Assembly: GCA_900315055.1 (NCBI GenBank)
Contig: OMXP01000001.1
Coordinates: 25,825-89,824 of the forward strand
From: an uncultured Lachnospiraceae bacterium
GTDB taxonomy: Bacteria; Bacillota; Clostridia; Lachnospirales; Lachnospiraceae
Direction: 5' to 3'
DNA length: 64,000 bases
Made by a program: the position numbers and the translations under genes. The notes beneath the pieces are model-generated. The model was given only the letters and a program-made list of their open reading frames with translations, was not told the DNA's origin and did not search any database. Within the stretch, counting starts at the first letter, position 1. Every line of letters begins with the position of its first letter. Shown in pieces: positions 1 through 64,000 of the stretch.

Positions 1-2
1 CG

Positions 3-740
3 ATCGCCTCGTTCCGAAAGTCCCTGCCGGCTTATTGCGTACCGGAGCTTGTTGAGACGACAGGGCATGAGGCTCCGGTGTTTGAGGTGAAAGGTCTGGT
101 GCACCCGCTTCTTGCAAAGCCTGTGGCCAATGACCTCACGGCAAAGCGCGGCGTTCTTCTTACCGGATCGAACGCCTCCGGAAAGTCGACGTTCTTAAAG
201 AGCATCATGCTCTGTGCACTGCTCTCTCAGTCGATTCACACGGCGCCTGCGACATCCTATCGGGGCTCGTATTTCCGGCTTCTCACCTCGATGGCACTTC
301 GGGATTCGATCCGCGAGGGGCAGAGCTACTTCATGGTGGAGATCAGAAGCCTCAAGCGGATTCTCGATGCCTCGAAGGAGACGGATTCCTGCCCGGTCCT
401 TGCGGCCATCGACGAGGTCCTTCGCGGGACCAACACAATCGAGCGCATTGCGGCATCGAGCGAGATCCTGCCGGCCCTCGAGAAGGGGAACGCGCTGATC
501 TTTGCGGCAACCCACGACATCGAGCTCTCGGAGCTTTTGAAGAACAGCTTTACAAACATGCACTTTACGGAGGAGATCAAAGACGGCGATGTCGTCTTTT
601 CCTACCGCCTGATGGACGGCCCTGCGACGACCCGGAATGCGATACGTCTCTTATCCATGGTCGGATTCGACAGTGCCCTCACCAGGAACGCGGAAGAGCG
701 GGCCGAGCATTTTGAACAGACAGGAGAATGGAAACTTTGA
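3..740 (+). CDS. MutS domain V (ATPase) family protein, 5'-truncated by window edge
   Basis: Frame is open from position 3. Walker A LTGSNASGKSTFLK, IDEVLRGTNTIER and ATHD motifs are typical of the MutS C-terminal ATPase domain. Confidence 0.85.
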   Translation: MASFRKSLPAYCVPELVETTGHEAPVFEVKGLVHPLLAKPVANDLTAKRGVLLTGSNASGKSTFLKSIMLCALLSQSIHTAPATSYRGSYFRLLTSMALRDSIREGQSYFMVEIRSLKRILDASKETDSCPVLAAIDEVLRGTNTIERIAASSEILPALEKGNALIFAATHDIELSELLKNSFTNMHFTEEIKDGDVVFSYRLMDGPATTRNAIRLLSMVGFDSALTRNAEERAEHFEQTGEWKL

Positions 741-1195
741 CACATGTGGTGATCTACAGCGACGGCGCAGCAAGGGGAAATCCCGACGGTCCCGGCGGAT
801 ACGGCTCGATCATACAGTTCACGGACTCGAAGGGCGTCCTCCACGAGAAGGAGTTCTCGGAGGGCTTTGCCAAAACCAGCAACAACCGCATGGAGCTTAT
901 GGGGGCGATCGTCCCCCTGGAGGATCTGACGCGCCCGTGCGCGGTGGATCTCTACTCCGACTCCAGCTACCTTGTCAATGCGTTCAACAAGCACTGGGTG
1001 GACAACTGGAAACGAAACGGCTGGAAGAGCGCCTCGAAGGAGCCGGTAAAGAACCGGGATCTCTGGGAAAGACTTCTGGACGCGATGAAGCCCCATGAGG
1101 TGACCTTTCACTGGGTGAAGGGCCACAACGGAAATCCGGAAAATGAGCGCTGCGACAAACTGGCAACCAGCGCCGCGGACGCGATGAAAGGCTAA
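728..1195 (+). CDS. rnhA: Ribonuclease HI
   Basis: YSDGAARGNPDGPGG, TSNNRMELMG, SDSSYL and WVKGHNGNPENERCDKLA motifs. Confidence 0.96.
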   Translation: METLTHVVIYSDGAARGNPDGPGGYGSIIQFTDSKGVLHEKEFSEGFAKTSNNRMELMGAIVPLEDLTRPCAVDLYSDSSYLVNAFNKHWVDNWKRNGWKSASKEPVKNRDLWERLLDAMKPHEVTFHWVKGHNGNPENERCDKLATSAADAMKG

Positions 1196-1202
1196 GAAAG
1201 GT

Positions 1203-1637
1203 ATGGACGTACAGATCAAAAGACTGACGAGAACCGCAACAATCCCGACAAGGGGTTCCGAAGAGGCGGCAGGGTATGATCTCTATGCCGATGTCACAGA
1301 CGACATCGTTCTGCACCCGGGTGAGACCGTCATGATCCCCTTAGGGATTTCAATGGCGGTCCCGAAGGGCTGCTTTGCCGCGATCTTTGCGCGAAGCGGC
1401 CTTGCGGCGAGGGAAATGCTTCGCCCCGGCAACTGCGTCGGTGTCGTCGACTCGGACTACCGGGGAGAGTGGAAGGTTCCGCTCCACAATGACAGCAAAG
1501 AGGACAAAACGGTGACACCGGGGGAGCGCATCGCTCAGATGGTGATTCTGCCCTATGTAAGTGTGTCCTTTGACGAGGTCGAATCCCTCGACGAGACCGC
1601 ACGGGGAACCGGCGGCTTTGGCTCCACGGGGAAATGA
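1203..1637 (+). CDS. dut: dUTP diphosphatase
   Basis: AGYDL, ARSG, GVVDSDYRGE, RIAQ and RGTGGFGSTG motifs. Confidence 0.97.
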   Translation: MDVQIKRLTRTATIPTRGSEEAAGYDLYADVTDDIVLHPGETVMIPLGISMAVPKGCFAAIFARSGLAAREMLRPGNCVGVVDSDYRGEWKVPLHNDSKEDKTVTPGERIAQMVILPYVSVSFDEVESLDETARGTGGFGSTGK

Positions 1638-1638
1638 C

Positions 1639-2175
1639 ATGCTGAACATCGTACTGCATGAACCGGAGATTGCAAGCAATACCGGAAACATCGGACGGAC
1701 GCTTGTTGCCACCGGCTGCACGCTGCATCTGATCGATCCCATCGGCTTTGTCCTGACCGACAAGGCCTTAAAGAGAGCCGGCATGGATTACTGGCCAAAG
1801 CTCTCCATCCACCGCCACATGGACTATGAGGCGTTCCTGTCCTTCTATGAACAGGACCCTGACCACGGTCACCTGTACTTTGCGACCACCAAGGCGCACC
1901 GCCTGTACACGGATGTCTCCTACGGGGAAAACGACTACATCATGTTCGGGAAGGAGAGTGCGGGAATCCCGGAGGAGATCCTCGTGGACCACGAGGACGA
2001 CTGCATCAGGATCCCGATGGGATACGATATCCGGTCCCTGAACCTTGCAAACTCGGTCTCCATCGTCCTGTATGAGGCTCTGCGGCAGCTCGGGTTCCCG
2101 AACCTTGAGGCAAACGGCATGCTGCACCATCTTTCCTGGAAGGATGGATGGAATGAGCCGGCCAGTGCGAAATGA
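1639..2175 (+). CDS. trmL: tRNA (cytidine(34)-2'-O)-methyltransferase, SPOUT family
   Basis: IVLHEPEIASNTGNIGR, RAGMDYW, FGKESAG and IRSLNLANSV motifs. Start placed at ATG 1639, just after the dut stop. Confidence 0.92.
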   Translation: MLNIVLHEPEIASNTGNIGRTLVATGCTLHLIDPIGFVLTDKALKRAGMDYWPKLSIHRHMDYEAFLSFYEQDPDHGHLYFATTKAHRLYTDVSYGENDYIMFGKESAGIPEEILVDHEDDCIRIPMGYDIRSLNLANSVSIVLYEALRQLGFPNLEANGMLHHLSWKDGWNEPASAK

Positions 2176-2259
2176 TGGACGAAGAGGGGAAAACATTGTA
2201 AGATAACCGTTGTGCATCGGCAGGAACGTCCATCTGCCGTCACGTGAGGAGGTATGATC

Positions 2260-3408
2260 ATGAAATGGAAAAGAGCTGCAGCGCTTGTCAGCGCTGCACT
2301 GATGGCTGCCGCACTTACGGCCTGCGGATCCGGCAGCAGCGAAGCGACAACAGAGGCCGGAAGCTGGGAGACCATTCCCGGTGCCACCACGGCATCGACG
2401 GAAGCCTCATCGGAAGCAACAACAGAGAGCACGGAGACCACGGAGTCTGCTGCCACGATTCCGGACGGCATGTACCTCAGCGAGCTTACCGGCGAGCCGA
2501 TCTCGCTGGATATTCAGAACCAGCGCCCGATCACGGCGATGATCGATAACGACAAGAGAGCCTGGCCGCACTTTGGCCTCAATGACTGTGATGTTGTCTA
2601 TGAGCTCCTGAACAGTACAGAGAACAATGACGTCACGCGTCTCATGGCGGTCATGAAGGACTGGGGGAATCTGAAGCAGCTCGGCAATATCCGTTCCGCC
2701 CGTCCCTCGAACGTCAACCTGACGGCCGAGTGGAACGCAATCCTGTGCCACGACGGCGGCCCGGTGTACTTCCAGAATGAGATCGCGGCGCACCCGGTTC
2801 CGGATCTGTCCGGATACTTTACCCGTGTCTCGAACGGCAAGGCAACCGAGTTCACCGAGTACATCACAACCGGTGAGATCGAGAGCCGCTGCGCATCGGC
2901 CGGCATCTCCACGGACTACACGGCAAATCCCGGAAGTCACTTCAACTTTACGGATTACGGCACGACCGTCGATCTCTCCGAGAGAAGCGATGCCATCGAC
3001 TGCACGACCGGTGTCTGGCTTCCCTTCGAGCACACGCATTCCGCGATGCTCTATGATGCGAGCACGAAGAAGTACTACTACAACGAGGGCGGCGCTCCGG
3101 CGAACGACGGCGCTACCGGTGAGAACGTCGGTTTCGAGAACGTCATTGTAATCGAGTGCAATTATTCGATCTTCGACTCGAACGGCTACATGGAGTACAA
3201 CAACGTCGGTGCGTCCGGCATGCCCGGCTACTACATCACTGAGGGAAAGGCCATTCCGATCACCTGGTCGAAGCCCGAGTACAGCTCGATTACCCGCTAC
3301 TACAATGCGGATGGCAACGAGATCACGATGAATACCGGCAGAACCTACATCTGCTATGTTCCGAATGACCTCTGGGGCGGCATCGTCCAGGGTACGACCC
3401 TGTACTGA
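2260..3408 (+). CDS. DUF3048 (YerB-like) lipoprotein
   Basis: Lipobox LTAC after a signal peptide, an S/T/E-rich linker, then RPITAMIDN...GL...VYE...TRLMAV and IRSAR motifs. RBS GAGGAGG at ~2246; start could be 2254 or 2260. Confidence 0.75.
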
Positions 3409-3437
3409 TTCTGCCTTTAGGAAAACGCAAATCATAC

Positions 3438-3470
3438 AATGCCGCACGGGAGTTTCCCCTGCGGCATTTG
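3438..3470 (+). terminator. Putative intrinsic terminator hairpin
   Basis: AATGCCGCA...TGCGGCATT inverted repeat downstream of the DUF3048 gene; short T tract. Confidence 0.45.
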
Positions 3471-3491
3471 TCACGAAAGAGAGAAGAACCC

Positions 3492-4958
3492 ATGAAGATC
3501 AGAACACGTTATGCTCCGAGCCCGACCGGCCGCATGCACGTCGGCAACCTGCGCACCGCCCTGTACGCCTACCTCATCGCAAAGCACGAGGGAGGGGATT
3601 TCATCCTGCGCATCGAGGATACCGATCAGGGGCGTCTTGTGGAGGGCGCCGTGGACATCATCAAGCAGTGCCTCAAAGAGACGGGCCTTACCCCGGACGA
3701 GAGCCCGGATCTTGGCGGCCCTGTCGGCCCCTATGTGCAGAGTGAGCGCGTTGCTGCCGGCATCTACCGGAAGTATGCGGAGGAGCTCATCGCAAAGGGA
3801 GAGGCCTATTACTGCTTCTGCACCCCGGAGAGACTCGAGTCCTTAAAGACCGTCGTCGACGGCAAGGAGATCTCCGTCTATGACAAGCACTGCCTGCATC
3901 TGTCAAAGGAAGAGATCGAGGCGAACCTGAAGGCCGGAAAGCCCTATGTCATTCGCCAGAACAACCCAAGAGAGGGCACGACTACGTTCCACGACGAGCT
4001 CTACGGCGATATCACCGTGGACAATAAGGAGCTCGACGATATGATCCTCATCAAGTCCGACGGCTTCCCGACCTACAACTTCGCCAACGTCGTCGATGAC
4101 CACCTCATGGGCATTACGCATGTCGTCCGTGGCAATGAGTACATCTCGTCCACACCGAAGTACAACCGCCTGTACGAGGCCTTCGGCTGGGAGATCCCGA
4201 AGTACATCCACTGCCCGCTCATCACCGATGCCGAACACAAGAAGCTCTCGAAAAGATCCGGATACTCGTCCTATGAGGATCTCATCGATCAGGGATTCCT
4301 GCCGAATGCGGTGGTGAACTTCATCGCTCTTCTTGGCTGGAGCCCGGATTCCGACCGTGAGATTTTCTCACTCGAGGAACTGGTAAAGGAATTCGACTAT
4401 AAGAGAATCGGCAAGTCCCCTGCCGTGTTCGACTACGACAAGCTTCGCTGGATGAACGGCGAGTACCTGAAGGCCATGGACGCCAATGCGTTCTATGCCT
4501 ATGCGGAGCCGTACCTGAAGGAGGCCGTAACGAACAAGAACATCGACCTTCACCGGATCTCCGAGATGGTTCACACGAGAATCGAGGTCGGAACGGATAT
4601 CGCGGACATGGTAGATTTCTTCAGCAAGCTTCCGGACTACGATGTGGCGCTCTTCGAGAACAAGAAGCAGAAGGCAACCTTCGAGAACAGCGCGACTATC
4701 CTCTCCGGCATGCTGCCGATCCTTGCAGAGACACCGGACGAGGAGTTCAAAAACGACAACCTCTTCGAGAAGATCTCAACCTATGCCAATGAGCACGGCA
4801 TCAAGCCGAGAACCGCTGTCTGGGCAATGCGCATCGCCGTATCCGGAAAGAGCGTGACGCCTGCCGGTGCCAGCGAGATCATGGAAGTCCTCGGAAAAGA
4901 GGAGAGCATCGACCGCGTAAGATGTGGTCTTGAAAAGCTTCAGCAGATGACACAGTAG
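3492..4958 (+). CDS. gltX: Glutamate--tRNA ligase
   Basis: [16 protein letters not shown] (HIGH-like), LRIEDTDQ, and KLSKR (KMSKS-like) motifs. Confidence 0.97.
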
Positions 4959-4980
4959 TCATCAGCATCTGAAACACAAC

Positions 4981-5012
4981 GCCGTCAGGGGTAATTCCCT
5001 GGCGGCTTTTTT
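4981..5012 (+). terminator. Rho-independent terminator
   Basis: GCCGTCAGGG-taat-TCCCTGGCGGC stem followed by TTTTTT, just after gltX. Confidence 0.75.
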
Positions 5013-5090
5013 GCACACGTGTACAGGGATCGGGAAAGAACGAAAATCCGGCATCGGTATATTTTCCGCCGCCTGCACCTGATAGAATAG

Positions 5091-6569
<1,479 letters not shown>

Positions 6570-6629
6570 GCGCTGCCGCGAAGGGAAATCAGAACCGGGA
6601 CTTCCGATCCGTGATCAGGAAAAAACGAA

Positions 6630-6848
6630 ATGGAAGAGATATCGAGAATCGTCATCGAGCATTACTGCAACACGCACAGGACGAAAAAGGCAGAAATTCT
6701 ATCAAGACTTGTGGCAATGTCGTACGATCTTTCTGCCGAGGGAACAGACGCCGATGCAATCGAACTGGAAGAGCTGATCGACCGGGAGCGCAATCCCGAG
6801 CTGAAGGAGGCTCTCATCGATCTGGATGAATTTCTTTTCAGATATTGA
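6630..6848 (+). CDS. Small acidic hypothetical protein (72 aa)
   Basis: Plausible helical ORF filling the gap between GH1 and the methyltransferase; no recognised motif. Confidence 0.55.
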   Translation: MEEISRIVIEHYCNTHRTKKAEILSRLVAMSYDLSAEGTDADAIELEELIDRERNPELKEALIDLDEFLFRY

Positions 6849-6902
6849 CGATGTAAAGACGTGAACACCCTCTGCAGTGGAACCGGAACAGGAGGCTTTT
6901 TC

Positions 6903-7664
6903 TTGAGTAACATCGAATGGGATTCTCAGACGTACGCAAAACAGTTTTCCTTTGTCGCGGGCTATGGCAGTTCGCTGATTGATCTCCTCGACCGGAAGGA
7001 GAACATGACCTGCCTCGACCTAGGCTGCGGAAACGGAAATCTCACAAAGAAGCTGAAGGACGCCGGGCTTGATGTCATCGGCATGGACGACTCCGCATCG
7101 CAGATCCAAAAGGCAATGGAAGATCATCCGGATATCCGCTTTGTACAGGGCAATGCCTGCGACTTCCTGCTGGAGGAGCCGGTGGATGTTGTCTTTTCGA
7201 ATGCCGTGTTCCACTGGATTGACAAAGACCGGCAGAAAGACATGCTCTCCTGCGTATACAGGGCGCTGAAACCGGAGGGCCAGCTTGTCTTCGAGATGGG
7301 CGGGAAGGGAAACAATGCGCTCATTCACGGAAACCTTCGGCGCGCTTTTGCAAGGCGGGGGCTTGTCTATCGCTTCCCGTTCTATTTCCCGTCGATCGGA
7401 GAGTACGCATCTCTCATGGAGGGTGCGGGGTTTCTCGTGCGGACGGCGCTTCTCTTTGACCGGAAGACAAGGCTTATGGGGCCGGACGGCCTCTCCGACT
7501 GGATCAAAATGTTTGTCCAGACACCCTTTGAGGGAATTGATGCGGCAACATCGGAAGAGATCCGCCGCGAAGCTGTGGAAGAGCTTCGACCGAAGCTTTT
7601 TGAGGAGGGGGTGTGGTACGCCGATTACGTAAGACTCAGATGCAGGGCGGTGAAGATGCTGTAG
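6903..7664 (+). CDS. Class I SAM-dependent methyltransferase (trans-aconitate methyltransferase-like)
   Basis: LDLGCGNG motif I and DVVFSNAVFHWI. Likely TTG start at 6903 after RBS AGGAGG. Confidence 0.85.
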   Translation: MSNIEWDSQTYAKQFSFVAGYGSSLIDLLDRKENMTCLDLGCGNGNLTKKLKDAGLDVIGMDDSASQIQKAMEDHPDIRFVQGNACDFLLEEPVDVVFSNAVFHWIDKDRQKDMLSCVYRALKPEGQLVFEMGGKGNNALIHGNLRRAFARRGLVYRFPFYFPSIGEYASLMEGAGFLVRTALLFDRKTRLMGPDGLSDWIKMFVQTPFEGIDAATSEEIRREAVEELRPKLFEEGVWYADYVRLRCRAVKML

Positions 7665-7845
7665 AAGAAGCAATATTCGTTCCTGTCACCTGCTGTCATA
7701 AGAAAGCAGTCCTGATTTATCCGTTCTTTTGTTTTCTGATTGCCGGAAGGCTCCGGTATGCTATACTTTTTCCATAAGCGATGCTTCCATCTCCAGTCCC
7801 TGCCGGAACTGTGTATTCAGTATTCCAGTACGAGGCGGAGATACC

Positions 7846-9732
7846 ATGTCTGAACATACCCCACAAACCCCAAAACAGCACATCATCGGAAACCCGAAAC
7901 AAAACGAAGCCATACGCCACGGGAAGGGCCCCTGTCTTGTCCTTGCAGGTCCCGGCTCCGGGAAGACCTTTGTCCTGATCGAGCACTGCAGGTACCTGAT
8001 CCGGAACCTGCATGTTTGCCCCTCTGAGATCCTGGTCCTGACCTTCTCCCGGACGGCAGCCATCGAGATGAAGAGCCGGTATGAAGGAAAGTACGGAAAT
8101 GACACCGTATCCCCTGTCACCTTCGGAACCTTTCACGCGGTGTTCTACCGGATTCTTCAGCAGTCCGCAGCGGGGAAGGAGCTTCGTCTTCTCGACGAAA
8201 AGACCAAAGAGGGACTTCTCCGGAACCTGATCACCTCCTGTCACTACGACCGCCTCGAAGATCCCACGGCGAAGATGTCCGCGCTCTATTCCGAGATCCT
8301 GTACCATAAGCGATATCCAAATGCCCACTGGAAGTACTTCACGGACGAGGCGAACTTTCCGCGCCTGTTTCAGGCCTATGAGACCTTTCTTGCGGACGAG
8401 GGCTATATCGACTTTGACGACATGATCCGTCTCTGCAATGAGCTGTTAAAGAATGACGAGATCGTCCTTCGTTCCTGGAAGAGCCGCTTCCGGTACTTTC
8501 TTCTCGATGAGTTTCAGGACATCGATCCCGTGCAGCTCGAGACCATCGAACTGCTTGCGGGAGAGGAGAGAAACATCTTTGCGGTGGGAGATGACGACCA
8601 GAGTATCTACAGCTTTCGGGGCGCGAATCCGCTTGTCATGCAGACTTTTCTCGATCATAATCCGGGGCTGCACCTCGTGGAGCTGACCATCAACTACCGG
8701 TGCTCGGAGGAGATCCTGAAGCAGGCGGTAAGGCTGATCCGGGACAACGAGGAGCGTCTCGAAAAGCATCAGGTGGCAGAGCATAAGGGTGGTGTCCCGA
8801 TGCGGCTGGAAGGCTATGCCGATGAGGCAGAGCAGTTTGCAGAAATCATGAAAAGGATCCGGGAGAGCGTGCAGAAAGGAGAGAGAAGCAGTTCGGATTT
8901 TGCCGTGATCTTCCGCACGCACTATCAGCTGGAATCCTTTCGACGGTATCTTGTAAAACACGGCATGGAAAGCCGGGGTGATACGGTATTCCGCGAGCCG
9001 GCAGTGGGAGAGGCGCTGTCGGTGATCGTAAGCTACTACAGGGCAGCGCTGCAGCTGAAGCAGGGATATCTTTCCCGGGACGACTTCCTTCGGATCCTCA
9101 ACATCCCGCAGCGATACCTTCTTCGGCATACCTTTTCCAAAGAGTCCATGAACCCGAGGGAATATCTTCTTACGATCCAGCAGGGACGGCAAAGGGACGC
9201 ACTTCTTGATCTCTTTGATGACCTGCACCTTCTGTGTGATCTTGATCCGGTATCCTCGCTCTCGTACCTTCTCACCGACATGGAGCTTGAAACGGCGCTC
9301 TCTTCCGGACGAAAAAATGAAACCAAGGAAGCACTCGATGACCTGTTCGCCCATTTGAACAGCCTTGCGGCGTCCGCATCTTCGATTCCCAATCTTTTAT
9401 CCCTCCTGGAAAAGGAGCGGACGCTTCCGGTACAGGGGAGCAGAAGAAAGAGCTCCGGGACTGCAGATGGCGGCATTCACCTTCTCACCATGCACGCCGC
9501 AAAGGGTCTTGAGTTTCCCGTTGTTTTTCTTCCCTGTCTCAACGAAGGTGTGATCCCGGTGAGAAATGCAAAGACAAAGGAAGGGATCGAAGAGGAGAGA
9601 AGACTTTTGTATGTTGCGATGACACGGGCACGGGAGGAGCTGATTCTCACGTATGCAAACGGGTATCCCGGGCAGGACAGAAGGCCTTCCAGGTTCCTTC
9701 GGGCATTCCATGTCTATGCATCCTGGGAGTAG
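7846..9732 (+). CDS. SF1 ATP-dependent DNA helicase, UvrD/PcrA/Rep family
   Basis: AGPGSGKT, TFHA, DEFQD, VGDDDQSIYSFRGA, NYR, TMHAAKGLEF and EERRLLYVAMTRA motifs. Confidence 0.92.
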   Translation: MSEHTPQTPKQHIIGNPKQNEAIRHGKGPCLVLAGPGSGKTFVLIEHCRYLIRNLHVCPSEILVLTFSRTAAIEMKSRYEGKYGNDTVSPVTFGTFHAVFYRILQQSAAGKELRLLDEKTKEGLLRNLITSCHYDRLEDPTAKMSALYSEILYHKRYPNAHWKYFTDEANFPRLFQAYETFLADEGYIDFDDMIRLCNELLKNDEIVLRSWKSRFRYFLLDEFQDIDPVQLETIELLAGEERNIFAVGDDDQSIYSFRGANPLVMQTFLDHNPGLHLVELTINYRCSEEILKQAVRLIRDNEERLEKHQVAEHKGGVPMRLEGYADEAEQFAEIMKRIRESVQKGERSSSDFAVIFRTHYQLESFRRYLVKHGMESRGDTVFREPAVGEALSVIVSYYRAALQLKQGYLSRDDFLRILNIPQRYLLRHTFSKESMNPREYLLTIQQGRQRDALLDLFDDLHLLCDLDPVSSLSYLLTDMELETALSSGRKNETKEALDDLFAHLNSLAASASSIPNLLSLLEKERTLPVQGSRRKSSGTADGGIHLLTMHAAKGLEFPVVFLPCLNEGVIPVRNAKTKEGIEEERRLLYVAMTRAREELILTYANGYPGQDRRPSRFLRAFHVYASWE

Positions 9733-9844
9733 GTAAAATTACACCTTATAGATGTGTGAAAAAACAGACCGGTAACGGTATCGCAAAGGGGACAGTTGTG
9801 CTAAACTTGTGGAGTGTAATCAGACAAAGAGAGGCGGAAACCAC

Positions 9845-11836
9845 ATGTCACAAACATTTGAAACAGCTCCTGCCCACACCGTGCGGCCCGGAACCGTCGT
9901 TGATGAGGACGGTGTCATCTTCAGTACAGTCTTTCGCAGCTGCAAGTCCTGCGGGCTGATTCTGTATCGTCTCTCCGATCTCGACGAGACTGTCATTCCC
10001 TTCACCGATGAGTACCGCTACGGATCCCTCTATTCTGTCAAGGTCAAAGGCCTGAAGCCCGGCCGCTTCGCGTATCGCTACTACCGGGACGACTACTCCT
10101 TTGAGGATCCGTATGCGAGAGAGCTCATCACCCTCTCCACAAAGAACGGTCCCTTAACGGCCTGCCGTCTGTTCCCGCAGAACGAGAATGCGCTGCCGGC
10201 CTACGGCTATAACAGCGTCCGTCCCTGGGCGGATCAGGTGATCTATGTGATGCATGTGAAGGGATTCACGGCATCTCGCACATCCCACGTGGCACACCGC
10301 GGCACCTTCCGCGGCGTCACGGAGAAGATTGACGAACTGAAGAAGATCGGTGTCACGGCGATTGAACTGCTGCCCGTCTATGAGCTTCGCCCGGCAAGCC
10401 TCGGGAAAATTTCCGGCGCTCCGAATGCCGAGGAGAGCGAGAAGACGATGGCACAGGACGCCGCAAAGTATGTGACGGATGACTTCGGAACGCCAAAGCC
10501 GGAAGCGCAGAAGGTCAACTACTGGGGATTCGGCGAGGGGTGCTACTTTGCGCCGAAGCACGCCTATGCCTCCTCCAAATCCCCCCAGCAGGAATTTGCC
10601 TCCATGGTGGACATGCTCCATCAGAACGGCATTCAGGTTTACCTGCAGCTCTTCTTTACCGACGATGTCTCCAATCAGACCCAGCTCGAGACCGCACGAT
10701 TCTATGTGACCCACTACCATGTGGATGGATTCCACATCAAGGGGGCGGACTCCGCCTTAAAGACCATTGCCTCGGATCCGATGCTCTCGAACACGGCGAT
10801 TCTTTACTACGGCTTCCCCTATGAGGAGCTGCAGAAGGAGGACTCGGAGAATCCGACGGTCGGAAAGCCTTCGATCGCACACCTTTGCGAGTACACGGAC
10901 TCCTACATGTATCTTGTCCGCCGCTTCGTAAAGAGCGACAACAACGTGGCCCGGGAGTTCGCAAAGCAGTTCGTGACGGTGCCGGAGGTGCACGGGCGCG
11001 TGCACTTCGTGACCAACTACGACACGTTTACGCTCCGGGATCTTGTCTCCTACAACTGGAAGCACAACGCGCCAAACGGTGAAGAGGGCAGGGACGGCAA
11101 TGACAACAACTGCTCCTGGAACTGCGGCGTCGAGGGAAAGAGCCAGAAGAAGGACGTGCGGACGCTTCGTCTTCGCCAGATGAAGAACTTCATCGCCCTG
11201 AACTTCCTCTCCCAGGGGACTCCGGTTCTGACCGCGGGAGATGAGATGTGCAACTCGCAGGATGGCAACAACAACGCCTACTGCCAGGACAATGAGACCG
11301 GCTGGGTTTCCTGGAAGGAGACCGGAGAGAGCCGGAACGTCAATGAATTCACGAAGGACATGGCGGCCTTTAGAAGAGATCATGCGATCTTCCGCCGCCG
11401 GAATCCCTTCAAGTTCAATGATTACAAGGTCACGGGATATCCGGACGTCTCCTTCCACGGGAAGGATGCCTGGAAGCCGGACTTTTCCAACTACAGTCAT
11501 ACGTTCGGTGTGATGTACGATGAGGACTACGCGGAGGAGAATCCCACCCACAACCTCGTCTACGTCGCCGTCAACATGCACTGGCACAATCAGCTGCTCG
11601 GCGTGCCGACACCGCCGCCGGGACTGAAGTGGTATGTCACCTGCGACACCTTTGAGGAGAACTCGTTCTTCGAGCACCCGCAGCTGTTACCGGATCAGCG
11701 TCACATTTTTGTTAAGGGCAGAAGTGTGTGCATTCTGGTAACAAGCCCGGAGCCGGAGAAGTCGCAGAACGCCACGGCCATCGTGGCGATGACCAGCTAT
11801 TTTCATCGCTACACCGGCATCCAGAGCAGGTATTAA
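9845..11836 (+). CDS. GlgX/isoamylase-like GH13 protein with degenerate active site
   Basis: Retains IYVMHVKGFT, GVTAIELLPV, NYWG, FTLRDLVSYN.KHN, SWNCGVEG and GTPVLTAGDE...GNNNAYCQDN. Catalytic regions I-III are altered (see findings). Confidence 0.85.
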   Translation: MSQTFETAPAHTVRPGTVVDEDGVIFSTVFRSCKSCGLILYRLSDLDETVIPFTDEYRYGSLYSVKVKGLKPGRFAYRYYRDDYSFEDPYARELITLSTKNGPLTACRLFPQNENALPAYGYNSVRPWADQVIYVMHVKGFTASRTSHVAHRGTFRGVTEKIDELKKIGVTAIELLPVYELRPASLGKISGAPNAEESEKTMAQDAAKYVTDDFGTPKPEAQKVNYWGFGEGCYFAPKHAYASSKSPQQEFASMVDMLHQNGIQVYLQLFFTDDVSNQTQLETARFYVTHYHVDGFHIKGADSALKTIASDPMLSNTAILYYGFPYEELQKEDSENPTVGKPSIAHLCEYTDSYMYLVRRFVKSDNNVAREFAKQFVTVPEVHGRVHFVTNYDTFTLRDLVSYNWKHNAPNGEEGRDGNDNNCSWNCGVEGKSQKKDVRTLRLRQMKNFIALNFLSQGTPVLTAGDEMCNSQDGNNNAYCQDNETGWVSWKETGESRNVNEFTKDMAAFRRDHAIFRRRNPFKFNDYKVTGYPDVSFHGKDAWKPDFSNYSHTFGVMYDEDYAEENPTHNLVYVAVNMHWHNQLLGVPTPPPGLKWYVTCDTFEENSFFEHPQLLPDQRHIFVKGRSVCILVTSPEPEKSQNATAIVAMTSYFHRYTGIQSRY

Positions 11837-11845
11837 GGAGCACAG

Positions 11846-12472
11846 ATGGGAGAACCGAAGGAGGAACACCCGCCGATCACCTTAAAGAAGGCGGCAAAGC
11901 ACTTTGTGACGATCACAACGCACCGGGAACTCGTACGGGAGGGCTGCTTTGCCGTGGGCTTGTATTATCAGGGCCTGACCCACGACCTGTCCAAGTACAG
12001 CCCGACGGAATTCCTGGTCGGCGCACGGTACTATCAGGGAACCCGCTCCCCGAACAACGCAGAGCGGGAGGACATCGGCTACTCGACGAGCTGGCTGCAT
12101 CACAAGGGACGCAACCGTCATCACTATGAGTACTGGCTCGACTACACGACCCGCCCGGAGGACGGCGGTGATCATATCGGGGTCATTCCCTGCAAGATGC
12201 CGGGCCGCTGCGTCGTCGAGATGTTCATGGACCGGATTGCGGCGAGCAAGGTGTACCACAAAGGCACCTACACGCAGGCAGATCCCTGGAACTACTACGT
12301 GCAGGGTCACACCTGGAATGCCCTGCACCCGGAGACGAGAAAGCTCCTGGAAAAGCTCCTTCTGATGCTGAAGGACGAGGGGGAGGAGAAGACCTTCGCC
12401 TATATCCGTGCGCACCTGTACCAGAAGAAGGATCCTGTGGAGAAGCTGATCTCGAAGATAAAGAAGTCATGA
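11846..12472 (+). CDS. DUF5662-like, HD-type metal-binding protein
   Basis: H...HDLSKYSPTEF and HHKGRNRHHYEYW His-rich motifs. Confidence 0.7.
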   Translation: MGEPKEEHPPITLKKAAKHFVTITTHRELVREGCFAVGLYYQGLTHDLSKYSPTEFLVGARYYQGTRSPNNAEREDIGYSTSWLHHKGRNRHHYEYWLDYTTRPEDGGDHIGVIPCKMPGRCVVEMFMDRIAASKVYHKGTYTQADPWNYYVQGHTWNALHPETRKLLEKLLLMLKDEGEEKTFAYIRAHLYQKKDPVEKLISKIKKS

Positions 12473-13230
12473 ACGTCACAGACCACGCCGAAGCGTTTGA
12501 GGCCGCAAGAGAAAAAGTCCTGACTTTATCCCCGAGAGTCCGGGAGGGAATCGGCACGCAGAAGGAAAAGACCCTGCATGCGATCCTGAAAAACACCTTT
12601 GATCCGGATCCCTCCCACCAGGAGATCCCCATCGACGGGTATATCGCAGACATCTTTGACGGACACGGGATCATTGAGATTCAGACCGCAAACTTCGGAA
12701 ACCTTCGGGACAAGCTGAAGGCCTATCTTCCGGAGCACAAGGTTCTGGTGGTCTATCCCATCCCGCATCTTAAATATGTCACCTGGATCGATCCCGAAAG
12801 CGGAGAGCTCAAAGAGCGCAACAAGTCCCCGCGAAAGGGATCTTTTTATCGTGCGGAGAAAGAACTCTACCGGATCCGGCCGTTCCTTACAGATCCGAAC
12901 CTCTCGATCGATCTTGTCCTGTGCGATATGGAGGAATACCGGGTAAAAGACGGCTGGGGATCGAACGGGAAGCGCGGCTCCCACCGGTACGACCGCGTCC
13001 CGGTGCGTATTGCCGGAGAGAAGATCCTGAACACCAGGGAGGACTATGCGTCCCTTCTTCCGGAGAATCTGCCGGATCCCTTTACGTCGGGAGATCTCAG
13101 GACGGCACTTTCAAAGGGAAATTACGGCGTTGACTTCTCGACCTGGTGCCTGCTTCTGTCGGAGGTCGGTGCCATCGAACGGATCGGTAAGAAGCGCGGC
13201 CGCTCGTTTCTCTATCGGCAGAAAGTATGA
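12469..13230 (+). CDS. Putative PD-(D/E)XK-fold nuclease with C-terminal winged-helix-like domain
   Basis: EKTLH...EIPIDGYIADI...IEIQT resembles DUF559/CoiA-type restriction-endonuclease-like motifs. 4-nt overlap with the upstream gene. Confidence 0.55.
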   Translation: MNVTDHAEAFEAAREKVLTLSPRVREGIGTQKEKTLHAILKNTFDPDPSHQEIPIDGYIADIFDGHGIIEIQTANFGNLRDKLKAYLPEHKVLVVYPIPHLKYVTWIDPESGELKERNKSPRKGSFYRAEKELYRIRPFLTDPNLSIDLVLCDMEEYRVKDGWGSNGKRGSHRYDRVPVRIAGEKILNTREDYASLLPENLPDPFTSGDLRTALSKGNYGVDFSTWCLLLSEVGAIERIGKKRGRSFLYRQKV

Positions 13231-13273
13231 TACAATCCAATGTCTGGGATGTCCCAAAAAAGGAGCAAACACC

Positions 13274-14602
13274 ATGAACGACCATTTTGACAAAGATGAA
13301 ATTACCGACCGCTTCGTATCCTATGCGAGCGTCTTTACGCAGTCCGAGGAAGGACACACGGATACCCCGTCCACGGACCGGCAGCGGGATCTTGCAAGGA
13401 TCCTGACGAAAGAACTTACGGACATGGGAGCAGCGGATGTGTACTTTGATGAGCCGCACTGCTACGTCTATGCGACCATCCCCGGGAACATCCCGGCAAA
13501 GGAAGAGGAGCTTGCAAAACGCAGTGACAGGATCGAAAAGCACCGCGAGAACATGGCGCCGATCCTCGGTTTTGTCGCCCACATGGACACCGTGGACGCC
13601 GTGCCGGGAGCAAGTGCGGTGCACCCGAGGGTCATCGACTCCTATGACGGAAAGGACATCGTCCTGAACAAAGACCTTGGTATTGTCCTGCCTTCGTCCG
13701 AGTACCCGGATCTTACCCGCATGATCGGGAAGCGCCTTGTCGTGACCGACGGCACCTCGGTCCTCGGGGCCGATGACAAGGCAGGCGTCGTGCAGATCAT
13801 GGAGATGGCTTCCTTCTTCCTGTCTCACCCTGACATCCCCCACGGGACGCTCCGGATCATGTTCACGCCGGATGAGGAGACCGGAAACGGAACGGCAAAC
13901 GTCGACTTCGACCATTTTGCCTGCGACTATGCCTACACCATCGACGGCGGCAGGATCGGAGAACTCGAGTACGAGAACTTCAATGCGGCAACGGCCGTTG
14001 TGACGATCACCGGAAAATCCATTCACCCGGGATCCGCCAAGGGCGTCATGCGGAACGCCTGCCTTGTCGCAATGGAGTATGCAGCCCTTCTTCCCGCCCT
14101 GGAAACTCCGTACTATACGGAAGGATATGAGGGATTCTATCACCTCGAGGAGATGCAGGGCGTCACCGACAAGGCGGTTCTGACCTACATCATCAGAGAT
14201 CACGACAAGGGTATCTTCGAACACCGCAAGGACGTCGTCAAAAAGGCAGCCAGGGCCATCAATGCGCGGTACGGGGAGGACATCGTTGACGTCTCCCTGA
14301 AGGATTCCTACTACAACATGAAGCAGAAGATCGAGCCGCACATGCATCTTGTGGAGAACGCGAAGAAAGCCATGGAGAAGGTCGGTGTGACACCGATCAT
14401 CGATCCCATTCGCGGCGGCACCGACGGGTGCGTGCTCTCCTATGAGGGCATTCCCTGCCCGAACCTTGGAACCGGCGGCTACAACTATCACAGCCGCTAT
14501 GAATACGCCTGCATCGACGAGATGATGCAGGGCTGTGAGATTCTGATCCGTCTCGGATCCTACTATGCATCCTATGAACTCGATGAACCCAAGACCCATT
14601 GA
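13274..14602 (+). CDS. pepT: Peptidase T (M20B tripeptide aminopeptidase)
   Basis: GFVAHMDT, LGADDKAG, FTPDEE, YTIDGG, YENFNAA, IRGGTDG and YNYHSRYE motifs. Confidence 0.95.
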   Translation: MNDHFDKDEITDRFVSYASVFTQSEEGHTDTPSTDRQRDLARILTKELTDMGAADVYFDEPHCYVYATIPGNIPAKEEELAKRSDRIEKHRENMAPILGFVAHMDTVDAVPGASAVHPRVIDSYDGKDIVLNKDLGIVLPSSEYPDLTRMIGKRLVVTDGTSVLGADDKAGVVQIMEMASFFLSHPDIPHGTLRIMFTPDEETGNGTANVDFDHFACDYAYTIDGGRIGELEYENFNAATAVVTITGKSIHPGSAKGVMRNACLVAMEYAALLPALETPYYTEGYEGFYHLEEMQGVTDKAVLTYIIRDHDKGIFEHRKDVVKKAARAINARYGEDIVDVSLKDSYYNMKQKIEPHMHLVENAKKAMEKVGVTPIIDPIRGGTDGCVLSYEGIPCPNLGTGGYNYHSRYEYACIDEMMQGCEILIRLGSYYASYELDEPKTH

Positions 14603-16073
14603 CAACCCGGCAGAAGATGAGAAGGAGCTGAAGCGCCAGGAGACCTTCCTTGCCCTGGCCTCCCACCAGGTGGAGGAACTGAAACTCCTTCTTGGCCGCA
14701 CCCCGACCTTCTGTGTCGTGAACTTCGGCTGCCAGATGAATGCCCGCGATGCGGAAAAGCTCTCCGGCATCCTGAAGAGCGCAGGCTATGAAGAGGGGCA
14801 GGACGAGAGCGCGGACTTTGTGATCTACAACACCTGCACGGTGCGGGACAACGCGGACAACCACTTCTTCGGAAGGCTGGGCCGTGCAGCCCACTGGAAG
14901 AAGGACAACCCCTTCATGCGGATCGCGGTCTGCGGCTGCATGATGCAGGAAGAGAAGAACATCGAGAAGATCAAAAAAAGCTACCCCTATGTGGATCTCA
15001 TCTTCGGAACCCACAACATCTTCCGCTTCCCGGAATATCTGACGAAGGTCAATGAGCCTCTTCTTGCGGGAAGGCGCCGCCACAGACTCCTTGTCGATGT
15101 CTGGCAGGAGACAGACCGTATCGTCGAGGATCTTCCCGTTGAGCGAAAGTATCCGTTCAAGAGCGGTGTCAACATCATGTTCGGGTGCAACAACTTCTGC
15201 TCCTACTGCATCGTCCCCTATGTGCGTGGCAGGGAGCGAAGCCGCAAGGCAAAGGATATCGTGCGGGAGATTGAGTCTCTCGTAAAAGACGGCGTGGTCG
15301 AGGTCATGCTCCTTGGACAGAACGTGAACTCCTACGGCAATGACCTTCGGGCCCTGAACGATCCGGACGCGATGACCTTTGCAGAGCTTCTCGATGAAGT
15401 GGCAGACATTCCGGGCCTCAAGCGCGTGCGTTTCATGACCCCGCACCCGAAGGACTTTACGGACGATGTCCTGGAAGTCATGCAGAAGCATAAAAATATC
15501 GCGCGCCATGTCCACCTCCCGCTGCAGTCCGGCTCCTCCAGGATCCTGAAGGTGATGAACCGGCGATACACTAAGGAGCAGTACCTGACCCTTGCAGAAA
15601 AGATCCGCGAGGTTCTTCCCGATGCCGCGATCACGACCGACATCATCGCGGGATTCCCCGGCGAGACGGCAGAGGATATCGACGAGACGATCGATGTCAT
15701 CAGCAAAGTCCAGTACGACAATGCCTACACCTTCATCTACTCCCCGCGGACCGGAACCCCGGCAGCAGCGATGGCACAGGTACCAAAAGACGTGGTGCAG
15801 CAGGGATTTGACCGGATCCTTGCTGCCGTGCAGGAGAGTGCAAAGAAGAGGGCAGGCCTCTTGCAGGGAAAGGTCCTCTGCGGTCTTTGCGAGGAGATCG
15901 ATGAGCAGAAGAAGGGGTATGTCACCTGCCGCCTTTCCTCGAACATGATTGTCCATGTGCCGGGCGATGCGTCGATGATCGGCAGGTTCTATGATGTATC
16001 CCTCGATACGTGCATGGGCTTTTACTATTTCGGCCATGTGGTCCGGGAGAATGAGACCGGACTCGATGAGTAA
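14565..16073 (+). CDS. miaB: tRNA-2-methylthio-N6-dimethylallyladenosine synthase
   Basis: FGCQMN, NTCTVR, GCMMQ, radical SAM GCNNFCSYC and a C-terminal TRAM domain. Exact start is uncertain (14565/14574/14583). Confidence 0.93.
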   Translation: MHPMNSMNPRPIDNPAEDEKELKRQETFLALASHQVEELKLLLGRTPTFCVVNFGCQMNARDAEKLSGILKSAGYEEGQDESADFVIYNTCTVRDNADNHFFGRLGRAAHWKKDNPFMRIAVCGCMMQEEKNIEKIKKSYPYVDLIFGTHNIFRFPEYLTKVNEPLLAGRRRHRLLVDVWQETDRIVEDLPVERKYPFKSGVNIMFGCNNFCSYCIVPYVRGRERSRKAKDIVREIESLVKDGVVEVMLLGQNVNSYGNDLRALNDPDAMTFAELLDEVADIPGLKRVRFMTPHPKDFTDDVLEVMQKHKNIARHVHLPLQSGSSRILKVMNRRYTKEQYLTLAEKIREVLPDAAITTDIIAGFPGETAEDIDETIDVISKVQYDNAYTFIYSPRTGTPAAAMAQVPKDVVQQGFDRILAAVQESAKKRAGLLQGKVLCGLCEEIDEQKKGYVTCRLSSNMIVHVPGDASMIGRFYDVSLDTCMGFYYFGHVVRENETGLDE

Positions 16074-16085
16074 ACGGAGAAAACT

Positions 16086-18806
16086 TTGAAGATTTCGGAA
16101 GTGGACCTGAATCAGGTCTCCCCGATGATGCGGGAGTACATTGAGACCAAGAACCAGTACCCGGACTGCCTTCTGTTCTACCGGATCGGCGACTTTTACG
16201 AGATGTTCTTCGAGGATGCCGAGACGGTCTCGAAGGAGCTGGAGCTGACCCTGACGGGAAAGAGCTGCGGTCTTTCGGAGCGGGCGCCGATGTGCGGCGT
16301 CCCCTTTCATGCGGTGGACGTCTACATCGCAAAGCTTGTCGAGAAGGGGTACCGCGTTGCGGTCTGCGAGCAGATCGAAGACCCGCGCTTTGCAAAGGGA
16401 CTGGTAAAGCGGGCAATCACGAAGATCGTGACCCCGGGCACGATGACGAGCCTCGAGACGCTCGATGAGAACAGGAACAACTACCTGTTCTGTGTCTGCT
16501 ATGATGAGAAGGTGACGGGCATCGCTGTCTGCGATGTGTCGACGGGCGACTTCTATGAGACCCAGGTTTCCGGCCGGCAGAAGATCCTCGACGAGATCAT
16601 GAAATATGCTCCCTCGGAGATCATCTGCAACGAGGCGTTCCTTTCAAGCGGCGTCGACCTCGACGATCTCCGGACCCGGCTTGGCATCGCGCTGAACAGC
16701 CTCGACGTGCACTATTTCAGCGAGGCAACCTGCGTCAAGCTTCTTCTATCACATTTCAAGGTTTCGAGTCTTGTCGCCCTCGGCATTGACGACATGCGCT
16801 TCGGGAATCTTGCGGCGGGAGCGCTCCTCCAGTACCTGTATGAGACGCAGAAGAACGACCTGTCGAACATCACGAAGATCGACGCCTATGTGAGCGGCCG
16901 CTACATGCTCCTCGACACCGCAACAAGGAGAAATCTCGAGCTCACCGGAACCCTTCGGGAAAACAGGGTCAAAGGGTCGCTCCTGTGGGTTCTCGACCGC
17001 ACGAAGACCGCGATGGGAGCACGCCTTCTTCGCCAGTACCTCGAGCAGCCGCTCATCGATGCAAAGGAGATTGCAAGGCGCCAGGATGCGCTGCAGACAC
17101 TCCTTGACAACAGCGTCGACCGGGACGAGATAAGAGAGTATCTCCAGCCGATTTACGACATGGAGCGTCTCATGACAAAGATCTCCTTCGGTTCTGCCAA
17201 TCCGAGGGATGTGGTCTCGTTCCGGGAATCCCTGAAGATGATCTCCCCGATCCGGAAGGTCCTTGCCCCGTATGCGGGAGGCGATTCCGAGCTCTCCGAT
17301 ATCGAGAAGGATCTCGGAAACTTTGATGATCTCGTGGATCTTTTAACCCGCGCCATCGACGATGATCCGCCGATGGCGATGAAGGAAGGCGGGATCATCA
17401 AGGCAGGCTACAACGAGGACGTCGACCGGTATAGGAAGGCAAAGACCGACGGCAGGCAGTGGCTTGCCGATCTCGAGGAGAAGACACGGCAGGAGACCGG
17501 CATCAAGAACCTGAAGATCAAGTTCAACAACGTCTTCGGATACTTCTTTGAGGTCACAAACTCCTTCAAGGACCTGGTCCCGAAGGAATTCGAGCGAAAG
17601 CAGACCCTGGTCGGCTCCGAGCGGTACACGACGCCGGCCTTAAAGGATCTCGAGAACACGATTCTCGGTGCCCAGGACAAGCTGAACGACCTCGAGTACG
17701 AGCTCTTTGTCGAGGTGAAGAAGAAGATCGCGGAGAGGATCGAGGATATCCAGACGGCTGCCAAGGCCGTTGCACGCCTCGATGTTCTCTGCTCCCTTTC
17801 TCTTGTCAGTGAGAGGAACCGGTATGTCCGTCCGACACTGAATGACAAGGGACTCATCAAAATCAGGGGCGGCCGTCACCCGGTCGTCGAGGCGATGATG
17901 GACGGGGAGTTCATCTCCAATGACACGCTGCTCGATAACAGAAAGAACAGCATCGCCATCATCACCGGCCCGAACATGGCCGGCAAATCGACCTACATGC
18001 GGCAGGTAGCCCTCATCGTCCTGATGAACCAGATCGGCTGCTTTGTACCGGCAACGGAGGCGGATCTGTGCGTCGTCGACCGGATCTTTACGAGGGTCGG
18101 TGCAAGTGATGACCTGGGATCCGGCCAGTCGACGTTCATGGTCGAGATGAACGAGGTCGCGAACATCCTCCGCAATGCGACGAGCCAGTCTCTCATCATC
18201 CTCGATGAGATCGGACGGGGGACGAGCACCTATGACGGCCTCTCGATTGCCTGGGCGGTCGTCGAGTACATCAGCAACAAGAAGTTCCTCGGGGCGAAGA
18301 CCCTGTTTGCCACCCATTACCACGAGCTCACCGAGCTTGAGGGCAAGATGAACAACGTGACCAACTACTGCGTTGCGGTAAAGGAGAAGGGAGACGACAT
18401 CATCTTCCTTCGAAAGATCGTGCGCGGCGGTGCGGACAAGTCCTACGGCATCCAGGTGGCCCGCCTTGCAGGCCTTCCGGACATCGTCATCGACCGGGCA
18501 AAGGAGATCTGCGATCAGATCTCCGACAACGACATCACCGAGAAGGTGCAGAAGATCGAGGTGAAAACCGATTCGGCAGGCGGCAGAAAGAAGGTCACGC
18601 ACTATGACGACGTCGACATCGGGCAGATGAGCCTGTTTCAGAACACCTCCGAGCAGAACGTGCTCGATGAGCTGAAGGCTGTCGATATCCAGAACCTCAC
18701 CCCGATGGATGCGCTGAACACGCTCTACCGTCTGCAGAGCGAGCTGAAGAACGTCTGGCAGACGAAGGATATAAATCATGGCGAAGATACATCTGCTAAG
18801 CTCTGA
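16086..18806 (+). CDS. mutS: DNA mismatch repair protein MutS
   Basis: SPMM.EY, FYRIGDFYEMFFEDA, GPNMAGKSTYMRQ, DEIGRGTST and ATHYHEL motifs. TTG start. Confidence 0.98.
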   Translation: MKISEVDLNQVSPMMREYIETKNQYPDCLLFYRIGDFYEMFFEDAETVSKELELTLTGKSCGLSERAPMCGVPFHAVDVYIAKLVEKGYRVAVCEQIEDPRFAKGLVKRAITKIVTPGTMTSLETLDENRNNYLFCVCYDEKVTGIAVCDVSTGDFYETQVSGRQKILDEIMKYAPSEIICNEAFLSSGVDLDDLRTRLGIALNSLDVHYFSEATCVKLLLSHFKVSSLVALGIDDMRFGNLAAGALLQYLYETQKNDLSNITKIDAYVSGRYMLLDTATRRNLELTGTLRENRVKGSLLWVLDRTKTAMGARLLRQYLEQPLIDAKEIARRQDALQTLLDNSVDRDEIREYLQPIYDMERLMTKISFGSANPRDVVSFRESLKMISPIRKVLAPYAGGDSELSDIEKDLGNFDDLVDLLTRAIDDDPPMAMKEGGIIKAGYNEDVDRYRKAKTDGRQWLADLEEKTRQETGIKNLKIKFNNVFGYFFEVTNSFKDLVPKEFERKQTLVGSERYTTPALKDLENTILGAQDKLNDLEYELFVEVKKKIAERIEDIQTAAKAVARLDVLCSLSLVSERNRYVRPTLNDKGLIKIRGGRHPVVEAMMDGEFISNDTLLDNRKNSIAIITGPNMAGKSTYMRQVALIVLMNQIGCFVPATEADLCVVDRIFTRVGASDDLGSGQSTFMVEMNEVANILRNATSQSLIILDEIGRGTSTYDGLSIAWAVVEYISNKKFLGAKTLFATHYHELTELEGKMNNVTNYCVAVKEKGDDIIFLRKIVRGGADKSYGIQVARLAGLPDIVIDRAKEICDQISDNDITEKVQKIEVKTDSAGGRKKVTHYDDVDIGQMSLFQNTSEQNVLDELKAVDIQNLTPMDALNTLYRLQSELKNVWQTKDINHGEDTSAKL

Positions 18807-21051
18807 TACCATCAACAAGATCGCGGCGGGCGAGGTGGTCGAGCGCCCCTTAAACGTCGTGAAGGAGCTCACCGAGAATGCGATCGATGCGGGAGCCTCC
18901 GCGATCACGATCGACATCAAGAACGGCGGCATCGACATGATCCGCGTGACCGACAACGGCTGCGGCATCGAGGCGGATCAGGTCGTGAACGCGTTCCGGA
19001 GGCATGCGACCAGCAAGATCGAGGACGCGAAGGATCTGGAAAGCCTGACAAGTCTCGGGTTCCGCGGCGAAGCGCTCTCCTCGATCGCCGCGATCTCGGA
19101 GGTAGAGCTCATCACCAAGACGAGAGATGCGATTGTCGGGACGAGGGCGACAAACCTCTCCCTCTCCCTGGCAGATCCCCAGACAGCGGATGTCATCCCT
19201 CTCGAGATCTCCGAGGCCGGTGCTCCGGACGGGACCTCCGTTATCGTCCGGAACCTCTTCTACAACGTGCCGGTCCGGCGAAAGTTCCTGAAGTCCGCAC
19301 AGACGGAGGGAGCGTATATCACGGACCTTGTGGAGAAGCTTGCGCTCTCACATCCGGATATCTCCTTCCACTACACGATGAACCGGCAGGAGAAGCTCCA
19401 CACCACCGGAAACGGCAGGGAGAAGGAAGTCCTGTTCCGGATCTACGGACGGCAGATGGCAGATGCCGTCATCCCCATCGGCGCATCGGACGGGGACTTT
19501 ACCCTGACCGGCTTTCTCGGCCGTCCGGAACACGCAAGATCCTCCCGCTCCCAGGAGATCTTCTTTGTCAACAACAGGGTCCTTCGCTCCGAGGTGCTTT
19601 CCAAGGCCCTGGAGGAGGGGTACGGTACGGATCTCATGCAGCACCGGTTCCCGTTTGCCATCCTGCACCTAGGTGTCCCTGCAGACCTCGAGGACGTCAA
19701 TGTCCACCCGTCGAAGATGGAGGTTCGCTTCTCCGATCCGCGCCTTGTCTACGACTTTGTAAAGGATGCGGTTGACCGGACACTCCATAAAGTCGAGCTG
19801 ATCCCGAGATCCGGTTTTGAGACGCAGGAGGAAGAGGCAAAGAGGAAGCGACTTGAGGAGATGAAGAAGCAGGAGGCACTGAAGAATGCCCCCCACACGG
19901 AGCAGTTTGAGCAGCAGCGCCTGAAGGAGGAAGGGGTGAGCCTGCCTCCCCTTCGGACCCCGGTTAAAAAAGAAGATCCGAACGTGCTTCACGAGGACTT
20001 CAGGAAAACACCCACTGCCTTTGCGCCGTTTATCCACGAAGTGAAGAAGACGGCAGAAGAGGGTGCAGAGCCTCTGACAGAACAGGCAGCAGAGGAGGGA
20101 AAGAAGGCTTCCTCATCGGAAAGCAAGGCTTTTGCACCTTCCGCAGTTCCTGCTTCCGCGCCATCTTCTGATACCGCGGGCAAAGAAACAGAGGACTTTC
20201 TGTTCATCGACCGGACAGACGATGAGAAGAAAGACAGAACAGAAGAGACACAGGCTGTAAAGGAATCGGAAGACGGGATCGCAAAGGAGAAAAAATCCTC
20301 CGGAACCTTCGAGCAGGCAAGCCTGTTTCCGAATCAGGACGAGCCGGAGGAGAAGACCGAGGAAGAGAAGAATACGGAAGCTCTCATCGCCGATGCCGCG
20401 CGTCAGGCGGGGGATTCCGCCTATGTGGGAAGCCTTCAGGAGCATCTCTTCACGAAGGAAAACCGGAAGAACGTCCGCATCGTCGGCTGTGTGTTCAAAA
20501 CCTACTGGATCCTGGAAATCGGCGACCGGATGCTCCTCATGGACCAGCATGCGGCCCACGAGAAGGTAAATTTCGAGCACCTGATGAAGCGCCTTGTCAG
20601 CAGGCAGGGTCAGCAGCAGGACTCTCAGCTCCTGTCCCCGCCGCTTGTTGTCAACCTCACCGGAAAAGAAGAGGCGGCCTATGAGCAGTACCGGGACGTC
20701 TTTGCCCGCATGGGGTATGAGATTGAAAATTACGGCGACAATGCCTATGCGCTTCGCGCCGTGCCGCTCGAGCTCTACCGGAACGATCCGGATACGCTTC
20801 TTGTCGAGATCCTCGATGAGATTCTCTCCGAGAAGATGACCGGCACTCCGGCGGCGATTCTCTACCGGATTGCCTCCATGTCCTGCAAGGCGGCGGTCAA
20901 GGGCGGACAGCAGATCTCTGCTTCCGAGGCAAAGGTTCTCGTCGATGAGCTGCTCTCCCTCGACAATCCCTTCCACTGCCCCCACGGAAGGCCGACGATG
21001 ATCGAGTTCTCAGAGCGGGATCTCGAGAAGAAGTTCAAGAGGATCGTGTGA
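18778..21051 (+). CDS. mutL: DNA mismatch repair endonuclease MutL
   Basis: KIAAGEVVERP, ENAIDAG, HATSKI, GFRGEAL, DVNVHPSK, and endonuclease motifs DQHAAHEK...E, SCK, CPHGRP. Confidence 0.98.
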   Translation: MAKIHLLSSDTINKIAAGEVVERPLNVVKELTENAIDAGASAITIDIKNGGIDMIRVTDNGCGIEADQVVNAFRRHATSKIEDAKDLESLTSLGFRGEALSSIAAISEVELITKTRDAIVGTRATNLSLSLADPQTADVIPLEISEAGAPDGTSVIVRNLFYNVPVRRKFLKSAQTEGAYITDLVEKLALSHPDISFHYTMNRQEKLHTTGNGREKEVLFRIYGRQMADAVIPIGASDGDFTLTGFLGRPEHARSSRSQEIFFVNNRVLRSEVLSKALEEGYGTDLMQHRFPFAILHLGVPADLEDVNVHPSKMEVRFSDPRLVYDFVKDAVDRTLHKVELIPRSGFETQEEEAKRKRLEEMKKQEALKNAPHTEQFEQQRLKEEGVSLPPLRTPVKKEDPNVLHEDFRKTPTAFAPFIHEVKKTAEEGAEPLTEQAAEEGKKASSSESKAFAPSAVPASAPSSDTAGKETEDFLFIDRTDDEKKDRTEETQAVKESEDGIAKEKKSSGTFEQASLFPNQDEPEEKTEEEKNTEALIADAARQAGDSAYVGSLQEHLFTKENRKNVRIVGCVFKTYWILEIGDRMLLMDQHAAHEKVNFEHLMKRLVSRQGQQQDSQLLSPPLVVNLTGKEEAAYEQYRDVFARMGYEIENYGDNAYALRAVPLELYRNDPDTLLVEILDEILSEKMTGTPAAILYRIASMSCKAAVKGGQQISASEAKVLVDELLSLDNPFHCPHGRPTMIEFSERDLEKKFKRIV

Positions 21052-21059
21052 GGAAGGCA

Positions 21060-22025
21060 ATGGACAACAACAGAAAACCGCCCCTTGTCATTGTGGCGGG
21101 TCCCACGGCGTCCGGAAAGAGCGATGCGGCAGTGGAGCTGTGCCTTCGCCTTCACGGCGAGGTGATCAGTGCGGACTCCATGCAGGTCTACCGGGGCATG
21201 GACATCGGAAGTGCGAAGATCACGAAGGAGGAGATGCGGGGCGTCCCGCACCACCTCATCGATATCCGGGATCCGAAAGAGCCCTGGAACGTCGTACTGT
21301 TCCAGCAGGAGGCCAGAAAGGCGGCCTCTGACATCCTGTCCCGGGGAAAGCTTCCCTTCCTGGTCGGCGGGACCGGGTTCTATATCCAGTCCCTTCTCTA
21401 TGACATCGACTTTACCAGGATGGACGAGGATACGGCATATCGAAAGCAGCTGCAGGAGATTGCAGACCGGGAGGGAAATGAGGCCCTGCACCGCATGCTG
21501 GAGGAGGTCGATCCGAAGGCTGCAGCGATCCTTCACCCGAACAATGTCAAGCGTGTGATCCGCGCCCTGGAATACTTCCGGGAGAGCGGGACCTCGATTG
21601 CTGATCACAACGAGGAACAGAGGCAGAAAGAGCCGGCATTTGATGCGCTGTTCTTTGTCCTCACCATGGACCGGGAAAGACTCTACCGGAGGATCAACCA
21701 GAGAGTGGACCGCATGATGGAAGAAGGGCTTGAGGACGAGTGCAGACATCTTGCCGATGAGGGCCTTACCCTGTCCGATGTCTCCATGCAGGGGCTTGGC
21801 TACAGGCAGATGCTGGAGTACTTTGAGGGACAATGGACGAGGGAAGAAGCGATCGAACAGATCAAGGAGCAGACGCGGCACTTTGCAAAGCGGCAGCTCA
21901 CCTGGTTTCGAAGAGAGAAAAATGTCACCTGGGTCAGCCGGGATGACTTTGAGCGTACAGATGCAATGCTCTCCTTCATGGAGAAAAGCATCAGGGAAAA
22001 GTATCAGGAACAAAATAAAGATTAG
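21060..22025 (+). CDS. miaA: tRNA dimethylallyltransferase
   Basis: GPTASGKS, ISADSMQVYRGMDIGSAK, VGGTGFY and FAKRQLTWFR motifs. Confidence 0.97.
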   Translation: MDNNRKPPLVIVAGPTASGKSDAAVELCLRLHGEVISADSMQVYRGMDIGSAKITKEEMRGVPHHLIDIRDPKEPWNVVLFQQEARKAASDILSRGKLPFLVGGTGFYIQSLLYDIDFTRMDEDTAYRKQLQEIADREGNEALHRMLEEVDPKAAAILHPNNVKRVIRALEYFRESGTSIADHNEEQRQKEPAFDALFFVLTMDRERLYRRINQRVDRMMEEGLEDECRHLADEGLTLSDVSMQGLGYRQMLEYFEGQWTREEAIEQIKEQTRHFAKRQLTWFRREKNVTWVSRDDFERTDAMLSFMEKSIREKYQEQNKD

Positions 22026-22044
22026 AAACAGAAGAGAAGACAAA

Positions 22045-23346
22045 ATGGATCAGGAACGCATAAACATCTATGAAATGCTTGGAATCTCCGAGGAAGTTCT
22101 GCGCTTTGCAGAGCCGATCCTGGATTCGATCAAGGACCGGTTTGAGGCCATCGACCGGACGGCGGAGCTCAATCAGCTTCGGGTCATTGAGGCGATGCAG
22201 TACGCCCACGTCGGCGAGGCAAACCTCAAGGGAACCACCGGCTACGGCTACGATGACATCGGCCGCGACGGTCTGGAAACCGTCTATGCCCGCTACTTTC
22301 ACACGGAGGACGCGCTGGTGCGCCCGCAGATCACCTGCGGCACCCATGCCCTCGGCATTGCCCTGTCCGGAAATCTTCGTCCCGGCCAGAAGATGCTCTG
22401 CATCTCCGGCGCCCCGTACGATACGCTGGAAGAGGTGATCGGCATCCGGAAATCCCGAGGCTCCCTCGCGGAGTACGGTATCTCCTACGGCCAGATCGAC
22501 CTTCTGCCCGGAGATCAGTTTGATCTTGAGAGCATCCGGAAGGCCCTGACACAGGATGCGGAGCATAAAATCCACCTCGTCGAGATGCAGCGCTCCATCG
22601 GCTACTGCCTAAGACACGCGCTCTCCATGGATCAGATCAGAGAGGCGATTGAAACCGTAAAGAGCGTCCGCCCGGACGTCATCTGCATGATCGATAACTG
22701 CTACGGAGAATTCACGGAGACGAGAGAGCCCTCCGACTGCGGAGCCGACATGGTCGTCGGGTCCCTCATCAAGAACCCGGGCGGCGGCCTTGCTCCTCTT
22801 GGCGGGTATATCGCCGGCACGAAGGAGTGCGTCGAGAACGCCGCCGTTCGCCTCATCACCCCGGGACTTGGCAAGGAGGTCGGCGCATCCCTTGATGTTC
22901 TGCCGTCGTTCTACCAGGGCTTTTTCGAGGGACCTGTCGTCACCGCCGCTGCCCTCAAAGGTGCGCTCTTTGCAGCTGCCTGCTACGAAAAGCTCGGCTT
23001 TACCTGCCTTCCTTCCTCGACAGATCCGCGTCATGACATCGTGCAGTCGATCACGTTCGGAACCCCCGAGGGCGTCATTGCCTTCTGCCAGGGGATCCAG
23101 GCCGCGGCCCCTGTGGACTCGTTTGTTTCCTGTGAGCCTGCCCCGATGCCCGGCTATGACAGCGATGTCATCATGGCAGCCGGTGCCTTTGTCTCCGGCT
23201 CCTCGATGGAACTTTCTGCCGACGGTCCGATCCGTCCTCCGTATACGGTGTACTTTCAGGGGGGACTCACCTGGCCCCATGCAAAGCTCGGTATCCTGAA
23301 AACACTCCAGAACATGCACGAGAGGAACCTTGTCCGGCTGCCGTGA
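22045..23346 (+). CDS. YnbB-like PLP-dependent protein (methionine gamma-lyase / aluminium-resistance family)
   Basis: TTGYGYDDIGRD, VRPQITCGTHAL, DNCYGEF, GSLIKNPGGG and GSSMELSADGP. Conserved position after miaA. Confidence 0.88.
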   Translation: MDQERINIYEMLGISEEVLRFAEPILDSIKDRFEAIDRTAELNQLRVIEAMQYAHVGEANLKGTTGYGYDDIGRDGLETVYARYFHTEDALVRPQITCGTHALGIALSGNLRPGQKMLCISGAPYDTLEEVIGIRKSRGSLAEYGISYGQIDLLPGDQFDLESIRKALTQDAEHKIHLVEMQRSIGYCLRHALSMDQIREAIETVKSVRPDVICMIDNCYGEFTETREPSDCGADMVVGSLIKNPGGGLAPLGGYIAGTKECVENAAVRLITPGLGKEVGASLDVLPSFYQGFFEGPVVTAAALKGALFAAACYEKLGFTCLPSSTDPRHDIVQSITFGTPEGVIAFCQGIQAAAPVDSFVSCEPAPMPGYDSDVIMAAGAFVSGSSMELSADGPIRPPYTVYFQGGLTWPHAKLGILKTLQNMHERNLVRLP

Positions 23347-23461
23347 GATTCTTGCGCACATAAAGACCTGCGAAGTAAAATAGAACATCGGAACGCCTCA
23401 CGGGGAGCAGGCGTTTCTCTGGAAGGCGTATGATAACCATTTTGGGAGAGGCCCGGAATGG

Positions 23462-24202
23462 GTGACTATGGCCAACAACATCAATACCATCGACGAATCC
23501 ATGCCCTACGAGCGCTTCCTGAAGTACGGCCCGAAGGCACTGACCAACACGGAGCTTCTCGCCATCCTGATCCGCACCGGAACGAAGGAAGAGGGCGCTG
23601 CCGCCCTCGCATCGAAGATCCTGAACTACAGCTTTCAGGAGGGCGCCGGGAAGGAGCGCCCCGCGGGGATTGCGGCAAAGGCAAGAGGACTCTCTGTCCT
23701 CTATGATCTCTCGCTCCAGGATCTCATGGCAATCAGCGGCATCGGGGAGGTAAAGGCGGTCCGCCTGAAGACCGTCGCGGAGATCGCCCTTCGCATCTCG
23801 CAGGAGAAGCGCTCGGGGAGTCTTTCGTTTACGAGCCCTTCTTCCGTTGCGGAATACTATATGGAGCGCATGCGGCACGAGGACCAGGAGCATGTGATCC
23901 TCATTCTTCTTGACACGCATCTGCACTACCTGTGCGATGAGGTCTTAAGTGTCGGGACGGCGGAGCGTGCCTTCGTCTGCCCCCGCGATGTCTTCCGCCT
24001 TGCCCTGCGCAGCAAGGCGACCAATCTCATGCTGCTGCACAATCACCCGAGCGGGGATCCGACCCCCTCGGACTGTGACATCAGCCTGACCAAGCGCATC
24101 CATGAGCTCGGAGAGGAGCTCGAGGTCCATCTCGTGGACCACATCGTGATCGGTGACAACAGCTATGTCTCGCTTCGGGAGTGCGGTGTCATCGGATCCT
24201 GA
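23462..24202 (+). CDS. radC: RadC family JAB-domain protein
   Basis: PYERF...G...L...ELLAILIRTG, GIGEVKA and HNHPSGDPTPS..D...LVDHIVIG motifs. Confidence 0.93.
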   Translation: MTMANNINTIDESMPYERFLKYGPKALTNTELLAILIRTGTKEEGAAALASKILNYSFQEGAGKERPAGIAAKARGLSVLYDLSLQDLMAISGIGEVKAVRLKTVAEIALRISQEKRSGSLSFTSPSSVAEYYMERMRHEDQEHVILILLDTHLHYLCDEVLSVGTAERAFVCPRDVFRLALRSKATNLMLLHNHPSGDPTPSDCDISLTKRIHELGEELEVHLVDHIVIGDNSYVSLRECGVIGS

Positions 24203-24228
24203 TTCTGTATCATCGGAGGACGTTTCCC

Positions 24229-25308
24229 TTGGGTCTTTTTTCCAGAAACCGTTCCGAGGAAGACCAGCAGCTGGCGGAGATTTCCTATCTTCGCCGCCTG
24301 AATATCTCAGGCAATGCCTATGGCATCGACCTCGGTTCCTGTAATATCAAGCTCTACAGCAAATCCACCGGGCGCATCAGCGTCCAGAAAAACATGATCG
24401 CCATCCGCGGGCGGGAGAGTACCATCGCCTGCGGAAATGCGGCCTATGAGATGTACGAGAAAGCGCCATCCAGCATCACGGTGTCCTACCCGATCATCGG
24501 CGGCGTCATCGCCGATATCTTCAGCATGGAGGAAGTGCTGCGCGCGATGATGCGCTCCCTGCAGAAGGGAGCGCTGCGTCCCGCGGACTTTGTGATCAGT
24601 GTCCCCACCGACGTGACTGAGGTGGAACGGCGTGCCTTCTATGACCTCATCAAGGAAGCAGGCGTGAAGGCAAAGAATGTCGTCGGCGTGGAGAAACCGA
24701 TCGCGGACGCCCTGGGTCTTGGCATCGATGTCAAGAACTGTCAGGGGGCTCTCATCGTCGATGTCGGATACGACACGACGGAGATCTCCGTTCTCTCCAT
24801 GGGCGGCATCGTGCTGACAAAGCTCTTAAAGACCGGCGGCCATGTCTTTGACAACGCCATCATCTCGGCGGTGCGCCGCGAGTTCAACCTTGTCATCGGC
24901 AACAAGACCGCAGAGACCGCGCGCCTTGCCCTGGGACAGCGCAAGGTTCCGCAGATCTCGATCTACGGGCGCGATGTTGTGACGGGACTGCCGACCCAGA
25001 AGATCCTGACACAGGAGTTCGTTCTCACGTCCCTCTCCGAGTACATCAATTCGATGGTGGAACAGGTGCGCGTGATGCTCGAGCGGACCCCGCCGGAGCT
25101 CTCCGCCGATATCTACCGTCAGGGAATTTTCGTAACCGGCGGTGCCTGCCAGCAGGAAGGTCTCGTCGAATGCATGCAGGATACCCTGAACCTGAACATC
25201 AATGTTGCGGACTCCCCGGTGCACACCGTGGCCCTCGGACTTGCCCAGGTCATCAACAAGCCGCATTACCGGAGCCTTGCCTACATGATTGAAGGTCTTG
25301 GACAGTAA
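24229..25308 (+). CDS. mreB: Rod shape-determining actin homologue MreB
   Basis: GIDLG, PIIGGVIAD, TEVERRA, IVDVGYDTT and TGG motifs. In-frame TTG at 24229 preceded by GGAGG (24215-24219). Confidence 0.9.
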   Translation: MGLFSRNRSEEDQQLAEISYLRRLNISGNAYGIDLGSCNIKLYSKSTGRISVQKNMIAIRGRESTIACGNAAYEMYEKAPSSITVSYPIIGGVIADIFSMEEVLRAMMRSLQKGALRPADFVISVPTDVTEVERRAFYDLIKEAGVKAKNVVGVEKPIADALGLGIDVKNCQGALIVDVGYDTTEISVLSMGGIVLTKLLKTGGHVFDNAIISAVRREFNLVIGNKTAETARLALGQRKVPQISIYGRDVVTGLPTQKILTQEFVLTSLSEYINSMVEQVRVMLERTPPELSADIYRQGIFVTGGACQQEGLVECMQDTLNLNINVADSPVHTVALGLAQVINKPHYRSLAYMIEGLGQ

Positions 25309-25323
25309 GGGGAAGATGGATTC

Positions 25324-26280
25324 ATGAGTCCAATGTCTAGAAAACGAAACGACCAGGGCAGACCGAAGATCCCGGGCAGATATTTCCTGCTTCTTGTCAC
25401 GGCCATCTGTGTTTCCCTCATCGTAATTACGTACCGCTTTGACGTGGTCTCGACGTTTCTCAACAACACGGTGAGCTTTCTCGTCGTGCCGTTCCAGAGC
25501 GGGATCTCCAAGGTGGGAACCTACTTTGTCGACCGCAAGCAGCTCTCCGACAGCATCGATACGCTGCAGCAGCAGAACGAGCAGCTGACAAAGGAGAATG
25601 AGACGCTCTCCCAGGAGAATTCGGACCTGACCCAGGAACTCTCGGAGCTCGATGAGCTGAGGTCCCTCTATGAACTCGACGGAACCTACGGCTCCTATGA
25701 GAAGACCGGAGCCCGCGTCATCGCCAAGGATACCGGCAACTGGTACCACGCCTTTACGATCAACAAGGGATCGGACGACGGAATCGAGGTCGACATGAAC
25801 GTCATTGCGGACGGCGGCCTTGTCGGGCGCATCACCAGCGTCGGGACCGACTGGGCAAGAGTCGAGACCATCATCGACGATGACTCCAATGTATCTGCCA
25901 CCGTGCAGAATACGAGCAGCAACTGCATCGTCTCCGGCAATCTGACCCTGTACGGTCAGGGCACCATTGAATTTGCCCGTCTTACCGATACGCAGAACCT
26001 CGTCAACGTCGGCGACCGGGTTGTCACCAGCAACATCTCCGACAAGTACCTGCCGGGCATTCTCATCGGCTATGTCAACCGGATCCAGAAGGATCCGAAC
26101 AACCTGACAAAGTCCGGTCTTCTGACACCTGCGGTCGATTTTTCCCATCTTGACACGGTTCTCGTGATCATGACAAAGAAGCAGACCGTGCCGGAGGAGG
26201 CACAGGAAGAAAGTACGCAGACAGACACGCAGGCAGCGGATGCTTCCACCGAGGCTTCCACGGAGGCAGCAAGCCAGTGA
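25324..26280 (+). CDS. mreC: Rod shape-determining protein MreC
   Basis: N-terminal TM helix, coiled coil, ARVIAKD..NWY...TINKGS.DGI, GLVGRI, and VVTS...YLPGILIG motifs. Confidence 0.93.
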   Translation: MSPMSRKRNDQGRPKIPGRYFLLLVTAICVSLIVITYRFDVVSTFLNNTVSFLVVPFQSGISKVGTYFVDRKQLSDSIDTLQQQNEQLTKENETLSQENSDLTQELSELDELRSLYELDGTYGSYEKTGARVIAKDTGNWYHAFTINKGSDDGIEVDMNVIADGGLVGRITSVGTDWARVETIIDDDSNVSATVQNTSSNCIVSGNLTLYGQGTIEFARLTDTQNLVNVGDRVVTSNISDKYLPGILIGYVNRIQKDPNNLTKSGLLTPAVDFSHLDTVLVIMTKKQTVPEEAQEESTQTDTQAADASTEASTEAASQ

Positions 26281-26831
26281 AAAAGGTCAAAACAGTCATC
26301 TTTGTCTTCGTGTGCGTGATCCTGTGCTTTGTGCTGCAGAGTACCATTCTCTCCCGTCTGTCCTTTGGCGGGGTGCAGGCAAACCTCATGATCATCGAGA
26401 CCGCGGCCTTTGCCTTCTGCCTCGGCGATGTCGGAGGACTTTTCGTCGGATTCTTCTCGGGGCTTCTGTGCGATATCTTTTTCGGACCGCTCATCGGATT
26501 TTATGCCCTCGTTTATGCCTTCATCGGCTTCATGGCCGGCAAGTTCAAGCGCCTGCTCTACGCAGAGAGTCTGACCTTCCCCCTTGCCCTGGTCGGCGGG
26601 TGCGACGTGGTCTACACGTTCCTCAGCTTTGTCTTTCTGTTTATGATGCGGAACCGCATGATTCTGCCGGACTTTTTCATCTCCTGCATGCTGCCGGAGC
26701 TTCTCTACACACTGGTTCTCTCGGTATTTGTCTATCCTGCGATCGTAAAGCTCTATGAGCTTGTCACGAGACCACCCAGAAAGAGCCAGTCAAAGAGACG
26801 TCCCGGACAGGGATTCACCACCATCCGATGA
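26277..26831 (+). CDS. mreD: Rod shape-determining protein MreD
   Basis: Hydrophobic multi-TM protein with GLFVGFFSGLLCD, directly after mreC. Confidence 0.88.
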   Translation: MKKVKTVIFVFVCVILCFVLQSTILSRLSFGGVQANLMIIETAAFAFCLGDVGGLFVGFFSGLLCDIFFGPLIGFYALVYAFIGFMAGKFKRLLYAESLTFPLALVGGCDVVYTFLSFVFLFMMRNRMILPDFFISCMLPELLYTLVLSVFVYPAIVKLYELVTRPPRKSQSKRRPGQGFTTIR

Positions 26832-26889
26832 AAAAACCAGCCGATGGCTGGTTTTCCTAAAGGAGAAAATCTTTCAGAGGTCAGACATC

Positions 26890-29742
26890 TTGTTTGAAGG
26901 ATTACACAACGACAACGATAACCGCAGAAAGCTGACCGGAACAGGACTTCGCCTGCTCCTGGTCATGATTCTCATCCTTGCCCTCTGCGCAGGGCTGATC
27001 TACCGCCTCTTTACGCTGCAGATCGTCAACGGTGAGAACTACCTGAACAGCTTTCAGCTGCGGATCCGGAGAGAACTCTCCATCCCCTCGACCCGCGGCA
27101 ACATCTATGACAGGAACGGAAACCTTCTGGCCTACAATGAACTTTGCTACTCCGTGACCATCCGGGATCTTGGCGAGGAGAGCGGCACCGAGCACTCGAA
27201 GACGCTCAATGCGACCATCTCGCAGGCCATCGACATCATTGAAAATCACGGTGATGCCGTCACGGCATCCATCGACATTTCCTACGATGCAGACAGCGAC
27301 GACTATGCCTTCACTGCTTCCGGTGCGACGCTTCTTCGCTTTCTCGCGGATGTCTACGGCTATCAGAGCACCGATCAGCTGTCCGACAAGGAGCGCGCAA
27401 AGACCGCGGCCGACGTGGTGGCGGACCTTGCCTCTTCCTATTCGATTGATACAGCATCGGACGGGTTGACCAAGCAGAAGGTTCTGCAGATCGTCACGGT
27501 CCGCTACCTCATGAATCTCAACAGCTATCAGAAGTACGTCTCGACCACGATTGCCTCCGATGTCAGCGACAGCACGGTCGCGGCGATCATGGAGAGCGCG
27601 GACTCCATGGACGGCATCGACATCGAGGACGACACGAAGCGCGTCTACGTGGACGCGAAGTATTTCTCTCACCTTCTTGGCTACACCGGCACGGTATCCT
27701 CTTCGGAGCTCGAGGAACTGCAGAAGACCAATCCCGACTACGACGCCAACGACATCGTCGGGCAGAGCGGCATCGAAAAGGCCTATGAGAGCGTCCTGCA
27801 GGGCACGAAGGGAACCGAGACCGTCTACGTCGACAACCTCGGCAAGATTCTGGAGACGACGGATATCACACAGCCGGTGAGCGGCGATGACGTGTACCTG
27901 ACCATCGACAAGGATCTGCAGGAGGCTGCCTACGATATCCTCGAGAAGAAACTCGCGGACATTCTGGTGGCCAAGCTCGACGATGTGAAGACCTATGAGA
28001 AGGGTGAGAACGACGACTCTACCTCGATGCGTCTTGCAATCTACGATGTCTATTTCCAGATGATCAACAACAACGTGCTGGACATGTCGCACTTTGCCGC
28101 GGATGATGCAAGCACCACGGAGCAGGCGGTCTATCAGACCTTCACGAACTATCAGGCAGGGGTGCTCTCCGCGATCCCGGACATGATCCTAAACAGTACG
28201 ACTGCCTATCAGGACCTCGATGATGAGCACAAGGAATACGAGAGCTATATCGTCCAGTACCTGAAGGACGAGGGCGTGCTCGACACGGAGAAAATCAACA
28301 CCGACGATGCGACCTACATCGCCTGGACGACGGACGAGACGATTTCTCTCCATGAGTTCCTTCTCTACTGCATCAGCCAGAACTGGATCGACGCCTCCCT
28401 TCTTTCAATGGACGGCTCCTACACGGATACCGACGGCGTGATCCAGGCAATCTCCGATTATCTCGTAAAGAACCTTGCCTCGGATGACGGATTCTCCAAG
28501 GCGATCTACCACTGGCTGATCCAGTACGACTCCGTAACCGGTGTCCAGATCTGCCTCATGCTCGGCGATCAGGGGGTGCTGACCATTGACGATGCCGAGC
28601 GCGGGAAACTCACGATGGGACAGGAGAGTGCCTACGACTTCATGCTGACGCGGATTTCCGCCCTTGACATCACTCCGGCACAGGTTGCCCTGGATCCCTG
28701 CACAGGATCCTGCGTCATCACGGATCCGAACAACGGCGATGTGCTGGCTCTCGTGACGTATCCCGGCTACGACAACAACAAGATGGCAAATGGCGTCGAT
28801 GCGGACTACTATGAGAGTCTTCGTAACGATGAGTCGAACCCGCTCCTCAACTACGCCACGCAGCAGCGCACGGCCCCCGGCTCCACGTTCAAGCCGGTTA
28901 CCGCGACCGCTGGTCTCATGGAAGGTGCCATCACGACGAACACGGAGTTTACCTGCAACGGATACTTTACGAGGATCGGCTCCCCGTATCCGAGATGCTG
29001 GATCTATCCCGCAGGCCACGGAACCCTCAATGTCTCCGGCGGCATCACGAACTCCTGCAACGTGTTCTTCTACAACGTGGGTTATGAGCTCTCCCTCGAT
29101 GCAGACGGATCCTATGACTCGGCAAAGGGCGTGGAGACGCTGGCAAAGTACGCCGACCTGTACGGCCTTGGCGACAAGTCGGGCATTGAGATCGACGAGG
29201 CAGACTCCCTGGTCTCCACCGAGGACGCCGTCCGTTCCGCCATCGGCCAGGGCAGTGCCGCCTACACGACGGTGGATCTTGCAAGATATGTGACAACCAT
29301 CGCAAACCAGGGCACCTGCTACTACCTGACCCTCATCGACAAGGTCAAGGACTCCGACGGAAATGTCGTCGAGGACAACAGAGCAACCGTCCGGAACAAG
29401 ATCGACATGGACTCATCCTACTGGGACGCGATCCGGACCGGCATGGAAGGCGTTGTCGATGACAAGACCTACTTTGATGAGATCCCGGTACAGGTCGCCG
29501 GAAAGACCGGTACCGCACAGGAATCCGATCAGCGGCCCAACCACGCGCTCTTCATCAGCTTTGCGCCTTCCGAAAACGCCAGTATCGCGATGGCGGTGCG
29601 TGTCGCCTACGGCTATACCTCGGATTATGCGGCGCAGATTGCGGAGGAGATTTATTCGTATTACTTCGGAGTCCACACGCTCGACGAGATCGTCGGCGAT
29701 ACGGAGGGCATAACGGACAGCTTTGTAACGGCGGGAGACTGA
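26890..29742 (+). CDS. mrdA: Class B penicillin-binding protein 2 (elongasome transpeptidase)
   Basis: TM anchor, RG.IYDRNG, transpeptidase PGSTFK (SxxK), SCN and KTGTAQ. Likely TTG start at 26890; the ORF is open from 26755. Confidence 0.9.
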   Translation: MFEGLHNDNDNRRKLTGTGLRLLLVMILILALCAGLIYRLFTLQIVNGENYLNSFQLRIRRELSIPSTRGNIYDRNGNLLAYNELCYSVTIRDLGEESGTEHSKTLNATISQAIDIIENHGDAVTASIDISYDADSDDYAFTASGATLLRFLADVYGYQSTDQLSDKERAKTAADVVADLASSYSIDTASDGLTKQKVLQIVTVRYLMNLNSYQKYVSTTIASDVSDSTVAAIMESADSMDGIDIEDDTKRVYVDAKYFSHLLGYTGTVSSSELEELQKTNPDYDANDIVGQSGIEKAYESVLQGTKGTETVYVDNLGKILETTDITQPVSGDDVYLTIDKDLQEAAYDILEKKLADILVAKLDDVKTYEKGENDDSTSMRLAIYDVYFQMINNNVLDMSHFAADDASTTEQAVYQTFTNYQAGVLSAIPDMILNSTTAYQDLDDEHKEYESYIVQYLKDEGVLDTEKINTDDATYIAWTTDETISLHEFLLYCISQNWIDASLLSMDGSYTDTDGVIQAISDYLVKNLASDDGFSKAIYHWLIQYDSVTGVQICLMLGDQGVLTIDDAERGKLTMGQESAYDFMLTRISALDITPAQVALDPCTGSCVITDPNNGDVLALVTYPGYDNNKMANGVDADYYESLRNDESNPLLNYATQQRTAPGSTFKPVTATAGLMEGAITTNTEFTCNGYFTRIGSPYPRCWIYPAGHGTLNVSGGITNSCNVFFYNVGYELSLDADGSYDSAKGVETLAKYADLYGLGDKSGIEIDEADSLVSTEDAVRSAIGQGSAAYTTVDLARYVTTIANQGTCYYLTLIDKVKDSDGNVVEDNRATVRNKIDMDSSYWDAIRTGMEGVVDDKTYFDEIPVQVAGKTGTAQESDQRPNHALFISFAPSENASIAMAVRVAYGYTSDYAAQIAEEIYSYYFGVHTLDEIVGDTEGITDSFVTAGD

Positions 29743-29744
29743 GC

Positions 29745-30620
29745 ATGGATCAGGTGCGGATCAGACAACAGAAAGACGGGATCAGCCTTTACATCCCGAC
29801 AGAGGGTTCCTTCCACGAAGTCCGCGCCGAGGTAGAGGAGAAGTTCAGAGAGTCTGCCGCCTTCTTCGGAGATGCGGTCCTGACACTCACGTTTGAGGGG
29901 CGCTCCCTCTCCCATGCGGAGGAGAACACCATCGCGGCAACGATCGAAGCAGTGACAAAGCTGAGGATCCTCTGCATCTATGACCTTGGTGAGGATGGCA
30001 TGGAGCACAACGTGAGGGCATGTCACATCGCAGAGGAGGATATCCTCATGGAGGCCGCAAAACGGCGCGGCTGGCGGTATAACCCTGCGACGGGACTGCC
30101 GGAGATGGACGATGCGGTAAAGGAGACTTCATGCGAAGAACAGCCTGCGGTATCCATGTCTTCCATTCCCTCCCTTCCTTCCGGCATCACACCCTTCATG
30201 AGCTTTCCCGGGAACCTGAAGAGCGGAGAGTCGTATAAGACAAAAGAGAACATCCTGGTCCTCGGCAGCATCGAGGATGGCGCCGCGCTCTGGACGGAAA
30301 AGAACGTCATCGTCATCGGCGGGATCTTTGGCGCCGTGCGCGCGGGGGAATCCTCGGAGCACGGACACTTCGTCCTTGCGGGGACTTTGTCTCCCAGGCG
30401 CCTTGTCATCGACGGCATAAAGTGGGAGGGAAGCAATCCAAAGGGAAGCCTGTTTTCCTCCCTTCGAAAGCGCAAAACACCTTCTGCCAGGCTTGCCTAC
30501 GCGGAAGATACCGGTGTCGTGGTCGTGGATGCCACGGAGGAAAATCTCTCCCTGATCGTTTCGGCGTCCGATTTTTCGAGCAAGGATCCGGAGAAGTATC
30601 TGAAAAACACTGACTTATGA
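29745..30620 (+). CDS. minC: Septum site-determining protein MinC, diverged
   Basis: Syntenic position after pbp2. N-terminal 'F.EV...V.EKF.ES..FF......LTFEGR.LS..E' and a C-terminal beta-helix-like region. Confidence 0.75.
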   Translation: MDQVRIRQQKDGISLYIPTEGSFHEVRAEVEEKFRESAAFFGDAVLTLTFEGRSLSHAEENTIAATIEAVTKLRILCIYDLGEDGMEHNVRACHIAEEDILMEAAKRRGWRYNPATGLPEMDDAVKETSCEEQPAVSMSSIPSLPSGITPFMSFPGNLKSGESYKTKENILVLGSIEDGAALWTEKNVIVIGGIFGAVRAGESSEHGHFVLAGTLSPRRLVIDGIKWEGSNPKGSLFSSLRKRKTPSARLAYAEDTGVVVVDATEENLSLIVSASDFSSKDPEKYLKNTDL

Positions 30621-31789
30621 GAACTCTGTTTACAACCTTTAAGATCAAACGTTTTGATTTTGTCCTGCTGTTTCTGATCCTTTGCCTGAACCTCATCGGC
30701 ATTGCGGCGATCGGCTCCGCCAATGCCTCGGTGCAGGGCAGACAGATCTACGGCACCATTGCGGGCATCATCATCATGTTCCTGACCTCCGCCATCGACT
30801 ACAAAAGGATTCTGAAACATTACTGGATTCTGTACGGCATCTGCGTCCTGTTCCTGCTTTCCGTCCTTGTTTTCGGTGATTCCGCAGGCGGTGCACAGCG
30901 CTGGCTCGTGGTCGGAAGACTCAGGTTCCAGCCCTCCGAAGCAGCCAAAATCCTGTTGATTTTATTCTATGCCCAGTTTATTATGAAATATAAGAGTCGG
31001 ATGAAATCTGTACTCTTCGACATTTTTCTCGTTCTCATCGCCATGCCTCCGCTGTTCCTGATCTACAAGGAACCGGACGGATCTACCACCGTCATGATTT
31101 TCGTGATCATAGCCATGATGATGTTTATCGGCGGAATGAACGGAAGGTTTGCCGCAGGGGTACTGATCATTGCGATTCCGGCGGTTGTGATCTTCCTGTT
31201 CATGGTGATACAGGACGGATCCTCCCTGCTTGAGGGCTACCAGCGGATGAGAATCCTCGCATGGCTCCATCCGGAGGACTACGCAACGACCTATGCCTAC
31301 CAGACGATGAATTCGATCATGGCCATAGGTTCCGGTCAGCTGACAGGCAAGGGATACAACACCAATGAGTTCAACTCGGTTCTCGGTTCGGGCTATATTT
31401 CCGAGTCACAGACGGATTTCATCTTCACGGTAATCGGTGAGGAGTTCGGTTTTGTCGGTTCCTGCACGGTGGTGCTTCTGGTGACTCTGATCACCATACG
31501 TCTGATCTGGAATGCGAAGGAATGCAAGGACCTTGGAGGGTGCCTGATCGCGGCAGGTATGGGGACCTGGATCGGCCTGCAGGGCTTTTGGAACATCGGT
31601 GTGACAACGGGAGTCACCCCGAACACCGGCCTCCCGCTTCCATTTGTCAGCTATGGTCTGACATCGCTGTTATGTCTGTACTTCGGTATCGGCGTCGTAA
31701 TGAATGTCCGCATGCAGAATGACAGACGCCGGCAGGCTTCGGAGCTCTATCTGAATCTTTCCGGAAGTGCGGTGCACCACAGTCTGTAG
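30617..31789 (+). CDS. rodA: SEDS family peptidoglycan polymerase RodA
   Basis: GGAQRWL, FQPSE.AK, YQ..RI, Q...AIGSG, ESQTDFIF..IGEEFG and TGLPLPFVSYG motifs. Confidence 0.93.
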   Translation: MRTLFTTFKIKRFDFVLLFLILCLNLIGIAAIGSANASVQGRQIYGTIAGIIIMFLTSAIDYKRILKHYWILYGICVLFLLSVLVFGDSAGGAQRWLVVGRLRFQPSEAAKILLILFYAQFIMKYKSRMKSVLFDIFLVLIAMPPLFLIYKEPDGSTTVMIFVIIAMMMFIGGMNGRFAAGVLIIAIPAVVIFLFMVIQDGSSLLEGYQRMRILAWLHPEDYATTYAYQTMNSIMAIGSGQLTGKGYNTNEFNSVLGSGYISESQTDFIFTVIGEEFGFVGSCTVVLLVTLITIRLIWNAKECKDLGGCLIAAGMGTWIGLQGFWNIGVTTGVTPNTGLPLPFVSYGLTSLLCLYFGIGVVMNVRMQNDRRRQASELYLNLSGSAVHHSL

Positions 31790-31866
31790 CAGTCCATCAG
31801 GGAAGCCGGCGGCAGGATTCATGGCATCTTAAGTTGAACATCTAACGGAAGTGGGGAAGCAAAAAC

Positions 31867-32265
31867 ATGACGATTGCACTGGTAGCACATGACGCAAAAA
31901 AGAAACTGATGCAGAACTTCTGCATCGCCTATCGCGGAATCCTTTCTCGAAACGATCTCTATGCGACGGGTACGACGGGCAGGCTCATCGAAGAGGTGAC
32001 GAATCTCTCGATCCACAAGCTTCTCGCGGGACACCTCGGCGGAGAGCAGCAGATCGGCGCCATGATCGAGAACAATGAAATCGATCTTGTGATCTTCCTG
32101 CGCGATCCGTTCAGCGATGCCAAGAAGCATGAGCCGGATGTCAACAACATCGTGCGTCTGTGCGATATTCACAATATCCCGCTGGCAACGAATCTTGCAA
32201 CAGCGGAGCTGTTAATCAAATCTTTGGACAGAGGAGATCTCGAGTGGCGTGAAATGTACAAGTAG
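31867..32265 (+). CDS. mgsA: Methylglyoxal synthase
   Basis: IALVAHDAKK, ATGTTG, GGEQQIG, HEPDV and RLCDIHNIPLATN motifs. Confidence 0.96.
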   Translation: MTIALVAHDAKKKLMQNFCIAYRGILSRNDLYATGTTGRLIEEVTNLSIHKLLAGHLGGEQQIGAMIENNEIDLVIFLRDPFSDAKKHEPDVNNIVRLCDIHNIPLATNLATAELLIKSLDRGDLEWREMYK

Positions 32266-33469
32266 AAAACGGAACGGAGTGCGTTTTCTCCTTCCCTTTC
32301 TTCTGTCCCTGTCTCTGACAGGATCCCTTGCCGGGTGCGGCAGCACGTCTTCGTACGGGCAGTCCTTTTCGGACAACAGCCAGAGCGAAGCCTTCAATTT
32401 CATGATTCATACAAGCGGCAGTGCGGGATTTGCCTCATCCTTTGCCAAGAATCTCTGTGTCGTCGAGGGCGACACAAATCTTGATGCGATTCCGGATATG
32501 GCAGATACGTCATATGCCGCTTTGTTTGACTGTAACAACACGGAGACGCTTTACGCAAAGGATGTGTACACCCAGGCCTATCCGGCGTCTCTGACAAAGG
32601 TCATGACGGCACTTGTTGCCCTGGAAAATGCGACGCCGGACACGATACTCACCGCGTCCTCCAACGTCTATATCAATGACGCAGAGGCACAGATCGTGGG
32701 ACTGAAAGAGGGCGATACGATGACCCTCGATCAGGCACTGCACCTGCTTCTTGTCTACTCCGCGAATGACATCGCCGTCCTCATCGCCGAGAACATCGGC
32801 GGGTCGGTGGATAACTTCGTGAAGATGATGAACGAAGAGGCTGCATCCCTTGGCGCAACCAACACGAATTTCATCAATTCCAACGGCCTCTCGGATTCCA
32901 ATCACTACACCTGCGTCTACGACATGTACCTGATCTTCAACCGGGCGCTGGATTTTCGGGAGTTCAATGAGGTCATCTCGACGGCGAACTACACAACCGT
33001 CTATCACGATAAGGACGGGAATGAAAAGAGCGTGAACGTCAACTCGACGAACCTCTACCTGCAGGATTATCAGCAGGCACCGACCGGTGTCACCGTGATC
33101 GGCGGAAAGACCGGCACCACGACGGCGGCAGGACACTGCCTCGTGCTTCTTGCAAGGGACACCTCGGGCCGTCCCTATATCGCGATCGTCATGCGGGCCA
33201 TCAACCAGGACATGCTCTACTCCGAGATGAATGAGCTCCTTTCCCTGATTCCCGCCCAGGCCGCAAAATCGGACGCTGCGGCAAAGGCAGCATCGACAGA
33301 AGGCAGCACGGATTCCTCCACGGAAGCGATGACGGAAGAATCTGCAGAGGTGACCACGGATTCTGCACAGGCCGAGCTGACAGCAGACTCTGCAGACTCC
33401 GAAGAAAGCAGTACTGCTTCGACAGATGCGGCAGAAGAGAGTGTATCGGAAGTCTCGTCCGGGACATAA
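32249..33469 (+). CDS. D-alanyl-D-alanine carboxypeptidase (peptidase S11), lipoprotein
   Basis: Lipobox LAGC; PASLTK, SAN, NSNGL and GKTG motifs; acidic S/T/E/A tail. Confidence 0.9.
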   Translation: MKCTSRKRNGVRFLLPFLLSLSLTGSLAGCGSTSSYGQSFSDNSQSEAFNFMIHTSGSAGFASSFAKNLCVVEGDTNLDAIPDMADTSYAALFDCNNTETLYAKDVYTQAYPASLTKVMTALVALENATPDTILTASSNVYINDAEAQIVGLKEGDTMTLDQALHLLLVYSANDIAVLIAENIGGSVDNFVKMMNEEAASLGATNTNFINSNGLSDSNHYTCVYDMYLIFNRALDFREFNEVISTANYTTVYHDKDGNEKSVNVNSTNLYLQDYQQAPTGVTVIGGKTGTTTAAGHCLVLLARDTSGRPYIAIVMRAINQDMLYSEMNELLSLIPAQAAKSDAAAKAASTEGSTDSSTEAMTEESAEVTTDSAQAELTADSADSEESSTASTDAAEESVSEVSSGT

Positions 33470-33506
33470 TGCACAAAAACGGGTGGCTGCATGGCCGTAT
33501 TCCCGA

Positions 33507-33535
33507 TTGTTTTTTCAGAAGTGATCTCGTATAAT
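33507..33535 (+). promoter_or_regulatory. Putative sigma-A promoter
   Basis: TTGTTT (33507-33512), 17-bp spacer, TATAAT (33530-33535). Confidence 0.55.
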
Positions 33536-33587
33536 ACCAATATCAGAACGTCCCTGTTCTGAACACTAACTCCAGGAGGGAATTCCA

Positions 33588-34007
33588 ATGGTTCAACTGA
33601 TTGTAGGCAAAAAAGGCAAAGGCAAGACGAAGATCTTATTAGATAAAGTCAACTCGGAAATCATGAACATCCTCGGCAACGTGGTTTATCTCGACAAGAG
33701 CACCAGCCACATGTACGAGCTCAACAACAAGGTCCGTCTTATCAATGTCAAAGACTACGGAATCGAGAATTCCGACGAGTTCATCGGCTTTGTCAGCGGC
33801 ATCATCTCGCAGGATCACGACCTGCAGCAGATGTACTTTGACAGCTTCCTTGATGTTGCCCATCTTCGCGACAAGGACATGATGCCGACGCTCAAGAGAC
33901 TGGAGTCTTTAAGCGAGACCTTCAAGGTAGACTTCATTCTGTCGGTTTCCATGGACGAGAGCGAACTGCCGGAAGAGGCGAAGAGCATGATCGCCGTTTC
34001 TCTTTAA
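33588..34007 (+). CDS. Conserved clostridial hypothetical protein with P-loop-like N-terminus
   Basis: MVQLIVGKKGKGKT Walker-A-like start and YFDSF Walker-B-like segment; strong RBS AGGAGGG. Confidence 0.8.
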   Translation: MVQLIVGKKGKGKTKILLDKVNSEIMNILGNVVYLDKSTSHMYELNNKVRLINVKDYGIENSDEFIGFVSGIISQDHDLQQMYFDSFLDVAHLRDKDMMPTLKRLESLSETFKVDFILSVSMDESELPEEAKSMIAVSL

Positions 34008-34036
34008 TCGGCACTGATTCTTTTATTGCAGCAGGC

Positions 34037-34067
34037 GAAAGCCCTGGGGGGTTCCCAGGGCTTTCTT
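34037..34067 (+). terminator. Rho-independent terminator
   Basis: GAAAGCCCTGGG-ggtt-CCCAGGGCTTTC followed by TTT. Confidence 0.8.
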
Positions 34068-34089
34068 TATGCAGAGGCAAAGGGCATAA

Positions 34090-35565
34090 ATGGCATCCTC
34101 CGGGAGAAACAATCAAAGAAAATCAGGGTCAAAGGGGAGAAAAAGGCGCGTGGAACCCCGCCGCAGCATCAATCCCGGTGTCGTGGTCTTTGCGCTGATT
34201 CTGATCTACCTTCTCTACAGCCTTCTGCGCTATGCCACGCAGAAGCAGGTTGTCCCGTACCTTGTCCGCACCGGTTCTCTCCAGGAAAATCAGGTCTATG
34301 AGGGCCTGTGCCTTCGCGGGGAGGAAGTCGTTGACGCCGATACCGCAGGCTACATCAACTACTACTACCGGGAAAAGGAGCGGCTCGGTACGAATGACCT
34401 CGCCTGCACGATCGACTCGTCCGGCACCATTACCGATGAGATTCAGTCCGAGGAGACCGAGGGGACACTGTTCGATGACAGTGACTACGCATCCCTCCAG
34501 CAGGACATCCAGACCTTTACCGAGAGCTTTACGCCCTCGTCCTTCGATGATGTCTATGATTTCAAGTCCTCCATGGACAGCTCCCTGCAGCGGATCACCA
34601 ACTCCAAGGTGCTCTCCGGCATCGATTCTCTTTCCAGCACCAGCTCTCTGTCCCGCATGACCACCGATAACACGGGATACATCGTCTATTCCATGGACGG
34701 CTACGAGGAAAAGACCTTCGATACGCTGACTGCGGCGGATTTCAACTCGGCAAGTTATGACAGTCAGGTCACAAGCCGTGGAAATAATGACCTGGTTTCG
34801 GCAGGCGATTTTGCCTACAAGCTGGAGACCGACGAGGACTGGTCGGTGGCAATTCAGCTGGGATCCGAGGATGAAGCAAATGCTCTGCAGTCGTACCTCG
34901 ACGCCAACAGCAATGCGGTTCTGGTCCGGTTCCTGAATACGCAGCAGGAGATCTACGCGACGGTTACCATTCGCAATGATACGGACGGGAATTATTTCGC
35001 AGACCTTGCCTTTACGAATTCCATGCTGATCTACTGTACCGACCGTTTTGTCGACATCAAGCTGATGACCGATCAGATGTCGGGCCTCAAGATTCCGGTG
35101 AGTGCTCTGGTCGACGGCGAGTTCTTCACGGTCCCGGCTGCCTATGTGACCACCGGCACCGATGATCAGCTTCAGGTTCAGGTGAAAACCGTCAATGAAA
35201 ACGGCGACGAGACGACGCTTACCCAGGCTGTGAACCCCTATGGAACGGGAATTCAGAAGGACGATGACGGAAACGACATCGACGGCTCCGACTTCTACTA
35301 CATCTCGGAGGACGAGCTCTCCAAGGGAGACGTCCTGGTTTCCTCTTCCGGATCCGACACCTATACCGTCGGTGATACCGCATCTCTTCAGGGCGTCTAC
35401 AACATCAATGAGGGCTATGCGGACTTCACGGAGGTAACCGTGATCAAGCAGAACGACGAGTATGCGATCGTCCAGCCCAATGATACCTACGGCCTTCGCG
35501 AATACGACTACATCGTCCTCGATGCGACGACGATGACACCGGGTGAGTTCGTCGTGACCTACTGA
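34090..35565 (+). CDS. Membrane-anchored HlyD-like (periplasmic adaptor-type) protein of unknown function
   Basis: Basic N-terminus, single TM helix, 'GLCLRGEEVV.A..AGYINYY..E.ER', GLKIP.SA, and C-terminal GL.EYDYIVLD. Confidence 0.7.
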   Translation: MASSGRNNQRKSGSKGRKRRVEPRRSINPGVVVFALILIYLLYSLLRYATQKQVVPYLVRTGSLQENQVYEGLCLRGEEVVDADTAGYINYYYREKERLGTNDLACTIDSSGTITDEIQSEETEGTLFDDSDYASLQQDIQTFTESFTPSSFDDVYDFKSSMDSSLQRITNSKVLSGIDSLSSTSSLSRMTTDNTGYIVYSMDGYEEKTFDTLTAADFNSASYDSQVTSRGNNDLVSAGDFAYKLETDEDWSVAIQLGSEDEANALQSYLDANSNAVLVRFLNTQQEIYATVTIRNDTDGNYFADLAFTNSMLIYCTDRFVDIKLMTDQMSGLKIPVSALVDGEFFTVPAAYVTTGTDDQLQVQVKTVNENGDETTLTQAVNPYGTGIQKDDDGNDIDGSDFYYISEDELSKGDVLVSSSGSDTYTVGDTASLQGVYNINEGYADFTEVTVIKQNDEYAIVQPNDTYGLREYDYIVLDATTMTPGEFVVTY

Positions 35566-35711
35566 TTTCGTTGAGACAACCTGACTATTTTAAGGGAATG
35601 ACGTCCTGAAATGTTCGGCACTATTTTTTCGGCCATGTATGGTATCATGAACGGAGTTTCAGGGGAAGAAATACGAAACAAATCGGACATAATTCCGTAA
35701 ATTGTGCGGAG

Positions 35712-35746
35712 TTGACATTGACACTACCTGACAAAGTATTGATAAT
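35712..35746 (+). promoter_or_regulatory. Sigma-A promoter of sepF with tandem -35 hexamers
   Basis: TTGACATTGACA (35712-35723), 17-bp spacer, GATAAT (35741-35746). Confidence 0.65.
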
Positions 35747-35824
35747 GTTAGCGTGTCTGTCTGTTCGCCAAAAGGCTGCACAGACCGGAAACGATATATA
35801 CAGGGTTGGAGAAGTACAGTACAT

Positions 35825-36556
35825 ATGAACGTGATTGACAAGCTGATCAACAGTGCCAGATTGAATAACAGAAACGACGGGGACGACGAAGAGATGGACG
35901 AAGATTATTACGAAGACGATAACGAAGAGGAAGATGATGAAGACCGTGCTCCCCGCAGGGGCGGCAGCCGCATCTCCAGCTTCTTCCGCGGACGCGGACG
36001 TCAGACGGAGGAGCCTGAAAACGATAGCGACTATGACGAACAGCCTCCGGCACCTGCCCGTACCGTCCAGAGAACGCCCAGCTATCCAAGCCCCCGGCAG
36101 GCAGCAGCACCGGTGCCGCAGCGGCAGAGGAGACCACAGTCAGGAATCATGCAGATGAGAGTTATCAAACCCAGTACATTTGAACAGGCAAAGCAGATTA
36201 CGGATATGCTGCTCGATCACAGAGCCGTGATCCTGAATCTCGAAGGTCTTGATGTCAACACCGCACAGCGGATCGTCGACTTCGCGTCCGGGTCCTGCTA
36301 TGCCCTGCACGGTAATTTCATGTCCGTCTCGAAATTCATCATCGCGATCAGTCCAGAGGACATCACAATCGACGGGGATCTGCAGGAGACCCCGCAGCCG
36401 CAGAGCAGCAGCACTGCTTCGTACGCTCAGCCTGCCGCCGGTTCTGCCCAGCAGCAGCCGCAGCAGAATACCTTCAACGCAGCGGATGCTTTCACACAGA
36501 CCTATCAGGGAAGCGGCAATGCGGCTTCCTACGGCAGCCCCTACTACGGCAATTAG
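35825..36556 (+). CDS. sepF: Cell division protein SepF
   Basis: N-terminal amphipathic segment and acidic linker, then 'VIKPSTFEQA..I.D.L....AVILNLE......AQRIVDFASGSCYAL.G'. Confidence 0.92.
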   Translation: MNVIDKLINSARLNNRNDGDDEEMDEDYYEDDNEEEDDEDRAPRRGGSRISSFFRGRGRQTEEPENDSDYDEQPPAPARTVQRTPSYPSPRQAAAPVPQRQRRPQSGIMQMRVIKPSTFEQAKQITDMLLDHRAVILNLEGLDVNTAQRIVDFASGSCYALHGNFMSVSKFIIAISPEDITIDGDLQETPQPQSSSTASYAQPAAGSAQQQPQQNTFNAADAFTQTYQGSGNAASYGSPYYGN

Positions 36557-36588
36557 AGCACAAAGTAAGATTTCAAACTGATTTCATG

Positions 36589-36618
36589 GCGCACCAGAGA
36601 CTCTCTGGTGCGCTTTTT
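36589..36618 (+). terminator. Rho-independent terminator after sepF
   Basis: GCGCACCAGAG-act-CTCTGGTGCGC followed by TTTTT. Confidence 0.8.
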
Positions 36619-36629
36619 AGGAGGAAAAC

Positions 36630-37733
36630 ATGAAGACACTCACCGTACACAGGGACAATAAGCCCTGCTACGACATCCTGTACTCGACGAGCCTCTCGGA
36701 TCTTTCTTCCGGCATTCAGAACGCCGGCCTTGGCGGACATCGCTTTGTCATCGTCACCGACACCAATGTCGCACCGCTCTATGCGGAAGAGATCGCAAAG
36801 ACGATCGCTGCAGTATCGGGATCGATGCCGCTGGTCTATGCCATTCCCGCAGGAGAAGAGAACAAGAACCTCGACCAGATCCGGGCCCTGTATGCCTTTC
36901 TCATCGAGCAGAAGTGCGACCGGAAGACCGTACTTGCGGCACTTGGCGGAGGCGTTGTCGGCGACATGACGGGGTTTGCGGCGGCGACGTTCCTTCGGGG
37001 CATTGATTTCATTCAGATCCCCACAACCCTCCTTGCCCAGGCGGATTCCTCCATCGGCGGCAAGACCGGTGTCGACTTCGACGGCTACAAAAACATGGTC
37101 GGTGCCTTCAAGATGCCGCGCCTTGTCTTCTCCGATGTCCGGTTCCTGAAGTCCCTCTCCGGACTCCAGTTTGCCTCCGGCTTTGCGGAGATCATGAAGC
37201 ACGGACTCATCAAAGACAGGGACTACTACCTCTGGCTCATCGAGCATCAGTATGAGATCGAGGACCGGGACGAGGAGGTTCTGTCGGAGATGCTCTATCG
37301 AAGCAATGAGATCAAGCGCGATGTCGTCGAAAAGGATCCCTTCGAGAAACACGACCGCATGCTCCTGAACTTCGGACATACGATCGGCCATGCCATCGAG
37401 AAGTACAAGAACTTCACGATGACCCACGGCGAGTGTGTCGCCCTGGGGTGTGTTGCGGCAAGCTATCTCTCCTACAGGAGGGGATACCTCGACAAGGAGA
37501 CCTACTACGAGATCCGGGACATGTTCGTGCCCTTCAACCTTCCGATCAGCGTCGACAACATCGATGAGGACGAGATTGTCAATATCACAAAGAGCGACAA
37601 GAAGGTCGCAGACGGCCTGCTTCGCTTCATCCTCCTTCGCGATCTCGGCGATGCCTTCGTCGATACCACAGTGACACCGGAGGAGATCAAAGCTGCCGTT
37701 CATGAAATCCACTACGAGGAAACAAACGAGTGA
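36630..37733 (+). CDS. aroB: 3-dehydroquinate synthase
   Basis: GEENK, ALGGGVVGD, PTTLLAQADSSIGGKTG and LNFGHTIGHAIE motifs. Confidence 0.96.
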   Translation: MKTLTVHRDNKPCYDILYSTSLSDLSSGIQNAGLGGHRFVIVTDTNVAPLYAEEIAKTIAAVSGSMPLVYAIPAGEENKNLDQIRALYAFLIEQKCDRKTVLAALGGGVVGDMTGFAAATFLRGIDFIQIPTTLLAQADSSIGGKTGVDFDGYKNMVGAFKMPRLVFSDVRFLKSLSGLQFASGFAEIMKHGLIKDRDYYLWLIEHQYEIEDRDEEVLSEMLYRSNEIKRDVVEKDPFEKHDRMLLNFGHTIGHAIEKYKNFTMTHGECVALGCVAASYLSYRRGYLDKETYYEIRDMFVPFNLPISVDNIDEDEIVNITKSDKKVADGLLRFILLRDLGDAFVDTTVTPEEIKAAVHEIHYEETNE

Positions 37734-38242
37734 TGTCAAGAAAACGAACCGCACTGTGCGAAATTCTATCTTTCCTTGTCCTCGTTCTCTTTGACCAGTG
37801 GACGAAAGCCCTCGCGGTAAGTGCCCTGAAGGGGAAGCCTGCGATCGAGATGATCAGGGGCGTACTGGAACTCTATTATCTCGAGAACACCGGCGCTGCC
37901 TTCTCCATGCTGGAAAATGCCCAGTGGGTCTTTCTTCTTATCGCTGTCGCGGCGATCGGGGTCATTGCCTGGCTCCTCGTGAAGATTCCGACAACGCGTC
38001 ACATGCAGGGACTTCGCTGGTGCCTGGTCTTCATCGCGGCGGGAGCTGCGGGAAACCTCATTGACCGCCTGTTCCTGCACTATGTAAGGGACTTTATCTA
38101 TTTCTCGATCATCAACTTCCCGGTCTTCAACGTGGCGGACATCTATGTCACGGTGAGTACCGTGGTGCTTATCGTCCTCATGCTGTTCTTCTACAAGGAA
38201 GAGGACTATGACTTCCTGAAGAGAAAGAAGGAAGAGCGGTGA
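37730..38242 (+). CDS. lspA: Lipoprotein signal peptidase II
   Basis: DQWTK, NTGAAFS, GNLIDR and PVFNVAD motifs. Confidence 0.95.
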   Translation: MMSRKRTALCEILSFLVLVLFDQWTKALAVSALKGKPAIEMIRGVLELYYLENTGAAFSMLENAQWVFLLIAVAAIGVIAWLLVKIPTTRHMQGLRWCLVFIAAGAAGNLIDRLFLHYVRDFIYFSIINFPVFNVADIYVTVSTVVLIVLMLFFYKEEDYDFLKRKKEER

Positions 38243-39171
38243 CAGGCGAGGAGAGAAAGACCTATGTGATTCCCCTGGAGATGGAGGGGGAGCGCATCGA
38301 CCGGATCCTCTCGGAGCTTCTGCCGGACCTGTCTCGAAGCTATCTCAAAAAGCTCCTGGACGAGGGAAAGGTGACAGGCGGCGGAAAGACCCTGAAGCCC
38401 TCCGCCCGCATGAAAGAGGGGCAGGAGGTCGAGCTTCTCCTTCCGGAAAAGGTCCTGCCGGATATCGAGCCGGAGAATATTCCGCTGGATATTCTCTATG
38501 AAGACAATGACGTTCTTGTCGTCAACAAGCCAAAGGACATGGTGGTCCACCCGGCGCCGGGACACATGAGCGGAACGCTCGTCAACGCCGTGATGTATCA
38601 CTGTGCGGGGAATCTCTCCGGGATCAACGGCGTGCTTCGCCCCGGGATCGTGCACCGGATCGACAAGGACACGACGGGATCCCTCATCATCTGCAAGAAC
38701 GATGCGGCGCACCGGAGCATCGCAAGGCAGCTGAAGGATCACACGATTGTAAGACGCTACCGCGCAATGTGCTACGGAGTCCTCGATCAGGACGATGTCA
38801 CGATTGATGCCCCGATCGGAAGGGACCCCAAAGACCGGACCCGCATGGCCATCGTCCCCGACGGCAAGAGAGCCGTGACACATGTGCATGTCCTGGAGCG
38901 ATATGACGGCTACACTTATGTCGAGTGCCGCCTGGAGACCGGAAGAACCCATCAGATCCGGGTCCATATGGCAAAAATCGGCCACCCGCTTCTTGGCGAT
39001 GACGTCTATGCAAGGGGCAGGAAGTGCCCATATCACCTGAACGGGCAGTGCCTCCACGCGATGGTACTGGGCTTTGTCCACCCGTCCACGGGGGAATATA
39101 TCGAAACAACTGCCCCGCTTCCGGACTACTTCGAGCACCTGCTTTCGGTGCTTCCAAAGAGCACAAAGTGA
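38239..39171 (+). CDS. rluD: RluA/RluD family 23S rRNA pseudouridine synthase
   Basis: S4 domain, VVNKP..MVVHP, HRIDKDTTG and LETGRTHQIRVH motifs. Confidence 0.92.
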   Translation: MTGEERKTYVIPLEMEGERIDRILSELLPDLSRSYLKKLLDEGKVTGGGKTLKPSARMKEGQEVELLLPEKVLPDIEPENIPLDILYEDNDVLVVNKPKDMVVHPAPGHMSGTLVNAVMYHCAGNLSGINGVLRPGIVHRIDKDTTGSLIICKNDAAHRSIARQLKDHTIVRRYRAMCYGVLDQDDVTIDAPIGRDPKDRTRMAIVPDGKRAVTHVHVLERYDGYTYVECRLETGRTHQIRVHMAKIGHPLLGDDVYARGRKCPYHLNGQCLHAMVLGFVHPSTGEYIETTAPLPDYFEHLLSVLPKSTK

Positions 39172-39203
39172 GGACACCTGCAGAAAATGATAAGACGCAG
39201 AGG

Positions 39204-40364
39204 ATGAAAAGCAGAAGACACCTTTTGAATTTCACAGGAGCGGCACTTCTTGCTGCCGCCCTCATCGCAGTTTTTGCACCGGGAAGCAGTGTGCAGGCAA
39301 AGGCTGCAGAAGAGGTATACGATCTTGTCCTGTTCTTCGGGCAGAGCAACATGGTCGGCAGCGCGATGGGGTACACGACGAACCCGTTTACAGACATCGA
39401 TCCTGCGATCGCATCGGAAATCACCGGCATCGATGAGGATCTCATCGAAAATACCGTCAGTGCGGCAAAGGTTGTCGTTGATATCCCGGACGGCGCAGCC
39501 CTGAAGTATTCGCTTCTTTCCGATTCCCTTGTCCCGGTCACCGGGGATACCTGCTTTGGCGAATGGGGGCAGGATGCAAACAGCACCTGCATCGGCGTCC
39601 GGTTCAATCCGGCAGCCGATGCGTTTGAACCTGTTTATCCTGGCGATGCCGGTCTCTTCACGGACATTGCCTCCACGTCCTCCGTTTCGACAAACCTGAT
39701 TCATGAGTTCTGCGCCGAGTGGTATCAGGAAACGGGCCATGGCGTCATCGTCCTCTTTGCCGCTGCGGGCGGCGTTCCCCTGGAAAAGTTTCTCCCGGTG
39801 GACGATCCGGACTATCTTGTCGGCTACTGCGGCGCATACATCTTCGAGTATATCCGTGCATCCGTGATCGGTGCGATGCAGAAGGCAGCTGCGGAAGGCA
39901 TCCCTTTGCAGAACGCCTTTTTTGTCTCCTTCCAGGGAGAGGGAAATGCGAGGGATGCGAAGTACAGGCGGGTCTATCAGAAGATCATATCAGACCTTCG
40001 GGAGCTTGGATTTACGAAAGGGGCTCTTGTCGAGACCTCCAATACTATCGGGGATCCGGAGCTTGTTTCCGGCGTAAAACGGGTGCACAGGGATCAGGAG
40101 GCGATCATTGCAGAGGATCCCGATCTGTGTCTTGGTTCCTCCCTGGACTATGATCACTACATCCCGGACAGGGCAGCTTACGAAGGATCGGACTCTGTAT
40201 GGAGAGATCAGTGGGGAGACCTTCCCTATGACGAGGCATACAAAAGAGCGCGTCTTTTCACCGACACGCTGGACAGCAACATCGTCCACCTCAACAGCAC
40301 GGCGCTTTGCATGATCGGGCGGCAGAGCGCCGACAGCCTGGCTTCTCTTGCAGGGCTCAACTGA
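39204..40364 (+). CDS. Secreted SGNH esterase, sialate O-acetylesterase / CE6-like
   Basis: Signal peptide ending VQA-KA, YDLVLFFGQSNMVG catalytic Ser block, FQGE, and a C-terminal IVHLN His block. Confidence 0.7.
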   Translation: MKSRRHLLNFTGAALLAAALIAVFAPGSSVQAKAAEEVYDLVLFFGQSNMVGSAMGYTTNPFTDIDPAIASEITGIDEDLIENTVSAAKVVVDIPDGAALKYSLLSDSLVPVTGDTCFGEWGQDANSTCIGVRFNPAADAFEPVYPGDAGLFTDIASTSSVSTNLIHEFCAEWYQETGHGVIVLFAAAGGVPLEKFLPVDDPDYLVGYCGAYIFEYIRASVIGAMQKAAAEGIPLQNAFFVSFQGEGNARDAKYRRVYQKIISDLRELGFTKGALVETSNTIGDPELVSGVKRVHRDQEAIIAEDPDLCLGSSLDYDHYIPDRAAYEGSDSVWRDQWGDLPYDEAYKRARLFTDTLDSNIVHLNSTALCMIGRQSADSLASLAGLN

Positions 40365-40377
40365 ACTTTGGAAACGT

Positions 40378-40407
40378 ACTCCGGGGCGGAATGTCCCGGA
40401 GTTTTTT
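40378..40407 (+). terminator. Rho-independent terminator
   Basis: ACTCCGGG...CCCGGAGT stem followed by a T run. Confidence 0.65.
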
Positions 40408-40444
40408 CATGAAATCGACAAACGCCGGAAATTTAGACAAATAA

Positions 40445-40473
40445 TTGCACTCCGAATCCGGTTTTAGTATAAT
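40445..40473 (+). promoter_or_regulatory. Putative sigma-A promoter
   Basis: TTGCAC (40445-40450), 17-bp spacer, TATAAT (40468-40473). Confidence 0.65.
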
Positions 40474-40518
40474 AATCGTACAAGATCTTCCAGATGGAAG
40501 ACAGCAGGAGGGCAGCTC

Positions 40519-41154
40519 ATGAAAACCATTATTACCATCGGACGACAGTTTGGCTCTAATGGACACATCATCGGACAGAAGGTGGCGGATCACTTTGGAG
40601 TCAAATGTTATGACAAGGAACTGATCGCCAAGGTCGCGAGCAATTCCGGCTTCTGCCAGGAGATGATCGAACAGCACGACGAGAGGCCCACCAGTTCCTT
40701 CCTCTACAACCTTGTCATGGACACCTATTCCTTCGGCTACAACTCTTCCAGCTACGTTGACATGCCGATCAGCCAGAAGGTGTTTCTGGCACAGTTTGAC
40801 ACGATCAAGAAGCTCGCCGACGAGGGCCCCGCGGTCTTCATCGGCCGCTGCGCCGACAACGCGCTCTCGGATCGCAACGATGTCATCAACCTGTTCATCT
40901 TTGCCGATGAGAAGTACCGTGTCCATGAGATCATGCACCGCTACCCGGACATCAAGACCGAGCAGAAGGCGATCGACTTCATGAACAAGAAGGACCGGCA
41001 GCGCCAGAGCTACTACAACTACTACACGTCAAAGAAGTGGGGCCGTGCGGACACCTATGATGCATGCCTGAACACGTCTCTGCTTGGAATCGACGGAACC
41101 GTAAAGCTCATCTGCCAGATGGTCGAGGATTTCGAGACCGGCAGCAAAGCCTGA
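40519..41154 (+). CDS. Cytidylate kinase-like family protein
   Basis: IITIGRQFGSNG, IGRCAD, D..R..YYNYYT..KWG and YD.CLN motifs. Confidence 0.88.
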   Translation: MKTIITIGRQFGSNGHIIGQKVADHFGVKCYDKELIAKVASNSGFCQEMIEQHDERPTSSFLYNLVMDTYSFGYNSSSYVDMPISQKVFLAQFDTIKKLADEGPAVFIGRCADNALSDRNDVINLFIFADEKYRVHEIMHRYPDIKTEQKAIDFMNKKDRQRQSYYNYYTSKKWGRADTYDACLNTSLLGIDGTVKLICQMVEDFETGSKA

Positions 41155-41182
41155 AACAAACAGTAACTGCACACGGAAGATA

Positions 41183-41219
41183 CCTGCTCCGGGAGGGAAA
41201 AAACCGGAGCAGGCTTTTT
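41183..41219 (+). terminator. Rho-independent terminator
   Basis: CCTGCTCCGG...CCGGAGCAGG stem followed by CTTTTT. Confidence 0.7.
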
Positions 41220-41256
41220 GTATGTCCGATTTTTCATGTCCGAAGGAGGAATTTTC

Positions 41257-42159
41257 ATGCAGCCAATGAATCCGCTTCTTCTCACCGATACCATCGATGT
41301 CGAGGAAGCAAAGGAATCCGTCAGTGCCCTCGGCACCTGGCTTTCGAACTTCACCCAGACCGCGCTGAGCTTTCTCGTGCGCCTGGGCATCGCGATCGTC
41401 ATCTACCTCATCGTATCGAAGGTCCTGAAGAAGGTCCTGCAGCACCTCACAAAGTGGCTCGAGAAGAAAAACACAGATCCTTCCGTCAGCCACTTCATGA
41501 TTGCAGCCATCAAATATACGGTCCTGGTCTTCACGGTGGTCATGATCATCGTGCAGCTGGACATCGTCGAGGCAAGCTCCATTGCCGCCCTCATCGCCTC
41601 CGCCGGCGTTGCGATCTCCCTGGCTCTGCAGGGCGTTCTCTCGAACCTTGCAGGCGGCATCCTGATCCTGATTCTCCGTCCGTTCCGCGAGGGGGATTAC
41701 ATCGTCGTCAAGGATGCCGATGTGGAGGGAACGGTCGAGCGGATCGAGATCTATTACACGACGATTCGGACGCTCCTTGGCGGTACGGTCTCCATCCCGA
41801 ACTCCGCCCTGACCGGCAATGCGATCTCAAACGTCGCGCACGGCGGCATGAAGGGAATCTGTGTCAAGGTCGGGATCTCCTATGACGCCGACATCGAACA
41901 GGTGAAGACGATTCTCTGGGACATCTTAAAGAGCGAGAAACGGCTCGATGCGGCAGCTTACGCAAAGGTCTGCGTCGAGGAACTGGGAGACAGCGCCGTG
42001 GTGCTCTCCATACGGTCCATCTGCAGGGCGGAGGACTACTATGAGGCCTACTGGGCGCTCAATGAGACCATCCGGACCAGGTTTCAGAAGGAGGGCATCG
42101 AGATTCCGTACAATCAGCTCGATGTCCATATGATTGGACCGGAGAAGGAGAAGGCATGA
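41257..42159 (+). CDS. mscS: Small-conductance mechanosensitive channel
   Basis: Three TM helices, LALQG.LSNLAGG..IL..RPF..GD, IPNS, and IEIPYNQLDVH. Confidence 0.9.
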   Translation: MQPMNPLLLTDTIDVEEAKESVSALGTWLSNFTQTALSFLVRLGIAIVIYLIVSKVLKKVLQHLTKWLEKKNTDPSVSHFMIAAIKYTVLVFTVVMIIVQLDIVEASSIAALIASAGVAISLALQGVLSNLAGGILILILRPFREGDYIVVKDADVEGTVERIEIYYTTIRTLLGGTVSIPNSALTGNAISNVAHGGMKGICVKVGISYDADIEQVKTILWDILKSEKRLDAAAYAKVCVEELGDSAVVLSIRSICRAEDYYEAYWALNETIRTRFQKEGIEIPYNQLDVHMIGPEKEKA

Positions 42160-42713
42160 TGGGGCTCAGGCGAATCGGACGCATAACCATCTGCCAGGGG
42201 GAGATTGTGGACCTTTGCTCTGACACGGTCGTTCTGCCGGATGGCAAGGTGGAAGACTGGGATTTCGTACACCACAAAAAGGGCGGCGGCGCCGCAATCG
42301 TCGCCGTGCGAAAGAGCGATTCCAGAATTCTGCTGGTGCGTCAGTTCCGCCCGGCGATCGGAGAGACGATCCTGGAGCTTCCCGCAGGAGGAAGAGACGG
42401 GACGGAGGATACCATGGTGACCGCCTACCGGGAGCTTCAGGAGGAGACCGGATATGCGGCAGAAGAAGGATCGATGATAAAGCTCTGCCACATCCTCACT
42501 GCGGTTGCCTGGTGCGATGAGTTCACGGATATCTATCTTGCGCCTTCCGTGTCAAAGGTTTCCTCCCAGCAGCTTGACGAGGCGGAAGACATCAACGTGG
42601 AGGCCTTTGACCTTGGGGACATCCTGCAGATGATCCGGGAGGGGACCATCAAGGATGCGAAGACAGTCGCCGGCATCTGCGCCTATGCGGCAGGAAAGGG
42701 TACGCGCTCCTGA
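42156..42713 (+). CDS. NUDIX hydrolase, ADP-ribose pyrophosphatase-like
   Basis: LVRQFRP, Nudix box ELPAG.......TA.RELQEETG, and IKDAKT. Confidence 0.88.
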   Translation: MMGLRRIGRITICQGEIVDLCSDTVVLPDGKVEDWDFVHHKKGGGAAIVAVRKSDSRILLVRQFRPAIGETILELPAGGRDGTEDTMVTAYRELQEETGYAAEEGSMIKLCHILTAVAWCDEFTDIYLAPSVSKVSSQQLDEAEDINVEAFDLGDILQMIREGTIKDAKTVAGICAYAAGKGTRS

Positions 42714-42874
42714 AATCTTAAACACACAGATCCTTTTTGTAAGGTTCGGATAAGTTACCGCTGATATCAGTTATCCTAACCTTCGATCACTGCGTGTTCA
42801 GCGGGCACGCACCGCAGCAGGTGCTGCTGCGGGAATCAACCATGCAGCGCATGGACGCTAACAAAGGATCTAAC

Positions 42875-44804
42875 TTGCACTACCACAACCAAAAAGTCGC
42901 CCTGGCCCTGTCGGCCGTCCTTCTTCTTACCGGCTGCGGCTCCGCCGCATCGTCAACCTCTGCCTCGAGTGCCGAGAGCACGGCATCGGAAGAGACGTCC
43001 GGGACGGAAACAACTTCCGCTGAGACCTCGGAAACGGAGTCCTCAGAAGAGGCAGATTCGACTTCCACAACCGCCACAACTCTCTCAAAAGTCGACATGA
43101 GTGCCCGGCTCTACAATGAAGACGATGATGTCTACTACCAGATCGGCATCCGGTATGCGGCGAACTCGCCGGATGAGAACTACGACTCCCTCGCGATCTT
43201 TGTTCCCGGTGCCTACTTTGATGCCACTGACAACGGGGACGGGACATATACCTGCACGCTGACCAACAACGAGGTTGCGGGCTATACCGCCTCCACGGCA
43301 CCGATCGTCGTCCCGGTCAATACGCCCGGGTATTCGGCGCAGGAGGAGCTGACGGATTACACTGATGTCTCGGATCATACGGACGCGGGCTTTGTCTATG
43401 TCCACATCGGAGCAAGAGGCCGCGATGCCGGAGCCCCGGCCGGCGTTACGGATTTCAAGGCAGGGACCCGTTACCTTCGCTACAATGACGGTGTCATCGC
43501 CGGCGACATGGACCGGATCTTTACCTTCGGCATGTCCGGCGGCGGTGCCCAGTCGGCGCTTCTTGGCTCCACCGGGGACTCCGATCTCTACACGCCTTAC
43601 CTTGAGGAGATCGGTGCGGTCATGGAGACCTCCGATGCGGTGGACGGCTCCATGTGCTGGTGCCCGATCACGAGCCTTGACGAGGGCGATGAGGCCTATG
43701 AGTGGAACATGGGCGTGACCCGCACGGATCTGACAGGCGAAGAGCAGTCGATCTCCGACGCCCTGGCTGAAGCCTATGCCGAATATGTCAATGCCGAGGG
43801 CTTTGTCGATGAGGACGGCAATGCACTGACGCTTGAGGAGTCGGATGAGGGCATCTATCAGGCAGGCAGCTACTACGACTATATCAAGTCCGTCATCGAG
43901 GCATCCCTCAACAACTTCCTTACCGACACCACCTTCCCCTATGATGCGGACTCCGCAGAGGGCGGCGGCATGCCGGGCGGCGGTGCACCGGATGGCGAAA
44001 AGCCGGACGCAGAAGCACCGGATCGTGCGGCGCCTGACGGAACTTCTCCGGACGGGGCAGGTCCTGCGGACGCTGACACCTCTGCGAGTACGGACACCGG
44101 GACGACAAGCGTTGCCGATGCCATGAATCAGAGCGGGCAGAACGACAACATCACCCGTACACAGCAGTCGAACTCCGTCACAATCTCCGGAACCTATGAG
44201 ACCGCGCAGGATTACATCGACGCCCTGAATGCCAACGGCACCTGGGTGACCTATGATGCCGACACGAACACCGCAACGATCACGTCGGTTGCCGATTTCG
44301 TCAAGGCGATGAAGAGCGCCTCAAAGAGCCTCGGCGCCTTCGATCAGCTCGATGCCTCCCAGGGAGAGAACACGCTGTTCGGCTACGGAGACGGGAACGG
44401 CGCGCACTTTGATGCGACCCTGGCACAGATCCTTGAGGATCTCGGATCCGACTACGCAGACGACTATGCAGCAGATCTTGAGAAGACCGGCAGCCTCGGA
44501 ACCAGCGTTGCAACCCGCGTTGCGATGTATTCCCCGCTGTACTTCCTCATGGCGTCCGAGGACGGCTACGGCACCTCGACAGTGGCTTCTCACTGGAGAA
44601 TCCGCACCGGAATCGATCAGGGCGATACGGCTCTTTGCACCGAGGTTAAACCTCGCCCTTGCCCTTGAGGCCAATGAGAACGTCTCCGACGTCGATTTTG
44701 CGACGGTCTGGGGTCTTGGCCACACGATGGCAGAGCGCGCGGGAGATTCCACCACGAACTTCATCGAGTGGGTCAACGAGTGCATCGCACAAGAGGAAGC
44801 GTAA
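42875..44804 (+). pseudogene. Subtype A tannase-like alpha/beta hydrolase lipoprotein, frameshifted at ~44648
   Basis: Lipobox LTGC after a likely TTG start at 42875. PIVVPVNTPGYSAQ, GMSGGGAQS and WCPITSL motifs. HWRIRTGIDQGDTALCTEV continues as NLALAL...VWGLGHTMAE only in the +1 frame. Confidence 0.8.
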
Positions 44805-44846
44805 CCATTTCATACCTGGAGTCTTTATCCCACATGGGCTTTATCG

Positions 44847-44880
44847 GGCCGATCGGCAAGACCGGCCGGTCTTTTCTTTG
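44847..44880 (+). terminator. Putative intrinsic terminator
   Basis: GC-rich hairpin (GGCCGATCGG-caaga-CCGGCCGGTC, with wobble pairs) followed by TTTTCTTT. Confidence 0.55.
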
Positions 44881-44951
44881 CAAAGTCTTTACAGACAGAA
44901 AGCCGGATTCTGGTCTATCATGGTTTCATTCTTATACTTTGGGAGGAAACG

Positions 44952-45611
44952 ATGATCAGATCTGAAGTAATCCGCGACGATGAGACCGTACGTGCACTGT
45001 ACGACAAGGGAAATGAGATTCTGGGAAAGCTCGGCTACACCGACCACTCCATGAGCCACGCATCTCTTGTCGCCCAGAACGCCGGGCGGATTCTGACGGA
45101 GCTTGCCGCCGATGAACACACGATTGAGCTTGCCCGCATGGCGGGGTATCTGCACGATATCGGGAATGCGATCAACCGCTCGCACCATGCGGAGTACGGG
45201 GCGCTCCTTGCAAGACAGATCCTCATGCAGTACGACCTCACGACGAAGGATGTCATTGCCATCACCGCAACCGTCGCAAACCACGACGAGACCACGGGCT
45301 TTGCCTATGATGAAATCTCCGCGGCGCTGATTCTCGCGGACAAGGCGGACGTTCGAAGAAACCGCGTGCGCACCAAGGATCCATCCCTGTTTGATATCCA
45401 CGACCGGGTCAACTACGCGGTCACGGGCTCAAACCTTGTCATCGATACGGACAAAAAGAAGATCACCCTGAACCTTGCCATCGATGAATCGATCTGCTCC
45501 ATGTTCGACTATTTCGAGATCTTCCTCGACCGCATGATGATGTGCCGGCGTGCCGCGGAAGTGCTGAATCTGTGCTTTCGACTGAAGGCAAACGGACAGA
45601 AAGTCCTCTGA
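44952..45611 (+). CDS. HD-domain metal-dependent phosphohydrolase
   Basis: GYTDH...HA, AGYLHDIGNAINR, H, and LILADKAD motifs. Confidence 0.85.
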   Translation: MIRSEVIRDDETVRALYDKGNEILGKLGYTDHSMSHASLVAQNAGRILTELAADEHTIELARMAGYLHDIGNAINRSHHAEYGALLARQILMQYDLTTKDVIAITATVANHDETTGFAYDEISAALILADKADVRRNRVRTKDPSLFDIHDRVNYAVTGSNLVIDTDKKKITLNLAIDESICSMFDYFEIFLDRMMMCRRAAEVLNLCFRLKANGQKVL

Positions 45612-45672
45612 GGTCTCCAATATTGCCTCCTGCATGGTGTATAATAAAAAGACTTACCTTTAAGGAGACAGC

Positions 45673-48600
45673 ATGGATCTGATGGAACAGTGCCGCATCT
45701 GGCACAACAACAAAGAAGATGACAAGGTCGTGGAAACCCTGAAGAAGGTGCCTGGGAAAGATCTGACCCAGGATCTGTCCTTTATCTATGCAAGGAGCTG
45801 CAACAGCCTTGCGGCCAATGACCTGTTCGATGAGCGCACCTATGCGAAGGCACGCAGCGAACTGCACCGGGCGCTGGACCTTCTGCTGCCGCTGAAGGGT
45901 GCCCTCTCAAAGGATTTTGAATACAACTACGAAACCGGCTTTTCCTACCTCTATCTCGAGCAGGAATATGACGCGATGCCCTATCTGACAAAAGCGCTGG
46001 AGCTTCTGCCGGAAAACGACGAGAGTGCAAAGACGGATCTTGCGGATCTTCTGGGAATAGCCAATGACCGCATGTCGATTCCGACCTATCAGCGCTGCTT
46101 TGAAAAGCGGACGAAGGACGCCTGGGAAGCATTTGAACAGGAGGAGGCTGAACTTCGGCAGCTGATGGACACGGACGCGCCCCGGGATGTCGTGATGACG
46201 CGTGCCCGGAAAGCGCTGTCCCTTGCCTTCCAGGATCCCTCGTTTGAACTCGGGGAAGAGGACGGTCGGTACAAGCTCATCTTCCTGCCGCAGGGGGACA
46301 AGGTCCGACTCTTTGTCTATGCCTATTTTCAGGCGCATGCCCCGGCTTCCGTAAAGGCATTCTGGGATGTCATCGTCGGCAGACAGCCGATGAAGGACGT
46401 GAGTTTTTCCCTGGGCGAGGCCATGATCACCCCGGATGACTGTCTGTTCTGGATTGAGGAGATCGGAGAGGAAAGCTATCAGATCTCCATCTACAGTGAA
46501 AAGCTGAATTCCGTCAGCGAACAGAAACGCTGGTGGTATGCCTCGACCCTTGTCGACTGCGTGCTCGGGGAAATTCCGGCTTACCGGTATCTCACAAAGT
46601 TTGACGTTCTGAAGAAGCCTGCCGACTCAGAGGGCCAGATTCTGACCAGGCTCCCCGCCGTTCTCGAAGACCTCGGCCTTGACATCAGCGCGGACGCCGT
46701 GTCCTACCTGGAGGCTCTGACCGTATATGGTTCCACGCCCACCGATGAGGACGACGATATCTGGAGAGACGATGTCGTCACCGGCTCCACGAACTGTATG
46801 CCGCTCATCTCCGACTACATGCACGGAGACTACAGCCATGACGCAAGCCTTCGGCGGGATGGCATCGCCGCGGGCTTTTTCTGCTATCCTCTGGAATACT
46901 TCGACCCGGAAAAGCGCGATGAAGAGATCATGCTCTTTCGAACCGAGCTCACCGATGCGGTGCTGAGTGGAGCAGGTCCCGATGCCGTGGTGTTTACCGG
47001 CGGTGCCACGGGGGTGGACAACGGATATCTCGACTTCATCGCCTGGGACATTGACGCGGTGCTTGATGCCGCAAGGGACTACTTTACGAAGCGCCGGAAT
47101 GAGATCCCCTGGATCGGCTTCCATGCCTTTCGCCGGGACGTGCGCATCGCGGTGATTGAAGACGGTTCCGAGGACGGGATGCGAAGCGACGGGATCTTTA
47201 CGGGTTCCATCCTGCTTTCGGATCCCTCATTTGACCGGGCGCAGCTCCTGAAGGATCTGAAGGACCTGTGGAGACTGGAGCCCAAAGGAAAAGACGAGAA
47301 CACGACGGATTCGCTTGCCTTTACGCAGGATGACCTGTTTGCCGTTGTTCGCCTTTCCTCTTCTCCGATTCCGGACCAGGAGGCAGAGCTTGCCGCGCAG
47401 AACAACTATCTGTGGCCGGACGCCGTGGAGAAGGCAAAGGGCCACAAGGCAACCCTTGAGGTCGCCGTCATCGGAACGGACAAGACAAGGCTGGAGGCCG
47501 GGAAACTCTTTGTGAAGATTGCGGCGGCCTGCTGCCGTCAGAAGAACTGCTCGGCTGTCTATGCCAACGACATCGTGGTCTCCCCGGAGTTTTATGAATC
47601 CTGCTCGAAACTGATGGAAGATGACGAGCTGCCGATCCTGAACTGGATCTGGTTCGGTCTCTACCGCGGCAAGGACGATAAGATCTCCGGCTATACCCAC
47701 GGCATGGAAGCCTTTGATCTCAAGGAGCTCGAGATCGTCAACACGTGGCAGGAACCCACGCTCGTGCGCAGCATTCTGGTGAACCTGGTCTCGGTGGAAC
47801 TCGATGACAACATGGAGCTGACGGACGGCACCGTTGTGGGAATGCCGATTGAGGGAAAGGAGATCTCCTGGCATGAGATCCACAGGGGCCCGGGAGCCGC
47901 GTATCCGGGGCAGGAGACGCTTCATGTTACGGTGGCAGAACCGGACCGCACACCGTTCGTCCTCGAAAAAGCTGATCCCAAAGACCAGGTGGCAATCGGG
48001 CGGGAGGCAGTGTTTCTTGCCTTTGCTTCTTCCCGGGGGCTTCTGAAAGAACAGCTCCCGGATAAGGACATCCTGTCCTACGTACGGGAGGATCTCCACG
48101 GCGTGCTGACAAGCGATCTTCTCAATGCGTTCGGCTATCCCTTTGCCGCAGGCTATTACCGTCAGGATAAGGAACCGTTCTGCGTGCCGTCCTTTGTGTT
48201 CGACTCCATGCTGTATGAGGGGCAGGCTCTGGCAGACATGCTGGAGAGGCGCTATGTAAGCTATCAGAATCAGGTCTTCTTCGGGGGACCGGATCCGGAT
48301 GAGGCCGCACGGCATCTCATGGCACAGCTTCCGGAAAAAGGATATTACTTCCCGGCCATGCGGGACGACGATCCGCTGAAGGCCGGTCTTACGTACCTTC
48401 GCGCCTTTCAGGAGGAGAAAACGTGGCCGGTTCTTGTCTGCACGGGAGACGGGAGCCTCGCACAGCCGGATTCCGTCGCAAATCCGGACAACGGATTTCT
48501 CCTGTACTGGGATACGAAGGAGAACCGCACAAGGCCGGTCATCCTGACAAGGATTGTCTGTGAAAGCCCCTGGGAAGTTCTTCGAAACTTTTTTGACAAC

Positions 48601-48843
48601 CCCGGGGTGGTAGAGGCTGCAAAGCATTTCTATGAGTGCTACCAGGCAGAGCCTGCGACGATAGCGGCGACCGGCGTGGAGTTTCTTCTGCCAAAGCCGA
48701 TCCCCAAAGAGAAGGCGGCAGAAGAAGCCGCCTATCAGAAGGAAAAGTTCCCGGAGATGTTCGAGGGAATCGATCTCAAGTCCTATGAAAAGTACCTGAC
48801 GAGTGCCACGGTGTGGCACTTCTGGTGGAAGAGTACCACCTGA
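45673..48843 (+). CDS. Large multidomain TPR + DUF4261-like + DUF4253-like protein (immunity-type domains)
   Basis: N-terminal TPR (YARSCNSL...YETGFSYLYL...YL.KALEL). DUF4261-like 'SPIPDQEAE.AA.NNYLWPDA...LPILNWIWFGLY...YT.GM.AF'. C-terminal DUF4253-like 'W...Y.AEP...WHFWW'. Confidence 0.65.
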   Translation: MDLMEQCRIWHNNKEDDKVVETLKKVPGKDLTQDLSFIYARSCNSLAANDLFDERTYAKARSELHRALDLLLPLKGALSKDFEYNYETGFSYLYLEQEYDAMPYLTKALELLPENDESAKTDLADLLGIANDRMSIPTYQRCFEKRTKDAWEAFEQEEAELRQLMDTDAPRDVVMTRARKALSLAFQDPSFELGEEDGRYKLIFLPQGDKVRLFVYAYFQAHAPASVKAFWDVIVGRQPMKDVSFSLGEAMITPDDCLFWIEEIGEESYQISIYSEKLNSVSEQKRWWYASTLVDCVLGEIPAYRYLTKFDVLKKPADSEGQILTRLPAVLEDLGLDISADAVSYLEALTVYGSTPTDEDDDIWRDDVVTGSTNCMPLISDYMHGDYSHDASLRRDGIAAGFFCYPLEYFDPEKRDEEIMLFRTELTDAVLSGAGPDAVVFTGGATGVDNGYLDFIAWDIDAVLDAARDYFTKRRNEIPWIGFHAFRRDVRIAVIEDGSEDGMRSDGIFTGSILLSDPSFDRAQLLKDLKDLWRLEPKGKDENTTDSLAFTQDDLFAVVRLSSSPIPDQEAELAAQNNYLWPDAVEKAKGHKATLEVAVIGTDKTRLEAGKLFVKIAAACCRQKNCSAVYANDIVVSPEFYESCSKLMEDDELPILNWIWFGLYRGKDDKISGYTHGMEAFDLKELEIVNTWQEPTLVRSILVNLVSVELDDNMELTDGTVVGMPIEGKEISWHEIHRGPGAAYPGQETLHVTVAEPDRTPFVLEKADPKDQVAIGREAVFLAFASSRGLLKEQLPDKDILSYVREDLHGVLTSDLLNAFGYPFAAGYYRQDKEPFCVPSFVFDSMLYEGQALADMLERRYVSYQNQVFFGGPDPDEAARHLMAQLPEKGYYFPAMRDDDPLKAGLTYLRAFQEEKTWPVLVCTGDGSLAQPDSVANPDNGFLLYWDTKENRTRPVILTRIVCESPWEVLRNFFDNPGVVEAAKHFYECYQAEPATIAATGVEFLLPKPIPKEKAAEEAAYQKEKFPEMFEGIDLKSYEKYLTSATVWHFWWKSTT

Positions 48844-48849
48844 GAAGAA

Positions 48850-48883
48850 GACAGGCCGGAGACCTTTTGATCCCCGGCCTGTC
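48850..48883. terminator. Hairpin between convergent genes, possibly a bidirectional terminator
   Basis: GACAGGCCGG...CCGGCCTGTC inverted repeat. Confidence 0.55.
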
Positions 48884-48912
48884 GTGCATCCTGGCTTTGG
48901 TATTTACTGTCT

Positions 48913-50841
48913 TTATTCGAGCTCAAAGGCTCCCGTGTAGAGCTGATAGTACATGCCCTTCTTCGCGATGAGTTCGTCGTGGCTTCCACGCTCGATGATG
49001 CGGCCGTGGTCGAGGACCATGATCGCATCGGCGTTTCGAACCGTGGAGAGACGGTGCGCAATGACAAACACCGTTCTGCCCTTCATGAGGTTATCCATGC
49101 CCTGCTGTACGAGAGCCTCGGTTCTTGTGTCGATGGAGCTGGTCGCCTCATCGAGGATCATGACCGGAGGATCCGCAACCGCGGCTCTTGCGATGGAGAT
49201 CAGCTGCCGCTGTCCCTGGGAGAGCTGAGATCCGTTGCCGGTGAGCATGGTCTGATAGCCATCCGGAAGCCTCGTGATGAAGGCGTCCGCATTGGCAAGC
49301 TTTGCCGCAGCGATGCATTCCTCATCGGTGGCGTCGAGCTTTCCGTAGCGGATGTTGTCGATTACGGTGCCGGTGAAGAGGTTCACGTCCTGCAGCACGA
49401 CGCCGAGGGATCTTCGAAGATCCGGCTTCCGGATCTTGTTGATGTTGATGCCATCATAACGGATTTTCCCGTCCGGGATGTCATAGAACCGGTTGATGAG
49501 GTTCGTGATCGTCGTCTTGCCCGCCCCCGTTGCACCGACAAAAGCGATCTTCTGGCCGGGCTTTGCATAGAGGGAGATGTCATAGAGCACCTGCTTGTCC
49601 GGCGTGTAACCGAAGTCCACGTCGACAAGCTGCACGTCACCCTTGAGCTCCACATAGGTCGTGGTGCCGTCTGCCTTGTGATAGTGCTTCCATGCCCAGA
49701 GGTTTGTCTTGTGATCAGCTTCCGTGATGGTGCCGTCGGCTGCCTTGTTTGCGTTGACAAGCGTCACATAGCCATCGTCCTGTTCCGGCTTTTCATCGAT
49801 GATCTCGAAGATTCGCTCCGCACCGCCGGTTGCCATGGCGATCATGGCGACCTGCGAGGAGACCTGACCGACGGTCTGGGACATCTGGCGGGACATGGAC
49901 AGGAAGGAGATGATGATGCCGGCCGTAATCGTGTCCACCCCCGTAAGGGAGAGGTTCGGCGCCTTGGCGGCAACGAGCGCCGCACCGACGATGGCAAGGA
50001 GCACGTACATGATGTTGCCGATGTTCCCGAGGATGGGCATCAGCACGTTTCCGGCTTTGTTTGCGGCCTCGGAATCCTTAAAGAGCTGCTCATTGAGAAC
50101 ATCGAAGTCCTTCTTGGACTCGTCCTCGTGGGTGAAGACCTGAACGACCTTCTGGCCGTTCATGATCTCCTCGACAAAGCCCTCCTCCTTTGCGAGAGAG
50201 TTCTGCTGGGCGATCATGTATTTGGTCGACATGCCTCCGAACTTCTTCGAGACCTTTGCCATGAGAAACAGCACGAGGAGCACCGCGAGGGTGAGCCAGA
50301 CGCTGTAGTAGAGCATCATGACAAAGATCGCCGCAATCGTAATGGCACCCTGCGTCACCTGGGGCAGGGTCTGCCCGATGAGCTGCCGCACGGCGTCCGT
50401 GTCGTTCGTGTAGGTACTCATGATGGACCCGCGCTCGTGGGTGTCGAAGTACCGGATCGGCAGGGTCTCCATGTGCTCGAACATGTCGTCCCGTATGCTC
50501 TTTAAGGTTTTCTGCTCCACGACCGCCATGATCTGCGTATAGATAAGGGTCGTCAGGGCACCGGCGCCGTAGAGCACGGCCATCGTGACAATGATGGACA
50601 GGAACTGGCCGGCCACCGCTGCAAAACCGTTCGTAAGACCCGGCGTAATGACGTTATCGATGAGGCGCTGCAGGAACACCGTTGCGATGCTCGAGGAGAG
50701 TGCCGAGAGGACGATGCAGATTGTGACGACGATCAGGGAAACTCTGTTATGTGAGAAGATATAGCGCATGAGCCGTTTCAGGGATTTCATGCCGATCCCG
50801 CGGCTCCGGTCCATGGCTCTCTGCTGATTGTATCTTGGCAT
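48913..50841 (-). CDS. ABC exporter, fused permease/ATPase (heterodimer subunit 2, consensus site)
   Basis: TMD followed by GATGAGKT, LSQGQRQ, ILDEATSSID and IAHRLST motifs. Confidence 0.93.
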   Translation of the reverse strand: MPRYNQQRAMDRSRGIGMKSLKRLMRYIFSHNRVSLIVVTICIVLSALSSSIATVFLQRLIDNVITPGLTNGFAAVAGQFLSIIVTMAVLYGAGALTTLIYTQIMAVVEQKTLKSIRDDMFEHMETLPIRYFDTHERGSIMSTYTNDTDAVRQLIGQTLPQVTQGAITIAAIFVMMLYYSVWLTLAVLLVLFLMAKVSKKFGGMSTKYMIAQQNSLAKEEGFVEEIMNGQKVVQVFTHEDESKKDFDVLNEQLFKDSEAANKAGNVLMPILGNIGNIMYVLLAIVGAALVAAKAPNLSLTGVDTITAGIIISFLSMSRQMSQTVGQVSSQVAMIAMATGGAERIFEIIDEKPEQDDGYVTLVNANKAADGTITEADHKTNLWAWKHYHKADGTTTYVELKGDVQLVDVDFGYTPDKQVLYDISLYAKPGQKIAFVGATGAGKTTITNLINRFYDIPDGKIRYDGININKIRKPDLRRSLGVVLQDVNLFTGTVIDNIRYGKLDATDEECIAAAKLANADAFITRLPDGYQTMLTGNGSQLSQGQRQLISIARAAVADPPVMILDEATSSIDTRTEALVQQGMDNLMKGRTVFVIAHRLSTVRNADAIMVLDHGRIIERGSHDELIAKKGMYYQLYTGAFELE

Positions 50842-50842
50842 C

Positions 50843-52594
50843 TCAGACCGCCTCCTTTCCGTTCGCACTCGCATTCTGCGTGTCATACACCTCACGGTAG
50901 ATTCCGTGAAGCTTCAGCAGCTGCTCGTGCGTTCCCATCTCCGCAATGCGGCCGCCATCCATGACAAGGATCCGGTCCGCGTCCTGTACCGAGGAGATGC
51001 GCTGCGCGATGATGAGCTTTGTCGTATCCGGGATCTCATCGCGGAAGGATTCCCGGATCAGGGCATCGGTTCTGGTATCGACGGCACTTGTCGAGTCATC
51101 GAGAATGAGAATCTTCGGGTTTTTCAGGAGCGCTCTTGCAATGCAGAGCCTCTGCTTCTGTCCGCCGGAGACATTGGTTCCGCCCTGCTCGATCCAGGTA
51201 TCATACCCGTCCGGGAACTGGTCGATGAACTCGTCCGCCCGGGCAAGATGACAGGCGTGCTGAATCTGCTCCATGGTCGCATTCTTGTTGCCCCAGCGCA
51301 GGTTGTCGGCAATGGTCCCGGAGAAGAGAACGTTCTTCTGCAGCACCACGGCCACCGCATCGCGAAGAGCCTTCAGGTCATATTCCTTCACGTCAACGCC
51401 GCCGACCTTTACGGTTCCTTCCGTCGCGTCATAGAGGCGGGAGATGAGCTGTACCATCGATGACTTGCTCGATCCCGTACCGCCGATGATGCCGACGGTC
51501 TCACCGGATCTGATGTGCAGGTCGATGTCCGTCAGGGCATTGCGGGTGCTTTTCTTCGAATAGCGAAAGCTCACATGATCAAAATCGATGGACCCGTCTG
51601 CAACTGTTTCGATTCCGTTTTCCGGCGAGGTGATCGACGCATCGTGATCCAGGACCTCGCAGACACGCTCGATGGACTCCTGGCTCATGACGATCATGAC
51701 GACGATCATCGAGACCATCATGATGGACGCCATGATCTGCACCCCGTAGGTGATGAGGGCGGACAGATCGCCGGTGGTCAGCTGTGTGCCGTTCGAGAGG
51801 ATGATAAGTCTCGTGCCCCTTGCCGCCACGGTCAGCATGGCTGCGAAGATGCCGATCATCATGACCGGCATTGTCAGCTGGACCAGACGGACCGCATGGG
51901 TGAAGTCGTAACGGACCTTCTCGGATTTTTCCTTGAACTTTCTGATCTCGTAATCCTCGCGGACGAAGGACTTCACGACACGGATGCCCTGAACGTTCTC
52001 CTGCACGGAGTTGTTCATCTCGTCGTACTCATGGAAGATCCTGCGGAAGATCGGAATCGCACCCCAGGAGATGAGGAAGATGATGAAGGCAATGACCGGC
52101 ACCATGAAGATGAAGATCATCGCCATCGAAACGTTGATGGTAAGGCTCATGATGATCGCAAAGATCATCATGAGAGGCGCGCGGAAGGCGATACGGATGA
52201 TCATGCCGTAGGCATTCTGGATATTCGTGACATCCGTCGTCATGCGGGTGATCAGAGATGACGAGGAGAACTGGTCGATATCCGAGAACGCATAGGTCTG
52301 TACCTTATAAAACAGATCGTGGCGCAGGTTCCGCGCGTAGCCGCAGGATGCGGTGGCCGCGTGCCGTGCCGCCATCGTGCCGCAGAACAGAGACGCCATG
52401 GCGACAAGGATCAGGATCAGACCATAGTGCACCACAGGCTGCATGGAACCTCCTCCCATCTGATCGATGAGAGAGGCCATGACGGTGGGAAGCACGGTCT
52501 CGAGAACCGCCTCCAGCGTGATATAGACCGGCGCAAGGATGGTGTCCTTTTTGAACTCCCTGACGCTCCCTGCCAGGACCTTGACATGACTCAT
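50843..52594 (-). CDS. ABC exporter, fused permease/ATPase (heterodimer subunit 1, degenerate site)
   Basis: TMD followed by GGTGSSKS, VSGGQKQ, ILDDSTSAVD and IAQRISS: the D-for-E and Q-for-H substitutions typical of heterodimeric exporters. Confidence 0.93.
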   Translation of the reverse strand: MSHVKVLAGSVREFKKDTILAPVYITLEAVLETVLPTVMASLIDQMGGGSMQPVVHYGLILILVAMASLFCGTMAARHAATASCGYARNLRHDLFYKVQTYAFSDIDQFSSSSLITRMTTDVTNIQNAYGMIIRIAFRAPLMMIFAIIMSLTINVSMAMIFIFMVPVIAFIIFLISWGAIPIFRRIFHEYDEMNNSVQENVQGIRVVKSFVREDYEIRKFKEKSEKVRYDFTHAVRLVQLTMPVMMIGIFAAMLTVAARGTRLIILSNGTQLTTGDLSALITYGVQIMASIMMVSMIVVMIVMSQESIERVCEVLDHDASITSPENGIETVADGSIDFDHVSFRYSKKSTRNALTDIDLHIRSGETVGIIGGTGSSKSSMVQLISRLYDATEGTVKVGGVDVKEYDLKALRDAVAVVLQKNVLFSGTIADNLRWGNKNATMEQIQHACHLARADEFIDQFPDGYDTWIEQGGTNVSGGQKQRLCIARALLKNPKILILDDSTSAVDTRTDALIRESFRDEIPDTTKLIIAQRISSVQDADRILVMDGGRIAEMGTHEQLLKLHGIYREVYDTQNASANGKEAV

Positions 52595-52809
52595 GAAATT
52601 TCCTCCTCTATGGATCAAAGGCTTTACAAAACAGGTTCCTTTGTCAGACAGAAAATGACGCAGGTCTTAATAGTGTATCGCACAAATTAATTGCCTGCAA
52701 CCGGTATGGAAAAAGACAGATAGATATATTTATACACTGACGAAAGAAACGCTTCGGAAAAGAGAACTGGCATCTTTCCCGGAGCGTCCATTCGCTGTCT
52801 TATGGGTTC

Positions 52810-54781
52810 TCACTGGTCCGTCTGCAGGAAGGCCTGCAGTTCCTCGAAGGTGCGGCTGCTCTCGTTGATCAGGCGGATCAGCCCGCTTCTTCGATAGGCG
52901 GCAAACCGGCTCTCCGTGAAGGGATTCGGTCCCATGGCCCGTTTCTGTTTCCGTTTCTGTGCCATCTGATTCCTCGCACCTTCGATGGCCGCCTCCAGCG
53001 TGGTGCCGGGGCCCGCCTCAAAGCGTACGATGCTGACAGAAGGGGTAAAGAGTCCCTCGGCAATGGAGGAGAGCCTCATGACCGACACCTGCTGCAGAAT
53101 CTGCTCTTCGACCTGCTTTGCCCCATAGGAGCTAAGAAGCACGAACTCATCCCCTGCATAGCGGCAGACAAAGCAGGCATTTGCGTGCCCCACCAGAGAG
53201 AGGATGCTCCCGATATTCACAAGGAGCTCGTCCCCCGCAAGGTGACCGAAGGTATCATTGACAAGGCGCAGGTTATCGATATTGACAACCCACAGGGCGG
53301 CACCGCCCTTTGCCTGCAGGTCCTGAAAGCTCTGCCGTCCCAGCATCTCGAGTCCCAGGCGGTTCGAAAGACCGGTCAGGGAGTCCGTCATGGTAAGGCG
53401 GGAGAGCTGCCTGTTCTGAGACTCCAGCTGCTCCCGCACCCGGACAAGAGCCAGGGCACTTCCTATCATGCGTGCAAGCTCCATGGCACGGTGAAGGCGA
53501 AAGCTTTCCGTAGTCCTTGCCGCGATGAGGTATCCGGCAAGATTTCCGGATTCCCGGATCGGAAACAGGCAGAGAAGACGAAGTCCCGCAAGAAGATCGT
53601 CCGGCAGAATCCCGGAGGAGACAAAGGACGTATAGATGTGCGTCTTCGGATCCGGGGCAAGTAAAAAGGCCCCGGTTTCATCTTTCGGAAGGACAAGGGC
53701 GCGAAGATCCATGCGGGAAACACTTCCCTTTCGGGCGGACAGATCTTTTGCATGTCCTGGCATGGAAAGATTTCCCTGTCCGAGTTCCCCGCATCTTTCA
53801 TCGAGCGTAAGGTAGATCTGTCCGAAATGGAGGTTCCCTGCTGCCGTTTCAAAAGCTGCCGCAATGTCCGCAATATCACCTGCCTCGTTCAGCCTTTGTT
53901 CAAATGCCGCACGAACCCTGTGATAGACAAGATCGTCCTCCCGTTTCAGAAGATCTTCTGAGACATTGGAGAAGTAAAAATCGCGCAGGTTTCCCGGATT
54001 CGTCGGATTCAGGATCCGTCCCTGTTCCGTGATTTCCTTCCGGATCGGTGCATGGTGCTCCACACAGTCGAAGAGAAGGGAGAGTGCCCTCTGCGCCATG
54101 CCGGGGATATCCCGGGAAACCGAAGCAATCCTGGGGTCGCGGCAGTTCGTATCGTCGGATGGTTCAAACCCGGCAATACGGGCTGTCACATCTTCCGGAA
54201 GGCAGGCCGCAGCGCGCCCTGCTGTGTAATCACCGTCAAAGAAGAGAAGGTCCGGAACATCTTCTTCCGAAATCTCGTCCGGAAGATCCGTATGAGACAG
54301 AGCGCACACCGTGACATGGTCCTTCAAAAGACCTGCATCGGCGCAGGCCTTGAGGAATCCGGAAGGGAGCGGCGCAGTTTCCGGATCGTCCCCGTTTTCC
54401 GTAAAGAAGCAGGCTGTGATTTCCTCCTTCGATTTTCCGGAGTAAATCAGTTCATGGATTCTTTGCAGGACAAGATCGTACTCAGCGCCCGTTTCGTCAA
54501 AGGAAAGGGCCGTGCAGCCAGGGACTAACATGCCGACAGTCACCACGGGCAGGCCTGGGCAGGTCCCCTGCAGCTTACGGACGAGAGATTCCGCACTGCT
54601 TTTCTGACGTCCCGTTCCCTGGAGAACAAAGCCGTCAAAGGTCCCTGCGGCCTCAAAAGCCGTGGAACAGAAAGATCTGTGTATTCAGATGAGACGAGAG
54701 AAACGAATGAATGCCCTTTGTGACGCTCCGGTCAATGGAGTCCTCGACGTCGCCAAGGCAATAGGCAAATCTGCGGATCAT
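52810..54781 (-). pseudogene. Periplasmic-binding-protein-like (LacI-type) sensor + GGDEF protein, frameshifted near its 5' end
   Basis: C-terminal DSLTGLSNR, NDTFGHLAGD and RYAGDEF motifs. The RBS-preceded ATG at 54781 hits TGA at 54655-54653; coding continues in an adjacent frame. Confidence 0.7.
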
Positions 54782-54882
54782 CGTATAGCCCTCCCTCTTC
54801 GTAGACATTCGCAATGATCTGAAACTGCTGTCTTTGTATTTACCACTTCAGTGTAGCACAGCAGCGGGATAAGGTTCCAGAT

Positions 54883-54911
54883 TTCAGAATCGCTTCTTTT
54901 AACGTATAATA
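54883..54911 (+). promoter_or_regulatory. Putative sigma-A promoter
   Basis: TTCAGA (54883-54888), 17-bp spacer, TATAAT (54906-54911). Confidence 0.5.
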
Positions 54912-54956
54912 CCCCTCGGGCCATGTGACCCGCGGATCTTTGATGAGGAGAAGTTT

Positions 54957-56198
54957 ATGAAAATCAGATCACGGCTGTTATCCGCCATTCTTATCCTGGC
55001 ACTTTTCGTCAGCCTGCCCTTTGCGGCACAGGCAGCTCCGGCCAGTGCTTCCCCTGTACCCACACAGGATGATACAAACGCCCTGCAGCAGCAGCTTCTT
55101 GTAAGCTACGGATTTCTTGGAGGAGATGTCACAGCGGTCAATCCCCATGCCTCGTACTCGGCGTCCGAGCGCACGTCGGAAATGGTCCAGTCGAACCTGT
55201 ATCCTTCCTGGCCCCAGGGACTTTCCGTTTCCGCAGAGGCAGCCGTGCTCCTTGATGCCGGCACCGAGACCGTGCTCTACGGAAAGAACGTCCACGAGAA
55301 GCTTTATCCCGCGTCCATCACGAAGATGCTGACCGCCCTTCTTGCCATGGACTGCCTGTCCCTTACGGATACCGTAACCGTCTCGGAACAGGCGATTGCC
55401 CAGAGCGGCACGAGCGGGTCCAACGCGGGGCTCAAAGCCGGGGACGTGATCAGCGTGGAGGACGCCCTCTATGCGATGATGCTGCCCTCCGCCAATGAGG
55501 CCGCCAATGCGATCGGAGAGAAGATCGCGGGGACACAGGCTGCCTTCGCGGAACTGATGAATCAGAAGGCGGCTTCTCTTGGCTGCACGGATTCCCACTT
55601 TGCAAACACCAACGGCATGCCGGATTCGAATCACTACACGAGCGCCTATGACTTTGCGATCATCGCAAGAGCCTACTTTGCAAATCCGACCCTTGCCGCG
55701 ATCTCCAATACCACGGCCTGGACCATTCATGTCCTCGGGGGAAACAGCAGAACCATCGCTGTCACGGGACATCACGACTTTGTAAGCGGCGCCCGCCCCC
55801 TTGCCGGAGTCATCGGCGGAAAGACCGGATACACGAGAGCCTCGGAGCGAACACTCGTGACAGGGTGTGAGATCAACGGGCGGCGGCTCATCTGCGTCGT
55901 CCTGAAGGAGACGTATCCTTCCCACTACACCGATTCCCAGAACCTGTTCCAGTACGGCTACTCGAACTTTGCCTGCGTGAATCTGCAGGATCCTGCCGTC
56001 CGCCAGCTGTACAACGATGCCACCGGCATTTCGTCACGTTTCCCCGGTTATGAGCTCTCCGAAAACGGCGCTCTTGTCATGCCATCTGCCCTTATCACGC
56101 AGCCGCAGCTCCTGACCCCGGTGCTGACCTCGGAGAACACGGTCTCATTCTTCTATGCGGGGAATCTCATGGGAAGCGTACAGCTGAAACAGAAGTAG
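54957..56198 (+). CDS. D-alanyl-D-alanine carboxypeptidase (peptidase S11), secreted
   Basis: Signal peptide (AQA); YPASITK, SAN, HFANTNG and GGKTGYT motifs. Confidence 0.9.
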   Translation: MKIRSRLLSAILILALFVSLPFAAQAAPASASPVPTQDDTNALQQQLLVSYGFLGGDVTAVNPHASYSASERTSEMVQSNLYPSWPQGLSVSAEAAVLLDAGTETVLYGKNVHEKLYPASITKMLTALLAMDCLSLTDTVTVSEQAIAQSGTSGSNAGLKAGDVISVEDALYAMMLPSANEAANAIGEKIAGTQAAFAELMNQKAASLGCTDSHFANTNGMPDSNHYTSAYDFAIIARAYFANPTLAAISNTTAWTIHVLGGNSRTIAVTGHHDFVSGARPLAGVIGGKTGYTRASERTLVTGCEINGRRLICVVLKETYPSHYTDSQNLFQYGYSNFACVNLQDPAVRQLYNDATGISSRFPGYELSENGALVMPSALITQPQLLTPVLTSENTVSFFYAGNLMGSVQLKQK

Positions 56199-56237
56199 AA
56201 AAGGAAAGAAGCCTCAGAAGAAGAGAGAACAATAAAT

Positions 56238-56275
56238 GCACGGGCCTGCCGCATGCTGCGGTGCCCGTGCGTTTT
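56238..56275. terminator. Hairpin terminator between convergent genes
   Basis: GCACGGGC..CCGCA-tgc-TGCGG..GCCCGTGC followed by GTTTT. Confidence 0.6.
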
Positions 56276-56276
56276 G

Positions 56277-57095
56277 TTACTGCTGCATGGCGTTCAGAAT
56301 GGTCTGATACAGGAAGAGGTTGTAGGAGGGCTCATAGTGGAGCCAGTCGTGCCAGACGATCTGCTCCGGATTGTCCTTCATGATCGAATTGGTCTCGATC
56401 CAGGAGACATCCTCGTCGAGCCCATCCCGGATATCCTCATTCCATGTATCGATTGCGTCGTTGGTAAGAGTCGAGGAGGTCGGCTTTGCCTCTTCATGGA
56501 TGGGATTGACGGAGACGTAAAAGACCTTCGCTCCCTGCCCTGTCCAGGTCTTTCCGACGGTGTTCAGGAAGGTGACATAGTCCTCTGCCGTATGGGAGCC
56601 TCCGATGTCATTGACGCCCATGAGGATCGCGATGCGGGTTCCCTGCCCGATATAGGGCTCCATCGCCGGGATCCCGTCGGAGTTCATCCAGTCCATGCCG
56701 ATGCCTTCCTTCGCATCAAAGACAACGCTGTCGTTGACAAGCCTCTGTACCGTGTGAAGGCTCTTATCCCCGGAGACGCCCCAGTACATGCCAACGGTTC
56801 TGGAATCCCCGAGAAGGATATATCCGGCGCTCTCTGCGGGGGATAAGGTAAGGTCCTCACTTGTTTCCATGGGGTATCCCGGTGTGGCAGGATCCGAAAG
56901 ATCTGTTGATGCGGACGATGCTGCCTCGTCCGCTGTCGTCTCTGCATCTGTCTGATCCGTCGTTTCCTCCGGGATCGGCTCCACGGGGATCGTAAAGTCC
57001 GTATTTTCCTCCGTGCTCCCGCAGGCTGTCAGTAAGACAGAGAGCAGTACCGCCGCGGTAATCCCTGTCCGGATCTGTTTTCCTCTGTTTTGCAT
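56277..57095 (-). CDS. SGNH/GDSL hydrolase lipoprotein
   Basis: Lipobox LTAC and acidic linker; LLGDSRT, MGVND and DWLHY blocks. Confidence 0.8.
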   Translation of the reverse strand: MQNRGKQIRTGITAAVLLSVLLTACGSTEENTDFTIPVEPIPEETTDQTDAETTADEAASSASTDLSDPATPGYPMETSEDLTLSPAESAGYILLGDSRTVGMYWGVSGDKSLHTVQRLVNDSVVFDAKEGIGMDWMNSDGIPAMEPYIGQGTRIAILMGVNDIGGSHTAEDYVTFLNTVGKTWTGQGAKVFYVSVNPIHEEAKPTSSTLTNDAIDTWNEDIRDGLDEDVSWIETNSIMKDNPEQIVWHDWLHYEPSYNLFLYQTILNAMQQ

Positions 57096-57201
57096 CTGTA
57101 TGCTCCCCTTTTGTTTTCTCCGGCCATTATACCGTTTCCTTCCTCATCGCGATACAATGGCAGAAAGAAAGGCGCAGATCTAAAGAAGAGGAGATGCCAT
57201 C

Positions 57202-57993
57202 ATGGAACTGATATCCATCATCGGGGACGCCGCAAGAAAAGCGGGAGCGATCATGCTGGAAGGGGTAAAAAGCAGGAGAGAGGTCTTTGCAAAGGACGGC
57301 CACGCAAACTTTGTGACCTCCTACGACAAAAAGGTGCAGGACTTTCTGTTTCAGACGCTTGGCAGCGCCATTCCGGAGGCACATTTCCTCGGGGAGGAGA
57401 ACGGGAAGGACACCTTTTCCGGGGAGGACACGAAGGGGCTCACCTTTGTCATTGATCCCATAGACGGCACCAGTAATTTCATGAAGGGCCTGTTCCCGAG
57501 TGTCACATCCATCGGCCTGTTAAAGGACGGTGCCCCGTACCTCGGTGTTGTCTACTGTCCGTACGCGGACCAGCTCTTTTCGGCGGAAAAGGGAAAAGGA
57601 GCCTTTGAAAACGGAAAGCAGATCCACACTTCGAAAGCTCCGCTGAAAGAGAGTCTTGTGACGATGGGCACCGGTCCCTATTATGAGGGACTTCCTGAAA
57701 AGGCCTTCCGGCAGGCTGCTTTATACATGGACCGCTGCATCGACATCCGCCGCTCCGGCTCTGCCGCCTTCGATCTCTGCATGGTGGCAGCCGGCCATAC
57801 GGGCCTGTACTTTGAGCCGCTGATCCAGCTGTGGGATTACTGCGCCGGAGCGCTGATCTGCACGGAGGCCGGCGGCACGGTGACCGGGTATGACGGCAGG
57901 CCGCTGCCGTTCAACGGTCCGTCCTCTGTTGTGGCAGCATCCGAGGGCGTTGCGAAGGAGAAAGGGTATCTGCCGGAACAGGCGACTGATTGA
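57202..57993 (+). CDS. Inositol monophosphatase family protein
   Basis: NFVT..D, LGEE, IDPIDGTSNF, RRSGSAA and WD..AG motifs. Confidence 0.92.
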   Translation: MELISIIGDAARKAGAIMLEGVKSRREVFAKDGHANFVTSYDKKVQDFLFQTLGSAIPEAHFLGEENGKDTFSGEDTKGLTFVIDPIDGTSNFMKGLFPSVTSIGLLKDGAPYLGVVYCPYADQLFSAEKGKGAFENGKQIHTSKAPLKESLVTMGTGPYYEGLPEKAFRQAALYMDRCIDIRRSGSAAFDLCMVAAGHTGLYFEPLIQLWDYCAGALICTEAGGTVTGYDGRPLPFNGPSSVVAASEGVAKEKGYLPEQATD

Positions 57994-58059
57994 CCGGGTC
58001 GGATCCGAAACTTGCTGACTTCCGGGACCGTTTCCGCTTTCCTCAGTTTCACCAATTTC

Positions 58060-59868
58060 TCAGCGATGCCTTTTTTGCGGCAATGTATTTGCCGGTCCTG
58101 TCAGAGAAACGGTAAATACACCGTCAAGCTGGCCCACAAGGTTTTCGCCAAAGGCAAGGAAGCTTTCTTTGATGTCGTCGACAAGAACCGGCTGATCGAA
58201 GGGAATGCGTTCCATGTGCTGCAGAAGATTTCCCTCCATACGGACTTCCGGCAGGAGACCGCACCAGGCGGCTTCCGGAAGTGTCAGAAAGAGTCTTTGT
58301 CCCTTTTCATCGTTTTCCGGCTCTCCGTAGATCTTTGCACGGATATCGCATCTTCGAAGCCCCGTCTGTTTGATGGTAAGAATAAGAGGTGCATCGACAA
58401 AGTTCAGCGTATCGCCGAGGAAATCTGCAAGAGATCCCCGCTCCACCTCCGTGCGCTTTTCTCCAAAGCCCGCCTTTTTCCAGGCTCTCTGCAGGCCCTC
58501 CCGGATGGCAGCGGCAACTTTGTCATCTCCGAAGTTGCTGTAATCCCGCTGCCTCAGCTGTATGCCGTACTGCGCCTGCAGGTAATAATAGCAGGCCTTC
58601 TTCGGATGCCCTGCTTCCTCCTCGAGGGCCCCGAGTCTTCGTGCAACGTCTGCAAGCCAGGTGCCGGTCTCCCCGCAGAGAACCTGTGGCATCACCTCCT
58701 CATAGCAGTGATCAACAAGGTTCCTTGCAGTCGCAGTGGACTTCGGCACACCGCGTCCTGCCGCATACAGGTCCGCAAGCTTGTACCTTGCTTCGATCAG
58801 GCCTCCCGCAGCGCCGATGGAAAAGTAATAGACGGCCTTCTCATCGTCCGGAACTTTATCCGTCGTTCTTCCGTAGTAGTAGATATATCCCAGACTGTCC
58901 GCATACCACACGTCGGGGCAAAGGTCCATGAGGCGAAGAAGGCACTTCTCACTTGTTTTGTAATCGGTATGATACGGATACTGTCCCTCTCCGTAGGTCG
59001 CATAGGCAAGAAATCGGAGGGCATCGATATTGTCCCGCTCTGTCAGGACATCGACAGCCCGCAGGAAAGCCTTCTCCATCATCGGATTGTCTTTCAGCGC
59101 TTCGGTGTTCTGCGCATATTCATAGAAGATCTGGGTCGGCACATCATACGATACCTCATCCCCCGGATCCTCATGCAGATACCAGAGGATGGTCTTTCCC
59201 CGGAACCAGAGAAGGTTATGGGCGTTCAGGTACTCCTCATTGACGCTGGATACTGGTTCCGCTCCGACAAGATATCTTCCAGCTCCGGAGCCTTTCAGGG
59301 TACATGCGGGAAGTTCCGATCCAATCGGCATATCTTCCGTCAGATGGAAGGCTGGCGTGCCAAGAAACCACAGGTCAAGCACCTGCTCCTTCTCACCAAC
59401 CTGCAGGAATCGAACCTGGAGGACATTATCCTTTGTCTCCACAAAGGAGAGCTTTGCATCGTGCATGCTGTCTGTTGCCTGAAGAAAGGAGGGAAACGTC
59501 TCCTTCGTCCTTACCAGGTGAATGGTGCGGTCTCCGAGGCCGGACCTTGTGGCATTGCACTTTGTAATCACCTGTTCCGGGAGCTTTTCCGGGGTCTTCA
59601 GAGCATTCACATCGTCTATAAGATCTGTAATCGCGTCAGCAGCCTCAATTCCGTCCTTTTCTGTCAGCATGAAAGGCTCCTTCTTCATCGGCAGGGAAAG
59701 AAGCAGGGTATAGTCCTTTTCTTCCTTCTGCCAGACAAGAGCAGATCCTTCGGGGTTCAGGACAAGATATCCGGTGTCCTCCTTTGTTTCTCCCTGCCGT
59801 ATGGCAAAGACCGGTTCAAAGCTCATGCCCTGATCCGTAAGAACGTTTCCCCGTACGATGACCTTCAT
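58060..59868 (-). CDS. Sel1-like repeat protein with uncharacterised N- and C-terminal domains
   Basis: 'ALRFLAYATYGEG', 'ADSLGYIYYYGR...EKAVYYFSIGAAGG..EARYKLADLY..GRGVPK' Sel1 repeats. Confidence 0.75.
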   Translation of the reverse strand: MKVIVRGNVLTDQGMSFEPVFAIRQGETKEDTGYLVLNPEGSALVWQKEEKDYTLLLSLPMKKEPFMLTEKDGIEAADAITDLIDDVNALKTPEKLPEQVITKCNATRSGLGDRTIHLVRTKETFPSFLQATDSMHDAKLSFVETKDNVLQVRFLQVGEKEQVLDLWFLGTPAFHLTEDMPIGSELPACTLKGSGAGRYLVGAEPVSSVNEEYLNAHNLLWFRGKTILWYLHEDPGDEVSYDVPTQIFYEYAQNTEALKDNPMMEKAFLRAVDVLTERDNIDALRFLAYATYGEGQYPYHTDYKTSEKCLLRLMDLCPDVWYADSLGYIYYYGRTTDKVPDDEKAVYYFSIGAAGGLIEARYKLADLYAAGRGVPKSTATARNLVDHCYEEVMPQVLCGETGTWLADVARRLGALEEEAGHPKKACYYYLQAQYGIQLRQRDYSNFGDDKVAAAIREGLQRAWKKAGFGEKRTEVERGSLADFLGDTLNFVDAPLILTIKQTGLRRCDIRAKIYGEPENDEKGQRLFLTLPEAAWCGLLPEVRMEGNLLQHMERIPFDQPVLVDDIKESFLAFGENLVGQLDGVFTVSLTGPANTLPQKRHR

Positions 59869-60020
59869 GAGATTTCCCCTCCTTTTCCCGTGTTCTGTTG
59901 TCATTATACTGTTTCCTGCAAATCTTTTGATCTATTCTGTAAAAATGTACCTTTCGAAAGCGAATGGTATTTCGTAAAATAGGAACACAGGGAGCAGGAA
60001 GAGAGGAAAAACATTCATCC

Positions 60021-61487
60021 ATGCCTCATGTCAATCGAAACGGGCTCATGCTCCAGGGCTTTGAGTGGTATCTGCCCTGTGATCACACGCTGTGGAACCG
60101 GCTTGCCGCACTTGCGGGGACGCTGCACGATTACGGCTTTACCGCCATCTGGTTTCCGCCTGCGACAAAGGGCGCGTTCGGAGACCGGGGCGCAGGCTAT
60201 GCGCTGTATGATCTCTACGACCTTGGCGAGTTCAATCAGAAAGGCTCCGTTCCCACAAAGTACGGAACGAAAGAAGAGTACATCAAATGTGTTCACGCCC
60301 TGCAGAGGGCAGGACTTCAGGTCTATGCCGATATCGTGCTGGATCACATGATCGGAGCGGACGAGGAAGAGACCATCGATGCGATGGAAGTTGCAGCAGG
60401 CAACCGGACGCTCCCCGTCTCCGGAGAAGAAGAGATCCGGGCCTGGACCAGGTTTACATTTCCGGGGCGTCACGGGAAGTACTCGGACTTTGTCTTTGAC
60501 AGTACCTGCTTTAACGGCGTCGACTGGGACGACCGGAAGAAGAAACATGCCATCTTCCTCTTTCAAAATCATGCCTGGAACGGCGACGTGGACACGGAGA
60601 ACGGCAATTTCGACTACCTGATGGGAGCAGATCTCGACTTCTCCAACCGGCGTCTTGTCAACCACCTTCTGGACTGGGGAAAATGGTACCTTGATACCAC
60701 AAACGTGGACGGCTTCCGCCTCGATGCGGTCAAGCACATCCCCTCGGACTTTTACCGTGCCTTCCTTCCGGCCATGCGTTCATACTCCGGGAAGGAACTG
60801 TTCACGGTGGGAGAGTACTGGAGCGCGGATCTTTCGCGCCTGAACCGGTACCTGTCCCTGGTCGATGAAAACATGTCCCTGTTCGATGTGCCGCTGCACT
60901 TTTCGTTTTACAACGCCTCGAACGACGGATACCACTTTGATCTGCGGAGGATCTTTGACAATACGCTGGTTTGTGAGAACCCGGTGCACGCGGTGACCTT
61001 TCTCGATAATCACGACACCGAGGTCGGACAGTCTCTCGGTTCCTGGGTCCGGGACTGGTTCCGGCCGATTGCCTATGCGCTGATCCTTCTGCGAAGCGAG
61101 GGATATCCCTGCGTGTTCTACGGAGATCTCTTCGGAATCCCCGCGCAGAACTTTCAGGGTGTCCCGGAGCTTCCGATGCTGATGGCACTCCGGCAGAGTT
61201 TTGCCTTCGGCGCAGAGTGGGACTATCCGGTATCGGAACACATCACAGGCTTTACAAGACCGGACACCGGTCTTGCCGTCGTACTCTCCGCCCATGGGGC
61301 GGGAAGTGTCCGCATGAAGGTAAATCAAAGGTTTTCGGGGTTCCGCTTTGCGGATGCTCTTGGAAAGATCCGGGAAACGGTTGTCATCGGAGCGGACGGC
61401 TCTGCCACGTTCCCGGTAAACGACGGGACACTGTCCTGCTTTGTACCGGAAGGACAGGCGCCGTCTGCAGGAGGACTGCTGAAATGA
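60021..61487 (+). CDS. Cytoplasmic alpha-amylase (GH13)
   Basis: LQGFEWY, GY..YDLYDLGEF.QKG...TKYGT, and an intact triad in DGFRLDAVKH, VGEYW and FLDNHDT. Confidence 0.93.
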   Translation: MPHVNRNGLMLQGFEWYLPCDHTLWNRLAALAGTLHDYGFTAIWFPPATKGAFGDRGAGYALYDLYDLGEFNQKGSVPTKYGTKEEYIKCVHALQRAGLQVYADIVLDHMIGADEEETIDAMEVAAGNRTLPVSGEEEIRAWTRFTFPGRHGKYSDFVFDSTCFNGVDWDDRKKKHAIFLFQNHAWNGDVDTENGNFDYLMGADLDFSNRRLVNHLLDWGKWYLDTTNVDGFRLDAVKHIPSDFYRAFLPAMRSYSGKELFTVGEYWSADLSRLNRYLSLVDENMSLFDVPLHFSFYNASNDGYHFDLRRIFDNTLVCENPVHAVTFLDNHDTEVGQSLGSWVRDWFRPIAYALILLRSEGYPCVFYGDLFGIPAQNFQGVPELPMLMALRQSFAFGAEWDYPVSEHITGFTRPDTGLAVVLSAHGAGSVRMKVNQRFSGFRFADALGKIRETVVIGADGSATFPVNDGTLSCFVPEGQAPSAGGLLK

Positions 61488-61984
61488 GTATCATCTTGGA
61501 GAAGAAAAACATCGTACAGGAAGAGACGGACGCAATCGTCAACGCGGCCAACGAGGAGCTCCTCGCGGGAGGCGGTGTCTGCGGAGCAATCTTCCGGACG
61601 GCCGGGTTCGATCCTCTGACGAGGGCCTGTGATGCCATCGGCCATTGCGACACGGGAAGTGCCGTGATCACGCCGGGATTTCATCTTCGCGCCCGCTACA
61701 TCATTCACGCGGTGGGGCCTGTCTGGCAGGGCGGAAATCACGGGGAAAGAGAAAAGCTCTCCTCGTGCTATAAGGCTTCACTTGCCCTTGCAGAGGAACA
61801 TGGCCTGTCCAGCATCACGTTTCCGCTCATCAGTGCCGGGATCTTCGGTGTCCCGGTGGACGTTGCATGGGAAACCGCACTGACGGCGGTGAAGGATTCG
61901 GATCTGTCCGTACACTTCGCAATCCTTGATGATGACATACTTGCAGCCGGCAGAAAGGCTGCAGAAAGGCTTGGCATACAATGA
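61484..61984 (+). CDS. Macro domain protein (O-acetyl-ADP-ribose deacetylase-like)
   Basis: DAIVNAAN..L..GGGVCGAI, IIHAVGP and FPLISAGIFG motifs. Confidence 0.92.
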   Translation: MSIILEKKNIVQEETDAIVNAANEELLAGGGVCGAIFRTAGFDPLTRACDAIGHCDTGSAVITPGFHLRARYIIHAVGPVWQGGNHGEREKLSSCYKASLALAEEHGLSSITFPLISAGIFGVPVDVAWETALTAVKDSDLSVHFAILDDDILAAGRKAAERLGIQ

Positions 61985-62316
61985 AAGCAACAGGGGTTCT
62001 TCGGTACTGACTGATCTTTTCCCTGATCACCGTGATTCTCGGGGTTGTGATGCTCTGGCCCATCGGGACCGTGGCATTCAATATCCTGTTTCTTGTCATC
62101 AAGTGCGGCATGGCCGCCGGTATTCTCGGCGTCCTTCTCACCATGAAGAAGCCGTATCTTGTCCTCTGGTGCCTCTCTTCCTTTGCGGCGATCTTCATGA
62201 CGATCGCAAAGTGGAGTCTTTCAGGTGCCTTCCGTGGAAGTTTTGCCCTGGCGATGGGGACTGACATCGTGGTGCCTGTTGTCGGTGTCCTGCTGTGGAG
62301 GAAATATCATGAGTGA
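61981..62316 (+). pseudogene. Small multi-TM membrane protein interrupted by an in-frame TGA at codon 10
   Basis: ATG at 61981 overlaps the macro stop. It reads MKATGVLRY*LIFSLITVILG... and stays in frame with hydrophobic ORF 62032-62316. Confidence 0.6.
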
Positions 62317-63016
62317 AGAGAACAAGAGCCCGTCCTGCGGCGATGGCTGCAGCGACTGCTTCGGCGGCTGCAGCTCCGGTCAGGGGTGCGGGGAAGGTTC
62401 CGGGGAGAATAAGCTTCCCGTCATATCCCTCGATACCCCCTGCGGCGTCGTGCAGATCCCGTCCTATTATCAGCGGATTGCATCGTCGCCGGATGATCCG
62501 AAGGCATGGGCAGCCTTTGCAGCAAGATCAAAGGAAGCGCTGTGCCTCTTTCTGATCTACCCCTGCCCGAAGGAAGAGGAACTGCCCTACGATCACCCGG
62601 AAGAGCTGATCTCCTCTATCCACGAGATTCTTGGGGATAATCAGGGGCTGGTTGAGGTGAACGCGGGAAAGACGGATCATGAGGTCCCTTATATCTACAG
62701 CATCGTACGGACCCTCGGAGAGAATCATCTTCAGGCGGGCTACACGCTGACGATGAACCTTCGCTTTCCCGGCGGCTCCGTCTGCATTCAGGGCTTCTTT
62801 GATCCCTCCGGCACCTCCGGCATGCGGGAAGCTCAAACGCTCAAATATGCCATGCAGAAGGGCTACGTCGACAAGGACATGAAGGGCTGGGCCAGGGATC
62901 CGTATGATCCGGCATTCAAAAAGGGAGCCCTGACAAATTTCTCAGAGCTCCCCGGCTTTGATTCTGCCTTTCCCGAGCACCCCCTGTCCCTGTGCCGGGA
63001 ACTGCTGACCTTGTGA
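62309..63016 (+). CDS. Hypothetical protein with Cys-rich N-terminal peptide
   Basis: RBS GGAGG before ATG 62309. N-terminus SCGDGCSDCFGGCSSGQGC; globular remainder (W..DPYD...KG...N.SE...FD..FP.HPLS). Confidence 0.75.
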   Translation: MSEENKSPSCGDGCSDCFGGCSSGQGCGEGSGENKLPVISLDTPCGVVQIPSYYQRIASSPDDPKAWAAFAARSKEALCLFLIYPCPKEEELPYDHPEELISSIHEILGDNQGLVEVNAGKTDHEVPYIYSIVRTLGENHLQAGYTLTMNLRFPGGSVCIQGFFDPSGTSGMREAQTLKYAMQKGYVDKDMKGWARDPYDPAFKKGALTNFSELPGFDSAFPEHPLSLCRELLTL

Positions 63017-63043
63017 CAATGGCAAACTGAAAGACAGGACTTT

Positions 63044-63700
63044 CTACCTTGCGTTGTCGTCCCGTTTCACGAAGTTCGTGACGAGGGGCGCACTTGTTTC
63101 AGGGTATGGCACACCCGCCTTTTTTCCCGCCTCAAAGCAGCGCATCATCCAGATCATGTTGCGGGCAAGGTTTCTCATGGTCTGCAGACCTTCTTCGTCC
63201 TGAACGGCCTCATCGGCGTGCAGACCGTGCACCATGTTCCAGTAGGTGGAACCTGCCACCGGCATCTGGGCAATGCCGAAATACTTGTTCAGCGCATCGA
63301 GAGCTGCCGTCGTACCGGCGCGCCGCGCCACGGCAACGGCAGCACCCGGCTTGAATTTGAACGCATCGTAGACCTCGTCCACCGCATTCGCATAGAATGC
63401 CCGGTCGAGGAAGGAGAAGATTCTTCCGCTCGGGTGTGCGAAGTACGTCGGCGTTGCAAAGACAAATCCGTCCGCCCCGTAAGCCTTGTCGATAAATGCA
63501 TTCACGCCATCGTCTCCCAGGATGCACTTGCCGCTTACCGCGCACTTGTTACACTGCAGGCAGTCCGCAATCGGCCTCCCGCCAAGCTGAATCACCTCGG
63601 TCCCCACACCGTTTTCCTGAAAAAACGCAATCATCTCCTCGAGCGCGCGCATGGTCGTGCCGTGCGGGTGAGAGCTCCCGTTTACCATCAATACCTTCAT
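63044..63700 (-). CDS. Flavodoxin-fold iron-sulfur flavoprotein / NADPH-dependent FMN reductase family
   Basis: VNGSSHPHG.T, CLQCNKC....C..., ATPTYF, RRAG and DEEGLQTMR.L motifs; RBS GAGGAGG. Confidence 0.88.
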   Translation of the reverse strand: MKVLMVNGSSHPHGTTMRALEEMIAFFQENGVGTEVIQLGGRPIADCLQCNKCAVSGKCILGDDGVNAFIDKAYGADGFVFATPTYFAHPSGRIFSFLDRAFYANAVDEVYDAFKFKPGAAVAVARRAGTTAALDALNKYFGIAQMPVAGSTYWNMVHGLHADEAVQDEEGLQTMRNLARNMIWMMRCFEAGKKAGVPYPETSAPLVTNFVKRDDNAR

Positions 63701-63772
63701 CTTTATTACCTCCTCGTGTTTGGATAAGCCGCATTTTAGACCGGGTCTGTCCAAAAAGGAAGAACGCACTTT

Positions 63773-64000
63773 TATGGAAGATACTAACGAAAAAGTAAGT
63801 AAGCAGGCTTCCGGTCTTGTCCCGATCGATATTGTACCGTTTAACTATGCGGTCTCTCTGATCGGCGGAAAGTGGAAGATGCAGATCCTGTTCTGGCTCT
63901 GGAAGAACGATGTCATGCGCTACAGTGCTCTGAAGAGGAACCTCGGAAATGTGACCCACAAGATGCTCTCCGAAAAGCTGAAGGAACTTGAGACAGACGG
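63773..64000 (+). CDS. HxlR-family winged-helix transcriptional regulator, 3'-truncated by window edge
   Basis: Reads ...YAVSLIGGKWKMQILFWL...MRYSALKRNL..VTHKMLSEKLKELE; divergent from the flavoprotein gene. Confidence 0.9.
63782..63801. promoter_or_regulatory. Candidate HxlR-type operator
   Basis: TACTAAC-N6-GTAAGTA inverted repeat with one mismatch. Confidence 0.4.

Follow-up and report, generated by a model that had tools for sequence, protein, structure and literature searches.

In the window (the whole stretch of 64,000 nucleotides that was analysed) we found a gene for a GlgX-like protein, predicted to be catalytically dead and for brevity called the dead gene or dead protein below, which lies between a helicase gene and two genes of the DUF5662 and DUF8091 types. 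Residue numbers (n) were converted into window positions as 9845 + 3(n-1). The features of the locus are as follows:

7846-9732, forward strand: divergent UvrD/PcrA-family helicase gene (Pfam UvrD-helicase, UvrD_C), the conserved upstream neighbour, ending 112 nt before the dead gene
9829-9834, forward strand: Shine-Dalgarno-like GAGAGG, 10 nt 5' of ATG 9845, read directly
9845-11836, forward strand: GlgX-like CDS, putatively catalytically dead, three domains, intact ORF of 663 aa
9845-10174, forward strand: beta-sandwich at the N-terminus (residues ~1-110), corresponding to the CBM48-like domain of GlgX-type enzymes (AF2 strands within residues 6-108, pLDDT >90)
10412-10480, forward strand: family-specific insert of 23 residues (190-212) relative to the genome's own GlgX (pLDDT ~47, conservation 0.17)
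10646-10663, forward strand: former GH13 region I, QLFFTD (residues 268-273) replacing DVVFNH, with Asp to Gln268 and His to Asp273 (alignment; model strand beta3, 264-271)
10721-10741, forward strand: former region II, VDGFHIK (residues 293-299) replacing VDGFRFD, with Arg to His297 and the nucleophile Asp to Lys299, codon 10739-10741 (alignment; beta4, 295-300)
10799-10819, forward strand: former region III, ILYYGFP (residues 319-325) replacing LIAEAWD, with the acid/base Glu to Tyr322, codon 10808-10810 (family alignment; beta5, 318-321)
11015-11029, forward strand: former region IV, NYDTF (residues 391-395) replacing CHDGF, with His to Tyr392 (alignment)
11024-11314, forward strand: GlgX/isoamylase signature block (residues 394-490), common to active GlgX (alignment of dead and active sets)
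11420-11509, forward strand: first part of the C-terminal domain (residues 526-555), containing positions conserved specifically in the dead family (alignment)
11835-11840, forward strand: AAGGAG, Shine-Dalgarno of the DUF5662 gene, overlapping the TAA stop at 11834-11836 (read directly)
11846-12472, forward strand: gene for a DUF5662 protein of 208 aa, conserved as the downstream neighbour (PF18907, E = 7e-34)
12469-13230, forward strand: DUF8091-type gene, 253 aa, its start overlapping the DUF5662 stop (ATGA); precomputed annotation assigns PF26351 to homologues of this ORF at the same position

Direct reading gives an unbroken frame from ATG 9845 to the TAA, in agreement with a preliminary description of this DNA, whose intact ORF and four quoted motifs were all found where it had placed them. 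ATG 9845 is favoured over the in-frame upstream GTG 9809 because of the GAGAGG 10 nt before it, and the GTG would be the less likely, second choice. The position of AAGGAG over the TAA stop couples the dead gene translationally to DUF5662, no terminator-like site was found between these two genes, and the arrangement as a whole amounts to an operon-like coupling of the dead gene to DUF5662 and DUF8091. As for the neighbours, the helicase reaches ~319 bits on the rep and pcrA models, far under their cut-offs, and the DUF8091-type protein of the window gave no Pfam or NCBIfam profile match and nothing in a PDB search. In DUF5662, numerous His, Asp and Glu positions are invariant. The protein is modelled with a pLDDT of 86, and neither its model nor its sequence found a match in the PDB; the invariant His/Asp-rich set is suggestive of a metal site. 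A defence-system reading of the locus was rejected: PADLOC matches the helicase only generically (GajB/UvrD) and the remaining three proteins not at all, and the block is core-genome synteny.

The dead protein is a GlgX/isoamylase homologue with a GlgX-type fold. Its sequence matches in the PDB include TreX and GlgX structures at a level far beyond chance (2vnc, 7u39; E = 1e-57), and its AF2 model (pLDDT 89.3, pTM 0.88) finds ISA1, GlgX and TreX as best Foldseek matches (TM ~0.75, E = 1e-51 to 1e-44), with ISA2 chains also among the structural matches (E ~1e-41). Model and alignment together display the isoamylase-type architecture, i.e., a beta-sandwich at the N-terminus, the (beta/alpha)8 barrel, a beta domain at the C-terminus and the signature segments. 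The N-terminal domain aligns weakly with TreX residues 24-89 and gave no Pfam match to CBM_48, for which it is too diverged. Identity to the GlgX of the same genome is ~32%. That GlgX scores 662-665 bits on TIGR02100, above the cut-off of 640.9, in contrast to the dead protein with 283.6 bits in three pieces; the equivalog cut-off is not reached, and so membership in GlgX by score fails. The best-conserved part of the dead protein is the signature block with its motifs FTL.D..SYN.KHN..NGE..RDG...N.SWNCG.EG and GDE...GNNN.YCQDN...W..W. Its conservation is 0.65-0.73 in the dead and active sets, and of the 68 positions that are conserved across the two sets, the majority fall within residues 394-490, which bears out the earlier remark that the GlgX signature segments are well preserved.

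It is the active site that has been lost. At the seven catalytic positions, active GlgX proteins from many phyla read DHRDEHD (56 of the 56 compared) and the dead protein reads Q268, D273, H297, K299, Y322, Y392 and D393. Relative to the GlgX of its own genome, LDVVFNH has become LQLFFTD (region I), DGFRFD DGFHIK (II), LIAEAWD ILYYGFP (III) and CHDGF NYDTF (IV). In the same comparison, an active-site loop of 44 residues is deleted directly after region I and a further 14 residues are missing after region II; the first deletion is the cause of the shortened spacing between regions I and II noticed previously. Region III had been read as ILYYGFP, and model strands beta4 and beta5 agree with this. 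A HMMER pairwise alignment paired SENP with the acid/base segment AEPW, a pairing that we rejected because the family alignment and strand beta5 place Tyr322 at the acid/base position and because 43 of the 62 family members have a gap where SENP stands. The preliminary description had also allowed for catalytic Asp and Glu that are merely shifted. In the family alignment no shifted acid is conserved, and among the 62 members no replacement catalytic acid is conserved in the barrel, the Glu of ENP being absent from 43 of them.

This loss is not peculiar to the window. Each of the 62 relatives compared lacks the catalytic set, extending to the whole family what had been proposed for one protein, a GlgX homologue without catalytic machinery. 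The replacements differ between lineages: the nucleophile position is occupied by K, M, L, I, V, N, S, T, F or Y, one subclade is without region III through a deletion, Asp393 of region IV, retained in the window protein, is variable across the family, and the former pocket-lining residues vary by lineage (top-residue frequencies of 16-58%). A few members (e.g., L093 and L099) possess a Glu in the acid/base column, never alongside the nucleophile Asp. In the alignment, all seven catalytic and transition-state positions are changed or unconstrained in the dead family, and the set used by GlgX (Asp nucleophile, Glu acid/base, region IV Asp, His of regions I and IV, Arg of region II) is absent; the dead protein is probably inactive on alpha-glucans.

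In the tree, a single split with an SH-aLRT of 100 divides the 62 dead from the active GlgX proteins, showing a single origin of the dead clade. The dead proteins evolve fast, as seen in the long branches of the tree and in a best congener that is just 64% identical, a pace that weaker constraint would also explain. Their conservation pattern is uneven: constraint has relaxed in the active-site regions and persists in the 394-490 block, and the beginning of the C-terminal domain is conserved above the level of active GlgX (residues 511-540: 0.52 in dead vs. 0.37 in active proteins), with D526, G531, D534, S536, A542, W543 and G555 conserved in the dead family and not in active GlgX. Residues 526-555 may thus represent a family-specific interface, a proposal which, like others on binding surfaces made here, is based on one-dimensional conservation patterns. 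The score on a dead-family HMM was abandoned as a sole discriminator: the active GlgX of the genome under study reaches 431 bits on it, and proteins were therefore classed by their catalytic columns.

Carriers of the dead gene were called at a best E <= 1e-100 to the dead-family query A1, on which a genuine GlgX matches in fragments of 1e-62 to 1e-98. A stricter threshold (at least 500 bits to A1) was tried and dropped; it misses shorter, divergent orthologues beside DUF5662 that reach ~350 bits in fragments and are equally dead. We found carriers in 159 of the 201 sampled genus representatives of one family, all named members being Lachnospiraceae. The 290 genomes sampled from the class outside this family gave no match at E <= 1e-100. 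As sampled, the sister families of the order likewise contain no dead copy: the six matches checked are catalytically intact GlgX and the others score in the same range. Within this sampling, the dead family is restricted to Lachnospiraceae. Its gene is under purifying selection, with a dN/dS of 0.066-0.10 at dS 0.14-0.58 (one codon alignment per gene), similar to the neighbouring genes in the same genome pairs (0.045-0.083 for DUF5662, 0.083-0.125 for DUF8091). This is what the preliminary description had supposed in suggesting a gene maintained by selection with dN/dS <1, and the neutral decay that it named as a counter-argument is not seen in a gene so constrained and retained family-wide. 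Full-length open frames are present at every locus extracted and aligned; the stop codons counted in many matches probably reflect matches that run on beyond the ends of the ORFs. Loss of essential residues in all orthologues compared, together with purifying selection, is the pattern of a pseudoenzyme.

We consider it probable that the gene encodes a conserved pseudoenzyme derived from GlgX, whose catalysis was lost once and which selection has kept, most likely for an action by binding. The ancestor would have been a GlgX (GH13, isoamylase type) whose three-domain fold and signature block were retained, while the nucleophile, acid/base and transition-state residues were lost along with two groove-shaping loops. 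A single loss event would lie near the base of Lachnospiraceae, after which purifying selection would have kept the gene in most genera and let the former active-site positions drift freely. The dead protein would then work as a binder or scaffold rather than by hydrolysis, and its likely binding surfaces would lie outside the old -1/+1 pocket, in the signature block and at the start of the C-terminal domain. In ISA1, the C-terminal domain is the dimerisation domain.

A more specific proposal, made in the preliminary description, was that the dead protein partners an active GlgX as ISA2 partners ISA1. The same genome does encode an active GlgX elsewhere (contig C49), as that description had asked, together with a type I pullulanase and GlgB. 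Yet, among the 201 genus representatives, 54 possess both the dead gene and a GlgX-type gene, 105 the dead gene without GlgX, three GlgX without the dead gene and 39 neither (GlgX-type genes called at TIGR02100 E <= 1e-100; the genomes are drafts, some of them incomplete), and many of the GlgX-less carriers show no second GlgX-like match whatsoever (matches = 1). Since 105 of 159 carriers are without GlgX, partnership with it fails as a general role, and since these make up two thirds of the carriers, the role is independent of active GlgX; the dead protein is independent of GlgX. A facultative partnership may exist, as 54 of the 57 GlgX-bearing genomes carry the dead gene. In a broader version, the dead protein would form a hetero-oligomer with whichever active debrancher is present (GlgX, else type I pullulanase) and aid substrate binding or stability. 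Such a role is rather unlikely in our view. It has on its side the same fold type and the same kind of loss as in ISA2, the ISA2 chains among the structural matches, and the precedent of rice ISA2, which raises ISA1 activity with a catalytic triad of I/D/S (PMC12218847), as well as the debranching genes of the genome itself and the frequent presence of the dead paralogue in GlgX-bearing genomes. Against it stand the carriers without a GlgX-type gene in the draft genomes, the absence of any adjoining GlgX, pullulanase or other glg gene at the loci examined, and a sequence nearer to GlgX, TreX and ISA1 (E = 1e-49 to 1e-57) than to ISA2 (1e-21 to 1e-23). The protein resembles ISA2 in that an isoamylase fold has its catalytic residues replaced, and departs from it in that co-occurrence with an active subunit is not obligate. 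Because the dead protein is nearer to GlgX and ISA1, we take the ISA2 resemblance to be convergent. Membership in the ISA2 clade was considered and discarded, as the matches to ISA2 are far weaker than those to GlgX, TreX and ISA1 and the dead clade is composed of Lachnospiraceae only.

The genomic neighbourhood raises the alternative that the dead gene forms with DUF5662 and DUF8091 a Lachnospiraceae-specific module for a process unrelated to debranching, for which the GlgX fold was recruited as a scaffold or ligand sensor. DUF5662 is present in 161 of the 201 genomes; 136 possess both genes, 23 the dead gene alone, 25 DUF5662 alone and 17 neither. Even genera whose dead proteins are just 34-39% identical preserve the order dead-DUF5662(-DUF8091), and the overlapping stops and starts (in the window, a stop inside the Shine-Dalgarno of the next gene and then an ATGA overlap) recur at the loci of distant homologues. 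The DUF5662 protein, rich in invariant His, Asp and Glu and confidently modelled without a PDB fold match, is compatible with such a novel process. However, the entire block of 10-12 genes is conserved (a MutS-domain-V gene resembling mutS2, rnhA, dut, gltX, the helicase ... miaB, mutS, mutL), and the dead-DUF5662 adjacency may therefore be inherited synteny. Moreover, either gene occurs without the other, and in a large minority of two-gene genomes the two lie on different contigs or far apart by hand comparison; in eight of these, checked for context, the dead gene is located elsewhere, mostly after an ABC-F ATPase and beside TraX or LuxS. The alternative context of the dead gene also includes xth. 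Overall, we regard a dedicated module of this kind as improbable, and a definite function for the dead GlgX within it, as the scaffold or ligand-sensing subunit that reports or tethers glycogen state, a nucleotide or a partner protein, as a rather long shot. If such a module is real, the constant place of the dead gene among DNA-maintenance genes (helicase, mutS/mutL, or xth) might be more than synteny. A receptor of c-di-GMP, an idea taken from Streptomyces venezuelae GlgX, was discarded, as the binding residues there are specific to Streptomyces (PMC9530166).

A neo-functionalised enzyme, whose barrel would use new catalytic residues or act on another substrate, is very unlikely. The strong purifying selection and the residues conserved in the dead family only (E409, N470, D526, D534) would suit a new enzyme; however, the former pocket is variable by lineage, region III is deleted in one subclade, and the dead-specific conserved acids sit in the C-terminal domain, off the catalytic face of the barrel. 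That the gene is a GlgX duplicate heading for loss, as its rapid sequence evolution could suggest, is practically dismissed by the full-length frames, by a dN/dS of 0.07-0.10 and by one ancient origin followed by retention across the family.

The dead family is of consequence for annotation. Lachnospiraceae rank with the most abundant bacteria of gut and rumen, and predictions of starch and glycogen metabolism draw widely on inventories of their carbohydrate-active enzymes. In databases, members of the dead family are labelled as "isoamylase", "glycogen operon protein" or "alpha-amylase family glycosyl hydrolase". About four fifths of the sampled genera thus carry a gene that is labelled as an enzyme and yet, judging from its catalytic columns, cannot be a GH13 hydrolase; such inventories therefore overcount debranching capacity. 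Our literature search found no paper on GlgX/GH13 pseudoenzymes of this kind, on DUF5662 or on debranching catalytic residues in Lachnospiraceae. The dead protein is a bacterial analogue of plant ISA2, of separate origin and, in contrast to ISA2, persisting without an active paralogue, and it would offer a clean system for asking what the GH13 fold does after catalysis is lost. This question is directly testable, since cultured carriers exist, e.g., Butyrivibrio fibrisolvens DSM 3071 (WP_073386092.1).

Compared with known systems, the dead protein is closest to the GlgX/TreX/isoamylase group (TIGR02100) in sequence, fold and signature block, and differs from it by the seven changed or unconstrained positions, by the deletion of the 44-aa and 14-aa groove loops, by a TIGR02100 score well below the cut-off and by its placement in a separate, Lachnospiraceae-restricted clade. 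ISA2 has an extra N-terminal domain, which the dead protein presumably lacks. With plant and algal ISA2 it shares the isoamylase fold, the replaced triad, retention by selection and, presumably in its own case, the absence of hydrolysis (PMC12218847). Unlike ISA2, it is of independent origin, bacterial and cytoplasmic, and it mostly occurs without an active paralogue in the genome. Among bacterial glycogen proteins, it recalls GlgD as a retained dead paralogue of a glycogen enzyme. GlgD of Firmicutes is a non-catalytic paralogue of the ADP-glucose pyrophosphorylase GlgC; its gene adjoins glgC, and the two proteins assemble into a GlgC/GlgD heterotetramer, whereas the dead GlgX gene is not part of a glg operon and is frequently without an active paralogue. 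In turn, rBAT and 4F2hc, the non-catalytic GH13-fold heavy chains of amino-acid transporters, also reuse the GH13 barrel as a non-enzymatic partner, yet, unlike the dead GlgX, they are eukaryotic, membrane-anchored and derived from another GH13 subfamily.

The GlgX/isoamylase homologue of 663 aa, here called dead GlgX, is encoded by an intact reading frame whose ATG is preceded by a GAGAGG motif, while an in-frame GTG at 9809 is a less probable start. Pfam recognises just 40 residues of the protein as alpha-amylase domain, along with ISOA1-3_C below threshold, and on the NCBIfam GlgX equivalog TIGR02100 the protein reaches 283.6 bits, well short of the cut-off of 640.9. The best PDB sequence matches are TreX (2vnc, 1.6e-57), S. 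venezuelae GlgX (7u39) and plant ISA1; ISA2 chains match far less well (1e-21 to 1e-23). AlphaFold2, given 53 family members, yields a confident model (pLDDT 89.3, pTM 0.88), whose top structural matches are again ISA1, GlgX and TreX (E = 1e-51 to 1e-44, TM ~0.75). The PDB matches, the TIGR02100 homology and the model fold together establish that dead GlgX truly descends from proteins of the GlgX/isoamylase fold.

Features of the dead GlgX gene (active GlgX is the catalytically intact enzyme of the same genome)
9845-11836, + strand: dead GlgX, intact open reading frame of 663 codons
10 nt upstream of the ATG, + strand: GAGAGG
10646-10663, + strand: region I, LDVVFNH in active GlgX, here LQLFFTD (Asp to Gln268, His to Asp273)
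10721-10741, + strand: region II, DGFRFD in active GlgX, here DGFHIK (Arg to His297, nucleophile Asp to Lys299)
10799-10819, + strand: region III, LIAEAWD in active GlgX, here ILYYGFP (acid/base Glu to Tyr322)
11015-11029, + strand: region IV, CHDGF in active GlgX, here NYDTF (His to Tyr392; Asp393 retained)

The preliminary description had all four GH13 regions altered, and alignment with the bona fide GlgX of the same genome (contig C49, 732 aa, TIGR02100 662-665 bits) confirmed each of them in place. In the model, strands beta3, beta4 and beta5 span residues 264-271, 295-300 and 318-321; beta4 and beta5 thus put Lys299 and Tyr322 in the nucleophile and acid/base places of GH13 enzymes, which also upholds the reading of region III as ILYYGFP. 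A pairwise HMMER pairing of a 'SENP' segment with the acid/base 'AEPW' was rejected, since this segment is gapped in 43 of 62 family members and so is no shifted catalytic Glu. More broadly, the possibility that the catalytic Asp or Glu had merely moved found no candidate, as the catalytic face of the barrel holds no acidic residue conserved solely in the dead family (62 vs 56 sequences). The shortness of the segment between regions I and II, also remarked on earlier, reflects a 44-residue deletion relative to the genome's own GlgX; a second deletion (14 residues) follows region II, and a 23-residue insertion at residues 190-212 is poorly conserved.

A protein search retrieved more than 100 full-length relatives (35-67% identity), none of which has a nucleophile Asp. 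We compared seven catalytic and transition-state columns between 62 dead-family members and 56 active GlgX from many phyla: they read DHRDEHD in 56/56 active enzymes and in 0/62 dead-family members. The check proposed earlier, for substitutions shared among orthologues, thus shows that all members have lost the set, though the replacements vary with lineage: they are K, M, L, I, V, N, S, T, F or Y in the nucleophile column and Y, H, D, T, S, L, occasionally E, or a deletion in the acid/base column, and the commonest residue at former active-site positions reaches just 16-58%. The signature block (394-490), rightly singled out as well conserved, equals that of active GlgX in conservation, and residues 526-555, where the C-terminal domain begins, are more conserved than in active GlgX. 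In a maximum-likelihood tree, whose root is not fixed, one branch parts dead from active sequences (SH-aLRT 100), with longer branches within the dead clade. The loss is family-wide in these alignments and no one-off.

In a subclade of ~570-600 aa proteins from Mediterraneibacter and Faecalimonas-type genomes (loci L056-L065, L107, L118, L122, L135), region III is wholly deleted and region IV retains its His, with Asp replaced by Thr or Asn; their pocket has decayed by another route than that of the window's protein. One 712-aa homologue (P0051), on a 3.9-kb contig, has a PHP domain (PF02811) in addition to the isoamylase C-terminal domain, which could reflect either a fusion or an error in gene calling.

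The nearest orthologue within the genus is just 64% identical, which marks dead GlgX as fast-evolving. Its dN/dS, proposed earlier as a check for values below 1, is 0.066-0.10 (Nei-Gojobori; pairs with unsaturated dS of 0.14-0.58), excluding neutral decay; the same genome pairs give 0.045-0.083 for DUF5662, the gene directly downstream, and 0.083-0.125 for the DUF8091-type gene after it.

Of 201 Lachnospiraceae genomes, one per genus, 164 match the dead-family profile. Shorter orthologues (570-600 aa), which adjoin DUF5662 and are likewise dead, score only ~350 bits in pieces, and the pieces matched in true GlgX are weaker (1e-62 to 1e-98); at our presence threshold of E <= 1e-100 the gene occurs in 159/201 genera. 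Among 300 scored genomes of a class-wide sample, matches are confined to this family (5/9 sampled plus the window's own genome), with none in 290 genomes of other families. In an order-level sample, matches outside the family reach at most 328 bits; six of these, from three other families, were inspected and all are catalytically intact GlgX, the remainder lying in the same score range. Named members are all Lachnospiraceae or unclassified, with Butyrivibrio, Blautia, Roseburia, Acetatifactor, Mediterraneibacter, Oribacterium, Pseudobutyrivibrio, Lachnobacterium and Faecalimonas among the genera.

As for a partner, the preliminary description envisaged an active GlgX elsewhere in the genome, and indeed one is encoded (C49), along with a type I pullulanase (contig C85) and GlgB (contig C133). 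However, the proposed partnership does not hold as a general role. In the same 201 genomes, active GlgX (TIGR02100 E <= 1e-100) occurs in 57: 54 have both genes, 105 only the dead paralogue, three only GlgX and 39 neither, counts that are confounded by relatedness and genome completeness and carry a qualitative conclusion only. GlgX is seldom found without the dead paralogue, while the latter mostly occurs without GlgX (105/159 carriers), many such genomes having one GlgX-like match in all. Given these carriers, an obligate ISA1/ISA2-type partnership cannot, on gene content, be the general role of dead GlgX; a facultative one may exist.

We found that dead GlgX sits in a housekeeping block of 10-12 genes (window ~3468-21051) recurring in distant Lachnospiraceae (L050, L054, L171, L172, L174), in the order mutS2-like MutS-domain-V gene, rnhA, dut, gltX, UvrD-like helicase, dead GlgX, DUF5662, DUF8091, pepT (not constant), miaB, mutS and mutL. 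In the window two genes, one for a GH1 glycosidase (5154-6569) and one for a methyltransferase (6861-7664), separate gltX from the helicase, which lie side by side in the other loci.

Neighbours of dead GlgX
7846-9732, + strand: helicase with UvrD-family domains, upstream
11834-11836, + strand: dead GlgX stop TAA, inside the AAGGAG of DUF5662 (ATG at 11846)
11846-12472, + strand: DUF5662, 208 aa
12469-13230, + strand: DUF8091-type protein, 253 aa, start overlapping the DUF5662 stop by ATGA

Against the equivalogs for rep, pcrA and uvrD, whose cut-offs are 911-1144 bits, the helicase reaches only ~270-320 and is a divergent UvrD-family member rather than canonical PcrA. No terminator-like site was found among dead GlgX, DUF5662 and DUF8091 in the window, and stop/start overlaps recur at other loci. 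Dead GlgX and DUF5662 co-occur in 136 genomes (23 with the dead gene only, 25 with DUF5662 only, 17 with neither), yet by hand comparison of listed match positions they lie apart in a large minority of genomes with both. In eight of these, from other genera (L175-L182; G148, G091, G060, G194, G083, G168, G047, G154), the dead gene has none of the window's neighbours around it: in most it comes after an ABC-F ATPase, which several genomes precede with exonuclease III, and either TraX comes next or LuxS and a P-type cation ATPase flank the gene. Glycogen genes adjoin it in no locus examined. The neighbourhood points to the DUF5662/DUF8091 module as a lead and gives no function.

DUF5662 is more conserved than dead GlgX (50-65% identity across genera) and rich in invariant His, Asp and Glu (H19, H26, H46-D47, H85-H86, H92-H93, E95, D99, D129). 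AF2 gives it a confident, mainly alpha-helical model (pLDDT 86.3) that matches nothing in PDB by fold (best Foldseek E = 1.2), and its sequence matches nothing there either. The label 'catalase' stands on some NCBI records; our literature search found no paper mentioning it. The DUF8091-type protein had no match in Pfam, NCBIfam, PADLOC or PDB, and precomputed annotation assigns PF26351 (DUF8091) to homologues at its position.

Dead GlgX has kept the fold under strong selection, with the catalytic set gone, the pocket unconstrained and groove loops deleted. It would work by binding through its still-conserved surfaces: the signature block, which active enzymes share, and a patch particular to the family where the C-terminal domain begins. 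In ISA1 this domain is the dimerisation domain (PMC12218847). The ligand could be an alpha-glucan, a protein or both. Members are named 'hypothetical protein', 'alpha-amylase family glycosyl hydrolase', 'isoamylase' or 'glycogen operon protein' in source databases, and our literature search found no paper describing the family. By ancestry its nearest relatives are GlgX, TreX and isoamylase, yet score and catalytic set place it outside GlgX; by analogy the nearest is plant ISA2, from which it differs in clade and in lacking an obligate partner. Dead GlgX is best classed as a bacterial, independently evolved and partner-independent GH13 pseudoenzyme.
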